DNA from: Glycera tridactyla
Lineage: Eukaryota
Direction: 5' to 3'
NCBI GenBank assembly: GCA_965644265.1
Contig: OZ286462.1
Span: forward strand, 38,192,001 to 38,256,000
Length of the DNA: 64,000 bases
Shown: one piece after another, positions 1 to 64,000 of the stretch
Layout: the number at the start of each line of letters is the position of its first letter
Numbering within the stretch: the stretch's first letter is position 1
The notes under the pieces: model-generated
What the model saw: the letters and a program-made list of their open reading frames with translations, nothing else
What the model was told of the DNA's origin: nothing
Databases searched by the model: none
Program-made: the position numbers and the translations under genes

Positions 1-37
1 TGTTGGTATTCCGTAGTAATACAGAAACTAGTCCTAC

Positions 38-289
38 CTCCAGCTCCATCTGGGTGAGAGGTGTAACCGGTGGTATGGCGGATGGTGGATTGGTGGCGCT
101 CCGGGCCTGAGCAGCAAGATTGTTGGCAGATGGCGCTGCAGTGTAGCGAGGCGTCTTCGTGGGAGATGCCGTATAACGTGGATAATCCCAAGGTTGAACC
201 CACGGTGCCTTCACTCTCTCATCCTCGGACTGTGACCGTATGGGAGATGTCGTCTGACTGGATGGTGCACTTCCGCGACTGCGTGGATC
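38..289 (-). CDS. Internal coding exon, Ser/Pro/Thr-rich (DPRSRGSAPSSQTTSP...PWVQPWDYPRY...PVTPLTQMELE); probable protocadherin cytoplasmic exon
   Basis: Acceptor ccacctttttgatttcag|GAT at 289 and donor GAG|GTAGGA at 38. 252 nt, open only in phase 0-0, GC/CpG-rich like the Pcdh exons. Assignment to the protocadherin is inferred from phase and composition only. Confidence 0.7.
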
Positions 290-2884
290 CTGAAATCAAA
301 AAGGTGGAAGCACATGAATATTTATGAATCTGGACATGAAATCATGATTTCCATATGATGTGGTCCCAATTCTTCCAGATTTTCGAAAATGAGAAAGTCA
401 GGCTGAATGAGTACAGTTGACAAGTGGACAGCTCCTTGATTGGATGAATGGAAACCTGTTTCTCAGGCTGAGTTCTTGCCCAGGTCAAATCCTGCATTAT
501 ATAATTTTCACCAAGGCAACAAATATAAAACTCATTGTTCGGAGAGTCTTTCTCTCAAAGCTTTCAGAATTGTTTTGAAATGTCTACAGTGTGAGTCATG
601 CCTGTCCAGTCTTCACTGGTGTGGATCTCTCTCTCCTTCTCAGCCCTCCCACCCTCCCTCCCTCCCTCTCTCTCTCACTCTCTTTCTCGAGACTTCAAAT
701 TGGATCCATCTTTAACTCTTCAGTTTATTCTATAAGCCACCTCTTGACCAATCCCTTGGCTTATCGCATCAAAACTCAATGTGTGCACAGAATGATAGGG
801 GAGAATTTCCACTCAATCTGAATACACTCGAATGAGAGCAGCCGCTTGCAACTGATTTTTTTCAGGGGAAATCATGAAATAATTCCAGTGAAGTACGATC
901 AAGTTGCATATCTGATTAGTAGGCAACAATCAAGCTACCAATCATCAGTGGCATCTGGTGGTGGGATAGAGTACTGCAAGGTTAGTTTTATTCAACCAAA
1001 ATACTACATTGATATGAATGAGGTTTTTTTTCAGTGATCCCGATCAATAGGCATTCATCTAGTTTATAGGCTGTTTGGAGGTTATACTAAATAACCCAAA
1101 TGTTGAGGTTATGATAAATGACCTAAATGTACAGTCTGCAACCCTGACCACTAGCCTGGTGCCCAACACCAGGAGAAATCAGGTCAGGGGCCCAGATCAC
1201 CAATGGTGCACATATACTTGAAAGGACATTTTACTCTCAGTCACCGTTGTATTCTCGACCTATAACAGTCTGGCAGGCTAATTGGGGAAAAAGAATTCCA
1301 CATCAAAGTTACCACAATTGATGAAAGAATATGGATAATTTTGGAAAGCTTCTCGATTTCTAAATTGATTGAGACTGAGATATGTTCATTTATAAATGTC
1401 ACGGATATACATCGGTGAAAATACAGATAATTAAGTTTATCTGTGGCACAAAGACCATGGCCTGCACACAGATTGATGTTGGTAGTTCTGGTGTCATATA
1501 ACACATTCAATAGTATTATGGGCTTCCTACATTCCGAGAAAACTCCACATTCATAGCTGAAAACACCAAACAGAATCAGCAATTTTCTTAATGATTCAAT
1601 CTGAGCCCAATATTTGTATGCGTTTGTGACATGTTGGTCACAGAGAGAGGGCACATGGCTGATGTACACTGATATATCCCTCATAAATGAATGACATGCC
1701 TAATCAAAGACCAATGTATGACAAATGTTGTGGTCTTACTCTCTGTTGGATATGCTCCATGAGGTCATTCCTGCCTCTGGGAAGTGCGTGTGTGTGTGTG
1801 GGGGGGGGGGTGCATGTGCATGCATGTGTGTTGGACAGGTGTTTTTTGAACTTGTTGGGTGCAATCTTGATCGGCACTCTGGTGGGAGAAGTTTGAGTCT
1901 GTGATTCCCTGTTCCACCACCAGATGCCAGTGATGAGTAGAAAACGCCAATTGTTGTTTCAGTTCTGACCATCATCATAGGAGTGATAGTTGCAACTGCT
2001 GATAGAGACAGACAGATGGATGAACAGATGGACAGATGGACCGACAGACTCTGTAGTAAGCCTAAGTTTTTGAGTAGTTAACCTACTTTGTCTCTCACTG
2101 TCAGAGTCAGTGCTATCCAGCCAAGCTGTCTGCCTGTCAAACCAAAACCATCATGCTCTATTTTTCTCCACTGCAACAAACCAACCAATTGATGCCCCTT
2201 AATCTATCCATAAATCCAACCATCCATCCAACCATGTATCCATCCATCCAGCCTGCCACTCACACAATGTAATTCTTGTAGAACATCGAAATGAGTTAGG
2301 ATAGCACACAAGATTGTCATCCTATTATAATGGTACCCAGGTGAGTCTCAGCTGGGTTAAAGACCTGCATCTCCCCCCCCCCCCCCCCCCCACACACACA
2401 CACATGCACTCACACACATTTACCCACACTGAATAACATCAACCAACTTAGACGAATTGTGATTACTCTTTTTATTAAAGAAACACTCCATAGAGAGCTT
2501 TCACAAAACAAACAGAAACACATATATTTACTGATCAGTGGTCATTATATTCATATGATGAACAGAATTTTCAGATCAACGACAGGCATAAAAAACACAC
2601 ATCAGTAGCCTAAGGCTACCCCAAAATGGCAGTGCATGAGGACCAACAATATATATGCTGAACCCATATTCAATGTATGTATTGTCTATGACACGCGTGA
2701 TGGAAGACCTGGCCAAGTGGCAACCAAAAATGGTATCACAAAACAGATAGCCTCCCGCCAGATGTACTGTATATTTGACAATGCATGATAAAACTGCCTT
2801 CTTTGAAGATGGGTCGCACAAAACAGTTTGTCTTCTCAAAGGATCATTTAATGAGTATTCTTATGCATGTGAGCATAAAATTTG

Positions 2885-2887
<3 letters not shown>

Positions 2888-2968
<81 letters not shown>
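2888..2968. repeat. (TG)n + (GCGT)n microsatellite
   Basis: Seen directly. Confidence 0.98.
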
Positions 2969-3119
2969 ATGTAGAGTGAAACCTGTGATGAGCGAGCCCC
3001 GTTGAGATCCTCACTTGTTTTGCAAGACCACAAGTTCAGAACTTGATTTTCTATTTGACAAAGTCAAACATACTGGTACACCCAACAAAAGGATACCTGT
3101 CATGATGGATCTGGGGTGG

Positions 3120-3254
3120 NNNNNNNNNNNNNNNNNNNNNNNNNNNNNNNNNNNNNNNNNNNNNNNNNNNNNNNNNNNNNNNNNNNNNNNNNNNNNNNNN
3201 NNNNNNNNNNNNNNNNNNNNNNNNNNNNNNNNNNNNNNNNNNNNNNNNNNNNNN
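3120..3254. other. Assembly gap (135 N)
   Basis: N run. Confidence 1.
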
Positions 3255-4148
3255 GCATATCATGGATGTTGCAAGTGTCACGGTCATGATAAACATCCAG
3301 TCATTGAATTGGTTAAAAAAATCCATCACAACCAAAATTATATATGTTAAATGGACATAAGTGAATACCACACTGGAAGGTGCAATAATTAACAAGTGTT
3401 AATTTCACACCAAGAAATTCACACAAGTATGTATATTAGTACACAGAACATGTAACAGCCAGTACCCCCTTATCCTTGAACCTACTAAAAACACAAACAT
3501 AAACAAGAACCCACAAATATTGTGCGGCCACCTTGAATAGCATCATAGGCACGAGCATGACTGCAACAATACAGGAATGGAGACCTTAATAAGTTGATCC
3601 ACTCAGAGAACTGGGTATGCAGTATATATGGATCTGAATATACTTGAACATTGCTAGGACATGTCCCCTAAGATCATACAAGGCCTAGCAAAATTGCACT
3701 GAAATCAGATTACTTTAAAAGTCTTTATGAATGCTTTATATTGCTTTATCAGCTGACCAGAATCAGAAATATTAGAAACTAGCCAGAATGGCAAACAATG
3801 ATAAGTAGAATCAATTCACTAGTTGGATCATCAGTTCGAGTCATTTACAAGAATTGAAATCAACACCTTGAAATATTTATTGAACCGTGTGCAAATTGTC
3901 TTTTCTATATTCTATTCAATTGCTATGATATTCTCGGTTCAAAAAAGTAAGAATAATTCTAGCCCCATACCAGATGGAGGAATTATTTGACACTTCAGTG
4001 TCAATGTAACATCTCTCAACCATGAGGCTGGCCCCATAAATTTACACTCCTGGACAGGCAGTTCCAGCATGAATCTTTCCTTTCTTCTCGAACACAACCC
4101 AGAATACCAGATCAACAACATGGACAAACAAGTGCGCCGAGAGATCTC

Positions 4149-4190
4149 TGAGAGGAAGAGAGAGAGAGAAAGGGAGAGAGAGAGAGAGAG
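4149..4190. repeat. (AG)n tract
   Basis: Seen directly. Confidence 0.95.
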
Positions 4191-4229
4191 TCAGAATCAG
4201 GTTACTAAAGCCAGGTAGGTGTGTGGTCA

Positions 4230-4700
4230 AATCATACGTAAAAAGAATCAGTCGAACCGTCGTAATTTGTGCTCTCCACCTCTGCTCGAGTGCTGATCTG
4301 ATTGGCTGGTTTTACACATGCTATCTACAACTTCATTCATGAATCGGCGCAGTGATCCACCAAACCTGGTAATGAGGTGCGAGCAAAAAGCACTACTTTA
4401 CTCCCCTACAAACGATCATATCGAGATTTATGCATACAGATAAGACAAACGGATGTCGAGGAATCCATTCAGAAGATCGTTTCAACTGTGTGTTTGATAT
4501 TTCTCCATGAAACCTGGTAATGAGGTACGAACAAGAAGCACTACTTTTTTAAGTGGGCGTTCCCAAATAGCTTGATTGACAGGCATTTACTGTTTGTGCG
4601 TAGCTATACATCTCTTAGCGGTGGTATCTGTGTGCTTCGGTGATTGGCCACAAAAACGAGTATTGAGGGAATTTCTTATTGCGTGATCGCTACATTTCCT
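4230..4700. promoter_or_regulatory. CpG-containing promoter-like segment with two ATTGG (CCAAT) boxes and a 38-bp direct repeat
   Basis: ATTGG at 4301 and 4643. Repeat aaacctggtaatgaggt.cga.caa.aagcactacttt at 4362-4399 and 4510-4547. Local CpG density is higher than in the flanks. Confidence 0.3.
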
Positions 4701-7239
4701 CAAATTGCCATTCATCAGATCAGTGAATCATCTTAAAATTGTGTCAGGTTACATCATATGTACCTTTCACACATCTACGATCATGATTCACTTGAAGATA
4801 TCAGCCTCGAGAGTCAGAATCGACATAAAAAGGCATTTCAAGGAGAGAGGTGGTAGCATGGTGATCTCCAACGGAGATCACAAAAACTACCTATCACCAT
4901 CATTCTCCACAGCCGAATGCCCACAGACACATGGGTCAAGCCAAGCTGTGACATTGATAGGCGCTACTCATTTCCATGACTCACTCATACTTTTCCATCA
5001 CTTTTGCTTTTCCTAACCTACCCCTACTATGAACAGCTACTGTATTGCACGAATGTATGTTCAGATATTTGTTCCATAGATCATTTACAAGCTTCCAGCA
5101 GAAAACATGATTTCAATCAAGACTTTCAATCAATGTACAAAAGTAAAATTCTTGCCTCACATAATAATAAGACCCAAGACCTTCATTTGACATTGGTGGT
5201 GAGAAAAATGAAGCTTCAGGAATTACTCATTTCCCAACCGAGAAGTCTCCCACATATCATATTCATCATATGCACAAGCAGAATATAACAATAATATATG
5301 AACAAAGCAATGTAAAAAAGAAGAAGCTGAAAATTATCTACAATCAGCAGTGATATTCACAACTTTTGTGCTTTCTCTTCTATGAAGTAGCATTCAAATA
5401 ATATACTCCCTCATTTTGAACAGTCTGTGTCAATGAAACTATGAGAGTATACAGAGAATTCAACCCCATACCTACCATGACACATCCAAAAATAATATAC
5501 ACATATTTCATAAGATCTTCCTCATGTCAGTTGCATTACGTAACCTTCAGGTTTAACATCACGTCAGCTCCATTTGTGCTATGTTGAGACGCACATGCAA
5601 TGGGCATGAGTGGGATCATTCAAGACCCCTCCTTCTGGGTCACTAACAGAAGGCGGATAGAAATTATGAAATTCAGACACTGGCAGTCTGATTTCAGGGT
5701 TTCTCCATTCAGGAGAAAGTTGATTACTCTCAAAAGACCTTATACATTACATCAATAAGGATACATTTTATTGCAATTATGGAAATATATATGTATATAC
5801 ATTACTTATAAACTAACAATAGAAGCAAAAACATGTAAAGCTATGATTGCACTAGTTTCTCAGATCTGCAGATTCATCACAAAACCCCAATCATTCACTC
5901 CAACACAATGCATTGATTATGATAAATTACATGAGGGCAGTAAGTAACATTTTGGATGATAAGGCTCATCATTCATATAGCACCTGCTTTGAATCTAAAC
6001 ATACGTTGACATTGTGAAACATACGGCACATATTTGTGTGATGTTGTGGAAATATTGGAATAAAACAACTTTCAATTACCATATTTTATCGCCATACCAT
6101 ATCATTTCATGAGAAACTGCATAGTCCCAGCCAACCCTATTAGACATTGAATGTTACCAAACCATATCAAGTCAACACAGAACATTTTCATGTCGTTCAT
6201 TATTTGACACTTCCAGATTGACTCTGTTATGGCCACTCAATCATTTACCATCTTCACATGGTGCGTGACATAATATGTTGACCCTAGAATATTACACATG
6301 AGATAAAGAGTCGTCCTCTCTCATGTGTGTAAGAATTTATTGGGATGAAATTCCTGATCGGTTCCATCAGGGTCCAGAGCAGGGATCAACAGTTGTTATT
6401 CGGCTTGAGTATCATAAACAAAAAGAGTGCAAATACATCTCAGATCACCAATTATCCACTGAGGACTCATAGCAGGAAGAGTGGTTGTTTAATGTATCTT
6501 TTTCCTCTTCTACAGTAAAGTTCCCCCACATATACTATGTGGTCTCGAATTTCTGAAACCATGCTCTGGTTGTGCATTTCATGTTTTGATTTATGATGCA
6601 TGCTCACTCATTGACATGCAGGAAATGCTTGCCAATGCACAAGCAAGCTGGGAGGAGTGAACACACTCGAAAACGACACTGCTTATGCTTTCTACAAATA
6701 CTTGTAATCAACACACACTATCCATGGTCTATATACAATAATACTCAACCTGCCATATAAAAGAGCATCATTCTGATCACATGATAGTATACAATTCATT
6801 TCAGCTGCCTAAGAAAAGCACCATCAGATATGATATGTCTCATATAATATAGCAGTTCATGCCTTGCAAGCAGTAGTCCATTAAATCCTGGAATAAGTGA
6901 ATGATCACTGACCAATTGATCAATCATATATAAAAGCAGATGTACATCAGTAATGGAGTTCAAATGCTGGCCATTTCCACTGATATTAAGATAAGACTAA
7001 GCCAATGAAAGGTGAGAAGTGTGATACATAGGCAAGCATAGAGTAGCACCTATTCAAAAATGTGGTGAAGATATGTCTGTCCATCATATTCAATCAAATT
7101 TGGAATTTTGATGGATCACTCGACGATACCATATCCCTTTCCATCTCATTGTAAACCTATACAAAAATAAGTATAATGACCCAAAATTCAAGCTTCATAA
7201 GAGCTCAACACTACATGAAGTCCTAGGTGATATATATCA

Positions 7240-7481
7240 CTACACCGCGCCAAAATGTTCGGTAGAGAATGCAAGATCAAAGATGCTGTACAACTGCTCC
7301 TGGTCGCGATTCAGATTGAGTGGAAGTCGGAGCTGGTTGATGCAAGTGTTGCTGCTGGGCATTGCCATGCCCTCTTCAAATATTATACATGGAGGACAGG
7401 TAAATCCAAGTACTGGCTCCGACTCACTGCCAGTTGCCAACAGAAGAATCTTCTCCAGGTTTATATCTCCTCTCTTACCAC
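7240..7481 (-). CDS. HECT unit terminal exon: C-lobe with catalytic Cys (SNTC) and stop
   Basis: Acceptor tctgtttattgcag|GT. Encodes ILLLATGSESEPVLGF...PSSNTCINQLRLP...EHFGAV*. AATAAA occurs downstream on the minus strand at about 6336-6341 and 5767-5772. Confidence 0.92.
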
Positions 7482-10400
7482 CTGCAATAAACAGAATGAA
7501 ACCAATCAACATTTGTCAGAGCGAGTAATTCATAGGGATCAGGTCATTCAAATACCCAATATGCTGAATACAAAGTGGAATTCTGGTCCATCTCTGATTA
7601 GAAAATGGCAAATAAAGTAGTCAACTGGATGGCAGCAGACAAATACATACAAAGTAGCGGCAAATACTTTTTGTCAGTGATTGCTGGTTTGATAACATGG
7701 GAGAATCCAGACTCTTACATCTTTCCAAATATAGTTTCAGCAACAATACATGTGGTTTTCCATCAATGACTGGTTTATTGGATGGTTTGCTATCTCATGA
7801 GCAACAGCGAGCTATATTGTGATGACGAAGAAATAAGCATGAGAGGGGCATTCAAAAATACTCCTTCTGACCCCAAATAGAAGGTGATATATGAATATCA
7901 CCAACACTTGATTTTTCATTTTCAATATGCATCACTAAGGCAAGCTTTGATGATTTCCTCAGAATGAAAGCTGAAATTGCTCACTAGTGCATGAATCCAC
8001 ACTATTTTAATGCATTCCTTGGAGATCAGCATATGAGTTATATTCCAAAACATCATGTTTTCCATCCATGAACATATGCTGCTGAGTGATCTGCTTCCAA
8101 AAGGATGTCGTATGAAATTGACATGAAGGAGTTTACCAAGTGACTATTTTCTGTTCAGAATATTTATTTCTATGCATCTACTTACATGTGTATTGTGAAT
8201 GTATGATACACATGCCATTCCATTGTGTGATTCACCCCATTTCAAAAGGCTGAGTTAGATCCATAATGAGGGCGTGAAACAAAAACCCCAGCTTACCTTG
8301 CACATCCTTGATGTACTGAAGGAAGAATTTGTAGGAAGCTTCCTCTTTCTGTCTTTTGTTATTACCATGCTCCGAGAACTTGGGTTTCAGTAGATGAAGT
8401 AGTTTATTCCTTGATAATGGCTGAGCAGCTGTCCTGATCAACAGGAACTCCAGTACCGGTCTTTCATTCAATAACTACAACAAACCAAGAGTGGGGATTA
8501 CAATAAACTGATACACTCAAATTGAGAAAGCAAACAACAGAATACAATATATTCAATACTAAAGTAATGAATCCATGGTGACAGGGTTTCTTCATTGATA
8601 CATATCAGCATTTGCATGTGACATATAATTCATAAAATTCTAGCAATAGAAGATTGGTTATGCAATATTAGTATGGAATTACAAGTTGAAGGATGACAGA
8701 ATGGAAGCAAAGTTAATCGCGGCCTATGTCCTTCTTTGGAATCTACCAATCACAATATTCTAATCAATGAAAAGACATTTGACAGAGTTGTGGATTCCAC
8801 AAATGCTAGTCTATAATTGTGAGATAAAACACAATGTGGGTGCCAACCAATTTGTCTTGAAAAAGTCTTATCTCTCATTAAATTCCAGCTATTTTAATTC
8901 AATCTGTCTACATTATTTAGGATGAAACTGATACCCCAATTGCATTTTCATATGAGTGCTGAGACAGTTAGGAGAAATATTCATTACCTGGATGATGCCG
9001 AGTTCATTGAGGCCCTCATGTAGCTGCATCTCTGCTGGACTGAGTTCAACAGTCAATGGGTTTCGAAGTCGTTTGATCAGATTTTGGCTCAGGAAGCATG
9101 GCAGTGGTCCATTTTGCAGAATGCTTGCAGCTGTGAACAAAGGCACATACAGCATATCAGTCATTTTTCTCTTGCACAATCTTGAAACAGCATTTCATGT
9201 GATGATGAGTATTTTAGACTGAATAATATTCCATTCTTTTTTTCTCTGGCTGCAAACCTTCATTAAATTCTCATTCTACCAATACAAATATCAACTTCTT
9301 GAATGCTCATCTAATTCAGCACATTTGTCGTACTTCCATCTCCGAATTTCTGAGGAGAGAATATTTTTGTGAGTTATTAACAATGATTTAGTCCAGCTTC
9401 TCTAGCCCATTCTCTAAATAACTCTTCAGAATAAAGTGGGTTTCACCTTGAAGGAATACATAACCGGACCATACTACTTTCTTGCAATGATTTATCATGA
9501 ACAGAGGGGAGATTAGTAACTAGATATGATGATGGCAAATTGCCATCAAAATTTTTAGGAAATATTTGGCTATTGCTTGGAAAGAGAGTCACAAGTGTCT
9601 GCTCAATCAAAAAATCTGATTATGGATTTTAGATAAGACACAATTTGGTGTAAGAATAAGGTACACTTTTATCCAGTGTGGTTCACGATGGATACTTACC
9701 CATGAGTCTCCCCGCAGCATAATAGTGTCGTTTTTGAAGGCTACCTGGATTATCACAAAGTGTGTACCCTTCATCCCCTTCAATGAACAGTCTCTCTTGA
9801 ATGGCTTTCAGAACCAGATGAAGGAATTCACGGCGAGGCCCACCATAATCAGCTGCTTCCTCTCCATAAAATATGACCTCTAGTGGTACACGTAAGTTAA
9901 TCTCCTGCTGCGTGAATTCATCCATTGCATCCTCAAATATACGATATCGGGAGACCCGAAGCTGAGACGTCTCACCCTCAATACTTGAGGAGTCATCAGA
10001 CAAGTCCAAAGGACGTCCCATCATGATTTTTTGCTGATATATGCGAAGAATTTCAACTGGATCATGTATTTTCTTTGTTTCTTGCACTGTCTCTGCCACA
10101 CACATGAGGACAGATCGTAAGTTCAAGCTGCTGCTCGAGGATGTATGGGACACATTTGAAGGAAAGTCACTCTTAATCATCTTGGGGCTGGAAGATGGTG
10201 ATGATCGTGGACTGTGAACATCGGGTATTGGAGCCAGACTAAAGGATGTATCTCTTGGCAGGTTTGGTGAGGTAGAGCCAGATGACACTCCTGTGTCGGA
10301 ATCTGGAATCCTCTGATCACTTGACACCAAACTGAGTGATGATACCTCAGAGATTGTTTGTGACCTTTCAAAGAAACCCTCCGATAATCCTGTATCAGAG

Positions 10401-13400
10401 TCCACCAAACTTCTACGGTGCAAGGATGTGTGTGAGTTGGTTGGTGTCCTCTCATTTTGACCACCTGGCACTCCATTAGTATATCGAGAAACTCTACTGG
10501 GCGGTCGCCGGATAGGATGGAATGTTCGCAGTAAACTGTGTGGATTTATGACTTCAGAGTCAGAAATACAGTTAGAATTACTTGCAGTCCGAAACACCCC
10601 AGTATCTGAATTTCGGTAGGAAGGACCCCGGGTGGGTGAGAGCACCAAATCAGAGTTGCGACGTGGACCATATCCAGAGTTTCTAGGAGGAGGCCGCCTA
10701 TACACAGGACGATTCTGCCTTCCAAACTGAGTGACAACTGGTATGTTTGAATTATCCGTATCAGCATCAGACTCTGTCATACTGGAATCGACTGGAACAA
10801 TGCTCGGCTGACTCATATATGAGCTGCTAGAGTCGAAACTAGCGTTGATCATCCCAGGATTGGATGACGTCATACGGTGGCTGTCATAACTGATGGTTGT
10901 CATTGGCATCATCAGTGATGATGCTCGACTGATGGCTAGGGATGATGAACGACTCGGGGCATTCGGTCGCCCTGACTGATGGACAGCCATCATAGGAAGC
11001 TCCTGAAACAGGGGAAGATCAAATTAAATCTCAATTTTTCAATATCATATGAGTAATAATAAATGTGATCAGTACCCAATTTGATTAGTCCAAACGGGAT
11101 GGTACAAATTATATTCACTAATAATTGTGTGGAAATCTAACCAATGGCTTGAACACAATACGATCAAATGATCACATGGGTCAATGCATCGGCACACAAA
11201 ACAGCTTGTTACCACACAGGCAAGGCAGTTGATGCCATCCTGGCAGTTGATGCCATCCTGGAGATCCAGGTTATAAATCACAAGAATTCAGAAAATTTCT
11301 GAGAATGCAACTTGAGCATCCACAGGTGTGTCATGAAACACAATTTCATTCCAAACAAGATTGATATTGTACATCTTCATACAATCTCTACAGCAAACTC
11401 TTCCTTTTTTTCTGGCTCTCCCTCTGATATAAAGGTGAAAAAGCATGAATCACATGGAAGTGTCGAGCTGATCATGAATACCATAAATTTGATGGTTCCA
11501 CCTTAAGCGATATCCAATGAAAACACTTGGGGGCACATCATTTCTGTCAATGTCACATGACAAGCGAAGGTGAGTTATGAAAGCTGTCATTCACACCAAA
11601 TTTGATGCTGGTTTTTAGTGAAACTCTTCTGTGAATGGTTGCTCTTTATTCACCTTGAATTGATTTGCTTGTCTAAGACTTGACACATCATCCTTAACTG
11701 AGTTCACTGATAATATCCATGAAAAAAGACCGCCTTCAGTAGCTTAGAGATTTGCCTTTATAGGGATGTGGTCTTTATGAAGAGGTCATTTACTGTTCAA
11801 AATACAACTATGGTCACAGATCAGCTTTATAGAGAGGTGGTCTTCAGAGCAGGTTTGACTGTACTTTACAACTTCATGACATTTTCCCCCCAAATAATTT
11901 CTTGAATTTGAATATCTGCTTCCATTATCTGAATACCATTAAGTCACCGGTGTGGCCCTTGCTTCTATAGAATTCATCAGATCCTAATTGTTTTGCCATA
12001 GTGAAATATTCACCCTGGAGTCACTCACCATATTATGGCTGGGTATACAGTCCTGTAGATGTTTCCTGAGTGAATCAGAGGGCACATTGACACCACAGTG
12101 GAAGCATGGCTTCATCTCAAGAATCGACTCTGAGCTCAGCTCTTCATCCATAGCAAGGTCCTTCTCCTTTGGACGGATGTAGACTGTCCCAGCTGGCAAA
12201 AGTCGCAGTTCTTCTGCTGATAGACAGCCATCATACACAAACTTGAGATCGGGGTTCTCCGAGTTGTTATCTTTTGCCAGAATCACTATACCTCCTCCTT
12301 CTTGCATCTTGGGAAAATGCCTGAAGAAAAAAATGAAAATCGAATAAATTTCAATGAAAACATTTATGATGTTGTGTACCTGCATTTTTATCATTAATCC
12401 CAAATCATCAAAGAAAGGAGAACATTCTCTTGCAGCAGCTTTTACTCCTTGGAGAAGTACAATACATGTGGGAGACTGTCACCATCTCATTTGAGAGACA
12501 GCTTTGTGGTCTCTCATTACAGGTTTTACTGCATAAATCAAATAGAAAGAAATCATGTCAAGAACCAAATGGTATGCATCCACTGTCACCTCTCACAAAA
12601 GCAATGAAAATGCTATGAAGATTTCTTTCACAAGAACAAGTGCTTATTCATCATGGATCTGGATTAAAACCATCACTCACAGTGTAGTTTTCGGCAGAGA
12701 AGTGCTTCTTCATTTCTCTCTCCTAATTTTGCTTTCCCACTCAAATTACCATTTCTATACAATTACCTTACATGACCCTGCATACTGACAGCTCAACACA
12801 TGAGCATCTATCATGTTAGTGCCCTCTAGCATCTCAAACAATGTCCTACATGGGGCCATTATGGTTGCAGCAGGTTTGGAAGACATCTGGAGGCAAACAC
12901 ATGTACTACTGGGCTTGGTCTTGCAGTGAGTGCATGTCCACAGATCAAGGTGTTATTGCATCTCTATTTCTGCACATCCCAAGCAACATCCATGAATCAA
13001 ATTGAATATTTTGGATATTTGAAGGTACATAATTCAACTATTGAAAGTATGAAATTCCTCTCTACTCTAGATGCCAACCATAAGTGGTCTCTCTACAAAA
13101 AGTGGTTCTCAAAAGAGTACAGACTCCCCAAAAAGGTTATAATGAACCATCCTTGAGTATGAAAATACAGTCACAATTTCTATTCAGCAGCATGCAATGT
13201 TTTTGTTGTTTTTGTCACTGCAAAAATATCTATAATAAATTCAGGGATGTGATTAATTAAAACCAAAACCCTGAAAACCTGACTGGAGGAACTTTCTATC
13301 AAGATTTTATGGGCCAAGAAACACCAGCAACTGCCAACAAATGGCTACGATTGATTTATCTCCACTAATTCTGGTTCAATTTCCAAGTCCACAATAATCA

Positions 13401-15076
13401 ACATAAAATTCTCACTCAGAATATATGCATGGAGTGCTGCATTCATGATAAAATATATGCAGAAATCAGGGGATATACAGAACAATCGGATCCCTGTCTG
13501 ATTGAAAGTTTTACTGTGATATGCAAAAGATACTCACATCGAGATGACTTTGTTCACATCTCCAGCACTAGCATAGTAAGGAAATGCTAGGGTCTTCAGT
13601 CCAAGACCGTTGGCGAGGAGTAAACAATGTTCGCCGGCCGTCGGGACAGTCTTGCTGTGCGTGTATGCCAAACTCATGACAGGCTTCAGCCAGGCACGAA
13701 CTGCAACAAACAAGAAACAAGGATGCACATCAGTTTCCCATCATTCTATTTCAATCGATGTAGAAATCAAATCACGTAGATTGGAATTAACAATTAACTA
13801 AATTTTCGTAATCCATTTTCTATTTCAGGCGCAGCCAGAAACTGATATTGTGGAGAGGGTGATTCATAAGCCTGTGAGGAGTAATCAGTTTAAACTGTTC
13901 AAGATGTCCCTTCTGCACCAAGGCCACCTGCCTATAACGACCACTCAAAACGACCAAAGCATGATTGTGATCAACGAACTAAAATGCCTCTCTACAAAGG
14001 CCACCTGACAACAACGACCATTCCTCGTGTGACCCAGAGAGATCCAAATGTATCTGTGATATGTGAGCATATTTCCGTGAACACATTCTCATCATTTGTT
14101 TGCAAATAGTGGAACTTGTCCGCAACAACCTGCGTTTGTTGCAATGAAAAGTGATCATCATAGAATGGCGGTCTGTGTAGAGAGGTTGTTGACTGTGGGA
14201 ACATAATATCATGATCACAGCTTAGGATAGCCTCGGTAGGCTGGTGGTCTCTATATATAGGTGGTCTCTCAAGCAGGTTCCACTGTTTGCCTGAGACAAG
14301 CATGCAGCTGTTTTGAGATAATTTTAGACAAATTTTAGCTGCTCGCCATTCACAGGTACAAATGTTTTCTCGATTGAGAATTTGGGGACATGCTTACAGT
14401 CTGATGAAATGATGACAACGTTCTTATCAGATTTGTGCATAAACGTAAATCAGGAGTTATTTACAGTCAGACCTACTCTATGCCGACAACCAGGATGACA
14501 GACTCAAGTGCATGCTTAGAATCGGTTCATGCTAAGTTCAGGTAGATTGAAGTGAAAATAACCTGGTGGGATACCAGCCAGTGGGAGAGAAGACAAATAG
14601 ACTAAACATGGGGAACATCAATCAATTTTTTCTCAAACTATCACACTAACTGAAAGGATTGCATCCATTATGGTGTTAATTGCTTCACTGTGACAAGGTG
14701 TGCCATCATCATCAACAAGTGACTTGTACAGTGAAACCTGCGACAAGATCCCCTGATGAGAGACCCCCTCCTATGGGAGATCACCTCTTTTGAAAGACCA
14801 TTTTGGTGACATTTAGAGTGGTCTTTTGTTGCAGGACTCACTGTACCCCAGTTGACTTATGCTGGCCTTTTCAAGCAATTTTTTTCACATTACAATCTGT
14901 TATCTGATCAAGGCTACTGCATAGGCAGTATTATTCATTTTTTAGAAAAAGGTTCCCCATGGATAAGTTTCAGTAGAAGTACCTGGTGGTGTATGTATTC
15001 AGATTTACTACTCACCTCTTGATATGGGATTCCTCCTCATATATGGTGCCAGGTCACGGTTACGTGATCGAGTCGC
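7240..15076 (-). CDS. G2E3-like HECT-type E3 ubiquitin ligase (7 exons, 2382 nt including stop; 5' end not identified)
   Basis: Seven exons with canonical GT-AG sites and consistent phases (0-1-2-0-1-0-1-stop). HECT motifs: GEEAADYGGPRREF, YYAAGRLMAASILQNGPLPCFL, catalytic PSSNTCINQLRLP and C-terminal HFGAV. The N-terminal GLG...FPK..GGG...YIRP region and C-x2-C...H-x3-C finger match the G2E3-like family as I recall it. Confidence 0.88.
8297..8474 (-). CDS. HECT unit exon 6 (LLNERPVLEFLL...YIKDVQ)
   Basis: Acceptor tcttggtttgttgtag|TTA and donor CAA G|GTAAGC. 178 nt, phase 0 to 1. Confidence 0.9.
8988..9130 (-). CDS. HECT unit exon 5 (ASILQNGPLPCFLS...LGIIQ)
   Basis: Acceptor cctttgttcacag|CT and donor CAG|GTAATG. 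143 nt, phase 1 to 0. Confidence 0.9.
9700..11002 (-). CDS. HECT unit exon 4: long Ser/Pro/Arg-rich low-complexity region plus start of HECT N-lobe
   Basis: Acceptor cttcccctgtttcag|GAG and donor ATG G|GTAAGT. 1303 nt, phase 0 to 1. Corresponds to the 436-aa ORF. Confidence 0.92.
11725..11861. mobile_element. Partial MITE (right end)
   Basis: Ends agagaggtggtcttcagagcaggtttgactg|TA. Confidence 0.7.
12029..12320 (-). CDS. HECT unit exon 3 (HFPKMQEGGG...YIRP...CFHC..HLQDC zinc finger)
   Basis: Acceptor catttttttcttcag|G and donor AAT ATG|GTGAGT. 292 nt, phase 2 to 0. Confidence 0.88.
13538..13700 (-). CDS. HECT unit exon 2 (VRAWLKPVMSLAYTHSKTVPTAGEHCLLLANGLGLKTLAFP...)
   Basis: Acceptor ttcttgtttgttgcag|TT and donor TCG AT|GTGAGT. 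163 nt, phase 1 to 2. Confidence 0.85.
13886..14285. mobile_element. Longer degenerate MITE of the same superfamily
   Basis: cagtttaaactg...caggttccactg ends, with subterminal gaccac/gtggtc blocks. Confidence 0.65.
14729..14843. mobile_element. MITE in a HECT-unit intron
   Basis: TA|cagtgaaacctg...caggactcactg|TA. Confidence 0.8.
15016..15076 (-). CDS. HECT unit exon 1 (ATRSRNRDLAPYMRRNPISR), 61 nt, phase 0 to 1
   Basis: Acceptor tttcttttt ctgtattccag|GCG and donor AGAG|GTGAGT. Its phase matches the next exon. Confidence 0.7.
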
Positions 15077-18000
15077 CTGGAATACAGAAAAAGAAAAACA
15101 TTAGCTAGGTGCATAGAATTCGTCACTACATTCTGTCTAGCCAGATGTCACCACAGCTGCATATATTGCTCTTTTTTTTAATACTTAATCACTTTGACTA
15201 CTATATAAATTATATTGTTTTACAAAGTCTTTTAATGTGTTTTTTCCCCAGGAGTTGAATTATAGGAATGATCCATCATCCAGACAATGTGACTCTCATT
15301 ATCACAAGCATTTTTTGACTATGACTAAATTATGGCTAAATTGGTTGAAGAATGACATCAATCTGCAAAAATGTGATAATTTATGCAGCAGAATAAAACA
15401 CCTGATATCAATCCATCATGAATTCATTACTAAATTATGAGCCATTCTTTACACATCCATTAATATTTTTCAGCCAGTTGCTCATATCAGGTATATTTCT
15501 ATAATGGGTAAAATCTATTGTGCATGATGTAATCTGGATTCCATACACACAAAAACTTCATTCAGTGAAACGGCAAAAAAGCATTCATCAGACTATGCCA
15601 GAAAAGAAAGGTGCCCTGCAGTACCAGTCTCTTGTGAGAGGTGGTCTCTCATCGCAGGTTTCACTGCATACGCACAAATTGCCCAAAAAAAATGACTGCC
15701 ATTTTCCAATCACCAGAACTTCAAATGAGAAGAAAAGTTGTTAGGAGTCTTACAGATGTGTTCATATGACTTTCAAAATCACATTCAGTTTCAAAGGATC
15801 ATGAGATTATTAGCTTTCAGGATGGATTTATACTGACTTTGTCAGTTATGAACTCATCCATACTTCAAGTCTGAAGAGTTCAATCTACAATGAATATATG
15901 CTGAATATAAGTACAATCATCTCTGATAATTCAACACAAGTGACCATATATTCATACAGCTGAAACTTTAAAAGGTAACACAAAGCAAGAGAAGAGGAAA
16001 CTGAAAGATACCAAAAATTATATCATAGTAGGCTGGTCTAATGAATGGGTGATGATGCACAAAATTCAGCGTAGATATGGCCAATGATTCAGACCCTTTT
16101 TTTGATGATGTCTTCTTATCCAAATATCTTTTTTTTTCTTGCTCTTATGAACAATATGTGCAAAACAAAGCAAAGGTTGACATGATATACACTGCATCAA
16201 ATCAATTTATTGTCAGCTTTCTGTTTCATTTCTTTGATTCAAGTCACATCGTTTGCAAAATGCTTGAGATGAAATGAACTGAACACACAGCTACACAGAG
16301 CAACTTCAAAGGACTTGGAAGCATAGGCAGCAGGGAGAAGCAGGGAAGGCAGTGTGCTCTACAGGACCCTACTCACACATGCGAAATAAGCAGTAATAGT
16401 AGCAGGGAAAGCAGCAGTTGATCACAGCAGCAAGCAACACTCGATGTAGAAACACATTTAGCAGATGCAAATAATAGGAACAACATCACAACCCTCACTC
16501 GGATTACCATATCACCCTCAACAGGGCAGATCAACTTTTTATTCATGAGATTTACCATAATTTCTCTAATGAAGACCAACGAAAATGATCTTTTTTTAAT
16601 ACAATGGCCTAAGCCTGCTTGAAATGAAAAATTGAAACCCATCAATATCTTAGATATTTTTTAATGAGGTGGCAAATTTTCGACAGAAAAGATTTCTGAT
16701 TACTTCATGGCTCATCACAGCCACCTTCATAATATCTTGATAAGAGCAAAGCTTGTGTTATAAGAAGAAAGCTTATCTTCTATACAAACTACAATGAAAT
16801 TCAATGTAATAACCAAAACAGGTGTCCTAACAACATCAAATGGTCACCTATTATTATATGATCCCGTATCACAAAATGAATTTTGCGACGAATTTGGAAC
16901 AAAATATTGATATTTCAGCATACACAATACAGATGCAGCTTATTCAAGAATGGAGAAATTCATGTTCTGGAGTAGATCATGAATGGTGCTACAAACTCTC
17001 ATATTTTCCTATGACACTTCCCATCTATGAAGGGTGCCTAGATTCCTACAAAGGATACACCCTCTCAAGGCTCCACCCAAGCACAAAATTTGAGAATGAC
17101 TGATTGAGATCATAATAGCTTGTGACGACCAGGAGGCCAGATGGATAAATCAATCAAACTGAATGCTTGTCAGAACAAATATATCACAAAACCAATATAT
17201 TTATCATTAAGTTACATAAAAAGATGAATAAATAAATAAATATATATACATGAACAAAAATTGAAAAATCCTGAAAATCACAGGCGGTGGTCTTAGACCC
17301 GACTCGATTTCTTGTAGATGTTGATTAGACATAGACTAGGCACTAGAAAGTTAGTCTAGATTGTGATAACGCTTTCTATAACCACTGTTTAGCTGACACC
17401 CAGGATCTTCTTTTTCTGTGGGGAATTATGTAAGATGAAAGCAAGTGTGTGTGTGTGGTGCGGAACAGTGTGAAAGAAATACCGAATATAACATACAGAT
17501 TGAATTTCAGCACAGTATATGCTTTCACACTGGGAATATAAATCAATGTAATTACGAAGTGCAATTTGGTGAAATTACTGAAACCGGGTCATATGATGGT
17601 GATGATCACTATGTCATTCATGCATATTCGTCAGTGGGGTGTCCTCTGGTTTTCCAACTTCAAACTATCATCCCTAACTGGCAAGCCATAGACAATTTTA
17701 GAATATGGTCGATGAAGTTTTTGTCCGATTTTTTGTGACAAAGATCAACTAATCCTAGGAATGAATTTGCGGCGTTCTGCGCGGGCATTCGACTTGCCAA
17801 CTTTTTTTATTATGAGAAAATCAAAAGTTTTCAATTCACAGCTGAAGCTGCATATAACTACCTCGAAATGAAACAAATATAATGGTCATCTTTGCCAAAC
17901 TCAGCTTTGGAGGTAGCACTGCATTCAAGAGGGGAAATAAATTGTGTAGCAGAAATCTGCATTCGCGAATATTCAGTGCTATCAAATGGGGCCTGGTTAT

Positions 18001-20803
18001 GTATATCTGAACTTGACTATCAAATGAGGTCACAGATTAAGGGAGGTCCACATATGAGTTAAATGGAATTAAACCCTGTTATGTGGGTAAATGCAATGGG
18101 AAGCAATTGTCCCTTTTGATATAACAGTGATGTCAATAAATGGGTTTCCGTGAATAGTATGCATTGAATCTAAGACAGCTAATTGTATTTTATATTCAAA
18201 TATTTACAGGGGATTACAGTTCCTGCCTCTGTGCCAAAACTGCATGTGTGCTACAAAAGAATAACAATTACAAAAACATTGTGGGATGAATTCAGACTAG
18301 TAACATGAGATTTGGTCCTACTCACTGAAGAGTATGATTAAGGCAAATTTTGGTTTACCTCAAGTCTCGTACCAATATTGTGGTTCATGCATCACCAAAT
18401 GTTGTGGTGTTTGGTGAATGATAATGGGTTCTTATTCAGATATTACAGCAAACCTTTACTCCTTTCCAGGAATGCATGTGTGTCATTTTGAATCAAGAAT
18501 AAGCTGTGGTAGGTTCTAGCATTCATTTTAATAAATAGAAGGAAATTGAAAGAAGAACCAAATCTTGGATACTTCCAAATATATAGCAAGAAACAAAATT
18601 GCATCAGAATACAGACAGATATGAATAATCACCTTCATTGAAGGAATAAGATATAAAGGAAAGAACAAAAATAATTGGAAGCCAATCAAGATAGGGGCTA
18701 GAGGTGATCTACGTAGCACATAAAGCGATCCTATTCAGCGGGCAGACTGAGATCATGCAACTGAGAGTGGGCAAAGGAGAACAACATCTAGGCTGCATTT
18801 ATTATATTGATACTTACTTTGTCACTATGGAGGATGGGTAAGGGCCTTGTGTCAAATGTACGATGAAAAATCCAATGACGCCTCAAAAATGTACGGAATG
18901 ATGCGAGGTAATAGTGTCTATCGATTGCTTCCACAGAAGCTTGTTAAAATGGATACAAACATGAAAGTGGTTTAATAAGTGCATGAATATAATATCTGCT
19001 CCTGGGAATATATTACGTGCAACAATATATGTGATTTGGTGCCACCCTCTCTCCTTTTCACCCTGTGCTAGTTGTCACCATACCAAAGACACTAGAGGGA
19101 CCTCTCTACGCTCTTTGACCATACTTGGGTCCTAGCACCTAGTGGATCAATCCCACCAACAAGTGTCAGTTTGATAAGTAATTGGATAGCTCTGTCAGAG
19201 GTATGGTGTACATATCACACATCAGCATGTCATATATGAAGCAAAGGTGAAACAAATGGATGGTTGCGTCCATTTGTTGAGAAACACAAATCATTTTTTC
19301 TGGAACTATATTCCATTTGTAATGACTCAGATGATTAAATTCCCACTTCATCCCCAATATTTGTATGTGTGAATCATATATGCTCCAAAAGCTAGCCATC
19401 CATCACCTATCCAATTAATTCACATAATATTTGGTAATGAATCAATTGAATAGGCCAGTCATCTAAAGAATACTACAATTGGATCATCAGATGCAATATG
19501 CAAGTCTACCACGGGTGATTCTGACAATTTCAAAAAGCAGAACATGAGTGTAATATTTTGTGTCATTCTATGAATGTAATGTCACCAAAATATCTACAGG
19601 AAACTCAGAATGAAGATATTCATAAAACAAATGTCTAATAATTTATAGATTCTGATATACAGATTTTTTTAATTTGAAATGATAACATTGATATAGAATC
19701 ATCATTGCAGAGATGTGAGAAATATGAGAAACATGAGAAAAGTATTAAAGATTTCATCTCAGATCTCTATAACTTTTGCACCATATTGAGATTATAATTT
19801 CATGATATTTAAGTCATCGCATTATGTCAACCATGGTACGGAATGAGCTTCAAAAATTAAGCTCTCATATATGTGCCAAGCCAATTGAATCATTATCCGG
19901 GCAAAACAGCAATGACCAAACTTGTCCCATCAGTATGTAGGGAGCTCGATGTTAAGAACAGCAGCAGGGATAAAGCAAAGCAAAGCTTCAGAAATGTCAT
20001 GATATGCAGTTAAGACAGCAATGAATCCTTGCTTTCATATCACAGAAAATGTAAGGATGACTGCGATCATACACTGATACCCGTGAAATATGTGAACTAG
20101 ATGGACACCAAATTCATATTCGTATTTCTATTTTGATCTCTCCCATGAAATATCATTTGTCTTCATAGTCATTTGTGATTGGGCAAAACTGGTATGGAAC
20201 CAAAAAGAGGGTTTTAGTCTGATGATAGTTGATTATTCACAAGGAGATCCATTATCCACATATATATATATATACATATATGATGCAAATGATAAATAGG
20301 TTATTTAGTTTGAGTGAAATGGTAAACCATCCTAATGTAAATGTTATTCACTGAAATGTACATAATGGTAGTACTACACATTGTCTACAAATCTGATGTG
20401 AGTGATATCTGATATATATATGTAATGGTTGTTATTATACAGTCTCAACACCTCTGATGTAAGTGATATTGACAAAACATACACCAAATAGAACTCTGGA
20501 TTACACAATCTAACTAGGATGATAGTATTGGGAGTATAAATAATGCCACTCAATCAGAATCCCATATGGTTAAATCTGACAAGACTACCAACAGTGTCAT
20601 GTAATCGATTTCCACACAACTCATGTGATATGCAGGGCATGAATGAATGTTTTTTTTTTCATATAATCGTCCAAGTGATTGTATTCTCATCAGAATTTCA
20701 CAACTTTTGGAACTTGTTTGCAAGATGTTTTGAGGTGGCACACAATGTTAACATGTTATAATATCTACATTTTTCTATATTATATCATGAAAATACAACT
20801 CAC

Positions 20804-22722
20804 CTCAATGATGGGCTTCTCAATGGCTTGTGGCCACATCATGTGATAGTCATCCGTCTCTCCAGGTGCCCGTCCAATGTCCACCACAAACTTAACCTCC
20901 TTTTTCTGTCTCTCACTATCGGAGAGTATCACGTGACCATTAGGTCTGTCATCATGATACTCATCTTTACTCAAGTTATCATCTGTGGAATCATCACGAT
21001 CTGTAGTCACTCTCAACGGATACTGTGGCTTTTTGCGATTCGCACCTCCTTTCCGTCGTGCTGTGACGACAATCGCGGTTATGATGATCGTAAGTATGAT
21101 GAAGGTAATGACGACAATGAGAATGATGAAACTGGATCCACTGAAGAAGTCACTATCTGCTCGAGCTTGTGGTGAAATCAGCGTGGTCGTGATGACGATA
21201 TTCAAATCAGCAGTTGACGCTAAAGCAGGAGTTCCACTATCATGCACTGTTACTTCCAATCTAAAAACCTCATTATCTAGTCCACTCAAACTACTGGACA
21301 AAATAATTTTCCCACTGTTGGGATCAATGGTAAAGGTGTCATTACCATTTGAAAGGCTATGTACTAAGTAGGAATTGGGACCTGCATCGTTATCATAGGC
21401 ATCAATTTCCCCGATGATACTTCCGACTTTTGTTCCGATGTATACATTGATTGTATTGTTGTATCTACTCGGGAAGTTGATGACGGGCCAGTTATCATTG
21501 ATATCCTTGATAGTGATAGTTACATTGACACGGTTGAACATGTTGGTATATCCTTCATTACTAGCCAAGGCGACAAGGTGATACACAGCTATCACTTCGC
21601 GGTCGATTTCAGCACGTATTTTGACCTCACCAGTTTGTTCGTCAAGTGTGAACGGTATGGGATCTGTGATTGACGGGTCCCACAAGTATGTGATCTGGCT
21701 GTAAGGTGCAGTATCGGGATCGACTGCTTCTATAAAACCTAACGATTTACCGATCTCGTCATTCTCAACAACTTGGAAGGCATACGATGAATTTAGAAAT
21801 CGGGGTTTGATGTCATTAGTATCCATTATGTGAATACTGAGAGTGACTGTGGTGGTCTTCGCATAATGTCCTTGATCCGTCCCCGTTACCAACACCTCAT
21901 ACTCTGTTTCCACCTCATAATCGAAGGCCACTTTAGTTGTAATTACACCAGAGATGGAGTCACAGTACAAGATTTCCGTATCAGTCTCATTGAGCAAGTG
22001 ATACTTGATCGCAGCATTTCGACCAATATCGCCATCTGTCGCATTCACTCTGGTAACTATCGTACCTGGCGGCTCATTCTCGTATAAACTCACAGTATAC
22101 AAATTTTGGAAGAATACGGGGACAAAATCGTTATCATCCAGAACAGTGACCGGTATATTGATGGCAGATCTCCGCTGTGGTATTCCTCCATCGTGACATG
22201 TAAGGATGATGACATACGAATCCTGCGTCTCACGATCCAACATCACGTTGGTTAGGATCGTTAACTCGGTGTGTTCATCGTTGAGATAATTGATGTAAAA
22301 TAAACCATCCAGGTCAATGTAGCATGTCAAACGACCATTTTCGCCCCCGTCTGGATCATCGATGGTGACATGAGCAACAAATGCGCCCGGTCGCATGTTC
22401 TCTTGAACTTCGGCTCGCCCACTCGTACTCATCGAATTCAGAATGATCTGCGGAGTATGATCATTCACGTCTTCGACAGTTACGATCACCTTGGCATAAC
22501 TCGGTAGGGAGTTGGGCCCCATGTCCGTAGCAATCACGCGAAACTGGTAGTTGTTGCCCTGCTCATAGTCGAGGGCCAGCTTGAGATATACGTCGCCACT
22601 GTTCTCTTTGATCCCGAAGATGGTGAGGTACTCTTCTGGTGTGTCATCAGCGAATGAGTAGACTACCTGCCCACTGGCCCCCTCATCGGGATCATATGCA
22701 TTCACCGACAAAATTGTGGTAC
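20804..22722 (-). CDS. Pcdh: Protocadherin exon B: EC3-EC7, TM, juxtamembrane tail
   Basis: Acceptor cttcttgttgcag|GT at 22722 (phase 1). Donor GAG|GTGAGT at 20804 (phase 0). 1919 nt = 2 + 639 codons. Confidence 0.95.
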
Positions 22723-25700
22723 CTGCAACAAGAAGGAGAGAGGCCATCAATTGATTTGCATTTATTCCTTTTTGAGGAGAAATTTCTAAAGGGCTACTGG
22801 CATGCATCATCATCCAAATACAGTTGAACCTCCTCTAAAGACCACCTCCCTATAAAGACCACCCTGAGTTGCGACCGTTGTAGTATTTTCAACAGTAGCT
22901 GACCTCTCCATAAAGACCACCTCCCTATAAAGACCACTTTTTGATGCGACTGTATATGCAGATTATATGAAATCAAGTTTGTTGGCCAGTGGAAGCCTTT
23001 GTGATCCAGTTATGCAACTGAAAACTTAATCCAATGAAAAATGGTAACATAATCTTTCGAAATCTTCCCACCACTTTTGTATTTGACAGACATTGATACC
23101 TTATATCATTGCATAAAGAATTATTATGGCACAGGAAATATTAGCCATTTCTATACTTTACTCATATTAATGATATTATGTCTAGATATCCACTTTCAAT
23201 CTAGGCAATAATATATAGAATGCTTTGAGATTTCACAAACAACTCAAAAAATATACCTTCAATTCAGTAGAAGATTGACAAAGATGACCATTCAATATCA
23301 GGGATGACTCCATTACACGTGTCGGAATGATCTGTTCCTCAATGAATTTGAGGGGTACCCTTGATATCTAGCATTTCAATGTGAATACAAAGGACCATAG
23401 GCCCCTGAGGCTGTTGATTATATATGGTAGACTCTAAGGCAAGTCATATGGACCTCAGGGTACCACATGCCAACCTCAACTAAGAAAGATGATACCACAC
23501 TCATCCAACACAATGACAATGCCAGCAAGACCATGAACAATTGGACAAGTCATCAGTGAAACACTGAGTCAAAGTTTCAGGCACTTTAAATTTCAGACCC
23601 CTAAAGAAGGGAGTCCTGATGGCCAAGCCAAGATTGAAGGAATATTGACCCCTTTCCAACTCCCCCTACAGCTCCCCGAGGACAGCTATTGAATACTCAA
23701 CCTCTCTAAGAATAAGTGTGAACTTGATAGAAAAGAGAGGGGCCCACACCAGAGAACTTGTTGGCACCAGGCAATGACAGAGTGTAGTTAGGGAATGAGT
23801 ATGCAAGATGAATACACTGATACCACCAAAATTGAAAATCAATCATAAGTATGAAAGTATGACAATGCCAGCAGGACCATGAACAGCCAGACTAACCATC
23901 ACACTTGTATGGGCTGGAAGCATCAGTGATAAACCCAGTAGGCTATTCCTGATGAATTCTTCATCAACATATTTCTTGAGATACTTGCTGCCCACACTGA
24001 CACCAACAACAAAATTGCACAAAGCCTTCAAACAGGAACTGTAACTTATTCATACATTAAACTCAGTCATAAATGAAGAAGGGTACAAAAAGATTGCTTA
24101 TCTTCTATTTCCATTCTGGCATAGTCACTAAAAGATTGAGCATACAGTTTGAAAGGATTCGCCATGAACAATCAAAAAACAACAAATTCAATCTACAGAC
24201 TTGTGTTCAGATTGCTTCTATGTAATATGAATGAGATGCTTAGAGAGTGAAATTGATGCGACTGTTGGTACATGAAATATTCAACAAGGAAGTGATCCTC
24301 GAGTGTCTGCAATGACAGAAAACAACGCAGAGTAAGCCTCTGCAACAAAAATGAATAAAAGGGAATAATGAAAGTTTCAGATATTCTACATGCTGCAGAT
24401 AATATGTTAGTATAAAAAAGCGGCATGGCACATCAGTAAAGTTTCATTTCTCATTCAATTTACCACAACCATGCCAAAATTTCATCTGCTCATTCATCAG
24501 ATCAATGATGAATTTATGTGCCTTTTAGGACAGAGTATAATGTTATGATTTTGGTGATAATGCCGCTGTAAGTGCCTTTTCATGAATTTATGTACCCATG
24601 ATCCCCATTCTGTGTGCTCTTCTGTCACGGCAATAGTGAATCCAAGTGCTGTTTTAAAATTTGATGAGCTCCTCTGACTGAGCCTCCCTCCCCGCCCACC
24701 TGCTCTCTCTCTCCCCCCCCCCCCCTCTCTCTCTTTCTCTGACTCTCTTTCATAGTTGAATATTACTTGCCAATGAAATGACCATTTTCACTGTAAGACA
24801 AGTCAATCAGCCGGCATGGACTTTCCTCTGTTCCCATGAAATCAAAATGGGATGACCAAGCAGAGAAGATCTTGGTGATGTAATCAAAAGCACCTCACCT
24901 CATAATATTGAGAACCAATATAATAAAAATTACAGATTATTTGAGGTGATCAGAACTTTAACAGAGAGGCTTCTGCAGACATACAAGTCAATTCTTATTG
25001 ATGTTTTTCAAACTTATAGACAATCATGACATAGCCAAATATGTTGTTCTTCCAGGGAAAGCAGGCCTTCTGTGATGTGGGAGAATGGCTTATACTGTAC
25101 AACTGTAGTGGGTGAATGCAACCAATCAGGGTTCAGTTGAGCATACCCAATCATTGATTTTTTGAACACAACCAATCTCCACCATGTGATATATGAAGGG
25201 AGAGGGCTGATGTAAGAAAGGAAGAGGATGCTGCCTGGGAAATTAGAAGATTGATATTGAGAATCTACAAACCACGTGGAGTATCTTCGGGAACATTAAC
25301 TTCGTATTCTCCTCGGTCGAAAGTTGGATTGTTGTCATTGACGTCCATGACTGTGACCTCTACCCAGAGGGTACCAGTCTGACTGGGATGACCTCCGTCA
25401 TAGGCGTACACCTTCATCCGGTAAAAACTCTGACGTTCTCGATCCAAACGAGCGGCTAACACTAAGTGAATTCCGGTTATTTCTCCTGTGGCGGACTCCG
25501 CTTTCTGAAGATCGAACATCCCTGAGTCATCATCTAACGTATAATCCTGAATTCCGAACGTTTGGCTATCACTATCCTCAGCAGATGGTAAGGGGAATGG
25601 CGTGTCGACCATTGTCGTTTCCGGTATTGCTAGCGTAACTAACTCCTCGGGAAATGTCGGTACATTATCATTCTGATCTAAAATGGATACAGTCACTTTT

Positions 25701-26272
25701 ATGATGTGAAATATTTGATTCAGTTGTACTATTACATTCATGGGAATATCACATGTTTCACTCATCATACAAATAGAGTCACGATCAATCACTTGCGACG
25801 TCCGTAACATCCCATAGGGGGAATCGATTGCGAACTTGCCAATGTTTCTACTAGAGGCCACTTGCGGTGTTGGTGAAAGTTGAAACTGAAGTTGTTCAAT
25901 GATGGAACTATTATATACACTCCGTAATAATGAGTCATGAGAAACATTTCCTATGACGAAATTAGCAGCGGACTGCTCAAGTAGTTGGTATTCTAACTGT
26001 GATTGAATTTCGGCTTTCACACCTTGTAAAGATGCTAGTAACAGTATTGTCCATACATGAAGTATCCAGAGTAACCGGTCTTTCCAAGTGTGAAAACAAA
26101 TGTAGCATTTTTTGCTCCGTCCATGTTTTATCACTAGGTGATGATGATGGTGGCATTTCTGGGAGTATTTCTTGTTGGTTTTTGTCACCCCGTGCATCCT
26201 GTTACAATGGCATGTGCTAGAGGTGTCATTGTAGCCATCCATTCTCCCTGTATTCCCGTTGTCTAATGTCAT
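20804..26272 (-). CDS. Pcdh: Protocadherin, 7 cadherin repeats + TM + start of cytoplasmic tail (two exons, 973 codons visible; continues through a phase-0 donor)
   Basis: ORFs 25265-26383 and 20780-22813 join in frame at CCA CGT G|gtttgt...cttcttgttgcag|GT ACC, giving EDTPRGTTILSVNAYDPDEG. Six DxNDxxP-type linkers delimit EC1-EC7. EC1 has the protocadherin DRxxxC-x5-C motif (DRDSICMMSETC). A hydrophobic signal segment (LLWILHVWTILLLASLQGVKA) and a TM (FIILIVVITFIILTIIITAIVVTA-RRK) are present. The start Met at 26272 is inferred. Confidence 0.95.
22821..22952. mobile_element. MITE (partly deleted) in the protocadherin intron, about 100 bp from the 3' splice site
   Basis: TA|cagttgaacc...gactg|TA, with repeated taaagaccacct blocks. 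Same family as the 36644 copy in reverse orientation. Confidence 0.8.
23488..23692 (+). repeat. Unclassified interspersed repeat with decayed coding character (copy 1, in the Pcdh intron)
   Basis: Aligns at roughly 80% (estimated by eye) to the reverse complement of 61555-61774. A short third piece lies at about 23860-23885. Confidence 0.8.
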
Positions 26273-26322
26273 GTTATCTACGAGTACATTGTCCACAGGC
26301 TGTTGATGGTCACTGCCGGCAT
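25273..26322 (-). CDS. Pcdh: Protocadherin exon A: N-terminal leader, signal sequence, EC1-EC2, start of EC3
   Basis: Acceptor tttttctgtctgtttcag|ATG at 26322. First in-frame ATG at 26272. Donor G|GTTTGT at 25273/25272 (phase 1). Confidence 0.92.
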
Positions 26323-29300
26323 CTGAAACAGACAGAAAAAAGCAACGATAAGAAAAAGTGTAAAAGCTTACAAAAACTGTCACATCAATCTGTCAGATGC
26401 TCTATAGCCATGGTTTAACCAGTCCTGATCATGCAGGATGCTAAAAAACATAAAAGAGAGCTCACTACCGATCAATCAAAGTAAAAATCTTTCATGATAT
26501 ATACACCGTCAGTATAGATGGCCAAGACAGTTTCCTGCTTGGTTCAGAGTATAAGCAAGACAGGTTCAATCATAAATTCAAATTTTGCAATTTTTCTCAT
26601 CAAACATTTTCAAGGCAACACAAATTCACCAATGCACAGGACATATGCACATCATTGGATTGATTGATTTGAACTACAAAGAGAACAACCAATTTCAATG
26701 GAGAACTATCATGAATTGTCTTCAGTGTGAAAAAGAATTCCTATTAGTATCAACTCTGGTCAGTTATGGCGATTTTCGTATCTGCATACACTTATTTATA
26801 AAGCTAGTATATTCCATTTGATGTCAAGGGATCCCTTGATAAGATATCACACTGTACGAATAACTTCTGAATGTATCCAAAGTTCAGACTGACACCTTGT
26901 GGACTGCCAATATGTTATTGCATACTGGCACCTAGTGTCCATACAAGGCACTAGTCATGTGACATGCAAGCTGCGGGTTGGTTGAACCAGCATGGGCTGA
27001 AGCAATATGGCCTCTGCTGCTTAATGAGTTCATGCCTGACCGTAATCTAGATGCCCGCCTTTAATCTCGATTTATGCTGCCAATCAAGGCAAGATAAAGT
27101 AGATCACAATGTTTCACCTGTATCCAGGTGGCATAGCTAGCTAAGGCAGCACTTGATATCAGTACCTTACAGCATGGATGTGTTATTTACATGGGGAGAT
27201 AAGGGCATGCAGTATATTTTTTATCTTACCCACCCTGAAAGAATGACCTGCATGCTAAATTTCCATCGTATAGAACTGAAGATTGTTTATGCCAGTGAGG
27301 GATGCAATTTACAGTCAAACTCTCTTATGGAGTTACCTCTCGAGAAAGGCAACCTCTTGCTATGAATGCAATCATAGTAAACATCCTCTCAACAAAGGCT
27401 GCTTTCTGTCACAAACAGGGAAAGCATTTGCAGATGGGCTCGCCAGAATTTCCATCTCATTGGTATCTGCAAGAAAATCCACCTTTGTATTTGGCCAAAA
27501 TTGTAATCTTACCTGACTACAGTGCAACTTGAATATCATTTTCATGAGTATATTATTGAATAGTTTCCCGTTTAATGTCATGTATAACCCAAAGGATTAT
27601 TTGTGGGTAATAAGACATTTTCAGGTCTAGTGCCATTGCAATACTTGAAGCAAGTGCCAAGCACAGTTGTACCAGTAAACCTGCCACGAAAGACCTTAAA
27701 AAAGAGACCACCCAAGATGGAATACCAGTTGAATCTTGCTTTACGATGCACATGTTGCGTGGATTACACGTGCAAATTCAGCATATTCACTTTCAAACAG
27801 AAATAGCAATAGCTGGATGAAACACTTTCCAGGATATCTCTCCAGGAATAATAAAATGTGGATCTGAATGAGTTTTTTTTCCTGGAGAAGCTGCAGAGGT
27901 TGAGAAATCATTAGGGAAAGGGAAGTAAGAGAAAAATAATTAGTCCATGTACGGGAGTGGTAAATAGATGACCACACCCATGTCATCTCTTCAAGAAGTT
28001 TGTGATAGGGCTTAGTAGAGTTCACACTGATTACAAAAGAGATGGATTGAGCATGTATGTCATGCATTCATGGAGGACAAATGCCCCAATTATGTGAGAG
28101 AAAGAAGAGGTGGCTGGCCCCCCATTGTAGGGGGCAGGCTCCCCGAGGGAGGCCTACCAAAAGGAGGTGCAAAACGTGTCCCATGCAGCCATGGGGCATA
28201 GCACTTAAAACTTCATTCTCTTCAGGTATCGGAGGTATTCAGCAGTGGGAGATGCATTCACGTGCATTTAGGCCCTTCTGACATGCACTCAATTAACTCA
28301 GTGACACCTCAAACAAAAGAACCACACCTTGCTTTGATTGCAACACCCCCCTTCTGAGCAAGCCATCTCTCTGGTGAGTTAGGGAGTGTTTCACCAACAT
28401 GCTCAATCCCCATGAGCATCACTAGAGTCACTAACAACGAGTGGTACTTCCTGCTGATTCGGGAGGGCCCTAATGTTCGGTAGGATGTTCCCCTGGGTGT
28501 ACATCATGTAATTATCACATGCTGCTCACACCAAATCTGACATGATGGCATTCCTGCTCATTAGACCATGATGTCTGTCACCTAAATATGGCAGCCATCT
28601 TGGAAAAGAAAAAGCCCCAATAAATCACATAAGGTTGACAACATCTTCCTTAACATTTGGCAACACCAGATAATATAGGATATAGGATTCAACATTCATG
28701 TAGGAATCGGTTAAACTCCTACCTATTATTGCATATGAATACCATATTTGACCGTATTCTAGGTATGCAATTGTGGAACAAAAATCAAGAACTGTGATAG
28801 AAGTTCAATATATTCGACCATGGCGTAAACAATCTCATATTCTTCACTGTTACTGAAGATACTGCCTCAGGGGGGATCACTGTCATCCCACAGGTGAACA
28901 TTAAGGAAACATCGAATTCTGAGCCATTCAACTGTGAAAAATGTGTCCAGGTCACAGAAAACACTGTAAATGGAATGGCGCCGAACACTGATAAATGACG
29001 AGAGAAGAGGACAGATTTGGAAAAGACCAACTAGTCACCTTTTTTATGTGGACAGAGAGCTGTTCCTGTCTTGTAAACTCAATAATTCAGCGGCCGCTTC
29101 TGGGCTAGGAAATGAGAGTGTACATCTTTCCAACGCACACCCGCACACAATCATTAACCCTTTCCCACATCACTTCAATATCTCCTAATTATTAAATTCA
29201 CATTTTTCCCAGGATTGACCATTACATATTTATGGACAATTGCTGGATTACCCCCCCCCCCAAAAAAAAAATGAAAATTAAGCACTGGTGAGCCAGTGCC

Positions 29301-29767
29301 AAAATTGATCAGATGCAGCCAAAAGTCAACCATGGCTGTAATGTTATGTCATTATTCCACACTCAAGATAGTCCAACCAGGGATCCCTCCTTATAGGGTC
29401 TCTGAAAATCTGAAAAACTGCACTAGCTATAGGGTGCTGATGCAAAATTGTTTTCAATGAATATCTTTTCACTATCCACCTCACTAGAAGTACAAGATCA
29501 TGATTGGAAAAGATGGGGATGGAAATTTCAACCCTATTCATTATTGTGTAAGAAAATTCGATGAAATGAGATGCCAGCTGGAAGCAGTTAATTAGAGGGG
29601 TCAATATTGTAGTGTCCAGCTAGACAAATACGCAGCTAATTTGTGGAACGTTTGACTTGTAATCCCATCACTGGACTGCAAACATCCACACACACCACAT
29701 GGACTCTGGCCTCTCAAAGACTGTGGAATCACTCATGAATATCTTCTCCATCTAATACCAATCTGAT

Positions 29768-30128
29768 NNNNNNNNNNNNNNNNNNNNNNNNNNNNNNNNN
29801 NNNNNNNNNNNNNNNNNNNNNNNNNNNNNNNNNNNNNNNNNNNNNNNNNNNNNNNNNNNNNNNNNNNNNNNNNNNNNNNNNNNNNNNNNNNNNNNNNNNN
29901 NNNNNNNNNNNNNNNNNNNNNNNNNNNNNNNNNNNNNNNNNNNNNNNNNNNNNNNNNNNNNNNNNNNNNNNNNNNNNNNNNNNNNNNNNNNNNNNNNNNN
30001 NNNNNNNNNNNNNNNNNNNNNNNNNNNNNNNNNNNNNNNNNNNNNNNNNNNNNNNNNNNNNNNNNNNNNNNNNNNNNNNNNNNNNNNNNNNNNNNNNNNN
30101 NNNNNNNNNNNNNNNNNNNNNNNNNNNN
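29768..30128. other. Assembly gap (361 N)
   Basis: N run. Confidence 1.
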
Positions 30129-33100
30129 GGAAACAAATATGTAGTGGGATGTTATATTCATATAAGTTGCATACCAAAACCGACTATTTTTTGAGACCAT
30201 ATTTTAGTGTCATTCAGGATGGCCTGATATCACACCATTCATTATATAATCATGAGTCTCAAACTGTTCCCACTCGTCATCATATTTCATGATGGTTCCG
30301 CCATATGTTCCACTAGTCTGAATATGTTCCACCAGACCCCAAATGTCATTTCTCCAGATGCATGTTACAAACCATGCAGTGGCTCACCATTCGCCAGCCA
30401 CTATATCCTCATCAAGTGCTGTCAGGAGACAAGGGTGCTAATTTACCACCTCCATCCAATCTGAGGGAGAGTGGGGGGGGGGGAGGGGTTGAGGAAAGTA
30501 GACCTAGACCTAATGATCCATACCATGCTATGAGTGTTTGGGCGATTGGGCCCGATTGCAATTGAGGCAAACATACATGATACTAGATGATCCAATTAGC
30601 CTAGTTTCTGACAAACAACCCCCCCCCCCCCTCCTCTCCGGCTTCAACACAGACACAGGCACACTGGGAACTACACCTGTTAGGGGGAATGTATCATTAG
30701 ATTACCTGATCTCTAAGAACTCCATCAGGAACGCAATTCCAACATTTTTCATGTGCAAAATATAGTTTCTGTGTGAAATCCCTTCAGAAGTTTGGCCACG
30801 AATCCAGTCGAATCTTAATATGTATGTGTTCATGTGCACTTCCGATTTCATTCAACAAAGGAAATTATAGTCGGCACATATAGTAATGTAGATATTGATG
30901 GACCGTTTTCATTGAAATTTCTTATATATTTCTGGGAATGATTGAATGATTCTCAGGATCATATTCATCTTTCTGAATGACCTGTAACTCAGTGTGATTT
31001 ACCACCAATGCCAGAAATACGAATTAAAAAGACTGCTCATGACTCTGATTGTTGAGGAATAATGAGTCATCATAAACTGCTACAAATATTCTCATAAAAT
31101 AACCGGACACAGTTTCTGAACAATGAAACTGAATGCCTTGAGAAGAAAACAATAACCGGGATGTTGGAAATTGGCGGAATGCACGACGGCTTTCTTGGGC
31201 GGCTTCTCAGAAAGAACAGAGCCGGTCATGAAAAATGTGATTTCTTTCAAGTGGACTGCACTGATTCCTGATTAAGGATTGCAAGCTGCATGAATATTCA
31301 TGTTGAGCGATAAATCTGCATGACACATTCATGTCCACATATTATTTTCTCACTTCAGCGAGCTGCATTTCACTCAAACTGTGAGAAGATTAGAGTGGGA
31401 CACCATAAAACCGATATATTCAAATGATCACTTGATCATCATGATTACATTTTGAGATTTTTTAAAACAAAATCAAAGATATGACTGACATAAAGATATG
31501 ATATTTGTGGTTGATTATGGTATATTTCAGTTTATCAGTCAGAGTAAACTGTTTTCAGCTTTGATGTGAAGTGTTGTTTGTACAAAGGAATTCACCACTG
31601 TTATCTGGTGATATTTTATCAAGGTATAATTACATGGTGCAGGGGGCTGACTTCCTGGATATGGAGCCCCCCCCCCCCTCCCCCTCCCCACTTTACCAAT
31701 GTAATAGCCATAGATCTCCAGTTTCTCCATGTATGGGTGCACCCATGAATCAACCCAACTGACACAAACACTAGTTCAATTTATTACACTTTACTGTATG
31801 TGTCACTCGAACAATAGTCCAAAGTGAATAATGTTTCCTATAAATGTCAATTTAATTTATCACTTTAACTGCATGTTCAGTCCATATGGCTTTTAGATCC
31901 ACCTGAACATCCATGAAATGAACTTGCCATTCATGGAAAGAAGGCATGGTAACCCTTTTGCACAAACAGAAAATAGTGCAACCTTTACATTTGAACTACA
32001 AAACATCAACCTTTAAATATATTGAAAGCTTTCGGAAGTTGGTAGATATTATGTCATGCACAAACTTTCCGAAAAGTTGGTCACAATGTTCTCAATAAGT
32101 TGGTCAAAATGTTTTCAATAAGTTTCATAATCCCATCAGGTGTGAGAGTGAGGCACTCTTCTAGTGCAGCAGTAAAAAAATGTGCGAACTATTTGAAAAG
32201 CGGCAGAATAAATTCTCACAAATGATAGCAGCGGAAAGATTTCTCACGAAAATGATAGAAAGAATTACTTGATACAAATCACAGCACCTAGTACATACTA
32301 CTTCCATCCCACTCCTCGATAAAAAATTGTAGCGTTGCCCTCCAAACCTAATCCCTGGTGCCAAAACTGAAATTAGATTTCCTCTCCTGCCTTCAACTTA
32401 TAATTGTATTTTCCGAGTGTCTACCTATCCCAGTCTGACTGCAAAATATACTATGACATAAAAACTCCCACAGGACTGAACATAAATCTTGAAGCACCTG
32501 AGAATTTTACGTAATTACACATGCAACAGCCTATCTGACCTGGCACACTCGAATTTGAAATCTCCGGCCAAAATGATTTTCCTCATTCCTAACTTCTAAT
32601 CTAGAGTTGCAGTACCATTTCTCAGGAAGTGCCCAGATATACATGTACTGTGTGTGTGCATTGATTTACCACTACAGATCCTGACCCTTGGTGATTATGA
32701 GATGGTGCAGATGATCAGTCCATTGGTTGTTTGGTTGGTTGGTAGGTAGGTAGGTCAGTCTCTCAATAGGTCAATGTGGATCTGCATGTCTCAACTCAAG
32801 ATCATACCCAGGGTTTCAGAGGTGATTACAAGAATGTTTTTACATACATCGGGACCATCGGGGTAAGACCATGCTCAAAATCACCAAAAGTGGTCTTTCA
32901 AGGGATAGTCAACCCTCTCCAAATCAAAAAGGCGTTGTATGGTACTTTGCATGGTACTGACAACCTTCAAAATGCCAAAGGGTGAAGAATCGAGGACAGG
33001 CCAAAGACAAGGCATCAGTATCATTCTTAATAGCCTACATACTCTCAACCTTTATTAACACATTATACTGGTCAATGTTTATATTCCAAATGAAATTTGA

Positions 33101-33611
33101 TGGGGATCCTGTAAAATGGCCAGGGTATAGAAAGATACTGTGTAAGATCTGAGGACATTGGCCAAACACTCACTTAGCCCAACTTCATCCCACAATCATC
33201 TAACGACCCTGGGCTATTAATGCCCAATCAAAATACAGGTTTAGTCCACAAATAGGCACTTGTGCTCAACACTAACCAACATGCCCACAAGCACACATAC
33301 ACAACCCCACTCAAAACATGCACACACATGCCAGGGCTGGAATATCACCGGTAGCTGTTCAACAACATCCACACCTACAAACCCACACATAGAGCTGAGT
33401 TTATCTGTAGCAAGCATATACATATGATTCATGAGAAAGGTGAAAAAATGAGCCAGTTATAGTCTCTTGGCAAAGGTTTGACTCTATGAAGCACCTCATT
33501 CAAAAGTGGCATCTGGAATTCTTCCCACATTCTTCCATGTCCCAGGCTGAGAAAATCAAACAAAGTATAGATCTCATGGTATATACATGTATTTGAAATT
33601 ATGGCAATAGT

Positions 33612-33788
33612 ATATTATCATCATCATTATTATCAATATTTTATTTTATTTTTTGAAAGGACCCGTTTCTTTCAAATCACGTTTATACCTTCACATGTGT
33701 GGCCGCATCTCTCACATACACCTAATTATCATTATTATCATTATTATCATCATTATTATTATTATCATCATTATCATTATCATTATCA
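33612..33788. repeat. (ATT/ATC)n trinucleotide microsatellite (two blocks)
   Basis: Seen directly. Confidence 0.9.
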
Positions 33789-35862
33789 GCTAAAAATAAA
33801 TGTGATGGTCATCATCAAAAATAAAAGCAATTGTTGAACCAATATATAATGCCCTCAACCGAGCAACAATTGGTCAAATGTGATAAAAACCAACAGAATC
33901 TCAGTATGATTGTCCAGATATTGAGATGATACCTACTTGTTGAGGCCAAGGAAAGACAGTGAGAAAATGCTCATATATTGGACTATATCTGAGAATTTGA
34001 ATGGCTTGGCCAATTTGCATGATTCATGTGAGATGTGAAGTGTTTGCAAGCACATGCATTCCTCTGTTTGTCTTGTGGATAAATGGCCAGGATCTCACTG
34101 CACTGAACCAAGAAACAAGTCCCACTATAAACTGTTTGTCTATCTATCCATCTGTTGGTGGAAGGGATCCATTGATTCAATAGAAGGAAGGTCCGATTGC
34201 ATTCTCTCATCCTAACAAAGTGATCAGTGTTGATTGCTTGAGTCAATGACCTGATTACATAACCTTCATGAACAGCAGGTGGGAGCATTTCCAAAAGGAG
34301 CAGCCCTTCTAAGATGAAAGCTTAGCAGGTCTCCCCCCCCCCCCCCCCAAGGCAGGTAGAATGCACTCAATTGCATGACAATGTGTTGAATGTCATGATA
34401 CAATTATCATGTGCATCACTTGACAATGTCTGCTTTCATCTCTGAATACACACTGAAGATCTAATTATCCACTTGATCCAAGTGATTGGCTTCTAATGAG
34501 AAAAGATAGAGGATAAATTTAGGTCAGGTGAAGTGCACTCATGGCAAAGATGGAGTATCAATTTAGGAGTTTGAACCGCGTGCTCAAAATAATGATAGAC
34601 AGAGTTCCCTATATGGATTAGCATTTTAGCTAGCTAATTAGTGAAGTCATATGCTTAAGGCAAATTCAATTCGAGAAAATTATCTGCTAAAGTAGTTTTC
34701 ATTTCTGGTGATACAGACATGGTGATGCTGGTTCATTGTAGATGAACCACCACCTCAGTTTTATTTGTTTTGGTGAAAAAATGCAACCAGAAATGATTTG
34801 GCAAAAGAATGACAATAATTTTTCCTGGATTGCTAAAATGATTTCCACTTTGCTGAAATCATATGCTAGAAGCCGTTTCATTCTTGATGGAACCCAGATG
34901 GAACGTATGGTTTTTATGATTATATGAACATATAAATAGCCAAACCTGCTCAGAAACCACCTCTTCATGAAGACAACGAGCCTACTATGACTAGGTCGAT
35001 TGATGACCAAGATAGCATCTTCCACAGTGAACAAACATCATCTGTCTACATTCAATTCAATTCAATAATCTTTTATTTTGTCTCGCAAGGTACATATATA
35101 CAGTGCACTTCTTGATGCATTCAAGGATGGTCTACATGAGATGATTGATAGATCTGTTGGAGTCTATCAGCTTGTATTTATGTATCAACCCACAAGTTCA
35201 TACAGACATACATGTTCATGTATAAATAATGTATGGCTATGGATCATCCAGGTGGTCAAATGTCCAAATTAACCCAGATATGACCACTGTATGCTGGATA
35301 TGATCAAATTAGTTCTGAATGTGGAGATGAAAGGGTTGATGGTGTGTGTGTGGGGGAGGGGGGGGGGGAGGAGGGTCAATCAGCTCCAACCTCTGCACCC
35401 TTGGAGATAACTCCACAGGGAGAAACCAGAGAACAATAGCTCAACTGATGTGCAAGGCCCCCTTCTGCTCCGGCTATCCTAAGGGCTTAGTTCCTGGCTG
35501 GAGGTCTCCATATCTGGGCATACCATGTGACATGCCCAAGGATTGATTGATTGGTTGATTGGTTGGTTGATTGGGATGTATCAATTCAACGGATCATGTA
35601 TGATCTGTCCTGAGCATGTGATTTCGGAAAGAGACACTGACTGATCAAATATATTAAGCTGCTCAACCTAAGCTGGATTAGACAAGAAGAGATGACAAGG
35701 CATATATCGAGTCTTTGGTGTAGCAAAAGCCATTAGCCAATATCAGGGGCTAAAGTTTTAACATCTGGTATAGGAAATGGACAAAACTTTCACCAAACTG
35801 GCTGAAATTAAATGCGGTCAAATTAAGACGGTAATTATATCCTCTCATATGGCTCATATATA

Positions 35863-36108
35863 CAGTCAAACTGTCTATAAAGACCACCTTTGGTCACATC
35901 AAAAAGTGGTCTCTAGTGGCAGGTGATCTTTATAGTCATCATTTACTGATGAAAATACTACCACGTTCGGGGCTCAGGGTGGTCTTTCTTGCGGGAGCGA
36001 AAGCTGTTAATATGACCCCACGGGGTCATTGTATCTTTTGCAGAAATAATTATTTTTTTTATAGTTTTACAGTTTATAGAGAGGTAGTCTTTAGAGCAGG
36101 TTTGACTG
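35863..36108. mobile_element. Tc1/mariner-type MITE carrying an 85-bp nested insertion
   Basis: TA|cagtcaaac...gtttgactg|TA. Colinear with the 36644 copy except for an insert at 35988-36072. Confidence 0.85.
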
Positions 36109-36643
36109 TACATGAGTCCATGTTTCATATGAATTAGGGGCTGGATAAGTTACTTTTTGCATGTTTGGAGCATGATACACCAGCTTATAATGAATATTTG
36201 TCTAGATAGCACATTCTTGAGTTGTATAGATGAGTTACATAGAATGATGAAACGTACCCCTACAAGCCTGAAGAAAATTGATAGGTATTATGCAAGTTCA
36301 GCATCACTTCAAATCTGTACTGGTATACACTGTACTCAAATTCCTGACTCTTAATGATAGATATATACAGCTGAAGACGCATTCAAGATGGCCTAGCTGT
36401 GACCTTTCTTCAATCTGATTGTATTCTTGTCAACTCTTGTAGCAGAAAATATGATATGAATACAAAAACTCCATCTTCAGTAAATATCTTTCTAACCCAA
36501 ATGACCCTAAATTGAATGGGTGTAGAAGTTAGGGTATTGACTGAATTTAAAATAGGTTGGATCTCAATATTGGAACATTGAATAAAATCATGTGGGTGAA
36601 ACGTATAGGATATACCAGAAGATGCCTCACTGACATTGAAATA

Positions 36644-36787
36644 CAGTCGAACCTGTCTATAAAGACCGCCTTCGGTTGCACCAAAAAGTGGTCTTTATAG
36701 AGAGGTCATTTACTATTGAAAATACCTCCACGGTTGCAGCTCAGGGTGGTCTTTATAGAGAGGTGGTCTTTAGAGCAGGTTCTACTG
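36644..36787. mobile_element. Tc1/mariner-type MITE
   Basis: TA|cagtcgaacctg...caggttctactg|TA, with internal ggtggtctttatagagagg repeats. Confidence 0.85.
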
Positions 36788-37382
36788 TACCTGATTATAA
36801 CAGATATTCGCTGAAAATGAATGCCGAGAATATGCAGTCATTTCGATCAGGTGATACGGATTGCTCTTCTATAATGACTCAAAATCGGCTCTTTCACAAT
36901 TATCAAATCCAGTGCTTCCATTGAGAGGAATATTGAGAGAAAATTAGAAATTCTTGACATCATATTTTATGAGCACTTCCCTAGAATCTAATGTTAGTTT
37001 AAATTTTAAATGTGGACAAAGTCACTCTGTAAAATTTCCGGGATGTTGAAATATGCATATTGTCATGATGAGCCATGTAAATATTATCATATCATCATGT
37101 AAATATGTACATGCTCTGATAGTGCATGTCCCCCTGTTTGATGGGAATGTAATTACCACTACATGCTTATCCTGTATTTCCCACAATCTCTGAGCAAAAT
37201 GCAGCGGGCATATCTCCGTGACAAGATGTGACACGCCCGATACAGTACTATCACACCATTACTTCCACCATGATCATCATTATCAGTAAAGATCAGTTAC
37301 TGATAGTTATGACTCTTGTTGGGAAAAATCTCCGCGCAGGTGAAGCAAGATGCCATCAGCGGGAATATAAAACATGTAGCAA

Positions 37383-37547
37383 AAACTGTGATGAGAAACC
37401 ACCCCATGAGAGACCAGTTGATGGAAGAATACTTCGGCAAAGTAGTTTCTTTTTAGTAAAGTCAAATAGACCTCTGAACAGAGTCCATCACTTTCTTAAG
37501 ACTGTTTTGATGAAATTTAGTGTGGTCTCCCATTGTACGTTTCACTG
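37383..37547. mobile_element. Degenerate MITE
   Basis: ctgtgatgagaaaccac...gtggtctcccattgtacgtttcactg|TA. Confidence 0.55.
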
Positions 37548-39524
37548 TACTCACTGCCTGTGGAATGTGACAAAATATACAAATTTTGTATTTTGTACAC
37601 ATGCTAGCCAGAGTGGAAATGGATAAAGGGTATCCGTTACTCCATTTAGAATTGCGTAATTTGTCTGAGCATCTGTAGAATCCAAAAGTTCTCTCAAAAG
37701 TAAGACATTATAAAGCACAACTGGTACTGTTTGTGAATATTACAAGAGGTAAATTGAATGCATTTTTCCCAAGGATACTTTTCTGTCATCTCTTCATAAA
37801 TATATCTTTCTAAAGCATGCACCAATCTCCACGGACCATTTTTATGGAATTCAAACTGATCGCTTGTAGCAGGTACCACTGTATATAAAGTGTCAGTGCA
37901 TGCAGGGGGTTTAAAAATGTGCGAGAAAAATTGCTACAAAGAATCGCTTATTTCTCCGATATATGTGTCGAGGTTTATCAGAAGGGAAACTGAGCCATGT
38001 AAATACATGCATGTCATATTTCCCACTTATAATCTGTTACCTCTGCACAATGCCATGTCAGTGAGAGAGGGATTGGGTGTGGGCAGTATTTCTTGCAACC
38101 AACCACAACACTCGACAAAAAATCGCGGCAGGTGTGAAATATATGAGACGAAATTCAGCAGGAATAAAGTAGCAGAGGCGCAGAGAATGAAAAATGCTGA
38201 AAGGGCACGTTGTGTCATGAAGGTTTTTCTTCCAAGGATGTAGCACACATGAAAAATGAACTCGTCATAACTCATTGAAATGATGAAAAAAAATGCAACA
38301 TTTTTGTGGTTTTTCTACAGAGCAGTAAAAAGCTGATATGAATGAGATGACAAAAGTAGAGTAGATGTAATTGCCATTGCTGGACCCCAGCTACTTCCAA
38401 TTTTACTATGATCTTCAACTCAATGTTCTAGCCTGTCCGCCATACATTGAGATATGTCAGATTTTCAAAACATAACTCGAGATTATCATGAGCCATTGGC
38501 AAAAATATCATCAGTGAATGGTTTTGCCATTCAGTTCGTGAAGTTCACTAATCTTTGAACAAATAAGCAGAGTAGAATTTGTCAATTGTTCTGAAACGAC
38601 ACTCTACTCGCTTCACAGATTTTCGGATATACATCTCTAAAACACTATTTTGAAATTTGGAAGTACCAAAATCACAAATTAATCACAGATGTCTGATATT
38701 CTCAAAACCGAATCCCCCCAAAAATCATTTGACTCTACAAGCTATGTGGAAGATGTATGTTGATGAATATCACTCAGTACACCAGATTTAAATGGAGAGA
38801 TGTTTCCAAAATTTAGGAAAAATTCCTGCTGTTCGCAACTACCCCATTATCACACATCAATTTATCATTACAAGCATTTGCTTTTGCCCATCCATATCCA
38901 GTTCATGGCATCTATTTTGATGGGAATCAACCCTTCCTCACAAGAAAAGAAGTTGCTGATTGGTGAACACCGATTATATACTTGTTTTGCAGGAATATTG
39001 AAGATTATGATGACAGCAATCTTGACATGACAGATGAAGCAGAATAAATGCGGAAGCATTTGCAATGAATATAATGACAATGACAATGACAATATCTTTT
39101 ATTGAGGTGAAATAACAGCAATTAGATCATGACAGTACATCCACAGATAATACCAACATTCAGACACAAAGGTCTGTTTATTCTGCTGCTTACTGTCCAG
39201 TTTCAGTGACCTTTTATCCCTGCATTTCTCTCAGTCAACAGTGTAACTCAGTAGGTGTAACTCAGTAGGTGAACTATCACATAATTTTGGGTAGTTGTAA
39301 AGGCAAAAGTGATCATGGTGTTTTGTCTTGTGCCACAAGCCCTAATCATGCCATTTGCTGGTAGGCTAATGGCAATTCTTAGTTTCATTCAAAAGTAGGA
39401 CATCAGTATGTGATCATGGTGGTTTGTAGACCATTAATCCAATGCTGATTCAAATTTTTACTTGCTTCAAAGTGTGCTTGCTTGAAATGAAAGCATTGCA
39501 ACAGGCCAGAGTGTCAGCTTCCAT

Positions 39525-39750
39525 TAAGTCACATATTTAGATATGCCATCTTTAGGCTCATTATGTTCATGATAAATATGTAGTCGTGTGTCTGAACTGT
39601 CAGCTACTTCCACTTGACAATCTTTCAGGTTCCTCATCATCTTGTGTTCAGGGTTTGTGAGAATCATGTATGCAGGGAAGAGAACTTTTAGCTTACAATG
39701 ACCAAGAATACATGGCATACATAATCTTGGTTGATACATGATGTTGAACC
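39525..39750. mobile_element. SINE-like interspersed repeat copy (inverted relative to 60850)
   Basis: Direct alignment by eye to 60850-61090. Confidence 0.7.
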
Positions 39751-40166
39751 GCCACCCAAAAAAGTTGTAGACCCTTCGAAACATTATGAAGTTTCACCTC
39801 TCATTTCAAATTCGATGAAAAGCACACACTGTCCATATGATGTGAAAACATACATTTTATCTGTGACACAGGTTTTCATTGGCAAGTTGTACTGTATTCT
39901 TTGCAATGGTTCGTGACAGGGACACTAGAGGATGTTTTCAGTGATACCAAATAGAATCTAGCCATCAGAGGTGTGTAATGCCTTTTGGGAGTTGTCAAAT
40001 CTCCATTAGATAATATACAATACTTTGACAGGAGCAGTCTATCTAAATCCATCCTGCAATTGATAGTGAGTCAGCGTTCACTCTTACTGTACACCCCCTT
40101 GCTCATTCACCCAAACCAAGTGATGCATGAACGTATATCTATTCTGATCACATTTGAAAGGTTATA

Positions 40167-40508
40167 CAATGAATCCTGCGATGAGAGACCACTCCATATG
40201 TCAACAAAATGCATTCTCCCAAAAGAGGTGACCTCTTGCCAGATATCTGACTTTGTTCATTTCAGAGTTGGTCTCTCATCATGGGGTCCTATCGCAGGTT
40301 TGACTCAGGATATTCGAAATGATGTACACTCAAACCTGCCCTATAGACCAACTCTCTATGAAGACCACCTGCCTATAAAGACCACCCTGAGCTGCGACCC
40401 GGATAGTATTTTCAAAAGTAAATGACATCTCTATAGATAAAGATTACCTGTCTGTAAAGAACACTTTTTAATGTGACCAAAAGTGGTCTTTATAGACAGG
40501 TCGAACTG
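40167..40508. mobile_element. Two adjacent MITEs (40167-40306 and 40327-40508)
   Basis: Each has ca(g/a/c)t..a.cctg / caggt...actg-like ends, and the second is TA-flanked. Together they explain the 146-aa ORF at 39985-40425. Confidence 0.75.
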
Positions 40509-41062
40509 TATATCTACACTAAAATAAACAGTCACAGGTAGTTAACAACTCAAGGATGATCCCCGTCATACGGATAACAGCATAGTAGTTGCTTCACTGT
40601 TGGACAGCAGACATATTATTGAACATAGGGAACTCCTTCAGAAATTCATTCAACAAAAAATAAGACAGGTATGTAGCCAAACTAAACATATGTAGTATGA
40701 TCCAAATAATTGGATATATGGCTGTGGCCTCTATTTGAAGAGTGATTACCAGTCATTCCACTTCCATGCAGTAAACTGACAATAATCCAGTTATTGATTG
40801 GACAATTATTGAGCGGGACATATTAATTAAGTAAATAACAATCCATGAGAACGTACAGTGCAAATGGCAATGAGAAACCAAGCAAAATGGAAACATATTT
40901 GTTCCATGAAACAAGTGGTCTCAATTCAGAGGTACATTTGAATATATATGTCAATTGAAAAATGCTCCAATAAGTAGAGTTTTGAAACTGGTAAACTCTC
41001 ATCCTATTCATAGGAATAATTTACTGATGTGAAGAATTATGAGCATAAATCCATGAGCTTAC

Positions 41063-41760
41063 GTTGGTAGTTGTTATAATCCCTGCCGATGATCAAGTAC
41101 TCCCGAACTAGCGTTACTCCCCCTACTCGGAGGATGCCCACTCAACATCGTACTCCCTCCCGCGTGGGCCAATTGAACACAAATGAAGGTAACGGCTCTC
41201 TAACTGGGATCCGGGTAGCGTGACGCTGATGAAGGCGCACCACCATGCCGGTAGGTCGTCAGTCACGCGTGTACCTGCTACCTCCCCCACACCTGTCCAC
41301 CCCACCACCCCCCTTTCTACCTCGCCTCCTCCCGCTTTTCCATTTGCACCTCTCAGGTGTACAAACGAAATCCGTATATGGCGCACGCCCGCCACGCAAC
41401 CTGTTGATTCTCACAGCTCCAGTCAATATTTGCCCGGTCTGCCAGTGGTCACTTCACAAACCCCATGCTGTACCTCATCACGTCTTTTGTGTTCCGCTAA
41501 AAGGTTACCCGAAATAAGATCAAGTAGTGGCTCTGCAGGTAGCCTGAAAAGCACACCTGGTGCCAGTAGCCATTTCAGGCTTCTCCTAACACTCCATGGA
41601 CAAAGCTTATTGCGCCTTCACATCCTCTACACAGGCCGCAACTGATTAAGAGAAAGATCATCGAATTAGCTTTCTCGTTTCGTGAATCCGATTCACGAAT
41701 CCCACAAATGAAGTGGTTCGGAGAGAAGAAATACAGAAAAAAATCCAATTTCCCGCCAAT
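41063..41760 (-). promoter_or_regulatory. CpG/GC-rich block; candidate promoter and non-coding first exon of the protocadherin
   Basis: Abrupt change from AT-rich to CpG-rich sequence at a minus-strand donor AAC|GTAAGC (41063/41062). Exon A at 26322 begins with an acceptor, so an upstream exon is required. No ATG-initiated frame runs in phase through this donor. Confidence 0.4.
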
Positions 41761-43445
41761 ATGATGTTACCTTCATTTATCCACACACATGTATTACCAT
41801 CATTCCATGAAGGCACTAAGAATGCAGTTTTCCATTTTCCACACTATTTTGAAATGCAAATGGAAAATTCCAAATGATTTCATGCATTATGAAACTTTTG
41901 CCTAGTATAGTAATCATTTCCAGTAGGTGTTTGATTTCCTCTTTTCTGAATATACTTGTTTTCAACTATCTTGCATCAAAATTCCATCAAATATCATATA
42001 GGCGTATTCTTTCAGCGATTTACTATCTCTGAGCACCTATTTCAGTCTGTTCTGTACTTTCAAACTTTGAATTCACTACTTTGATAATCATATCAGATTT
42101 TGATCAATGACTGCATTTGAATTTTAAGACTATCTGAGTTTAGGGGTGGTGAGGGCAATGTTGGGGTGTGGTGGGGCACACCCGATTGACTTCAAATACC
42201 CATTTCACTAAATGGACCATATCCATCATGCTCTCGTACCATGAAGCAAATAAAAATAATAAATCGTAACTAAAGATGTGTGTAAGAATTCTGCTCAAAA
42301 AAGCCACTAGTGTGGTAAATGTATATTTTATCTCAAAAACCTCTCTAGAATGACCCCTCTCCACAATGACCCCATATCTATAGAAACCTCCTGTCTACAA
42401 AGACAAGGAAATTTGAATAGTCTACTGGACAGATTAGAATTTGTTGATAAAAACCCAGAATGCAGCACCCAATCATAGATCAAGTACACTGTGGTAGTGT
42501 ATTTAATCTATGACCCAACTCTCACCATTTCATAAGTACCAGTAACCAGGTGTGATGACAATTCCAGATTTGAACCCTTGACTCCACAAGATCTTTTGCA
42601 GTTTGCCAGGACTGCTTGAATCTGATAATTGTCTGAGAATTCCTATGATGGGAATGGAAAGATGGCTAACATCTGAGGGACAATTTGCAGCATTTGTTGG
42701 CACAATACTGCAACTACTTCAGAATACAATGCAAGTTAACACCAGTGCAGTAGACCCAGATGTCACTACAGGCTGCACATCGTGATAACAGTCTTAATGA
42801 TTCAGGCTAGCTGTTAAACCTGACACCCAGATCTATGGAGGGGACAGATGTCAAACAAAAGGCAACCAGATTGCCACGAAGCATGTCCTGCAAGTTTTCG
42901 GACCCAATAATTGGGTACCACGATAGCACCTCTGCAAAAAAGATCTCAACATGTGGCCAAATAAAAGTCAAGACATGAGATTCATGCTTTCAATGCTCAG
43001 ATGCTGGCATAAGCCAATCTCTACAGAGACACCATGCCTATTTCCTGTCAACCAAGGGTGCCCCCCCCCCCCCCCCCCGCCTGTATATTATCTGTCGGAT
43101 TATCAGAATCTTGAATCCTGGAAAGAAAAATATGATTCATTGCAAGTGGACTTGACACCAATACTTTGATAGTTGTTAAAAAGTAAGATTTCAATTTACA
43201 TGATCATCAATCACACAATTCTTATTCATGTTGAATTCTGGCCTGAACCAATGCTCTCCAAGGCAGCCGGTTACCAACATTTTCTATTTTAGAAGTCACA
43301 CTGTTCCTTCCTTGGACAACACCCTACAGAAAATCTTTGCTAACCCTGATTCTGTGAATAAAACAAAAAACAACAAATTCTGCTGTTCCACCCTATTTTT
43401 CAGCAACATGGGTTTTCCATGCCTTGCACAATGAGTAACAGTAAA

Positions 43446-44005
43446 AAGTGGTGTTACTCACCAGGTGGTCTCTCATCAAAGGTTTGATTGAAACAGTTAA
43501 GCCTGTTATAAAGGACACCTCTACTGAGCAGCCACCTGTCCAAAGCAGCCACTCCGATTCCCCCCAACAAAGTATTTCCACTCGAATCTACCTGTTAGAA
43601 GCATCCACATGTCTGAAGTATGATGTAGCCACTCATTTTGTCTCCTGAATGACAATATCACCTGTCCTAAGCAGCAACTCAGGATTGTGCCATTCATGAT
43701 CCATGGCAAATATGTGATCTGAGGCGTCGGGGAGGGCTCAATAATTGTCCTTTGATCACTATTGTTAGGGCTCAACTGAAGGTCAATGATGTAATATAAT
43801 GTCTGAAGTGTGAAATTGGTGAACCACTGCCCCTTCCCCCAACCAACCCACTGCCCCCCCCCCCCTCACCTCCTACAGCCCATGCTCAGCCAGTTTATAT
43901 TTGCAGCTGGTTACCTAATGAACAACAATCTATCCTAAACAGCCACTTGAGTGGTCTCTTAAGACAGGTGGTCACATGTCCGGGTTTCCTAGTGCAGGTT
44001 GTATA
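43446..44005. mobile_element. Cluster of degenerate MITE fragments
   Basis: ggtggtctctcatcaaaggtttga right end, cagttaagcctg left end, and a gtggtctcttaagacaggtggtc block. Confidence 0.5.
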
Positions 44006-44310
44006 GTAACTGCCTAAGATGGACCGCCATTGGAAGGAAATCAGGCAATGAACTACCAGGTTTACAATTACATTAACATCAAGAAGGAATCAATTCTGAA
44101 CTGAGCGCAGGAAATTTAGTTGGCGCTGGTCGCAACTGAGTCAGAAAAAGGCCGTTACTGCCTCAAGCCATGTATATATACATGTACATTCACATCTGCT
44201 GTAAACAAACTCTCCCAGCTGTGACAAATCTATTGGATTCTACAAATACCACCAATTTCTTCTCATTAGGTCAGATCAATTTCTTTAAATCATGTTAGGA
44301 TGCTTCTGCC

Positions 44311-44600
44311 CATGTGACGTGAAAGCGATCAAATCCAATTTACTGCCAAGCCGTCCTTGTCCCCCATCAGAGTCATCCCTCTCCCTACCCCCATCTTATA
44401 ACAGCCCAAAGACCACCAAGAAACAGGATCAAGAAATTGCATGTACCCAGTCGGAATTTCATGTGATGTGAAAGTGATCAGATCCAATTTACCACCAAGC
44501 CATCCTTGTCCCCATCAGAGTTTCCCCCGCCTTGTAACAGCCCAAAGACCACTAAGAAACATGTTAGAGAAATAGCATGCACCAAGTTGAAATTTCATGT
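44311..44600 (+). repeat. About 149-bp tandem duplication
   Basis: catgtga.gtgaaag.gatca.atccaatttac..ccaagcc.tccttgtcccc.atcagagt...taacagcccaaagaccac.aagaaaca occurs twice. Confidence 0.85.
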
Positions 44601-44824
44601 ATGAATGAGATTAATTCATGAGTGGGAAGTTCAAGCATGCAATTGTGGTGCATCTACTCATGATAGTAAGACTAGTGTCCAGCTAACTGTGGCCTGGCGC
44701 TAACTCACATATGAAGTCAGTCATGACATAAGAATACACATGTACACTCAACTACCAGTGAATTCATTTTGCTATAAGCTAGTCCCCATATGATATGAAC
44801 CAAACTCGTTATGATGTAGATTGT

Positions 44825-44960
44825 ACAGTGCAATCTGTGGGAATACCTCCATACAAAGACCACTGTATGGTCCAACCTGCTTGATACCACCTCTATACAA
44901 AGACCACCTGCCTCCAAAGGCCACCAGCAGCAGTATGGCCTACAGTGAATGACCTCTCTG
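44825..44960. mobile_element. Degenerate MITE fragments
   Basis: tacagtgcaatctg and repeated acaaagaccac(ct) blocks. Confidence 0.5.
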
Positions 44961-46065
44961 CAACCTCTTTTGTGACCTTTGGACAAGAGACCCTTGGTTT
45001 TGAGAGGTACTTCTTGAGGGCTCTCACAGCCGGATAGACAGAGAAATTTGACTTATGCGCTTTACTTTGATATATAATGCTGGCATTCTCCTCTTTAGCA
45101 TCAAACTATTGCATCCATTTCATGGATGTCTGCCATTGCTGTTGAGCTAAACTGGCATGGAAATACACACAATACCAAGACCCTTTAATTTATTGATGGG
45201 AATTTTTCATTTTGCCATTTTTAGAAGAGATGATAATGTTATGCACCAAAATACTCATCCAAACTTCTTTGCTCCCCATTGTATGGAGATCCGGCTCAGT
45301 CAATGTGTCCTATATTGGGTACAGGGATTAGCACTCTGTTTATATCAAGTATATCAGGTCAGAATTGTGTAGAGATGAGAACGGTACGTGCAAGGGAATG
45401 GTGTTGATAATGGGAATCCTAACAGCTTCATTAGAGCCTGTACGGGTGTGAGATAGCGTGATCGCTGTTGACTGCTCCCCTATGCCATATAGTTCACTGG
45501 AAGAGATGCAATCAAGGCCTGCACATCCCGTGTGGATGTCGCAAACAATGGGCCAACAATCCGAGATGACACCAACAATGGCGTCACCTATGCAACATCC
45601 CTCCATCATATTAACCGCTCACCCACCATCTTTATTTCCATTACCACAACTCCCCAAAATAGGACCTATTGGTCATTCATGACTAGTTTCTTAATCTTCG
45701 TAGTGCCGTAAAAAGTTTTTCATTTGGTCAAATGTGGTAATTGAAGGTAAGGCTGTAATTCACACATAAGACACAAGATAAATAAAAGTTGTATAATCTG
45801 AGCGCAGAACTAGGTGGCTGCCCAATATGAAGTGATGAAAGCAACAGCTCCTCAATTCATCCTTTTTGACCTATCATCTGACTAACTTATCTGCACCAAT
45901 CAGTGCTGTCGCATCCTATTTGGCCAAAGAATACAACCAATAATAGTGCAAGAAAGATTATCATCAATGATTACAAAACACCTCAGCAGCAGACAATCTT
46001 GCACTCTCTGATTGGCCAAGAGAACCAATACCAACCAAGACCTAGGTCATGACATTCTATTGGCC

Positions 46066-46924
46066 AACTAGCCTGAGTTATTGTGAGATGCGGAAATTTG
46101 AAAATAGCTCCTATTGCCTTGAACTTTGACCCAGGGTCACATGCATCGAATGGGAGATTTCTCACCATTGTGTCATTGCAATTTGGAACTTTGGTACATA
46201 TCGATCCATGCAAGCTGGAGCTGGAGTGTAAAATGAGAAACTTTATCAAAAGCTCCGGTGACCTTGACCTTTGACCTAGGGTTACATGCATCGAAAGGGA
46301 GGGGGCCTACTATTAGTTCATCACTTTGTGTAAGTTTGGTGCACACCATCGAAGCTAGCTCAAGTTATACTGTTAAATGAGAAAATCAATGAATAGCTCC
46401 TGTGACCTTGACCTTTGACCTAGGGTCACATGCATCGAAAGGGAGGTGGCCTACCATCCGTTCATTACTTTGTGTAAGTTTTGTGCAAATCCATCAAAGC
46501 TAGCTCGAGTTAGAGTGTAAAATGAGAAATCTATAAATAGCTCCTGTGACCTTGACCTTTGACCTAGGGTCACCGGCATCGAAAGGGAGGTGGCCCACCA
46601 TTGGGCTATTACTTTGTGTAAGTTTTGTGCAAATCCATCAAGGCTAGCTTGAGTTAGAGTGTAAAGTAAGAAAATCTATAGATAGCTCCTGTGATCTTGA
46701 CCTTTGACCTTTGGGTACAAAATTAAATTCTCGAATACGATTTTTGTATAGATCGCAGTTATGAAGTTTCATGAAAATTGGACCAGCCAATCCAAAGTTA
46801 TTGCATGAAATTTGAGCGGACACACAGACGGACGGACGGACAGAAGGACGGACGGACGTACGTACGTACGTACGCCGGAGGTGAAACTATAATACCCCGC
46901 TTTTTCAAGAGCGGGGTATAAAAA
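46066..46924 (+). mobile_element. Non-autonomous Helentron/HINE-like element with an internal 144-145 bp tandem array
   Basis: Starts AACTAG. About 4.3 units containing agctcc(t/g)gtgaccttgacctttgaccta at 46106, 46251, 46395, 46539 and 46684. A (GGAC)n/(CGTA)n microsatellite follows, then a terminal hairpin ataccccgct-8nt-agcggggtat (46892-46919) and an A run. The family call comes from architecture only. Confidence 0.75.
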
Positions 46925-46930
46925 CTACTA

Positions 46931-47108
46931 CAGTAAAACCTGTTTTTGGAGACTGCCCCAAATGCCAATGAAAAGTGGTCTCTCAAGACAGGTGGTCTCT
47001 CATTGGAGGTATATTTGACTCTGTCAAATAGAGAAGAGACAATAAAGAGCAGTCTCCCATTAGAGGGTGGTCTCCCAAAAGAGGGGTCTCCCAAGACAGG
47101 TTTTACTG
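46931..47108. mobile_element. Tc1/mariner-type MITE
   Basis: Perfect TIR cagtaaaacctgt...acaggttttactg with TA on both sides. Confidence 0.9.
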
Positions 47109-47715
47109 TACCAATACTAGCGCAAAAAAGATGATCATCAATGATTACAAAATACCTCAGCAGCAAACAACCTTGCAGTCTCTGATTGGTTGAGAGAACC
47201 AATACCAGCTAAGGCTGAGGTCATGGCTAATGTGAGAGTAGATCCGCAGCATGCAATAGTGTGGCCTTCATATTGGTTGAAAAAATCCAAACAATATCAA
47301 CATGACACATGTCTAAGGTCGGAATGAAACTATGTTCCATGATACACCATTGAGATGTACAATAACATTTTCCAAGACTATATTCTGGAAAATTTGGCAG
47401 TTTCACAAACAAGAAATCATACAGACCAAAGCCATATCAAGGTATGCAACTAATTGGGTCATGATGCTCTTAAATTTCATCCAGGAATTTGATATATTCA
47501 AAGCTTTTTTTTCCACTGTACATGAATGCAGTCGGATGCGCTGCCATCTGAAAGCGAGGCTATGGCCAGGTTTTCTGTACATTTTCGTCACATGTGGCGT
47601 CTGATTCGTCAAGTGCGCAGCGTCCTGACAGGTCTATACTGACTACAGTTCTCACATTGAGAGATGGCGACAAGCCTAATTTAGACTATGGTTTTCAGAG
47701 AGGAAAACAAAGAAT

Positions 47716-47717
<2 letters not shown>

Positions 47718-47779
<62 letters not shown>
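47718..47779. repeat. (TC)n microsatellite
   Basis: Seen directly. Confidence 0.98.
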
Positions 47780-47782
<3 letters not shown>

Positions 47783-48459
47783 AATTTCTTGTTATTTCTG
47801 CGTCATCAGCTACCGAACAGCACCAACACTCAAATGAAGTAGGTGGTGGTAAAAAGGTTTACACTTAAGATCTTCTCTCGTGCATATGATTCGATTCACT
47901 TCATGATCTAAATTTCATTTGAATCACATTTTATTTACTGAAAAATTCAGGCTGGATACACATCAAAAAGAGTTAATATTATATAGAATTTTCACCCCAT
48001 TTACTCCTCTGAAAGCAGTTGTGTAACATTTAGAAACAGTATCGGGGCATTTTTCCCAATAATTTAGAACATATAAGCAATTGCCATCAGGTGCCACAAT
48101 TCCAGGGAACAGCACAGATGGTATATTAGAGTAAATTATTGAATGATATCTTTGCATAGTCATAATGGTTTCTCATTTTCAATGTCTCTCTAATATGAGA
48201 ATGCAGGGCTTCCCTGAGTGACTGGTGAGTATATGTATATCAAGGGGTTAATGGACAATTTCCTAATCTGGTAAAGAGAATGAATGCACATACATGACAC
48301 CGCGGTGTATGCCCACATGAATGAGTGTCATGCAGGCACGCTCTGATGCACACCAGTGAACACAGACTTCCCCTACATGCAAAGACAAACCGTTGACACA
48401 TAGACACATACCAGTACACACACATATCAGCACATGCGCACACATTCATTCATACACAC

Positions 48460-48628
48460 NNNNNNNNNNNNNNNNNNNNNNNNNNNNNNNNNNNNNNNNN
48501 NNNNNNNNNNNNNNNNNNNNNNNNNNNNNNNNNNNNNNNNNNNNNNNNNNNNNNNNNNNNNNNNNNNNNNNNNNNNNNNNNNNNNNNNNNNNNNNNNNNN
48601 NNNNNNNNNNNNNNNNNNNNNNNNNNNN
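48460..48628. other. Assembly gap (169 N)
   Basis: N run. Confidence 1.
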
Positions 48629-50372
48629 AAAATCTGGTAATTGAAGGCTAAAGTTGGCTACCAACTGGTAGGAACTTTAATCGCTATAAGATTCCCTTTC
48701 ATATGACATACATAAATTGTCTTGGGGTCAGCGGCATTGGTCAGAAGTTCCAAGGTTGAATATCTTCACCTTTCCACCTTCAACCTGCGCCAGATGAAGA
48801 AAAAGGAGCACCATTCAAAATATGAATTCCTTCTATAAATAGAAAAGATTTGAATGAAAATTCATGAATAGCATTTTGAATCTGTGTATAGAGATGCCCT
48901 CTGGCGGTCTTCCTCAGGTTTCTCAGCTACCATTGTCTCAACACCAGCTAACATTCAATGAAACAATGAGCAAGTCATCCCTCATCTGCATGGGTCCTCA
49001 TTCCCAACCCCATATTGTCCACTATTCACTGAGCCTAAATCACTATCTGAACTTCCAACCGGCAGTTGTACAACAGCAAGCGTATGCAATATTGATCAAA
49101 GAAGCAATATTTTCCGGGTTTTGAATTTGAATTTCAGGGCTATGAATTTGATTTTTTTCTGGACAAACCCATGGTATCAATAGCAACCCAAATCATTCAA
49201 CATGTTGCTTTGAATTGAATTTGAATTGAACAATATTTTATTCTCTTCAGGGCAGGTCTAAGAAGTCTATATCTTCCCCTATGCTCAGACACTAGTTTCG
49301 GTGGAAATGCGTGAGGTGGATGAATACAGAGTGGATTTGTTCATACCAGGATGATCAAAGACCATCGTCCATGTAGAGTGTTCAATCAAATGCTTCAAAA
49401 CGATTATGACGTAAATCTCACAACATTAGTAGGGATCGATTAATAAAAGATTAATTCATTCCAAATGATTCTAAAGGATGGCAATTCTCTTATACAGATG
49501 GGAACACATGAATTTTTCCTCTTGCCCTGGTCTCCATGGAACCTGTATGAATGACATGCACGACAATAACAAGGATGCGGCTGAGAAATTCATGACATTG
49601 TGGCATATAATAAACAGTCAATTTTTTGCCTACTTTGTTTATGTTATATAGCACCTAACAATGTCAGCATGTAAATGTAGTGGCATATGATACTTCCTTC
49701 TAAGGAAATTGGCCTTTGTTATAGTAGCTTATGTCCACAGCAGGGGGGAGTAGTGGTATATGCACAAGTATCAACCCTTGCTTCCCTGAGTCCACAACCC
49801 TCTGCTGGTCACCAATACCATAGGTCAACTCCCTTCATTGATGATCAACATATAGTTTGATCCATATCATACTATCAATTCCCTGCAATGAAAATGAATA
49901 TCCACCCTCCATGTGGTATGAGATCTATGAATGGAATCCATAGACCAGCATATATATGTTAATGAAAATAAATGCCACTAGCAAAAGGTCAACGGACCAC
50001 TGGTAGTGGGTTTGCAGATGAGAGCATTTTCTGAATAATTTCTGCATTTTCAGATACTACTGCAGCACAAAACATGACCCAAATCACACACTTGCAAAAT
50101 ACAACTTAGTACATCACTTGTTAGTTAGATCCTTGAATATTACAGAATTCATCAATGTTCTGAATAGTTTGGCTAGTGAGGATGAATGTGGAATGTTACG
50201 ATGGCTGGATTTGTGTTCCTCGGGGATACACTTACAAACGTGTGTAAATAAATCAGTGGTGGTGATATGTATGTTTAGGCTATGTATGCATGTTGATACT
50301 GGACATTATGCATTGAGCCAACACCACCAGCCAACTGGTCCTACCCTCCAGCCAACCACCATGAGCATCCCT

Positions 50373-50381
50373 ACACACACA

Positions 50382-50440
<59 letters not shown>

Positions 50441-50465
50441 ACACTCACAAACACACACACACACA
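50373..50465. repeat. (CA)n microsatellite
   Basis: Seen directly. Confidence 0.97.
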
Positions 50466-51296
50466 TTCGGGTGGGGCTGCCCACTTAGCATAAAGCATTA
50501 GCTACTTAATTCAAACCCATATATCCACCCACACATCACTTGAGGCAATGCATATTTCCACAAGCTCACCAAAGAAATGGAGAGTGGATATACCACAGGC
50601 TAGCCAATAATGCACAAGCAAGTTTACTGAAATGCTTCTCCACTTGTCTTTTGCAAATACACCTGCGACCAGCGAACACCAGTCTTGAGGGATCAACTTA
50701 TCAGGAATGTGGGGTACTTGTCCATCAAAAGTCCCATTGTACTGATATCATGAACTGGAATTGCAAAAAGCAGTTCCAGAAATGTAAGTTAATGATGCTC
50801 CATGTGAAAAGGATGATTGCCTTGTTTTATCTCCTGAAGGAAACAGGTACAGATGAAAAACATATGCATCTAACGAAAAACAGTGCTAATGAACATGACC
50901 ACGGCTAACTTGTTGTTGTTTCTGTTTATTTCCTCGCTCAGTGATCAACCTGCTTTGAGATTTTCAATTACTTTTATCGAGAGGCCTCCAACTTCTGAAG
51001 TGACCAGTGTGAGTGGGCACCCATCCAATGCTAAACTGACTTGAACAAGAAGACAAAAACCCAGCCAGGTTTTTGCTGTAATGATATGTTCACAGGGATT
51101 GACGACTGACAAGGCAAACAAGTTAGCCATTTAAAAATGGTGAAAAATTGTTCTGAACTGCCACATAGCAACAGAGACTAGTACATGTAGTGTAAAAACA
51201 GTCTGCAAGGTGGATGCCAGCATATATGCATGCGGTATGGCACTGCCCATGAGCATGACTTATAGCCCTCCGCAAGAACCAGATTTTGCCCCAGCA

Positions 51297-51456
51297 CAGT
51301 GAAGCCTGCGATGAGAGACAACTCTAAATGTCACCAAAAAGTGATCTCTCAACAGAGGTATATCTGACTATGTCAAATACAAACATTGCCCTGAAAAAGT
51401 GGTCTTCCGTCCAAGGTGGTCTCTTGTTGGGGGGTCTCCCATTGCAAGATTCACTG
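51297..51456. mobile_element. MITE, same subfamily as 55013
   Basis: cagtgaagcctgcgatgagagac...caagattcactg|TA. Confidence 0.75.
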
Positions 51457-52019
51457 TACATATAGTCACCCACTTCTGGCAGGCGACAAAAAGGAAGACA
51501 TCTCTACTATAAGCACTGACCCAGAAGCTTACCACAGTATTTAGCCGAAATATAGAAATGCTCAGAAACATGCATGCTCACTCCATTGTCAGGTAAGGGC
51601 ATCCCCTCTCATCGGATCTGAACCTTGGCCATACTATTCTAATCATATCCGAGCTGGAGCTGGTGGTGCCTGTGGCAGGTGGTATGGGATATCTGGATTA
51701 TGGATGGATTACTTTGATGTCCGTCTAATCCCAACATGGCAGCCAGTAATTGTGATGTCATGATGGTAACTATGGTTACCGATGTATGCCACAAAGCATC
51801 TGTCAGATTCATCATACAAACAATAGTCTTTTTTTAGACGGGAAGGATTTGCTAGAAGTAATCCACGAATAATCTTCTGATCCCTTGTATCCAAGTAATG
51901 TTCAAGACTCCACTGCCTTTCTAATTATGTATAAGTACCCCTCTTGCTAGTCAGTATATATACTTGGTCTCTGAAAGGAACAAAAGATTGAAAATTGATT
52001 CAATACACAGCATTTCATA

Positions 52020-52195
52020 AAGTCGAACCTGTCTTTAGAGATCACCTACCGTAGTTCAAAGGTGGCTATTGTAGACAGGTGAACTTTGTAGAGGCTGTAC
52101 TGTAGAAAATACTATTGTAGTCACAGGGCAGTTTACTCTACATAATGTTATCATGGTCTTTGTAGGCAGGTGGTCTATGTATATATGTGGTCTCT
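52020..52195. mobile_element. Degenerate MITE
   Basis: agtcgaacctgtctttagag...gtggtctctcac. Confidence 0.55.
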
Positions 52196-52674
52196 CACGT
52201 AGATTTGAGGTGCATATCAATTCTGGTTGAAAAAAGACTGTTGAGAAACAATAAGATGTTTGCTACATATAATTTACAGATACTATAGTTGAGTCTTTGA
52301 AAAAAAAAAGAAATAGGAACACCAAGGATAAAATGAATGCAGGTGAGTATATTTCAGGTGGAATCCAGGATGAGTGACCAATGTCGATCCCAGCATTAGC
52401 CAGTCACATGAAACAGGTGGTCCTTCACCAGAGGTGTCCATAAACTTCAGATACTCCAGCTTGTACAGAAAAAGAGGGCAAGCAAGAGAAGTAAAGAGTG
52501 CCAGTGCATTTTTTCTTGTATAGTATCATGATACCCTGGTGGGCCAGTTAGCTGGGCTTGCTACTATTTGTTCAGCAGCCATTGGTGTAGGCTTCCAATT
52601 CTGGTGCCCTGTAATGACACACATGACCAATATCCTCTGATCCTCCTCTACCACAAAAACATCACAGGCCATTC

Positions 52675-53043
52675 TCACAGCCAACTTCCATGGCAACCTT
52701 TCACTAGGATTCAATGGGCTTCACAGAATGGCGTTCTATGTCTGTCTGTTTGTTTTGGCCTGTGTTCTGTCCATCTGTCTGTCTTCTCTGTTTGTCTGTC
52801 TGTCTTGTCTGTTCCTCTGGACCTGTCTGTCACATCCAGCACCCATGGCAACGTTTCACTAGAATTCACTGGGCTTCACAAAACATCATTCTATGTCTGT
52901 CTGTATTTGTGGGGTCGGTCTGTCAGTATGTTTTGACCTGTTTCTCTGTTCATCTGCCTGTCTGTCCATATATCTGTCCGTTTTGTCTGAACCTGTCCCT
53001 GTGTCTTTTGGTCTGTCTGTCTGCCTATCTGTCTGTCTTGTCA
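52675..53043 (+). repeat. 155-bp tandem repeat with (TCTG)n microsatellite, running into a gap
   Basis: ccatggcaac.tttcactag.attca.tgggcttcaca at 52688 and 52843. Confidence 0.8.
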
Positions 53044-53268
53044 NNNNNNNNNNNNNNNNNNNNNNNNNNNNNNNNNNNNNNNNNNNNNNNNNNNNNNNNN
53101 NNNNNNNNNNNNNNNNNNNNNNNNNNNNNNNNNNNNNNNNNNNNNNNNNNNNNNNNNNNNNNNNNNNNNNNNNNNNNNNNNNNNNNNNNNNNNNNNNNNN
53201 NNNNNNNNNNNNNNNNNNNNNNNNNNNNNNNNNNNNNNNNNNNNNNNNNNNNNNNNNNNNNNNNNNNN
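53044..53268. other. Assembly gap (225 N)
   Basis: N run. Confidence 1.
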
Positions 53269-54563
53269 TCTATCTCTCTCCATCTGGGTATCAAGTGCAC
53301 TGGAAACCTGAGGATAAGGGAGAAAGCAAAGAGAGCGAGAGAGACAAGAGAGATCTAAAGAGTGAGAATGTCTAATGGACATTTATTGAATACGAAGAAT
53401 TCTAAGCTACGATTGAATGTGACTGATCACCAACAGTGAATTCAGTAGCTTGAGAACTACAGAATGAGATTCAACCAAGAAATAAATAAATCACATAGGT
53501 GGTATCATATTGAGTTATAGAGATCACTGCAGCAGTTGCTGGGAAGAAGGCATACTGCATTGCTAAAGCAGTAGGGAAACAATATTTCCTGATTACATTT
53601 TCGTCACCATGTGGGAGAAGCGACAGTTAGCACAGTAGTCATTGAAGGTCTCAATGAACAATTTGCTTGTGTGGAACGAAAGGCCCAAATCCATCCGAGC
53701 CTGGGTCTCACGTGACGACAGCCTGTTTGGAGTGCCACTGGCTTGTTCTCTATTCGATAAAAAATGTCGAGCCCTCATTTTAATTCAGAGTAGCTGGAGA
53801 GGTATTAGCAGTGACATCAGTCTTCCATCAAGTACTGGACATCCGAGCATCAGACACGCCCAGCAGAGAACGAGAAGGTATCAAGACATTATCCTCTAAC
53901 TGACCATCATCTCCTTCAAAACATGACCTACACCCTGGCTCTGGGTGACTTCTATGCGACATTTGTGCACATTTCTCATATGCTTTCTGCAGTTTCAAAG
54001 ATCAATTCCTTCTCCCAATATTGATTGTGGAAGTTTGTTGTATGCTTCAATGAATTGAAATAAATATACAGTGTCTTGTTATACCTTCGTCATCAAGCAG
54101 AAAGTGTGCTATCTATGGATTTCATGAGGACATCTATGAAACACATGAGGATATCATTTGCACTGCTAATACAGTGGAACCTTCACAGATCAAACACCCT
54201 GAATTCCTCAAAATTTGATAACTCACTGACAGGTGCTCACTGGTTTCAGGTATATTTGCTAGGGAATGATAGAAAGTTCAGGGGAAAAATGCTTGGTCAT
54301 GACATGCATGTTGAACAGTATTAGTGTTTGATCCTTCAAAAGAGTACTCATTATTACCTATATACATGGTCTTGTGTATTCCAGTGGAGGACACCAAAGA
54401 TGCATGAGCATGCCAAGTACAAAATCTGTGAGCATTACAAATCCCTGGGGTGACTCCATTAGTATACTTGACCTCGTAGTGATAACGACATATATTTGGC
54501 TCAATTTGGCTCAAGGTCTCAATATAGGTGATTCCACAGAGATGATCATTAACTTGTGAAGGA

Positions 54564-54757
54564 GAGTGTAGTTCTCCCACTATGGCATCTGACATCTTAA
54601 ATATAACAGTGAACAACTGCCTAAAACAACAGTGAGCAACCAGGCCCCAACCGACAACTTGTGCAGGCGAGTGTACTTCTTTCACTATGGCATCTGACAT
54701 CTTGAAAGTAATAGTGAACAACTGCCTGAAACAACAGTGAGCAACCAGGCCCCAACC
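54564..54757 (+). repeat. 105-bp tandem duplication
   Basis: gagtgta...cactatggcatctgacatctt...gtgaacaactgcct.aaacaacagtgagcaaccaggccccaacc occurs twice. Explains the repeated peptide in the 180-aa ORF. Confidence 0.9.
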
Positions 54758-55012
54758 AGCAAAGCCCGGTCTGTATTGGCTGTAGTGTGCGGTGTTGGCA
54801 TGCCATGATTCAGGCTTCACATGTCAGAGATGATTCATCAGGATTTATTGTTGATCTCAGCCGGTATCTGCACTCATCACTTGTGACAGCTATAAGATCA
54901 GATGTTAAGAATCACAGATGACACCTGTCACAATAAATGATTCATGTGCTTCATCAACATATGTCGGCCAGAATCTAAACATCACATCGATATATCATAA
55001 TACATACATGTA

Positions 55013-55187
55013 CAGTGAAACCTGTGATGAGAGCCCAGCCTATATGTCAACAAAAAGTGATCTCTCAAAAGAGGTGGTCTCTCGTCAGAGGTATATATGA
55101 CTATGTCTAATAAAATGCTGCCCTGGAAAAGTGGTCTCTTGTCAGAGTTGATCTCTCATTAGGGGTCTCTTGTCACAGGTTTCACTG
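55013..55187. mobile_element. Tc1/mariner-type MITE
   Basis: Perfect 15-bp TIR cagtgaaacctgtga with TA on both sides. Confidence 0.9.
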
Positions 55188-57605
55188 TATGTACATACTG
55201 AGTAAAAGCAAAAGTTCATACTATGAAAATGGGTATATGGGATAGATTGGATACCATTGATGTAGGTGACAGTTCCGTACACATCTCGAAAGCTACATGG
55301 TGGATCATTACATTATTTATGGTATCCTGTGGACAGAGCTTTCACCTCTCATCATACACTTTATCATCCACCCCAGATCTCCCTGTTGTTGCAGTTTATG
55401 TGGGTAAATACTACCTACAAGATGAAATTATTTTCAACTCCCTCGGCTTATGATCTCATCAAATTCTGATTTATTACTACTGAATAGCACCAACAAAATC
55501 ATTAGGTATATTCAGAAAAACTAGGTAACGACTCAAAACTCATACTCAGCGTGAATTTAAATCAAATTTTTCGCTTTTGTGAAATTTTATACAAGATCAT
55601 TGGAATTCACTGGCAAGATCATAAGTCACATTCCAGAAAATCCTTCAAATTCCTTTTCTTTAGAGATCACTCAGGAAAAACTACTAGGGATATTCAATAC
55701 ATCTGAATAATGTGTCGAACCTGACAAAATTATTTTCGAATACATATTTCAATGCTGTGAAATATCATACATGATACTAAATAGTACTGGGAAATTTTAC
55801 AAAGCTTGACTGTATCTCAGATTCGAGCACACTGTTTTCGAATTTCTTCTTCTCAATTTTTTTAGATGTCACACTTTCATATAGAAATACCACTGCTAAA
55901 CACACACCAGGTTGGTTATAGAAACGGATCACGTGATCTCACCACAGCAAAAACCCGGCGGCCATTAGCTGAAGAGGAAATGTGGATCCATTTCAAAAGT
56001 TTCATCAAGAACCTTCCAACACTGTGAGTACCGAGTACCTCTCAGCATGGATGATACTAGTTTTCAAAAATCATACCAAACTGTGACAGGTACACATAAT
56101 GGATCATGTTATTCGGTGTTTGTCAATTACGCTGTCGTATGTTTGAAGTTGATATGCAATGAAACTGTGATGAGACATGAAGGTACCAATGTGTATTTCT
56201 GATACCATGTGAGATGATGGTGGGTGATTTGAGAATATGGTCTTCAAGCCTGCAGGTGACATGTTGCTCTCTTTCATGTCAAAGATCAATGACAGACTAC
56301 ACAAATTGCATGTGTGAACTACTTCCATACCAGATATTGATACACATGTGGTGGAAATGTGTGAAAACAAGGACTAGTGCTCTGTTCGTCTGGCTTTCCA
56401 TCTGTCTATCCAATGGTTTGTTTTTTCCCTCCCTACACACAAACCCTCTGCAAAAATGAGATTACATGTGATGTGTATGCAAATGCATGTACATGCTGTT
56501 GTGCCAACATCATTAGGTCATATCTGAAGGTGAAACACAAATATGGCCACCATCCTTGCTATGTAAAAAGAAGTAAATTTGGCAAATTTGGCGCACTCGA
56601 GTTAAATATGCAAGTGATTTTGATCATGACCATAGTTATGATCACTGAAGATGTGAACAAAGTGAGTCTTCACTCAATCGGATCCAAATTGATGTGATGA
56701 TGGGAGAACAAAAAACATTTGCAAACTTTATTGTTACTATTGGGAATAAAATTCCTTTTTTCCTCTGGTTGAGAAAAGAAATATAAGATTTGTTTGTGAT
56801 TACAATGTTCATGGTGGAATGCAGAAGTTAGTTGAAATGAATTGAAATACAATTTATGGCTACTAGAACCATTCACAATGAAGCTCATGTTTCCTGTGTA
56901 GCAATATATCAGGGGATATCTTTCCCTGGGTTCTCACACCAGGAAGGAATGTGCCCATAACATCAACATCTGTATGCTGGCGGGGATTTGGAACAGATGC
57001 CAAGGGTCTATACCAATGTGATAAGCTCTCACATATGATAAATTTCCTGCATATTAACTATTTAGTACTGACAAACCACAGATGCAAGCATCTCCCATTG
57101 ATCATTGGCTATGTTGTCATATTCTTAACTAGTATAAAGGGATTTAATCACTAGTATGGGAAGGATATACAAATACAAAACTGGTTTTAAAGTGATCAAG
57201 ATTTAAATCATCCATTGAAATAATAGCATCATATTCTTATTCCAAGTGAATATAGTCAAAATAGTTTAATTAGCAGGAATTCATGGTCTATCTCCCGTTT
57301 GTTGGTTGTACAATTTCTTACCTATGCTTTACCCATGGCTATGAAAACTCACAGCTAATTTAAAGAAAGGAAATTTGGTGAAGCACTTCAACACACCATC
57401 TGGCCATCAAAACTGACCCAAAATGCAAATCAGTAGTTAATATTTCCCTCAATATTGAGCATGCTGAATTTGTTTCTACATGGGAAGGAATGAATTCAAT
57501 TTTGTAGAAATATTGAAGACATTTTCTATCTTGCCCTTTCAGGCAACATACAGGTCAAGAAACAGAGATCTCCACTCGCAGCCATTGCATAGGCATCTCA
57601 AAATA

Positions 57606-57742
57606 GGATGAAACCTGCAATGAAAGGTCTGCCCAAAATGGTGGTCTCTGGCCAGCAGTATTTGTGAAGAAGTCAAATGAAAATTCCACCCTGAAAAAAG
57701 GGGTCTCTCATTGGGGGTCTCCTGACACAAGATTCACCATAG
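57606..57742. mobile_element. Degenerate MITE
   Basis: tgaaacctgcaatga...ggggtctcctgacacaagattcac. Confidence 0.55.
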
Positions 57743-59949
57743 TCCATGTGAAATTGATGAGCAGCAACCAACAACCAAGAAACCACAAATCATGACACAA
57801 TTTTCACACATTTATCCTGGTGCTACTGACTGTGGATGCCTACAGGATCCAGGCATGATGTGGTTAACGGGGGATTGTATGTGTTCCCATGCTTTATTGG
57901 TTATTGCCATGAGTCAGCAGTGCTGGGGCATGTATGTATGTATGTGTCATCACAGGACTGCAAATTGCCTGCCGCTAAACACTTAATGAAATGTACACAG
58001 AGCTAAATGAGCAGCATTTAACTAGTGTATGAATGACAAATCTAACTGCATGACCTCACCCTGTCTGAGCCCATTAGTTTAAACAAATCACTCATTCAGA
58101 TATTTCCTGGCTGGGGGTGGACTTGGGGGGAAATCAGGACGAAAACAGAATGTTTTCAATAAAATTTGCAAATGCTCAAACAACACTGTTATAAATCAAG
58201 CTACTGAGAGAGATGGCAATATGAATGAAGAACTGTATTTTTCCCGTCACTGTCAGAGTTTTCTCTGCTGTGGTCCAAAAATGTAAGCATGAACAAGCAT
58301 ATTGATGATATCCACAAGAATGGCGCCAAACAACTCCTGATATAAAATGAGATCTATGGAGCTTCAATTAACAATGAATATTACATGAATTAATGAGTGG
58401 CTTTCAAGTTTCAATCTATCAAGAATGAAGAAATTTAACAAGGAAATGAATGGAGAAAATATTCATCATACATGGGTCACAGATCTTAGCCAGCAGAAGA
58501 GAGCTACCATGCTTGTAATGTCTCCAAAATATCAACAAGACCTCATCCAGAGCTATTGACCGATAGACATATTTCCAGATACACTGTATATCGATAAAAT
58601 CTTTGCTCACACTCTGTCTCTTTGATTAAGGCAGAAAATTTACCATGTATTCAGCATGAGACAAGTGAACAGAGATGATTTGCAGGCTCCCTATCATGTG
58701 GCAGATTACTGTTTTCTGACAAGGAAAGACGCATATCGTCACGTCCAACGACGAAGCAGAATCGAGTGACTGGATTCTGAATATGCTTGTCAGATAGATA
58801 TCGATATGCATGTTATACATGTGATTCGTGATGACACGATGAATGTGTTCATTTTATTTATTCAATTTACAGTATTATCTTGGCCTGATGAACCAGCTTG
58901 TTGGCTCTCGGGTATGATGAATATATGATATCCAATACATGTCCATGAGATGAAATAACAGTTTTTCAACTTAAACTTCAGATGACTCAAAGGTGCAATA
59001 TCAGGCATACACAAAGTTGCTCATTTCCGATGAAGGAAGTCTGGATTTCCTGAGGACGAGAGGAATCAAGCAAGCACAGGTGATATGCAGGCATGTTGTG
59101 CATGCAGGCGCTTATCTCCAAACAGGAAATTCTAAAATTCTTCACCATGTTCCGAGAGTGTACACATTCACTTCATCCTTGTGTGTACGGCAAGCTTTGA
59201 TTGACTCTAGAGTCACAGCTCTGCATGCAAATCCCTTTCACTTCATTTACCACTGGATGCCGTGTAGTTTTCAGCGGTGAGAGGGACAGTAATAGCTGGG
59301 TCAGACTCGATATCATTTCCTGGAGCGTCAGGCCCGGCTTAACACAGTTAGACGCTGCTCAAAACATATGTAGGCCATATTCAACTCTTCTATCACCACA
59401 TTTATGCCACGCTCATTTGGATTCCTATCTCACCACCTCACATCATAAATCTGTGAACTAGTTATGTTTATTAAACCTGACTCTGAAACGCAAACGACTA
59501 GACCCAGCCTAGATTTCTTTTATCTAGAAAACAAATGACCCCATGGCACTGATTATCAGCCAAATTTCGACAGGCATCCATTTTTGTTCAGCTGACAACT
59601 CTGATGATTTTTGAGAGAGCAAGAGTCTGACCAGTATGTCACTGAACTGTCAGATAAGGCAAACTCTCAAATGTACACACTTACTTCAGACACTTATGGT
59701 ACATTCATGATTGAGTGGAATGTATCTTTGGTTGCATCTGTGTAGATGATTGAATCGAGTGAAGTCTTTTATCCACGCTCGGCCTGTATGTCAGCTGATC
59801 CGCTGCCTGTCAACCAGACCTAGATATCATGCCCATGTAATAAATGCCAAGCCAAGGTTGATATTTATCCTACTTTCTCAAATTCTCTAAACTTTTCTCT
59901 CACAAGGCAGGTGCTTTTTACAATCAACAATGACAAATATATGCAGGTA

Positions 59950-60208
59950 CAGCCAAACTTGTCCAGAAAGATCACTTTTGCTAACATAAAAAGGTGGTCT
60001 TTGTAGAGAGGTGGCCATATTGTTAACTGTAGAAACTACTTTGATATCACAGCCCATGGTGCCCCTTATAGCCAGTTAGCTTTTATATGAAGGTAGTCTC
60101 AAACTAGTCAAACCTCCTCTAAAGACCACCTCTCTATAAAGGCTGCTCTGAGCTGCAACCATGGTAGTATTTTTAATAGTAAATGACCTCTCTAAAAAGA
60201 CCACCATC
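59950..60208. mobile_element. Two degenerate MITE fragments
   Basis: TA|cagccaaacttgtc... and tagtcaaacctcctctaaagaccacc..., the latter matching the 22821 copy. Confidence 0.6.
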
Positions 60209-60718
60209 ATATAAAGATATAAAGAGAGGAAGTAATATTCACAGAGGAATGATAACAATGAATGTTCCATTTAAACAATTCCAAGTGCACATCCCAGGTT
60301 TTCACCAAGTGAGTGATATTTTGTGAATCTCCAACATCTAATATGAGGATGGGTGAGATTCATGATTATCAAGCTACTAGGTATTGATTGAGACCAGTGC
60401 TAATCTCAGCCTAATCCATTAGTTAATGGAGCAATAAGAATGACAATCATAATAAGCCTGACCTCAGATTCAACACACACCAACCCCATCTTCCAATATG
60501 GTTTCCTCCCATTTCTCAGAATCAATCTTTATAGCCCCATTCAACTCATACCCTGTTTCATTTCAATTCTTTCTCTCCTGCAATAGGGAGATTTGAATGG
60601 GCTTGCTTTGATCTATATGATTCATATTACTATTCTTTTGGTGTTATTGTTAAAAATTGGTGATTCCGAAAATGTTATTTGCACCAAGCAGATACAACAA
60701 TCCTGGATATTTTGAATA

Positions 60719-60842
60719 CAGTGATACCTCTTGTGAGAGACCCCTCTTTTGAGAGACTGCTTTTCGTTGGTTCATTCCTTTTTGGCATAGTCAAATATAC
60801 CTCCAATGAGAGACCACCTCTCTTGAAAGACCGCTGGTGGTT
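60719..60842. mobile_element. Partial MITE
   Basis: TA|cagtgatacctcttgtgagagacc..., the reverse complement of the 46931 family interior. Confidence 0.65.
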
Positions 60843-60849
60843 AGCTTTT

Positions 60850-61090
60850 TTTTGTTTGTTTGAGGCTTAACGGCATGTATCAACCCACAGGATTATTTAT
60901 GCCGTGTGTTCCTGGTTGATGAAAGCTAGAATTTCTCTTCCCTGCAGACATCACTCTCACAAACCCTGAACACCAGATGATGGGGAACCTGAGAGGTTGT
61001 CAAGTGGAAGTAGCTGACAGTTCAAACACACCTCTACCTAATCTGAACATATACACAATAAACCTAGGATGGCATATCTAACTATATAGC
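60850..61090. mobile_element. SINE-like interspersed repeat copy with a (TTTG)n end
   Basis: Matches the reverse complement of 39525-39750 (tcttccctgca...ctcacaaaccctgaacac.agatgatg.ggaacctga.ag.ttgtcaagtggaagtagctgacagttca) and the 62238-62565 copies. Confidence 0.7.
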
Positions 61091-61554
61091 TGGCTGGAAG
61101 CTAACACCCAAGCCTGATAGCAATGCATTTTTTTTTTCGCAAAGCGCAGCACTTGACACATAGAAAAGCATTAGGTTAGGAGAATACTCAACCGAAGTGT
61201 TCAATTACAAACTGCCAACTTCAAACCAGCTTTACAATAATTTCATGTCCTATACTCGCAGTACGATGCCATCACACATCCTAGTAACCTAGTCATCAGC
61301 CCTAGTAACCCAAAACTGGTGTGCTTGGCTGGTGGTTAACATTTGGGGCGGTCTCCCAAGAGAGGTTTCACAGTACTCATATTCAATATTGATGACAGCA
61401 AGGATGACAAAAAAATGACAATGATGATGATGACAAAAATCATGGGAGGGATTACTATTGTTTTATCCTTACATCTTTTGTAACCTTCTCAACCCCACCT
61501 CATTTTTGGGGAGAATATTCTCATATGTAGTCTTGATGTATTCAAATTTGAATC

Positions 61555-61774
61555 CAATAGCTGTCCTCGAGGAGCTGTGGATGGAGTTGGACAGGGGTCA
61601 AGATTCCTTCAATCTCGGCTGGGCCGCCAGGTCTCCCTTCTTCAGGGGTCTGAAATGTAAAGTGCCCAAAACCCCAACCTGGTATTTCACTGATGACTTG
61701 TCCAACTTTGCCTTGGCTGATCATGGTCTTGCTAGCATTGTCATTGTGCCAGATGAGTGCGGTATCATCTTTTC
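61555..61774 (-). repeat. Unclassified interspersed repeat (copy 2)
   Basis: gatgataccgcactcatc..cacaatgacaatgc.agcaagaccatga...cagacccct.aagaaggga...gaggacagctattg is shared with 23488-23692. Confidence 0.8.
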
Positions 61775-62237
61775 TACTTATGATTGATGTAGAGAAGATG
61801 GGGATGATATATGCAACTTCATCCACATAAGAAGGTAATGAGGACAGTTAACTCGGGAGTCTGATAAATCTACTGAGGACATTGGCGAGGTTGGACATGT
61901 ACGGCTGATGACTGCCTTGTCTGATGCGTACCATGACGTGACGGCAGTTCGGGTTTCCACTGTTCGGAGGACATGGATGCCGCCATCTGATATGTGCTTA
62001 GGATGAGAAATGAGCATGCCAGCAGGATATGATGATGCTCAACACCCCTTGGAGACTACGGGGCCGATACATATTTCACCCAGGATGACTACTGATGACT
62101 CGTGTACGTGCAGTTTCTTAGACATTGATATCTTTGTTGCCTGTGTTACTTTAAACTATTATCCAAACTTTTTATTCAAAACCTACCATCAATATGTATA
62201 AGACCAAGTTAGTCACTGTCATAACTTCTGTGATGAT

Positions 62238-62565
62238 TGATTGATTGATTGTTTGTTTGTGACTTAATGGCATGTATCAATGATACATGATTTATCTATG
62301 ACATGTGTTCCTCATCATCACTAGCTGGATGACCTGTTTCTTGCAGGCATCACTTTCACAAACCCTAAACAGTATATGACTTGTTTGTTTGTGACCTAAT
62401 GGGATGTATCAACTGAAGGATTACCTTTGACATTCGTCCCTCATCAACACCAGCTGGATGACCTGTTTATGGCAGGCATCACTTTCACAAACCTTAAACA
62501 CAAGATGACTGAGAACAAGAAAGGCTTTCAAGTGGAAGTATTTGTAGCTGACATCTCAGAAATAA
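62238..62565. mobile_element. Tandemly duplicated SINE-like repeat
   Basis: Two units of about 140 bp: ttgtttgtttgtgac.taatgg.atgtatcaa...agctggatgacctgttt...gcaggcatcactttcacaaacc.taaaca. Confidence 0.7.
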
Positions 62566-64000
62566 GCAGAATACCAGATCCATGAACATCATTGACTCTG
62601 CCCACTCATCACAAAACATCGATGGATCTCTGAATCTCTGGGGATCCAGCCTCATTTCATGGGTGTTGCCTGCAGAATTCAAACATTCACAAATTCAGAT
62701 GATCTCCTCTTTATGCCATTCATGGAGTAATGGTGAATGTAATAGAGAATGATCTTTGAATACATCAACTGGGGTTCAACAAGGTGGAGTACTGCGAGAT
62801 GATTATCTAAAGTGATGAGGTGAAGGTCAACCAAGTCAGAGAAATTTAGAAAGTGGCACAATATTACTAGTTTCACACAACTCTATTAAACTTTTTCTGG
62901 CTCAATTATTTATAATTGATTGTTTGTTAAAGGCTTTCACCTTGATTCTTCATCTCTTCTCCCTTGTTATCCCCTTCTGCCTCACATGGTATGAAGCTTG
63001 AAGGACACCCAGTGAACAGGGATTCACTAAGGAATCGATCCAATTGATCGAATACAGTTTCAATTCTATCAATCAATGTTAACTCCTTGGAATCAATTTT
63101 ATGTATTCCATCATTGAAAAGACTGACTTCATGATGAGATGTTTTTCCCCCTCAAGCTAAATATGAATTTGGCGGTTGAATGCAAAAAATGGCAAGAAAT
63201 CTCTTGATCAAAGTGAGAGAATCCTATAAGAAGAGTTTCATGATCTCACGAAGTTGAGCTGGCTCCTTTTGTGGAGAAAGCACCAGTGAGATTTGCCTAA
63301 ACAGCCTTCACTGTAGACCAGTAGAGGCACATATATATTCCCTTTTCCACTGTAAATACTGCTTGCAACTAATACATCCCAGAATCATTTTATAAAAGAC
63401 ATCTTATGTTTGTCTATACAGATGTGAGAATTGACAGGATTGGCCTACACCGATGAAAACACAGCCATAAAGAACAATTTGCCATTGGACACAATGCGGT
63501 AAATCAGGTGATAAGATTGGTTTTACGAGTCGAGTATCGACATTTAAGCATCACCCAGCATTGCGAAAAGTTAACCTCAATCAAGATGATGGCAGTGGGA
63601 GTGTTGCAATCTCGGACGAAAAAACAACGGTGGCGGCACATACAAATAGTTCCCTTTAAATAATGGGGAACCAGTCCGCTCTATATATGAATCAAAAGTC
63701 TGGCACCTGACAAACTGACGGATGACGAGATCAGCTGGTTTCCTGACATGTCTGTCTATTCCTGAGATGTCTTACGGACTTCCTCTCACACTGCCGAGAT
63801 GACAATATCCTGACTGCCTTCACCTGCTGCCATTTGCACACAATTTCACATTTGTAATGGTGGGAGGGGCAGGTGCATCATGTCTGACTTTTATCAGTGC
63901 ATCGAATTTTTCTCAACATTCCCTGTGACAAATATTCATTGGAGACAACCTATGGGACTCATTATTCACTCAAATTCAAAACATCGAAAACTGTTTTTTT

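Follow-up and report, generated by a model that had tools for sequence, protein, structure and literature searches.

In Drosophila, 71% of nested genes lie on the strand opposite to their host, and the hosts are enriched for genes with their highest expression in the brain (PMC3814207). The bias towards the opposite strand is no more than slight in mouse and human (PMC11694760), so that the premise that nested genes are usually antisense, from which the original prediction for the locus described here set out, holds for the fly and far less clearly for these two mammals. Same-strand nested genes of Drosophila are single-exon in 72.5% of cases and the rest have a median of one intron; it has been argued that a multi-exon nested gene with consensus splice sites and an in-phase first exon on the strand of its host is selected against (PMC3814207). 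A nested gene can also act on its host. At H13/Mcts2 and similar imprinted loci, polyadenylation of the host is under the control of the nested gene (PMC13309782; Wood 2008 and Cowley 2012, as summarised in PMC11694760). An active nested gene can there cause early termination of the host and hence isoforms with a different C-terminus, the class of mechanism to which the tail switch considered below would belong.

The locus lies in a 64,000-nucleotide stretch of the Glycera tridactyla genome, the whole of which was analysed and is called the window. Its genes, all on the minus strand, probably form a same-strand host/nested pair in which a HECT gene is contained in an intron of a protocadherin (Pcdh) gene. 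The layout was confirmed as real and as belonging to a known kind, that of same-strand host/nested genes. Like the same-strand pairs of Drosophila (PMC3814207) and of mouse and human (PMC11694760), it has a complete coding gene within one host intron, read in the same direction, and an unusually long containing intron. Unlike the same-strand nested genes of the fly, the one found here has consensus splice sites and seven exons, the first of them in phase with the donor of the host. The locus would represent a well-bounded case of the rarest class of nested gene, which combines these very properties (multi-exon, same-strand, consensus splice sites, first exon in host phase), and a natural place to study how a host pre-mRNA evades, or makes use of, sense-nested splice and poly(A) signals.

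The probable host protocadherin and its tail exons

The extracellular and membrane parts of the host would be encoded by two exons (in what follows, a slash within a sequence marks a splice site):

25273..26383, minus strand: Pcdh exon A, signal peptide and first cadherin repeats (Pfam, tblastn, splice phase)
20804..22722, minus strand: Pcdh exon B, five cadherin repeats, transmembrane helix and juxtamembrane region (Pfam Cadherin, E=4e-78)

Exon A has Pfam Cadherin_2 and Cadherin matches, as well as tblastn matches to the homologues P0001-P0012; its donor, CGTG/GTTTGT, is in phase 1 and its start codon is not fixed. Exons A and B together provide six or more tandem cadherin repeats, recognised by Pfam, and a single transmembrane helix, the architecture of a protocadherin. 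The candidate helix is the hydrophobic stretch FIILIVVITFIILTIIITAIVV in exon B, the juxtamembrane region of which reads KKEVKF...WPQAIEKPIIE. Exon B ends at 20804 with ATCATTGAG/gtgagt, a phase-0 donor of strong consensus (GAG/GTGAGT), and without splicing at this point the Pcdh frame hits a stop 7 codons on. In four other loci (L008, L009, L015 and L017) this donor is found at the homologous position, likewise in phase 0, and the predicted proteins of Pcdh homologues continue across it with 'V S' or 'V R'.

The cytoplasmic tail would come from three small exons, one at the edge of the window and two just outside it, 1.35 and 2.8 kb past its start:

38..289, minus strand: Pcdh tail exon T1, 84 aa, phase 0-0 (AG/GT flanks, comparison with other contigs)
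C10:38190551-38190686, minus strand: Pcdh tail exon T2, 136 nt, phase 0 to 1, reading TDSGRGPSEEGD
C10:38188407-38189248, minus strand: Pcdh tail exon T3, phase 1, 279 aa and stop, conserved C-terminus

T1 had been described as a phase 0-0, Ser/Pro/Thr-rich and CpG-rich exon, and its flanks, codon count, residue count and CpG observed/expected ratio confirm this description. It comprises 252 nt, that is 84 codons without a stop, and starts with an acceptor (...tttgatttcag/GATCC, AG at 291-290) rather than a start codon; its donor is GAG/GTAGGA (GT at 37-36). Ser, Pro and Thr make up 34 of the 84 residues. The GC content is 58%, and the 17 CpG correspond to an observed/expected ratio of 0.82, compared with 0.37 over the whole window. 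This ratio is 0.95-1.03 in the other Pcdh exons and 0.27-0.36 in HECT exons e2 and e4-e6; since T1 shares the high exonic value of the Pcdh exons, it was counted in favour of T1 belonging to Pcdh.

Three contigs of other animals contain a counterpart of T1, a phase 0-0 exon of 78-83 aa that comes after the Pcdh exon and before T2. In L015/L016 it is 83 aa long and in L017 78 aa; both end in PIAPLTEMELE/GT, the Glycera exon in PVTPLTQMELE/GT. Overall identity between T1 and these orthologous exons is 32-33%, with one 11-aa block at E=8e-5. Judged by this comparison, T1 is more than a chance open frame. The expected kinship of the 84-aa peptide with known protocadherin tails was not borne out: it had no significant match among 120 Pcdh homologues and none among 1.84 billion representative proteins. 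The peptide belongs to no Pfam family, and T1 is single-copy, with no paralogue in the Glycera genome. The lack of database relatives and the modest similarity to the orthologous exons were counted against the host/nested model.

T2 and T3 correspond to the further tail exons with a conserved motif that had been anticipated next to the window. T2 is 77-84% identical to its counterparts in L015/L016/L017, with the same ATGCA.GAG start and the same passage from phase 0 to 1; the host, which would be a neuronal-type adhesion receptor, is thus more conserved in its tail than in its ectodomain (~38%). T2 bears the motif DSGRGxSEE, common to protocadherin-8 and -18 and of the DSG[KR]GDS-like type that marks their tails; the form DSG[KR]G.S[DE] is shared by the tails of annotated protocadherin-8 and -18, by the Capitella cadherin P0036 and by P0073. 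We take it to be the motif called CM2 in the literature, and the host tail presumably resembles that of the delta-type protocadherins, the class in which we place protocadherin-8 and -18. As in these vertebrate proteins, a cadherin ectodomain and one transmembrane helix would be followed by a tail from small downstream exons with the motif; in contrast to this likeness, ectodomain identity is ~30% and nothing in vertebrates matches T1 or T3. The C-terminus of T3, TSGSY, is conserved, and the exon is 34-46% identical in three further assemblies; its acceptor was checked in two of them and is in phase 1 there as well. Neither T2 nor T3 belongs to a Pfam family, and T3 is single-copy, without a paralogue in the Glycera genome. 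From the Pcdh donor onwards, the phases chain unbroken (0, then 0-0, 0-1 and 1-stop).

The probably nested HECT gene

Seven exons and two poly(A) signals lie between exon B and T1:

15016..15076, minus strand: HECT exon e0, 61 nt, phase-1 donor GAG/GTGAGT (unique DNA in the Glycera genome)
13538..13700, minus strand: HECT exon e1, phase 1 to 2, alternative ATG at 13677
12029..12320, minus strand: HECT exon e2, phase 2 to 0, UBZ4-like zinc finger CFHCGVNVPSDSLRKHLQDC (PDB match, frame)
9700..11002, minus strand: HECT exon e3, phase 0 to 1, Ser-rich linker of ~300 aa, then start of the HECT domain (tblastn)
8988..9130, minus strand: HECT exon e4, phase 1 to 0 (tblastn to P0122; frame)
8297..8474, minus strand: HECT exon e5, phase 0 to 1 (tblastn to P0121 and P0122; frame)
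7240..7481, minus strand: HECT exon e6, C-lobe with catalytic Cys, SSNTCINQL (Pfam HECT, tblastn, frame)
6336..6341, minus strand: AATAAA, likely HECT poly(A) signal
5767..5772, minus strand: second AATAAA

All seven exons (15076..7240) are flanked by AG and GT and form a single 794-codon open frame; frames were checked exon by exon, split codons included, and the exons were searched singly. The stop codon is at 7242-7240 and the 3' UTR runs to about 6320. The HECT unit, single-copy in the Glycera genome, is an intact, self-contained gene with its own ATG, stop and AATAAA. Its first exon is open from base 1 in phase 0, with the first ATG at 15040 in a weak context (T at -3), and no polypyrimidine tract at the locus is stronger than that of the e0 acceptor at 15076.

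The predicted product is an E3 ligase of 781-793 aa in which a UBZ4-like finger and a Ser-rich linker precede a small HECT domain. Exon e6 matches Pfam HECT (PF00632) at E=1.5e-5, with 25.3 bits against a curated cutoff of 23.9. The catalytic Cys lies 33 residues before the stop, in agreement with the position of about 35 residues from the C-terminus that goes with a HECT E3 ubiquitin ligase, and the TC[IC] cysteine aligns with those of P0121 and P0122, two proteins that bear PF00632. Exon e3 is 46-49% identical to the same two proteins (tblastn, E=1e-25 to 3e-32). These relatives, P0121 from Dendronephthya gigantea and P0122, are free-standing small HECT proteins, and no cadherin was found in the neighbourhood of P0122 (L020). 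Their HECT domain is of similar length and has the same catalytic Cys, and each of exons e3-e6 aligns to it at 42-50% identity; unlike them, the Glycera protein has ~470 extra residues N-terminal of the HECT domain (e0-e2 and the Ser-rich linker). The finger in e2 has all four ligands, C-x2-C ... H-x3-C, and no Pfam match. Its best PDB match is the UBZ domain of RAD18, whose UBZ4 finger is alike in C-x2-C-GVN[IV]P-x5-KHL-x2-C; the match is short (23 residues) and its E value about 0.01 (0.0094).

A probable host intron around the HECT gene

In L015/L016 and L017 the Pcdh exon, the T1-like exon and T2 follow one another in that order on one strand within ~9 kb, and L015 additionally carries T3 (phase 1, ...TTSGSY...). 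The T1-like exon comes 2.2-2.9 kb after the Pcdh exon, with two further tail exons next. In P0073, one continuous ORF from a run-assembly contig, the Pcdh ectodomain is joined, at the homologous point, to a tail with the T2 and T3 motifs. The flanks of P0003 (L008) and P0001 (L009) contain neither a tail exon nor a HECT match within reach of their contigs and are uninformative here. On the comparisons with L015/L016, L017 and P0073, donor 20804 most likely joins 289, which defines the following feature:

290..20803, minus strand: host intron from exon B to T1, ~20.5 kb (comparison with L015 and L017)

As assembled, the intron measures 20,514 nt, an approximate value since a gap lies inside. 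If the Pcdh tail begins with exon 38-289, then the whole HECT unit lies inside one Pcdh intron: all seven HECT exons are located between 20803 and 290 on the strand of Pcdh, with host exons on both sides according to the conserved order, phases and motifs. The earlier placement of these exons and their poly(A) signals in a single host intron is accordingly supported by the arrangement in L015 and L017, as far as comparison of sequences can carry it. The orthologous intron is 2,911 nt long in L015 and 2,266 nt in L017, and contains no HECT match in either. Starting at roughly 2-3 kb, it would have expanded in the Glycera lineage to about 20.5 kb, and it now holds the HECT gene.

The host would then be a conserved protocadherin whose pre-mRNA is normally transcribed through the HECT unit and spliced from 20804 to 289. 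The HECT gene would be transcribed from its own start, for which there are two candidates: a TATA-like site immediately before e0, and a non-coding exon that would end at the AAA/GTAAGT donor at 18818. Cross-splicing between Pcdh and HECT is presumed to be a minor by-product.

Other readings of the layout

Cross-splicing might also be more than a by-product. Donor 20804 could serve alternative 3' modules, leading either to T1-T3 and the normal tail or to e0-e6 and, with termination at the HECT poly(A) site, a transmembrane cadherin-UBZ-HECT fusion. The join from 20804 to e0 (15076) stays in frame through the whole 794-codon HECT ORF; joins to e1, e2, e4 or e6 reach a stop after 4-17 codons in the frame analysis. 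The strong e0 acceptor, the opening of e0 in phase 0 from its first base and the weak context of its ATG suit this reading, and H13/Mcts2 offers a precedent of a nested gene that alters the 3'-end choice of its host (PMC13309782; PMC11694760). We nevertheless regard it as rather improbable. By our own estimate, a phase match with 12 open codons arises by chance in about 15% of cases, T1-T3 are still intact and conserved, and the HECT relatives are free-standing. The orthologous introns without HECT indicate that the conserved gene needs no HECT tail. A HECT domain is present in none of the listed Pcdh homologues, which extend to 1,172 aa, a length that a fusion would exceed, so that it would be missed. 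H13/Mcts2 itself differs from the proposed switch, in that a host of this type terminates before it reaches the nested gene, at a poly(A) site in the intron, and does not splice into that gene.

The tail switch is permitted by the sequence, through frame compatibility alone. That use of the donor is regulated between two in-frame 3' modules, the conserved tail and a UBZ-HECT-fused single-pass receptor, is unlikely. We know of no described cadherin-HECT fusion. If chimeric transcripts exist, they would encode a receptor-E3 ligase fusion, and cell contact would directly place an E3 ligase at the membrane; if they are absent, lineage-specific intron expansion has produced a host/nested pair of the ordinary sort. 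With its strong acceptor and a frame that is open and in phase with the Pcdh donor, e0 has the look of a true alternative 3' module, and this was counted against the host/nested model.

Simple tandem genes are a further alternative. Pcdh would end near 20780, by read-through or with a small exon, and T1-T3 would form a separate unit starting downstream of HECT, for instance from a gene beginning near 4.2 kb. In its favour, the link between exon B and T1 is a comparative one and the T1 peptide lacks database relatives. The reading is nevertheless very unlikely, given that the donor is kept in five lineages, that exon order, phases and motifs are as in L015 and L017, and that the T2 motif is one found in annotated protocadherin tails. 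T1, moreover, opens with an acceptor, and the sole promoter-like candidate is a repeat:

4200..4800, no strand assigned: CpG-rich interspersed repeat copy (genome copies)

This stretch has 5,537 first-look candidates in the genome, of which the 40 scored copies are 82-90% identical; a gene or promoter near 4.2 kb as the source of T1 was thus rejected, and the refutation of nesting that had been named in advance fails. No Rfam family was detected in window positions 1-27000, the repeat included.

Between the HECT gene and T1 the host intron, as read in the host/nested model, contains a gap that is crossed by no exon or reading frame:

3120..3254, no strand assigned: assembly gap, 135 N, intronic in the model (sequence)

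The presence of a gap at this place was counted against the host/nested model. Continuity over it is supported indirectly, because gene order and orientation on either side match other species and because gap lengths vary: the four gaps of the window are unequal (135/361/169/225), as expected of estimated, spanned gaps. That the gap joins non-adjacent stretches, the nesting being an assembly product, is extremely improbable, since single-copy T1-T3 stand in the order, orientation and phase seen in L015 and L017, directly downstream of the one Pcdh that agrees with the P0001-P0004 group in its juxtamembrane end.

A clustered Pcdh arrangement with shared constant exons was ruled out as well, the window containing a single Pcdh. 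Its paralogues, 20 or more in number, occur on either strand of contig C10, dispersed over ~100 Mb.

The protocadherin host gene

The window lies on contig C10 (38192001-38256000) of a 2.04 Gb genome; its best named protein matches come from molluscs and annelids, and all relevant genes and exons are carried by the minus strand. Exon B of the protocadherin (Pcdh) gene (22722..20804) encodes five cadherin repeats (Pfam, E=4e-78) together with the transmembrane helix and juxtamembrane segment. Its 3' end reads ATCATTGAG/gtgagt in phase 0 and, if left unspliced, runs into a stop codon seven codons past 20804. Every predicted protein among the closest homologues finishes with ...[IL][EQ]-V-[SR]... 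and then meaningless residues, a read-through of GTnAGn. At the homologous position, contigs of other assemblies have GAG/GTGAGT (L008), GAG/GTACGT (L009), CAG/GTCAGT (L015) and CAA/GTAAGT (L017). Judged by conservation, 20804 is a real donor.

At least 20 Pcdh paralogues with 34-39 % identity, every one an uninterrupted open frame of 900-1000 codons, are spread over both strands across about 100 Mb of the chromosome-scale contig C10. Among those seen there, only the gene in the window has an ectodomain intron. Examples are:

C10 51200834-51202738, Pcdh paralogue
C10 44351284-44353146, Pcdh paralogue
C10 39733974-39735728, Pcdh paralogue
C10 38028709-38030418, Pcdh paralogue

Tail exons and their orthologues

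The remaining Pcdh exons were sought in 30 kb beyond the window start (L003). This adjacent DNA, which the original prediction had singled out for further tail exons with conserved motifs, yields two:

L003 8686..8551, T2, 136 nt, phase 0 to 1, encodes MHEMLGMLGKDGDSETGSVTDSGRGPSEEGD...
L003 7248..6407, T3, phase 1, 279 aa ending ...TSTSGSYVLDSSDAYRQ...FLV, then stop

The phase chain is exact: Pcdh (0), T1 (0-0), T2 (0-1), T3 (1-stop). The T2 motif DSG[KR]G.S[DE] is shared by annotated protocadherin-8 and -18, where it lies in the tail, by a Capitella cadherin and by P0073. The last of these is one unbroken ORF on a contig built from a public run, and in it a Pcdh ectodomain continues, at the homologous position, into a tail bearing both DSGRGCSEE and TTTSGSY motifs. 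T3 has relatives in three other assemblies (34-46 % identity), one of which also holds the closest Pcdh homologue, P0001, and both loci checked (L014, L015) share its phase-1 acceptor.

T1 (289..38, minus strand) is, as predicted, a phase 0-0 exon rich in Ser/Pro/Thr and CpG: its 252 nt form 84 stop-free codons, 34 of them for Ser, Pro or Thr (our count), with 58 % GC and 17 CpG at an o/e of 0.82 (whole window, 0.37), flanked by ...cctttttgatttcag upstream and GTAGGA downstream. Its 84-aa peptide has no match among 1.84 billion representative proteins and matches T1-like exons in the DNA of L015 and L017. These loci, L015/L016 and L017, contain P0002 and P0004, Pcdh homologues that show 36-38 % identity across exon B; next on the same strand come a T1-like exon, a T2 of 139 nt (phase 0 to 1; 77-84 % identity) and, in L015, a T3-like terminal exon. 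The T1-like exon lies 2,911 or 2,266 nt past the Pcdh exon, is phase 0-0, encodes 83 or 78 aa and spans NPKAHSTALG to SSPIAPLTEMELE/GT. Because T1 aligns with it end to end (DPRSRGSAPS...PVTPLTQMELE/GT; 32-33 % identity overall, E=8e-5 for the last 11 residues), exon 38-289 is, on comparative grounds, the orthologous Pcdh tail exon. Conserved exon order, phases and T1 orthologues thus support the proposal that it takes the Pcdh phase-0 donor; the junction itself is predicted.

T1 is single-copy in Glycera tridactyla and has no other detectable relative, consistent with a fast-evolving disordered linker. Conservation across its orthologues is limited to the exon's two ends, suggesting that it is a disordered spacer bearing short docking motifs. 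In the other species (L015 8606-8854, L017 14796-15029) the exon contains a stretch of PPPPPPP as well as an insert rich in Gly and Ala.

The probable nested HECT gene

Seven exons with AG/GT flanks, and two poly(A) signals, lie in the predicted host intron:

15076-15016, minus, e0
13700-13538, minus, e1
12320-12029, minus, e2
11002-9700, minus, e3
9130-8988, minus, e4
8474-8297, minus, e5
7481-7240, minus, e6
6341 and 5772, minus, AATAAA signals

Together e0-e6 form one frame of 794 codons terminating at TAG 7242-7240. Homology searches were run on each exon separately. Exons e3-e6 align exon by exon with the HECT-bearing proteins P0121 and P0122, and e6, which includes the catalytic Cys, scores above the Pfam threshold for HECT. 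The start of the HECT domain (e3) is single-copy in the genome. Exon e2 encodes a putative UBZ4-like zinc finger, CFHCGVNVPSDSLRKHLQDC (12040-12100, minus; C-x2-C...H-x3-C). Among PDB entries it matches the RAD18 UBZ domain best (E=0.0094); the pattern, here in a HECT ligase, is nearly identical to that ubiquitin-binding finger. The Ser-rich linker of e3 (10250-10620, minus) repeats [DN]SDTG[VL] three times (NSDTGVFR, DSDTGLSEG, DSDTGVSSG), loosely resembling the Pcdh-tail DSGRGxSE.

With exon B upstream and T1-T3 downstream, the HECT exons and their poly(A) signals would all lie inside one Pcdh intron on the same strand, as originally claimed. This intron is 7-9 times longer than its orthologues, a length that is approximate since it includes an assembly gap. 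HECT queries found no match in L015 or L017, so the HECT gene either entered the intron in this lineage or has survived in this one alone.

Opposite-strand placement accounts for 71 % of nested genes in Drosophila, and the same-strand ones there are mostly single-exon; the authors see selection against mis-splicing as the cause (PMC3814207). For mouse and human the orientation bias is only slight (PMC11694760). Transcription of a nested gene can force early host termination, as in H13/Mcts2 (PMC13309782). By these comparisons the locus is of a known type in a rarer configuration, a multi-exon sense-nested gene.

Possible host-nested splicing and other explanations

Exon e0 has a strong acceptor and is open from its first base in phase 0, so that a predicted 20804-to-15076 join would keep the frame to the end of the UBZ-HECT protein. 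The frame would likewise hold for predicted joins to e3 or e5; those to e1, e2, e4 and e6 would meet a stop after 4, 17, 13 and 6 codons, respectively. For an independent nested gene we estimate the chance of such a fit at ~15 % (phase match 1 in 3, times ~0.46 for 12 open codons at local base composition). Independent HECT starts are plausible, with two candidates: a TATA-like tatatag ~130 nt upstream of e0, and a unique, mildly CpG-rich stretch ending AAA/GTAAGT at 18818. A regulated Pcdh-HECT fusion through donor 20804, the originally proposed switch of receptor tails, seems unlikely to us.

A scaffolding error is a slight possibility at the N run 3120-3254, an intronic gap that separates the 3' end of the HECT gene from T1 and is crossed by no exon or frame; against such an error, T1-T3 are single-copy with conserved order and orientation relative to Pcdh, and gap lengths within the window vary. 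The idea that 38-289 belongs to another gene starting at 4.2-4.8 kb fails, as the CpG-rich stretch there belongs to an interspersed repeat of high copy number (5,537 candidates at first look; scored copies 82-90 % identical).

Three further gaps of differing lengths (29768-30128, 48460-48628, 53044-53268) lie outside the nested-gene locus.

Repeats and CpG content

No Rfam family was found in window 1-27000. The high-copy repeat and several short SINE-like pieces with the common core AAACCTG.(A/T)(A/G)TGAG.GACCAC are strewn through the introns, at:

4200-4800, 2960-3010, 11850-11880, 12500-12540 and 13990-14300

The CpG o/e of Pcdh coding exons (window 20804-26200 and 38-289; L003 6407-7248) is 0.8-1.0, against 0.14-0.20 in their own introns and 0.37 for the window; HECT exons e2 and e4-e6 have 0.27-0.36. 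Host and nested gene may differ in germline methylation or expression.

Follow-up and report, generated by a model that had tools for sequence, protein, structure and literature searches.

The window, by which we mean the whole stretch of 64,000 nucleotides from Glycera tridactyla that was analysed, carries a protocadherin gene and a set of exons that encode a predicted HECT-type ubiquitin ligase. All protocadherin and HECT features described here lie on the minus strand. The following parts of the protocadherin gene were located in the window:

26272-25273, minus strand: protocadherin exon A, with the signal peptide and cadherin repeats EC1-EC2 (Pfam Cadherin_2 and Cadherin; tblastn with orthologues P0001-P0008)
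22722-20804, minus strand: protocadherin exon B, with five more cadherin repeats, the transmembrane helix and a cytoplasmic stretch (Pfam Cadherin, 5 stretches, E 4.5e-78)
289-38, minus strand: conserved tail exon of the protocadherin, 252 nt, in phase 0 at both ends, DPRSRG...PLTQMELE/gtagga

Exon A has three candidate start codons (26272, 26242 and 26197) and ends in a phase-1 donor (CGTG/gtttgt). The transmembrane helix FIILIVVITFIILTIIITAIVVT, at 21130-21062 in exon B, was read directly from the sequence, as was the hydrophobic signal, and the cytoplasmic stretch of exon B bears a KKEVKF...WP...IIE motif. With a signal peptide, tandem repeats (Cadherin_2 and 6 Cadherin stretches), one transmembrane helix and a cytoplasmic tail, the gene has the make-up of a protocadherin. 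The protein itself was not found in the protein collections, where the best match was 46% identical. Similar proteins are the invertebrate protocadherins P0001-P0004 from unannotated contigs, which carry a KKEVKF...WP...IE motif and are 36-46% identical to exon B. They have in common with the window gene the exon boundary after IE/IQ and a next exon ending in MELE, whereas the window gene has an additional ectodomain intron (25272-22723) and an intron of 20.5 kb before the tail, compared with 2.3-2.9 kb in the orthologues. A homology search with the cytoplasmic region of P0001, over a length range up to 1773 aa, returned P0001 itself only.

Exon B ends with ...ATCATTGAG/gtgagt at 20804. An earlier note on this DNA had placed a phase-0 donor here, and reading of the splice site (GAG/gtgagt) bore this out. 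The position of the donor is conserved: the ORF calls of the orthologues all run ...I(E/Q)V into the intron. On the far side of the intron, the exon at 289-38 resembles an exon of the orthologue loci L002, L003 and L006, NPKAHS...SPIAPLTEMELE/gtaagt, which there follows the big exon at a distance of 2.3-2.9 kb. The window exon and this counterpart have a phase-0 start and the ending PLT(Q/E)MELE/gt in common. The tail exon was detected by relaxed tblastn only, with a global alignment score of 48-49 against a shuffle mean of 21 (sd 7), a score reached by 5-6 of 2000 shuffles, and a comparison of the window with the orthologue flanks by tblastx at 1e-3 gave no match. This exon is likely the normal partner of donor 20804, and more protocadherin exons would lie beyond the window start.

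Seven exons of the HECT unit were found between donor 20804 and the tail exon:

15076-15016, minus strand: HECT internal exon, 61 nt, basic linker ATRSRNRDLAPYMRRNPISR; phase 0 in, phase 1 out; in-frame Met at 15040
13700-13538, minus strand: HECT-gene exon, 163 nt, first half of a beta-grasp-like module (RAWLKPVMSLAY...GLGLKTLAF...); phase 1 to 2; tblastn with P0132, P0138 and P0157
12320-12029, minus strand: HECT-gene exon, 292 nt, second half of the module (FPKMQEGGG...VYIRPKEKDL) and a C-x2-C-x11-H-x3-C finger
11002-9700, minus strand: large exon of the HECT gene, a Ser-rich linker in which DSDTG occurs three times, followed by the first part of the HECT unit (...FYGEEAADYGGPRREF...)
9130-8988, minus strand: HECT exon, 143 nt, collinear with P0121 and P0127; splice sites read
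8474-8297, minus strand: HECT exon, 178 nt, from homologue alignment; splice sites read; intron position as in the bivalve and Lingula homologues
7481-7240, minus strand: terminal HECT exon, C-lobe (Pfam HECT), Cys codon of SNTC at 7344-7342, stop at 7242-7240

As had been claimed, the 61-nt exon begins in phase 0 and without an ATG, its first in-frame Met being codon 13. The frame that donor 20804 sets is open through it, as expected anyway because it would be a coding exon of the HECT gene, and the exon aligns loosely with the basic stretch ahead of the conserved module in homologues. Its acceptor (...ttctgtattccag/) is very strong, with a pyrimidine fraction of 0.9, and its donor (AAGAG/gtgagt) is also strong. 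The six further in-phase exons that the earlier note had followed to an intact HECT domain were all recovered, with their frames and the catalytic Cys codon. Together the seven exons are open over 793 codons, with consensus AG/GT at 13 of 13 splice sites. When exon A, exon B and the seven HECT exons are joined from the ATG at 26272, through a predicted junction of 20804 with 15076 (...CATCATTGAG/GCGACTCGATC), the reading frame has no internal stop and ends in the HECT domain with its SNTC motif; the length earlier estimated at about 1766 aa is exactly 1766 codons.

Another model of the HECT gene, in which translation would begin at ATG 12307 and a join of 15016 to 12320 would give a frameshift, was rejected. 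This Met aligns with the Leu of the conserved FP(K/Q)L motif of the homologues and is hence internal, and homologue alignments show that the 163-nt exon lies between 15016 and 12320. Downstream of the terminal exon, the nearest poly(A)-like hexamers are 746 and 898 nt away. The window HECT protein itself was not found in the protein collections, where the best match was 47% identical; the large exon is 47% identical to Argopecten P0121.

The terminal exon alone matches Pfam HECT (PF00632) with 25.3 bits against a cut-off of 23.9, and a profile built from the window and the scallop homologue matches 37 solved HECT chains. The start of the N-lobe matches solved HECT domains (AREL1 6jx5, RSP5, WWP1, ITCH, E6AP and the UBR5 C-lobe being the set compared) with E values of 1e-12 to 1e-7, AREL1, RSP5, WWP1 and E6AP among them. 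The C-lobe is also matched with the catalytic Cys aligned, so that pSSNTCINQLRLPL in the window stands against pTAHTCFNQLCLPT in AREL1 and pTANTCISRLYVPL in UBR5. On the other hand, the whole unit falls about 50 residues short of the canonical domain of 350 aa, and Pfam sees mainly its C-lobe. A conserved Phe four residues from the C-terminus matters for HECT ligases; in the window it is encoded at 7254-7252, and the protein ends in ...EHFGAV. The product is probably a member of the HECT E3 ligase family, with predicted ligase activity.

N-terminal to the HECT unit, the homologues have a conserved module, RxW..LA..VPT..GLGxK..FPxL..GG..IYIRPxQxxL followed by C-x2-C-x11-H-x3-C, with which the window exons 13700-13538 and 12320-12029 align throughout. 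The predicted fold of the Lingula module has a pLDDT of 86, and its best structural matches, although weak, are all ubiquitin-like beta-grasp domains. The finger, at 12106-12047, retains all four zinc ligands, and its pattern was found in 18 family members. It has no Pfam match in the 292-nt exon; its UBZ4-like appearance was not confirmed by Pfam, the sub-threshold XAF1, TRAFD1 and C2HC matches occurring in homologues only.

The same N-terminal module and a C-terminal HECT unit of about 300 aa are found in Lingula anatina XP_013417019.1, Pecten maximus XP_033748894.1, Antedon mediterranea XP_071947526.1 and Solemya velum KAL5008215.1, to which the window unit is 36-43% identical with E values down to 7e-83. 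Each of the RefSeq models from Lingula, Pecten and Antedon describes a stand-alone protein, with lengths of 638-780 aa. Where homologue loci were examined the gene stands by itself, whereas the window copy lies inside a protocadherin intron with no SAM-type or helix-type first exon seen.

The gene structure is conserved as well. In Lingula XP_013417019.1 (P0127), an ATG-bearing exon 1 of 210 nt ends in phase 0, and exons 2-4, of 112, 169 and 259 nt, end in phases 1, 2 and 0. The window exons of 61, 163 and 292 nt have the identical phase series 0-1-2-0 at homologous positions, the 61-nt exon taking the position and phase of Lingula exon 2 and the 163-nt exon having the phases of Lingula exon 3. 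The window gene also has its 3' intron positions in common with Lingula, Pecten and Solemya. Because Lingula exon 2 shows the same structure, the phase-0 entry without an ATG is that of an ordinary family exon 2.

The wider family was surveyed with the HECT profile, which gave 2586 matches. None of the best 150 of these 2586 is longer than 896 aa; their HECT unit is C-terminal, and the N-terminal additions checked were SAM, CARD-caspase, a helix or no known domain, never cadherin. In the Atlas, the neighbour clusters carry SAM, Neuralized, UBX, CUE, PHD, WW or RCC1, and none carries cadherin. The combination of cadherin, transmembrane helix and HECT domain that the earlier note had proposed to seek in proteomes is therefore absent from the best 150 of 2586 relatives and from the Atlas neighbour clusters. 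The orthologue protocadherin loci L002, L003 and L006 contain no HECT sequence, and no protocadherin lies next to the HECT gene in scallop or Lingula. This HECT family has many members, is mobile in gene order and swaps N-terminal domains readily.

The window gene appears to belong to an uncharacterised, unnamed, G2E3-like HECT family. Divergent HECT proteins of class IV have been described as 'G2E3-like Metazoa' (PMC3673628), and these likewise have variable N-terminal partners; some clusters that neighbour the Lingula homologue in the Atlas bear the name G2/M phase-specific E3 ubiquitin-protein ligase-like. Unlike G2E3, the window gene has no PHD/RING-like fingers. The HECT domain of human and murine G2E3 was called non-functional (PMC3673628), whereas the window HECT keeps the catalytic Cys and the Phe at -4. 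In the same paper, a survey of HECT architectures, neither cadherins nor transmembrane proteins are mentioned among the partners (PMC3673628).

The region in which a first exon of the HECT gene might be expected is the following:

20803-15077, minus strand: interval of 5.7 kb that separates the protocadherin donor from the first HECT exon recognised

In the homologues the N-terminal exon carries the start codon and encodes a SAM domain or an amphipathic helix with an S/T-rich stretch. Searches with SAM-type and helix-type N-termini (phmmer, and hmmsearch at maximum sensitivity) found no family-type HECT first exon in this interval or elsewhere in the window. The power of such a search is low, since the N-terminal part of the family is short and poorly conserved. 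Scans for an ATG followed by a phase-0 donor gave weak candidates only (16642-16556 and 17332-17282). The CpG o/e profile shows a small rise at 17-18 kb and no clear promoter signal in the interval. The earlier statement that no convincing dedicated first exon could be seen for the HECT unit thus stood up to both homology and ATG/donor scans.

We propose that the HECT gene is nested in the protocadherin intron on the same strand and that the two are separate genes, an arrangement that we consider probable from the exon structures and homologies. The protocadherin would normally be spliced from 20804 to its own tail exon at 289-38 across the 20.5-kb intron, and then to exons beyond the window. 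The intron would house a complete member of the HECT family, whose protein would consist of a basic linker, the beta-grasp-like domain, the C2HC zinc finger, the Ser-rich linker and the HECT unit of about 300 aa, and would act in the cytosol as a soluble E3, its catalytic Cys accepting ubiquitin from an E2. We infer the splices used and a HECT promoter, with a transcript that may start at its own short 5' exon or be translated from Met 15040. The in-frame fit to the protocadherin donor would then be a coincidence of intron phases, which for two independent genes has a chance of 1 in 3, and any protocadherin-HECT mRNA would be a by-product. Comparative evidence leans against an obligate receptor-ligase, because the phase-0 entry is inherited from the family, the tail exon is kept and none of the best 150 of 2586 relatives is fused to a cadherin.

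Several observations speak against a nested gene. The acceptor of the 61-nt exon is the first downstream of 20804 that has exon evidence. The layout within the intron, with its strong acceptor, open frame and terminal exon, resembles a gene trap and should capture some host transcripts. The HECT first exon was not recognised in the window, 1766 codons are open, and the family swaps its N-terminal domains.

A rival reading is a genuine alternative fusion isoform. Donor 20804 would be spliced to 289 in mRNAs for the classical tail and to 15076 in others, which would encode a type-I membrane protein of 1766 aa with the beta-grasp domain, the zinc finger and the HECT ligase in its cytoplasmic tail. 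Its mRNA would end at the HECT poly(A) site, and the cassette would have been captured without a first exon of its own. The uninterrupted 1766-codon frame, the strong acceptor at 15076, the lack of a recognisable first exon and the intact HECT frame of 793 codons are all consistent with such an isoform. Furthermore, the phase-0 intron before the 61-nt exon is the point where the variable N-termini of the family (SAM, helix, CARD-caspase) are attached, and the topology is sound since the HECT domain would be cytosolic. However, phase agreement alone arises by chance one time in three, and failure to find a first exon is weak evidence, since such exons are short in this family and vary greatly in sequence. 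The exon for the classical tail is intact and conserved, the cassette is absent from the orthologue loci, and no cadherin-HECT protein occurs among the best 150 of 2586 relatives or in the Atlas clusters. Exact scans of metagenome contigs for the junction 15016/13700 and for either junction of donor 20804 gave no match. We regard the fusion isoform as unlikely. Slightly less likely still, in our view, is that it represents a regulated alternative 3' end, giving a single-pass adhesion receptor whose tail combines a ubiquitin-like domain and a zinc finger with an active HECT ligase, by capture of a cassette without a first exon at the phase-0 intron where this HECT family habitually exchanges its N-termini.

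It is improbable that the HECT unit is a promoter-less partial duplicate, missing its first exon, unproductive, too young to have gathered stop codons, and left unspliced or present only in rare aberrant transcripts: the undetected first exon, the size and mobility of the family and the absence of the cassette from orthologue loci, which implies a lineage-specific arrangement, would suit it, but seven exons are open over 793 codons, all 13 splice sites are consensus, and neither the catalytic Cys, nor the Phe at -4, nor any of the four zinc ligands has been lost.

HECT ligases of the NEDD4 family reach membrane proteins through WW-PPxY contacts or adaptors and are recruited in trans, and RNF43/ZNRF3 are transmembrane E3 receptors of the RING type. 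A fusion, if real, would likewise hold a ligase at the membrane beside its substrates, and would differ from these systems, in which the HECT ligase acts in trans or the anchored ligase is of the RING type. We are aware of no transmembrane protein, cadherin or otherwise, that has a HECT domain of its own, and a real fusion would be the first case of a HECT E3 within a cadherin, or indeed within any transmembrane protein. Such an adhesion receptor could attach ubiquitin directly to itself or to its neighbours, coupling cell adhesion signalling and ubiquitin ligation in one polypeptide without precedent. If the two are separate genes, as we favour, the locus would be an ordinary same-strand nested gene, a warning that in-phase neighbours yield false fusion models, and it would add a member and a description of gene structure to a widespread, unnamed family of beta-grasp/C2HC/short-HECT proteins.

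The earlier note had proposed that the protocadherin donor at 20804 splices to a HECT exon at 15076, which would make a receptor with its own ubiquitin ligase. Every detail of the underlying sequence observation was borne out. Protocadherin exon B ends in ...ATCATTGAG/gtgagt in phase 0, and the next strong exon, of 61 nt, is entered in phase 0 without an ATG at its start, is open in the frame set by 20804, and has its first in-frame Met at codon 13 (15040). A 163-nt exon was revealed by tblastn with members of the HECT family, and the in-phase exons from 15076 lead, as claimed, to a HECT domain with SNTC, open over 793 codons. Exon A, exon B and the HECT chain together encode exactly 1766 aa with zero internal stops. 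ATG 12307 as the ligase start, with the chain out of frame, was dropped once the 163-nt exon was found.

Features of the window
26272-25273, minus: protocadherin exon A
22722-20804, minus: protocadherin exon B
17332-17282, minus: candidate HECT first exon, a short ATG-to-phase-0-donor segment, MSNQHLQEIESGLRPPP/gtgatt
15076-15016, minus: 61-nt exon, pyrimidine-rich acceptor, donor GAG/gtgagt
13700-13538, minus: 163-nt HECT exon
12320-12029, minus: 292-nt HECT exon
11002-9700, 9130-8988 and 8474-8297, minus: HECT exons
7481-7240, minus: terminal HECT exon
289-38, minus: protocadherin tail exon counterpart, 252 nt, phase 0 to phase 0
3120-3254, 29768-30128, 48460-48628 and 53044-53268: N runs, none touching the exons discussed

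A (CA)n microsatellite (2850-3010) adjoins an assembly gap.

The phase-0, ATG-less entry had been read as a clue to fusion, and the Lingula homologue explains it. In the Lingula gene, exon 1 with the ATG has 210 nt and ends in phase 0, and the following exons of 112, 169 and 259 nt end in phases 1, 2 and 0. The 61-, 163- and 292-nt exons of the window have identical phases at homologous places. Thus the 61-nt exon corresponds to exon 2, an ordinary internal exon; on this sequence comparison its entry is inherited and no sign of capture, and its fit to the phase-0 protocadherin donor is a one-in-three coincidence. The lack of a convincing dedicated first exon, also remarked on earlier, was confirmed: homologue N-termini (SAM and helix types) had no match across the whole window at maximum sensitivity, ATG-to-phase-0-donor scans yielded only weak candidates (16642-16556 and 17332-17282), and CpG o/e gave no clear promoter signal. 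The candidate at 17332-17282 begins like family member P0211 (MSNQLLDKCNELL...) and sits in a small CpG o/e rise; the helix profile gives it no support. Because the family N-termini are poorly conserved, the missing exon 1 is weak, though real, evidence.

To the protocadherin, Pfam assigns Cadherin_2 and six Cadherin stretches, and a signal peptide and transmembrane helix (21130-21062) are directly readable. Its closest relatives in a collection of 5.8 billion proteins are only 36-46% identical and consist of unannotated ORFs called from contigs of invertebrates; named, more distant matches are from annelids and molluscs. The cytoplasmic motif KKEVKF...WP...I(E/Q) is common to the four closest proteins, each of which continues after it with 'V...' into an intron; the exon boundary at the donor after IE is accordingly old and conserved. 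A 2.5-kb phase-1 intron (22723-25272, minus) interrupts the ectodomain, unlike in orthologue loci L001, L002, L006 and L007, where ectodomain and transmembrane region form a single uninterrupted ORF. CpG o/e is 0.7-1.1 in the two ectodomain exons (20500-23000 and 25000-26500), reminiscent of the variable exons, rich in CpG, of the clustered protocadherins in vertebrates, and 0.1-0.35 in the strongly CpG-depleted rest of 1-30000.

The ectodomain and transmembrane exon of orthologue loci L002, L003 and L006 is followed, 2.3-2.9 kb downstream, by an exon reading NPKAHS...EDDKLGPLW...SPIAPLTEMELE/gtaagt, whose conservation between the two species is 77%. Its counterpart in the window reads DPRSRG...EDERVKAPW...PPVTPLTQMELE/gtagga, with a global alignment score of 48-49 (shuffles, 21 ± 7; 5-6 of 2000 reached the score), and the shared eight-residue ending at the donor is, on sequence, far beyond chance. 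Synteny in relatives, suggested earlier as a check, speaks against the fusion: these loci keep the tail exon and have no HECT sequence. Thus the HECT unit is nested in a protocadherin intron that spans 20.5 kb in the window.

The terminal exon clears the Pfam HECT threshold, and the HECT-unit profile matches solved HECT domains (AREL1 at 1e-12, then RSP5, WWP1, ITCH and E6AP, and the UBR5 C-lobe), and the SNTC Cys lines up with the motifs around the catalytic Cys in AREL1 and UBR5. The protein ends in ...HFGAV, with Phe at -4. Its linker (about 10000-10600, minus) has three DSDTG copies (NSDTGVF, VDSDTGLSEGFF and IPDSDTGVSSGS), which could be phospho-dependent recognition sites, and is otherwise low-complexity and S/P/R-rich.

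An exhaustive HMMER search returned 2586 relatives, the best 150 of which are all at most 896 aa with the HECT unit C-terminal. Among the named members of the family are 'uncharacterized proteins' in RefSeq from Lingula, Pecten and Antedon, and hypothetical proteins in GenBank from Pinctada, Tegillarca, Solemya and one fish; the window's own proteins are absent from the collections searched. Upstream of HECT the family has a module in common, RxW..LA..VPT..GLGxK..FPxL..GG..IYIRPxQ followed by a C-x2-C-x11-H-x3-C finger, which matches no Pfam description and aligns along its entire length with the 163- and 292-nt exons of the window. AlphaFold2 gave the Lingula module a confident fold (pLDDT 86), whose best structural matches are weak and all ubiquitin-like beta-grasp (SAP18, RA/RBD, UBX, PB1 and TBCB-UBL). 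The part before the module varies: some members have SAM, some CARD and caspase, others an S/T-rich stretch together with an amphipathic helix. Among Atlas neighbours, Neuralized, UBX, CUE and PHD also occur. The cadherin and HECT architecture proposed for proteome searches was found in none of these 150 relatives or Atlas neighbours, and a survey of HECT architectures names neither a cadherin nor a transmembrane partner (PMC3673628). The Met annotated as the start of P0141 falls within the conserved ER.xLF family motif (L008:9940-10060), with the frame open upstream as far as a likely acceptor; this gene model is probably N-terminally truncated. In Lingula (L011:16965-19596) and Argopecten (L005:21450-25456), which belong to two phyla, a gene whose product matches Pfam rva_4 (PF24764) lies tail-to-tail beside the HECT homologue; the two neighbours resemble each other only faintly, and the window has nothing similar. 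A fish relative, P0245 (Epinephelus coioides KAL7400150.1, 800 aa), combines CARD, caspase domain and HECT in a single protein, which shows free N-terminal domain swapping in the family and hints at an involvement in cell death or innate immune responses.

The phase-0 intron before the 61-nt exon is the attachment site of the family's variable N-terminal parts, and the layout resembles a gene trap, with a strong acceptor leading into an open frame and an intronic terminal exon; some chimeric mRNA is therefore plausible. With the expected exon 1 not found in the window, these features favour a genuine alternative receptor-ligase isoform, which we nevertheless consider unlikely. Two exact scans of metagenome contigs for the splice junctions gave no match. 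That the unit is a silent, promoter-less HECT duplicate is quite improbable. On balance, the receptor-ligase interpretation is not favoured, and it appears moderately probable that the window carries a same-strand nested HECT gene, any fusion mRNA being a by-product.
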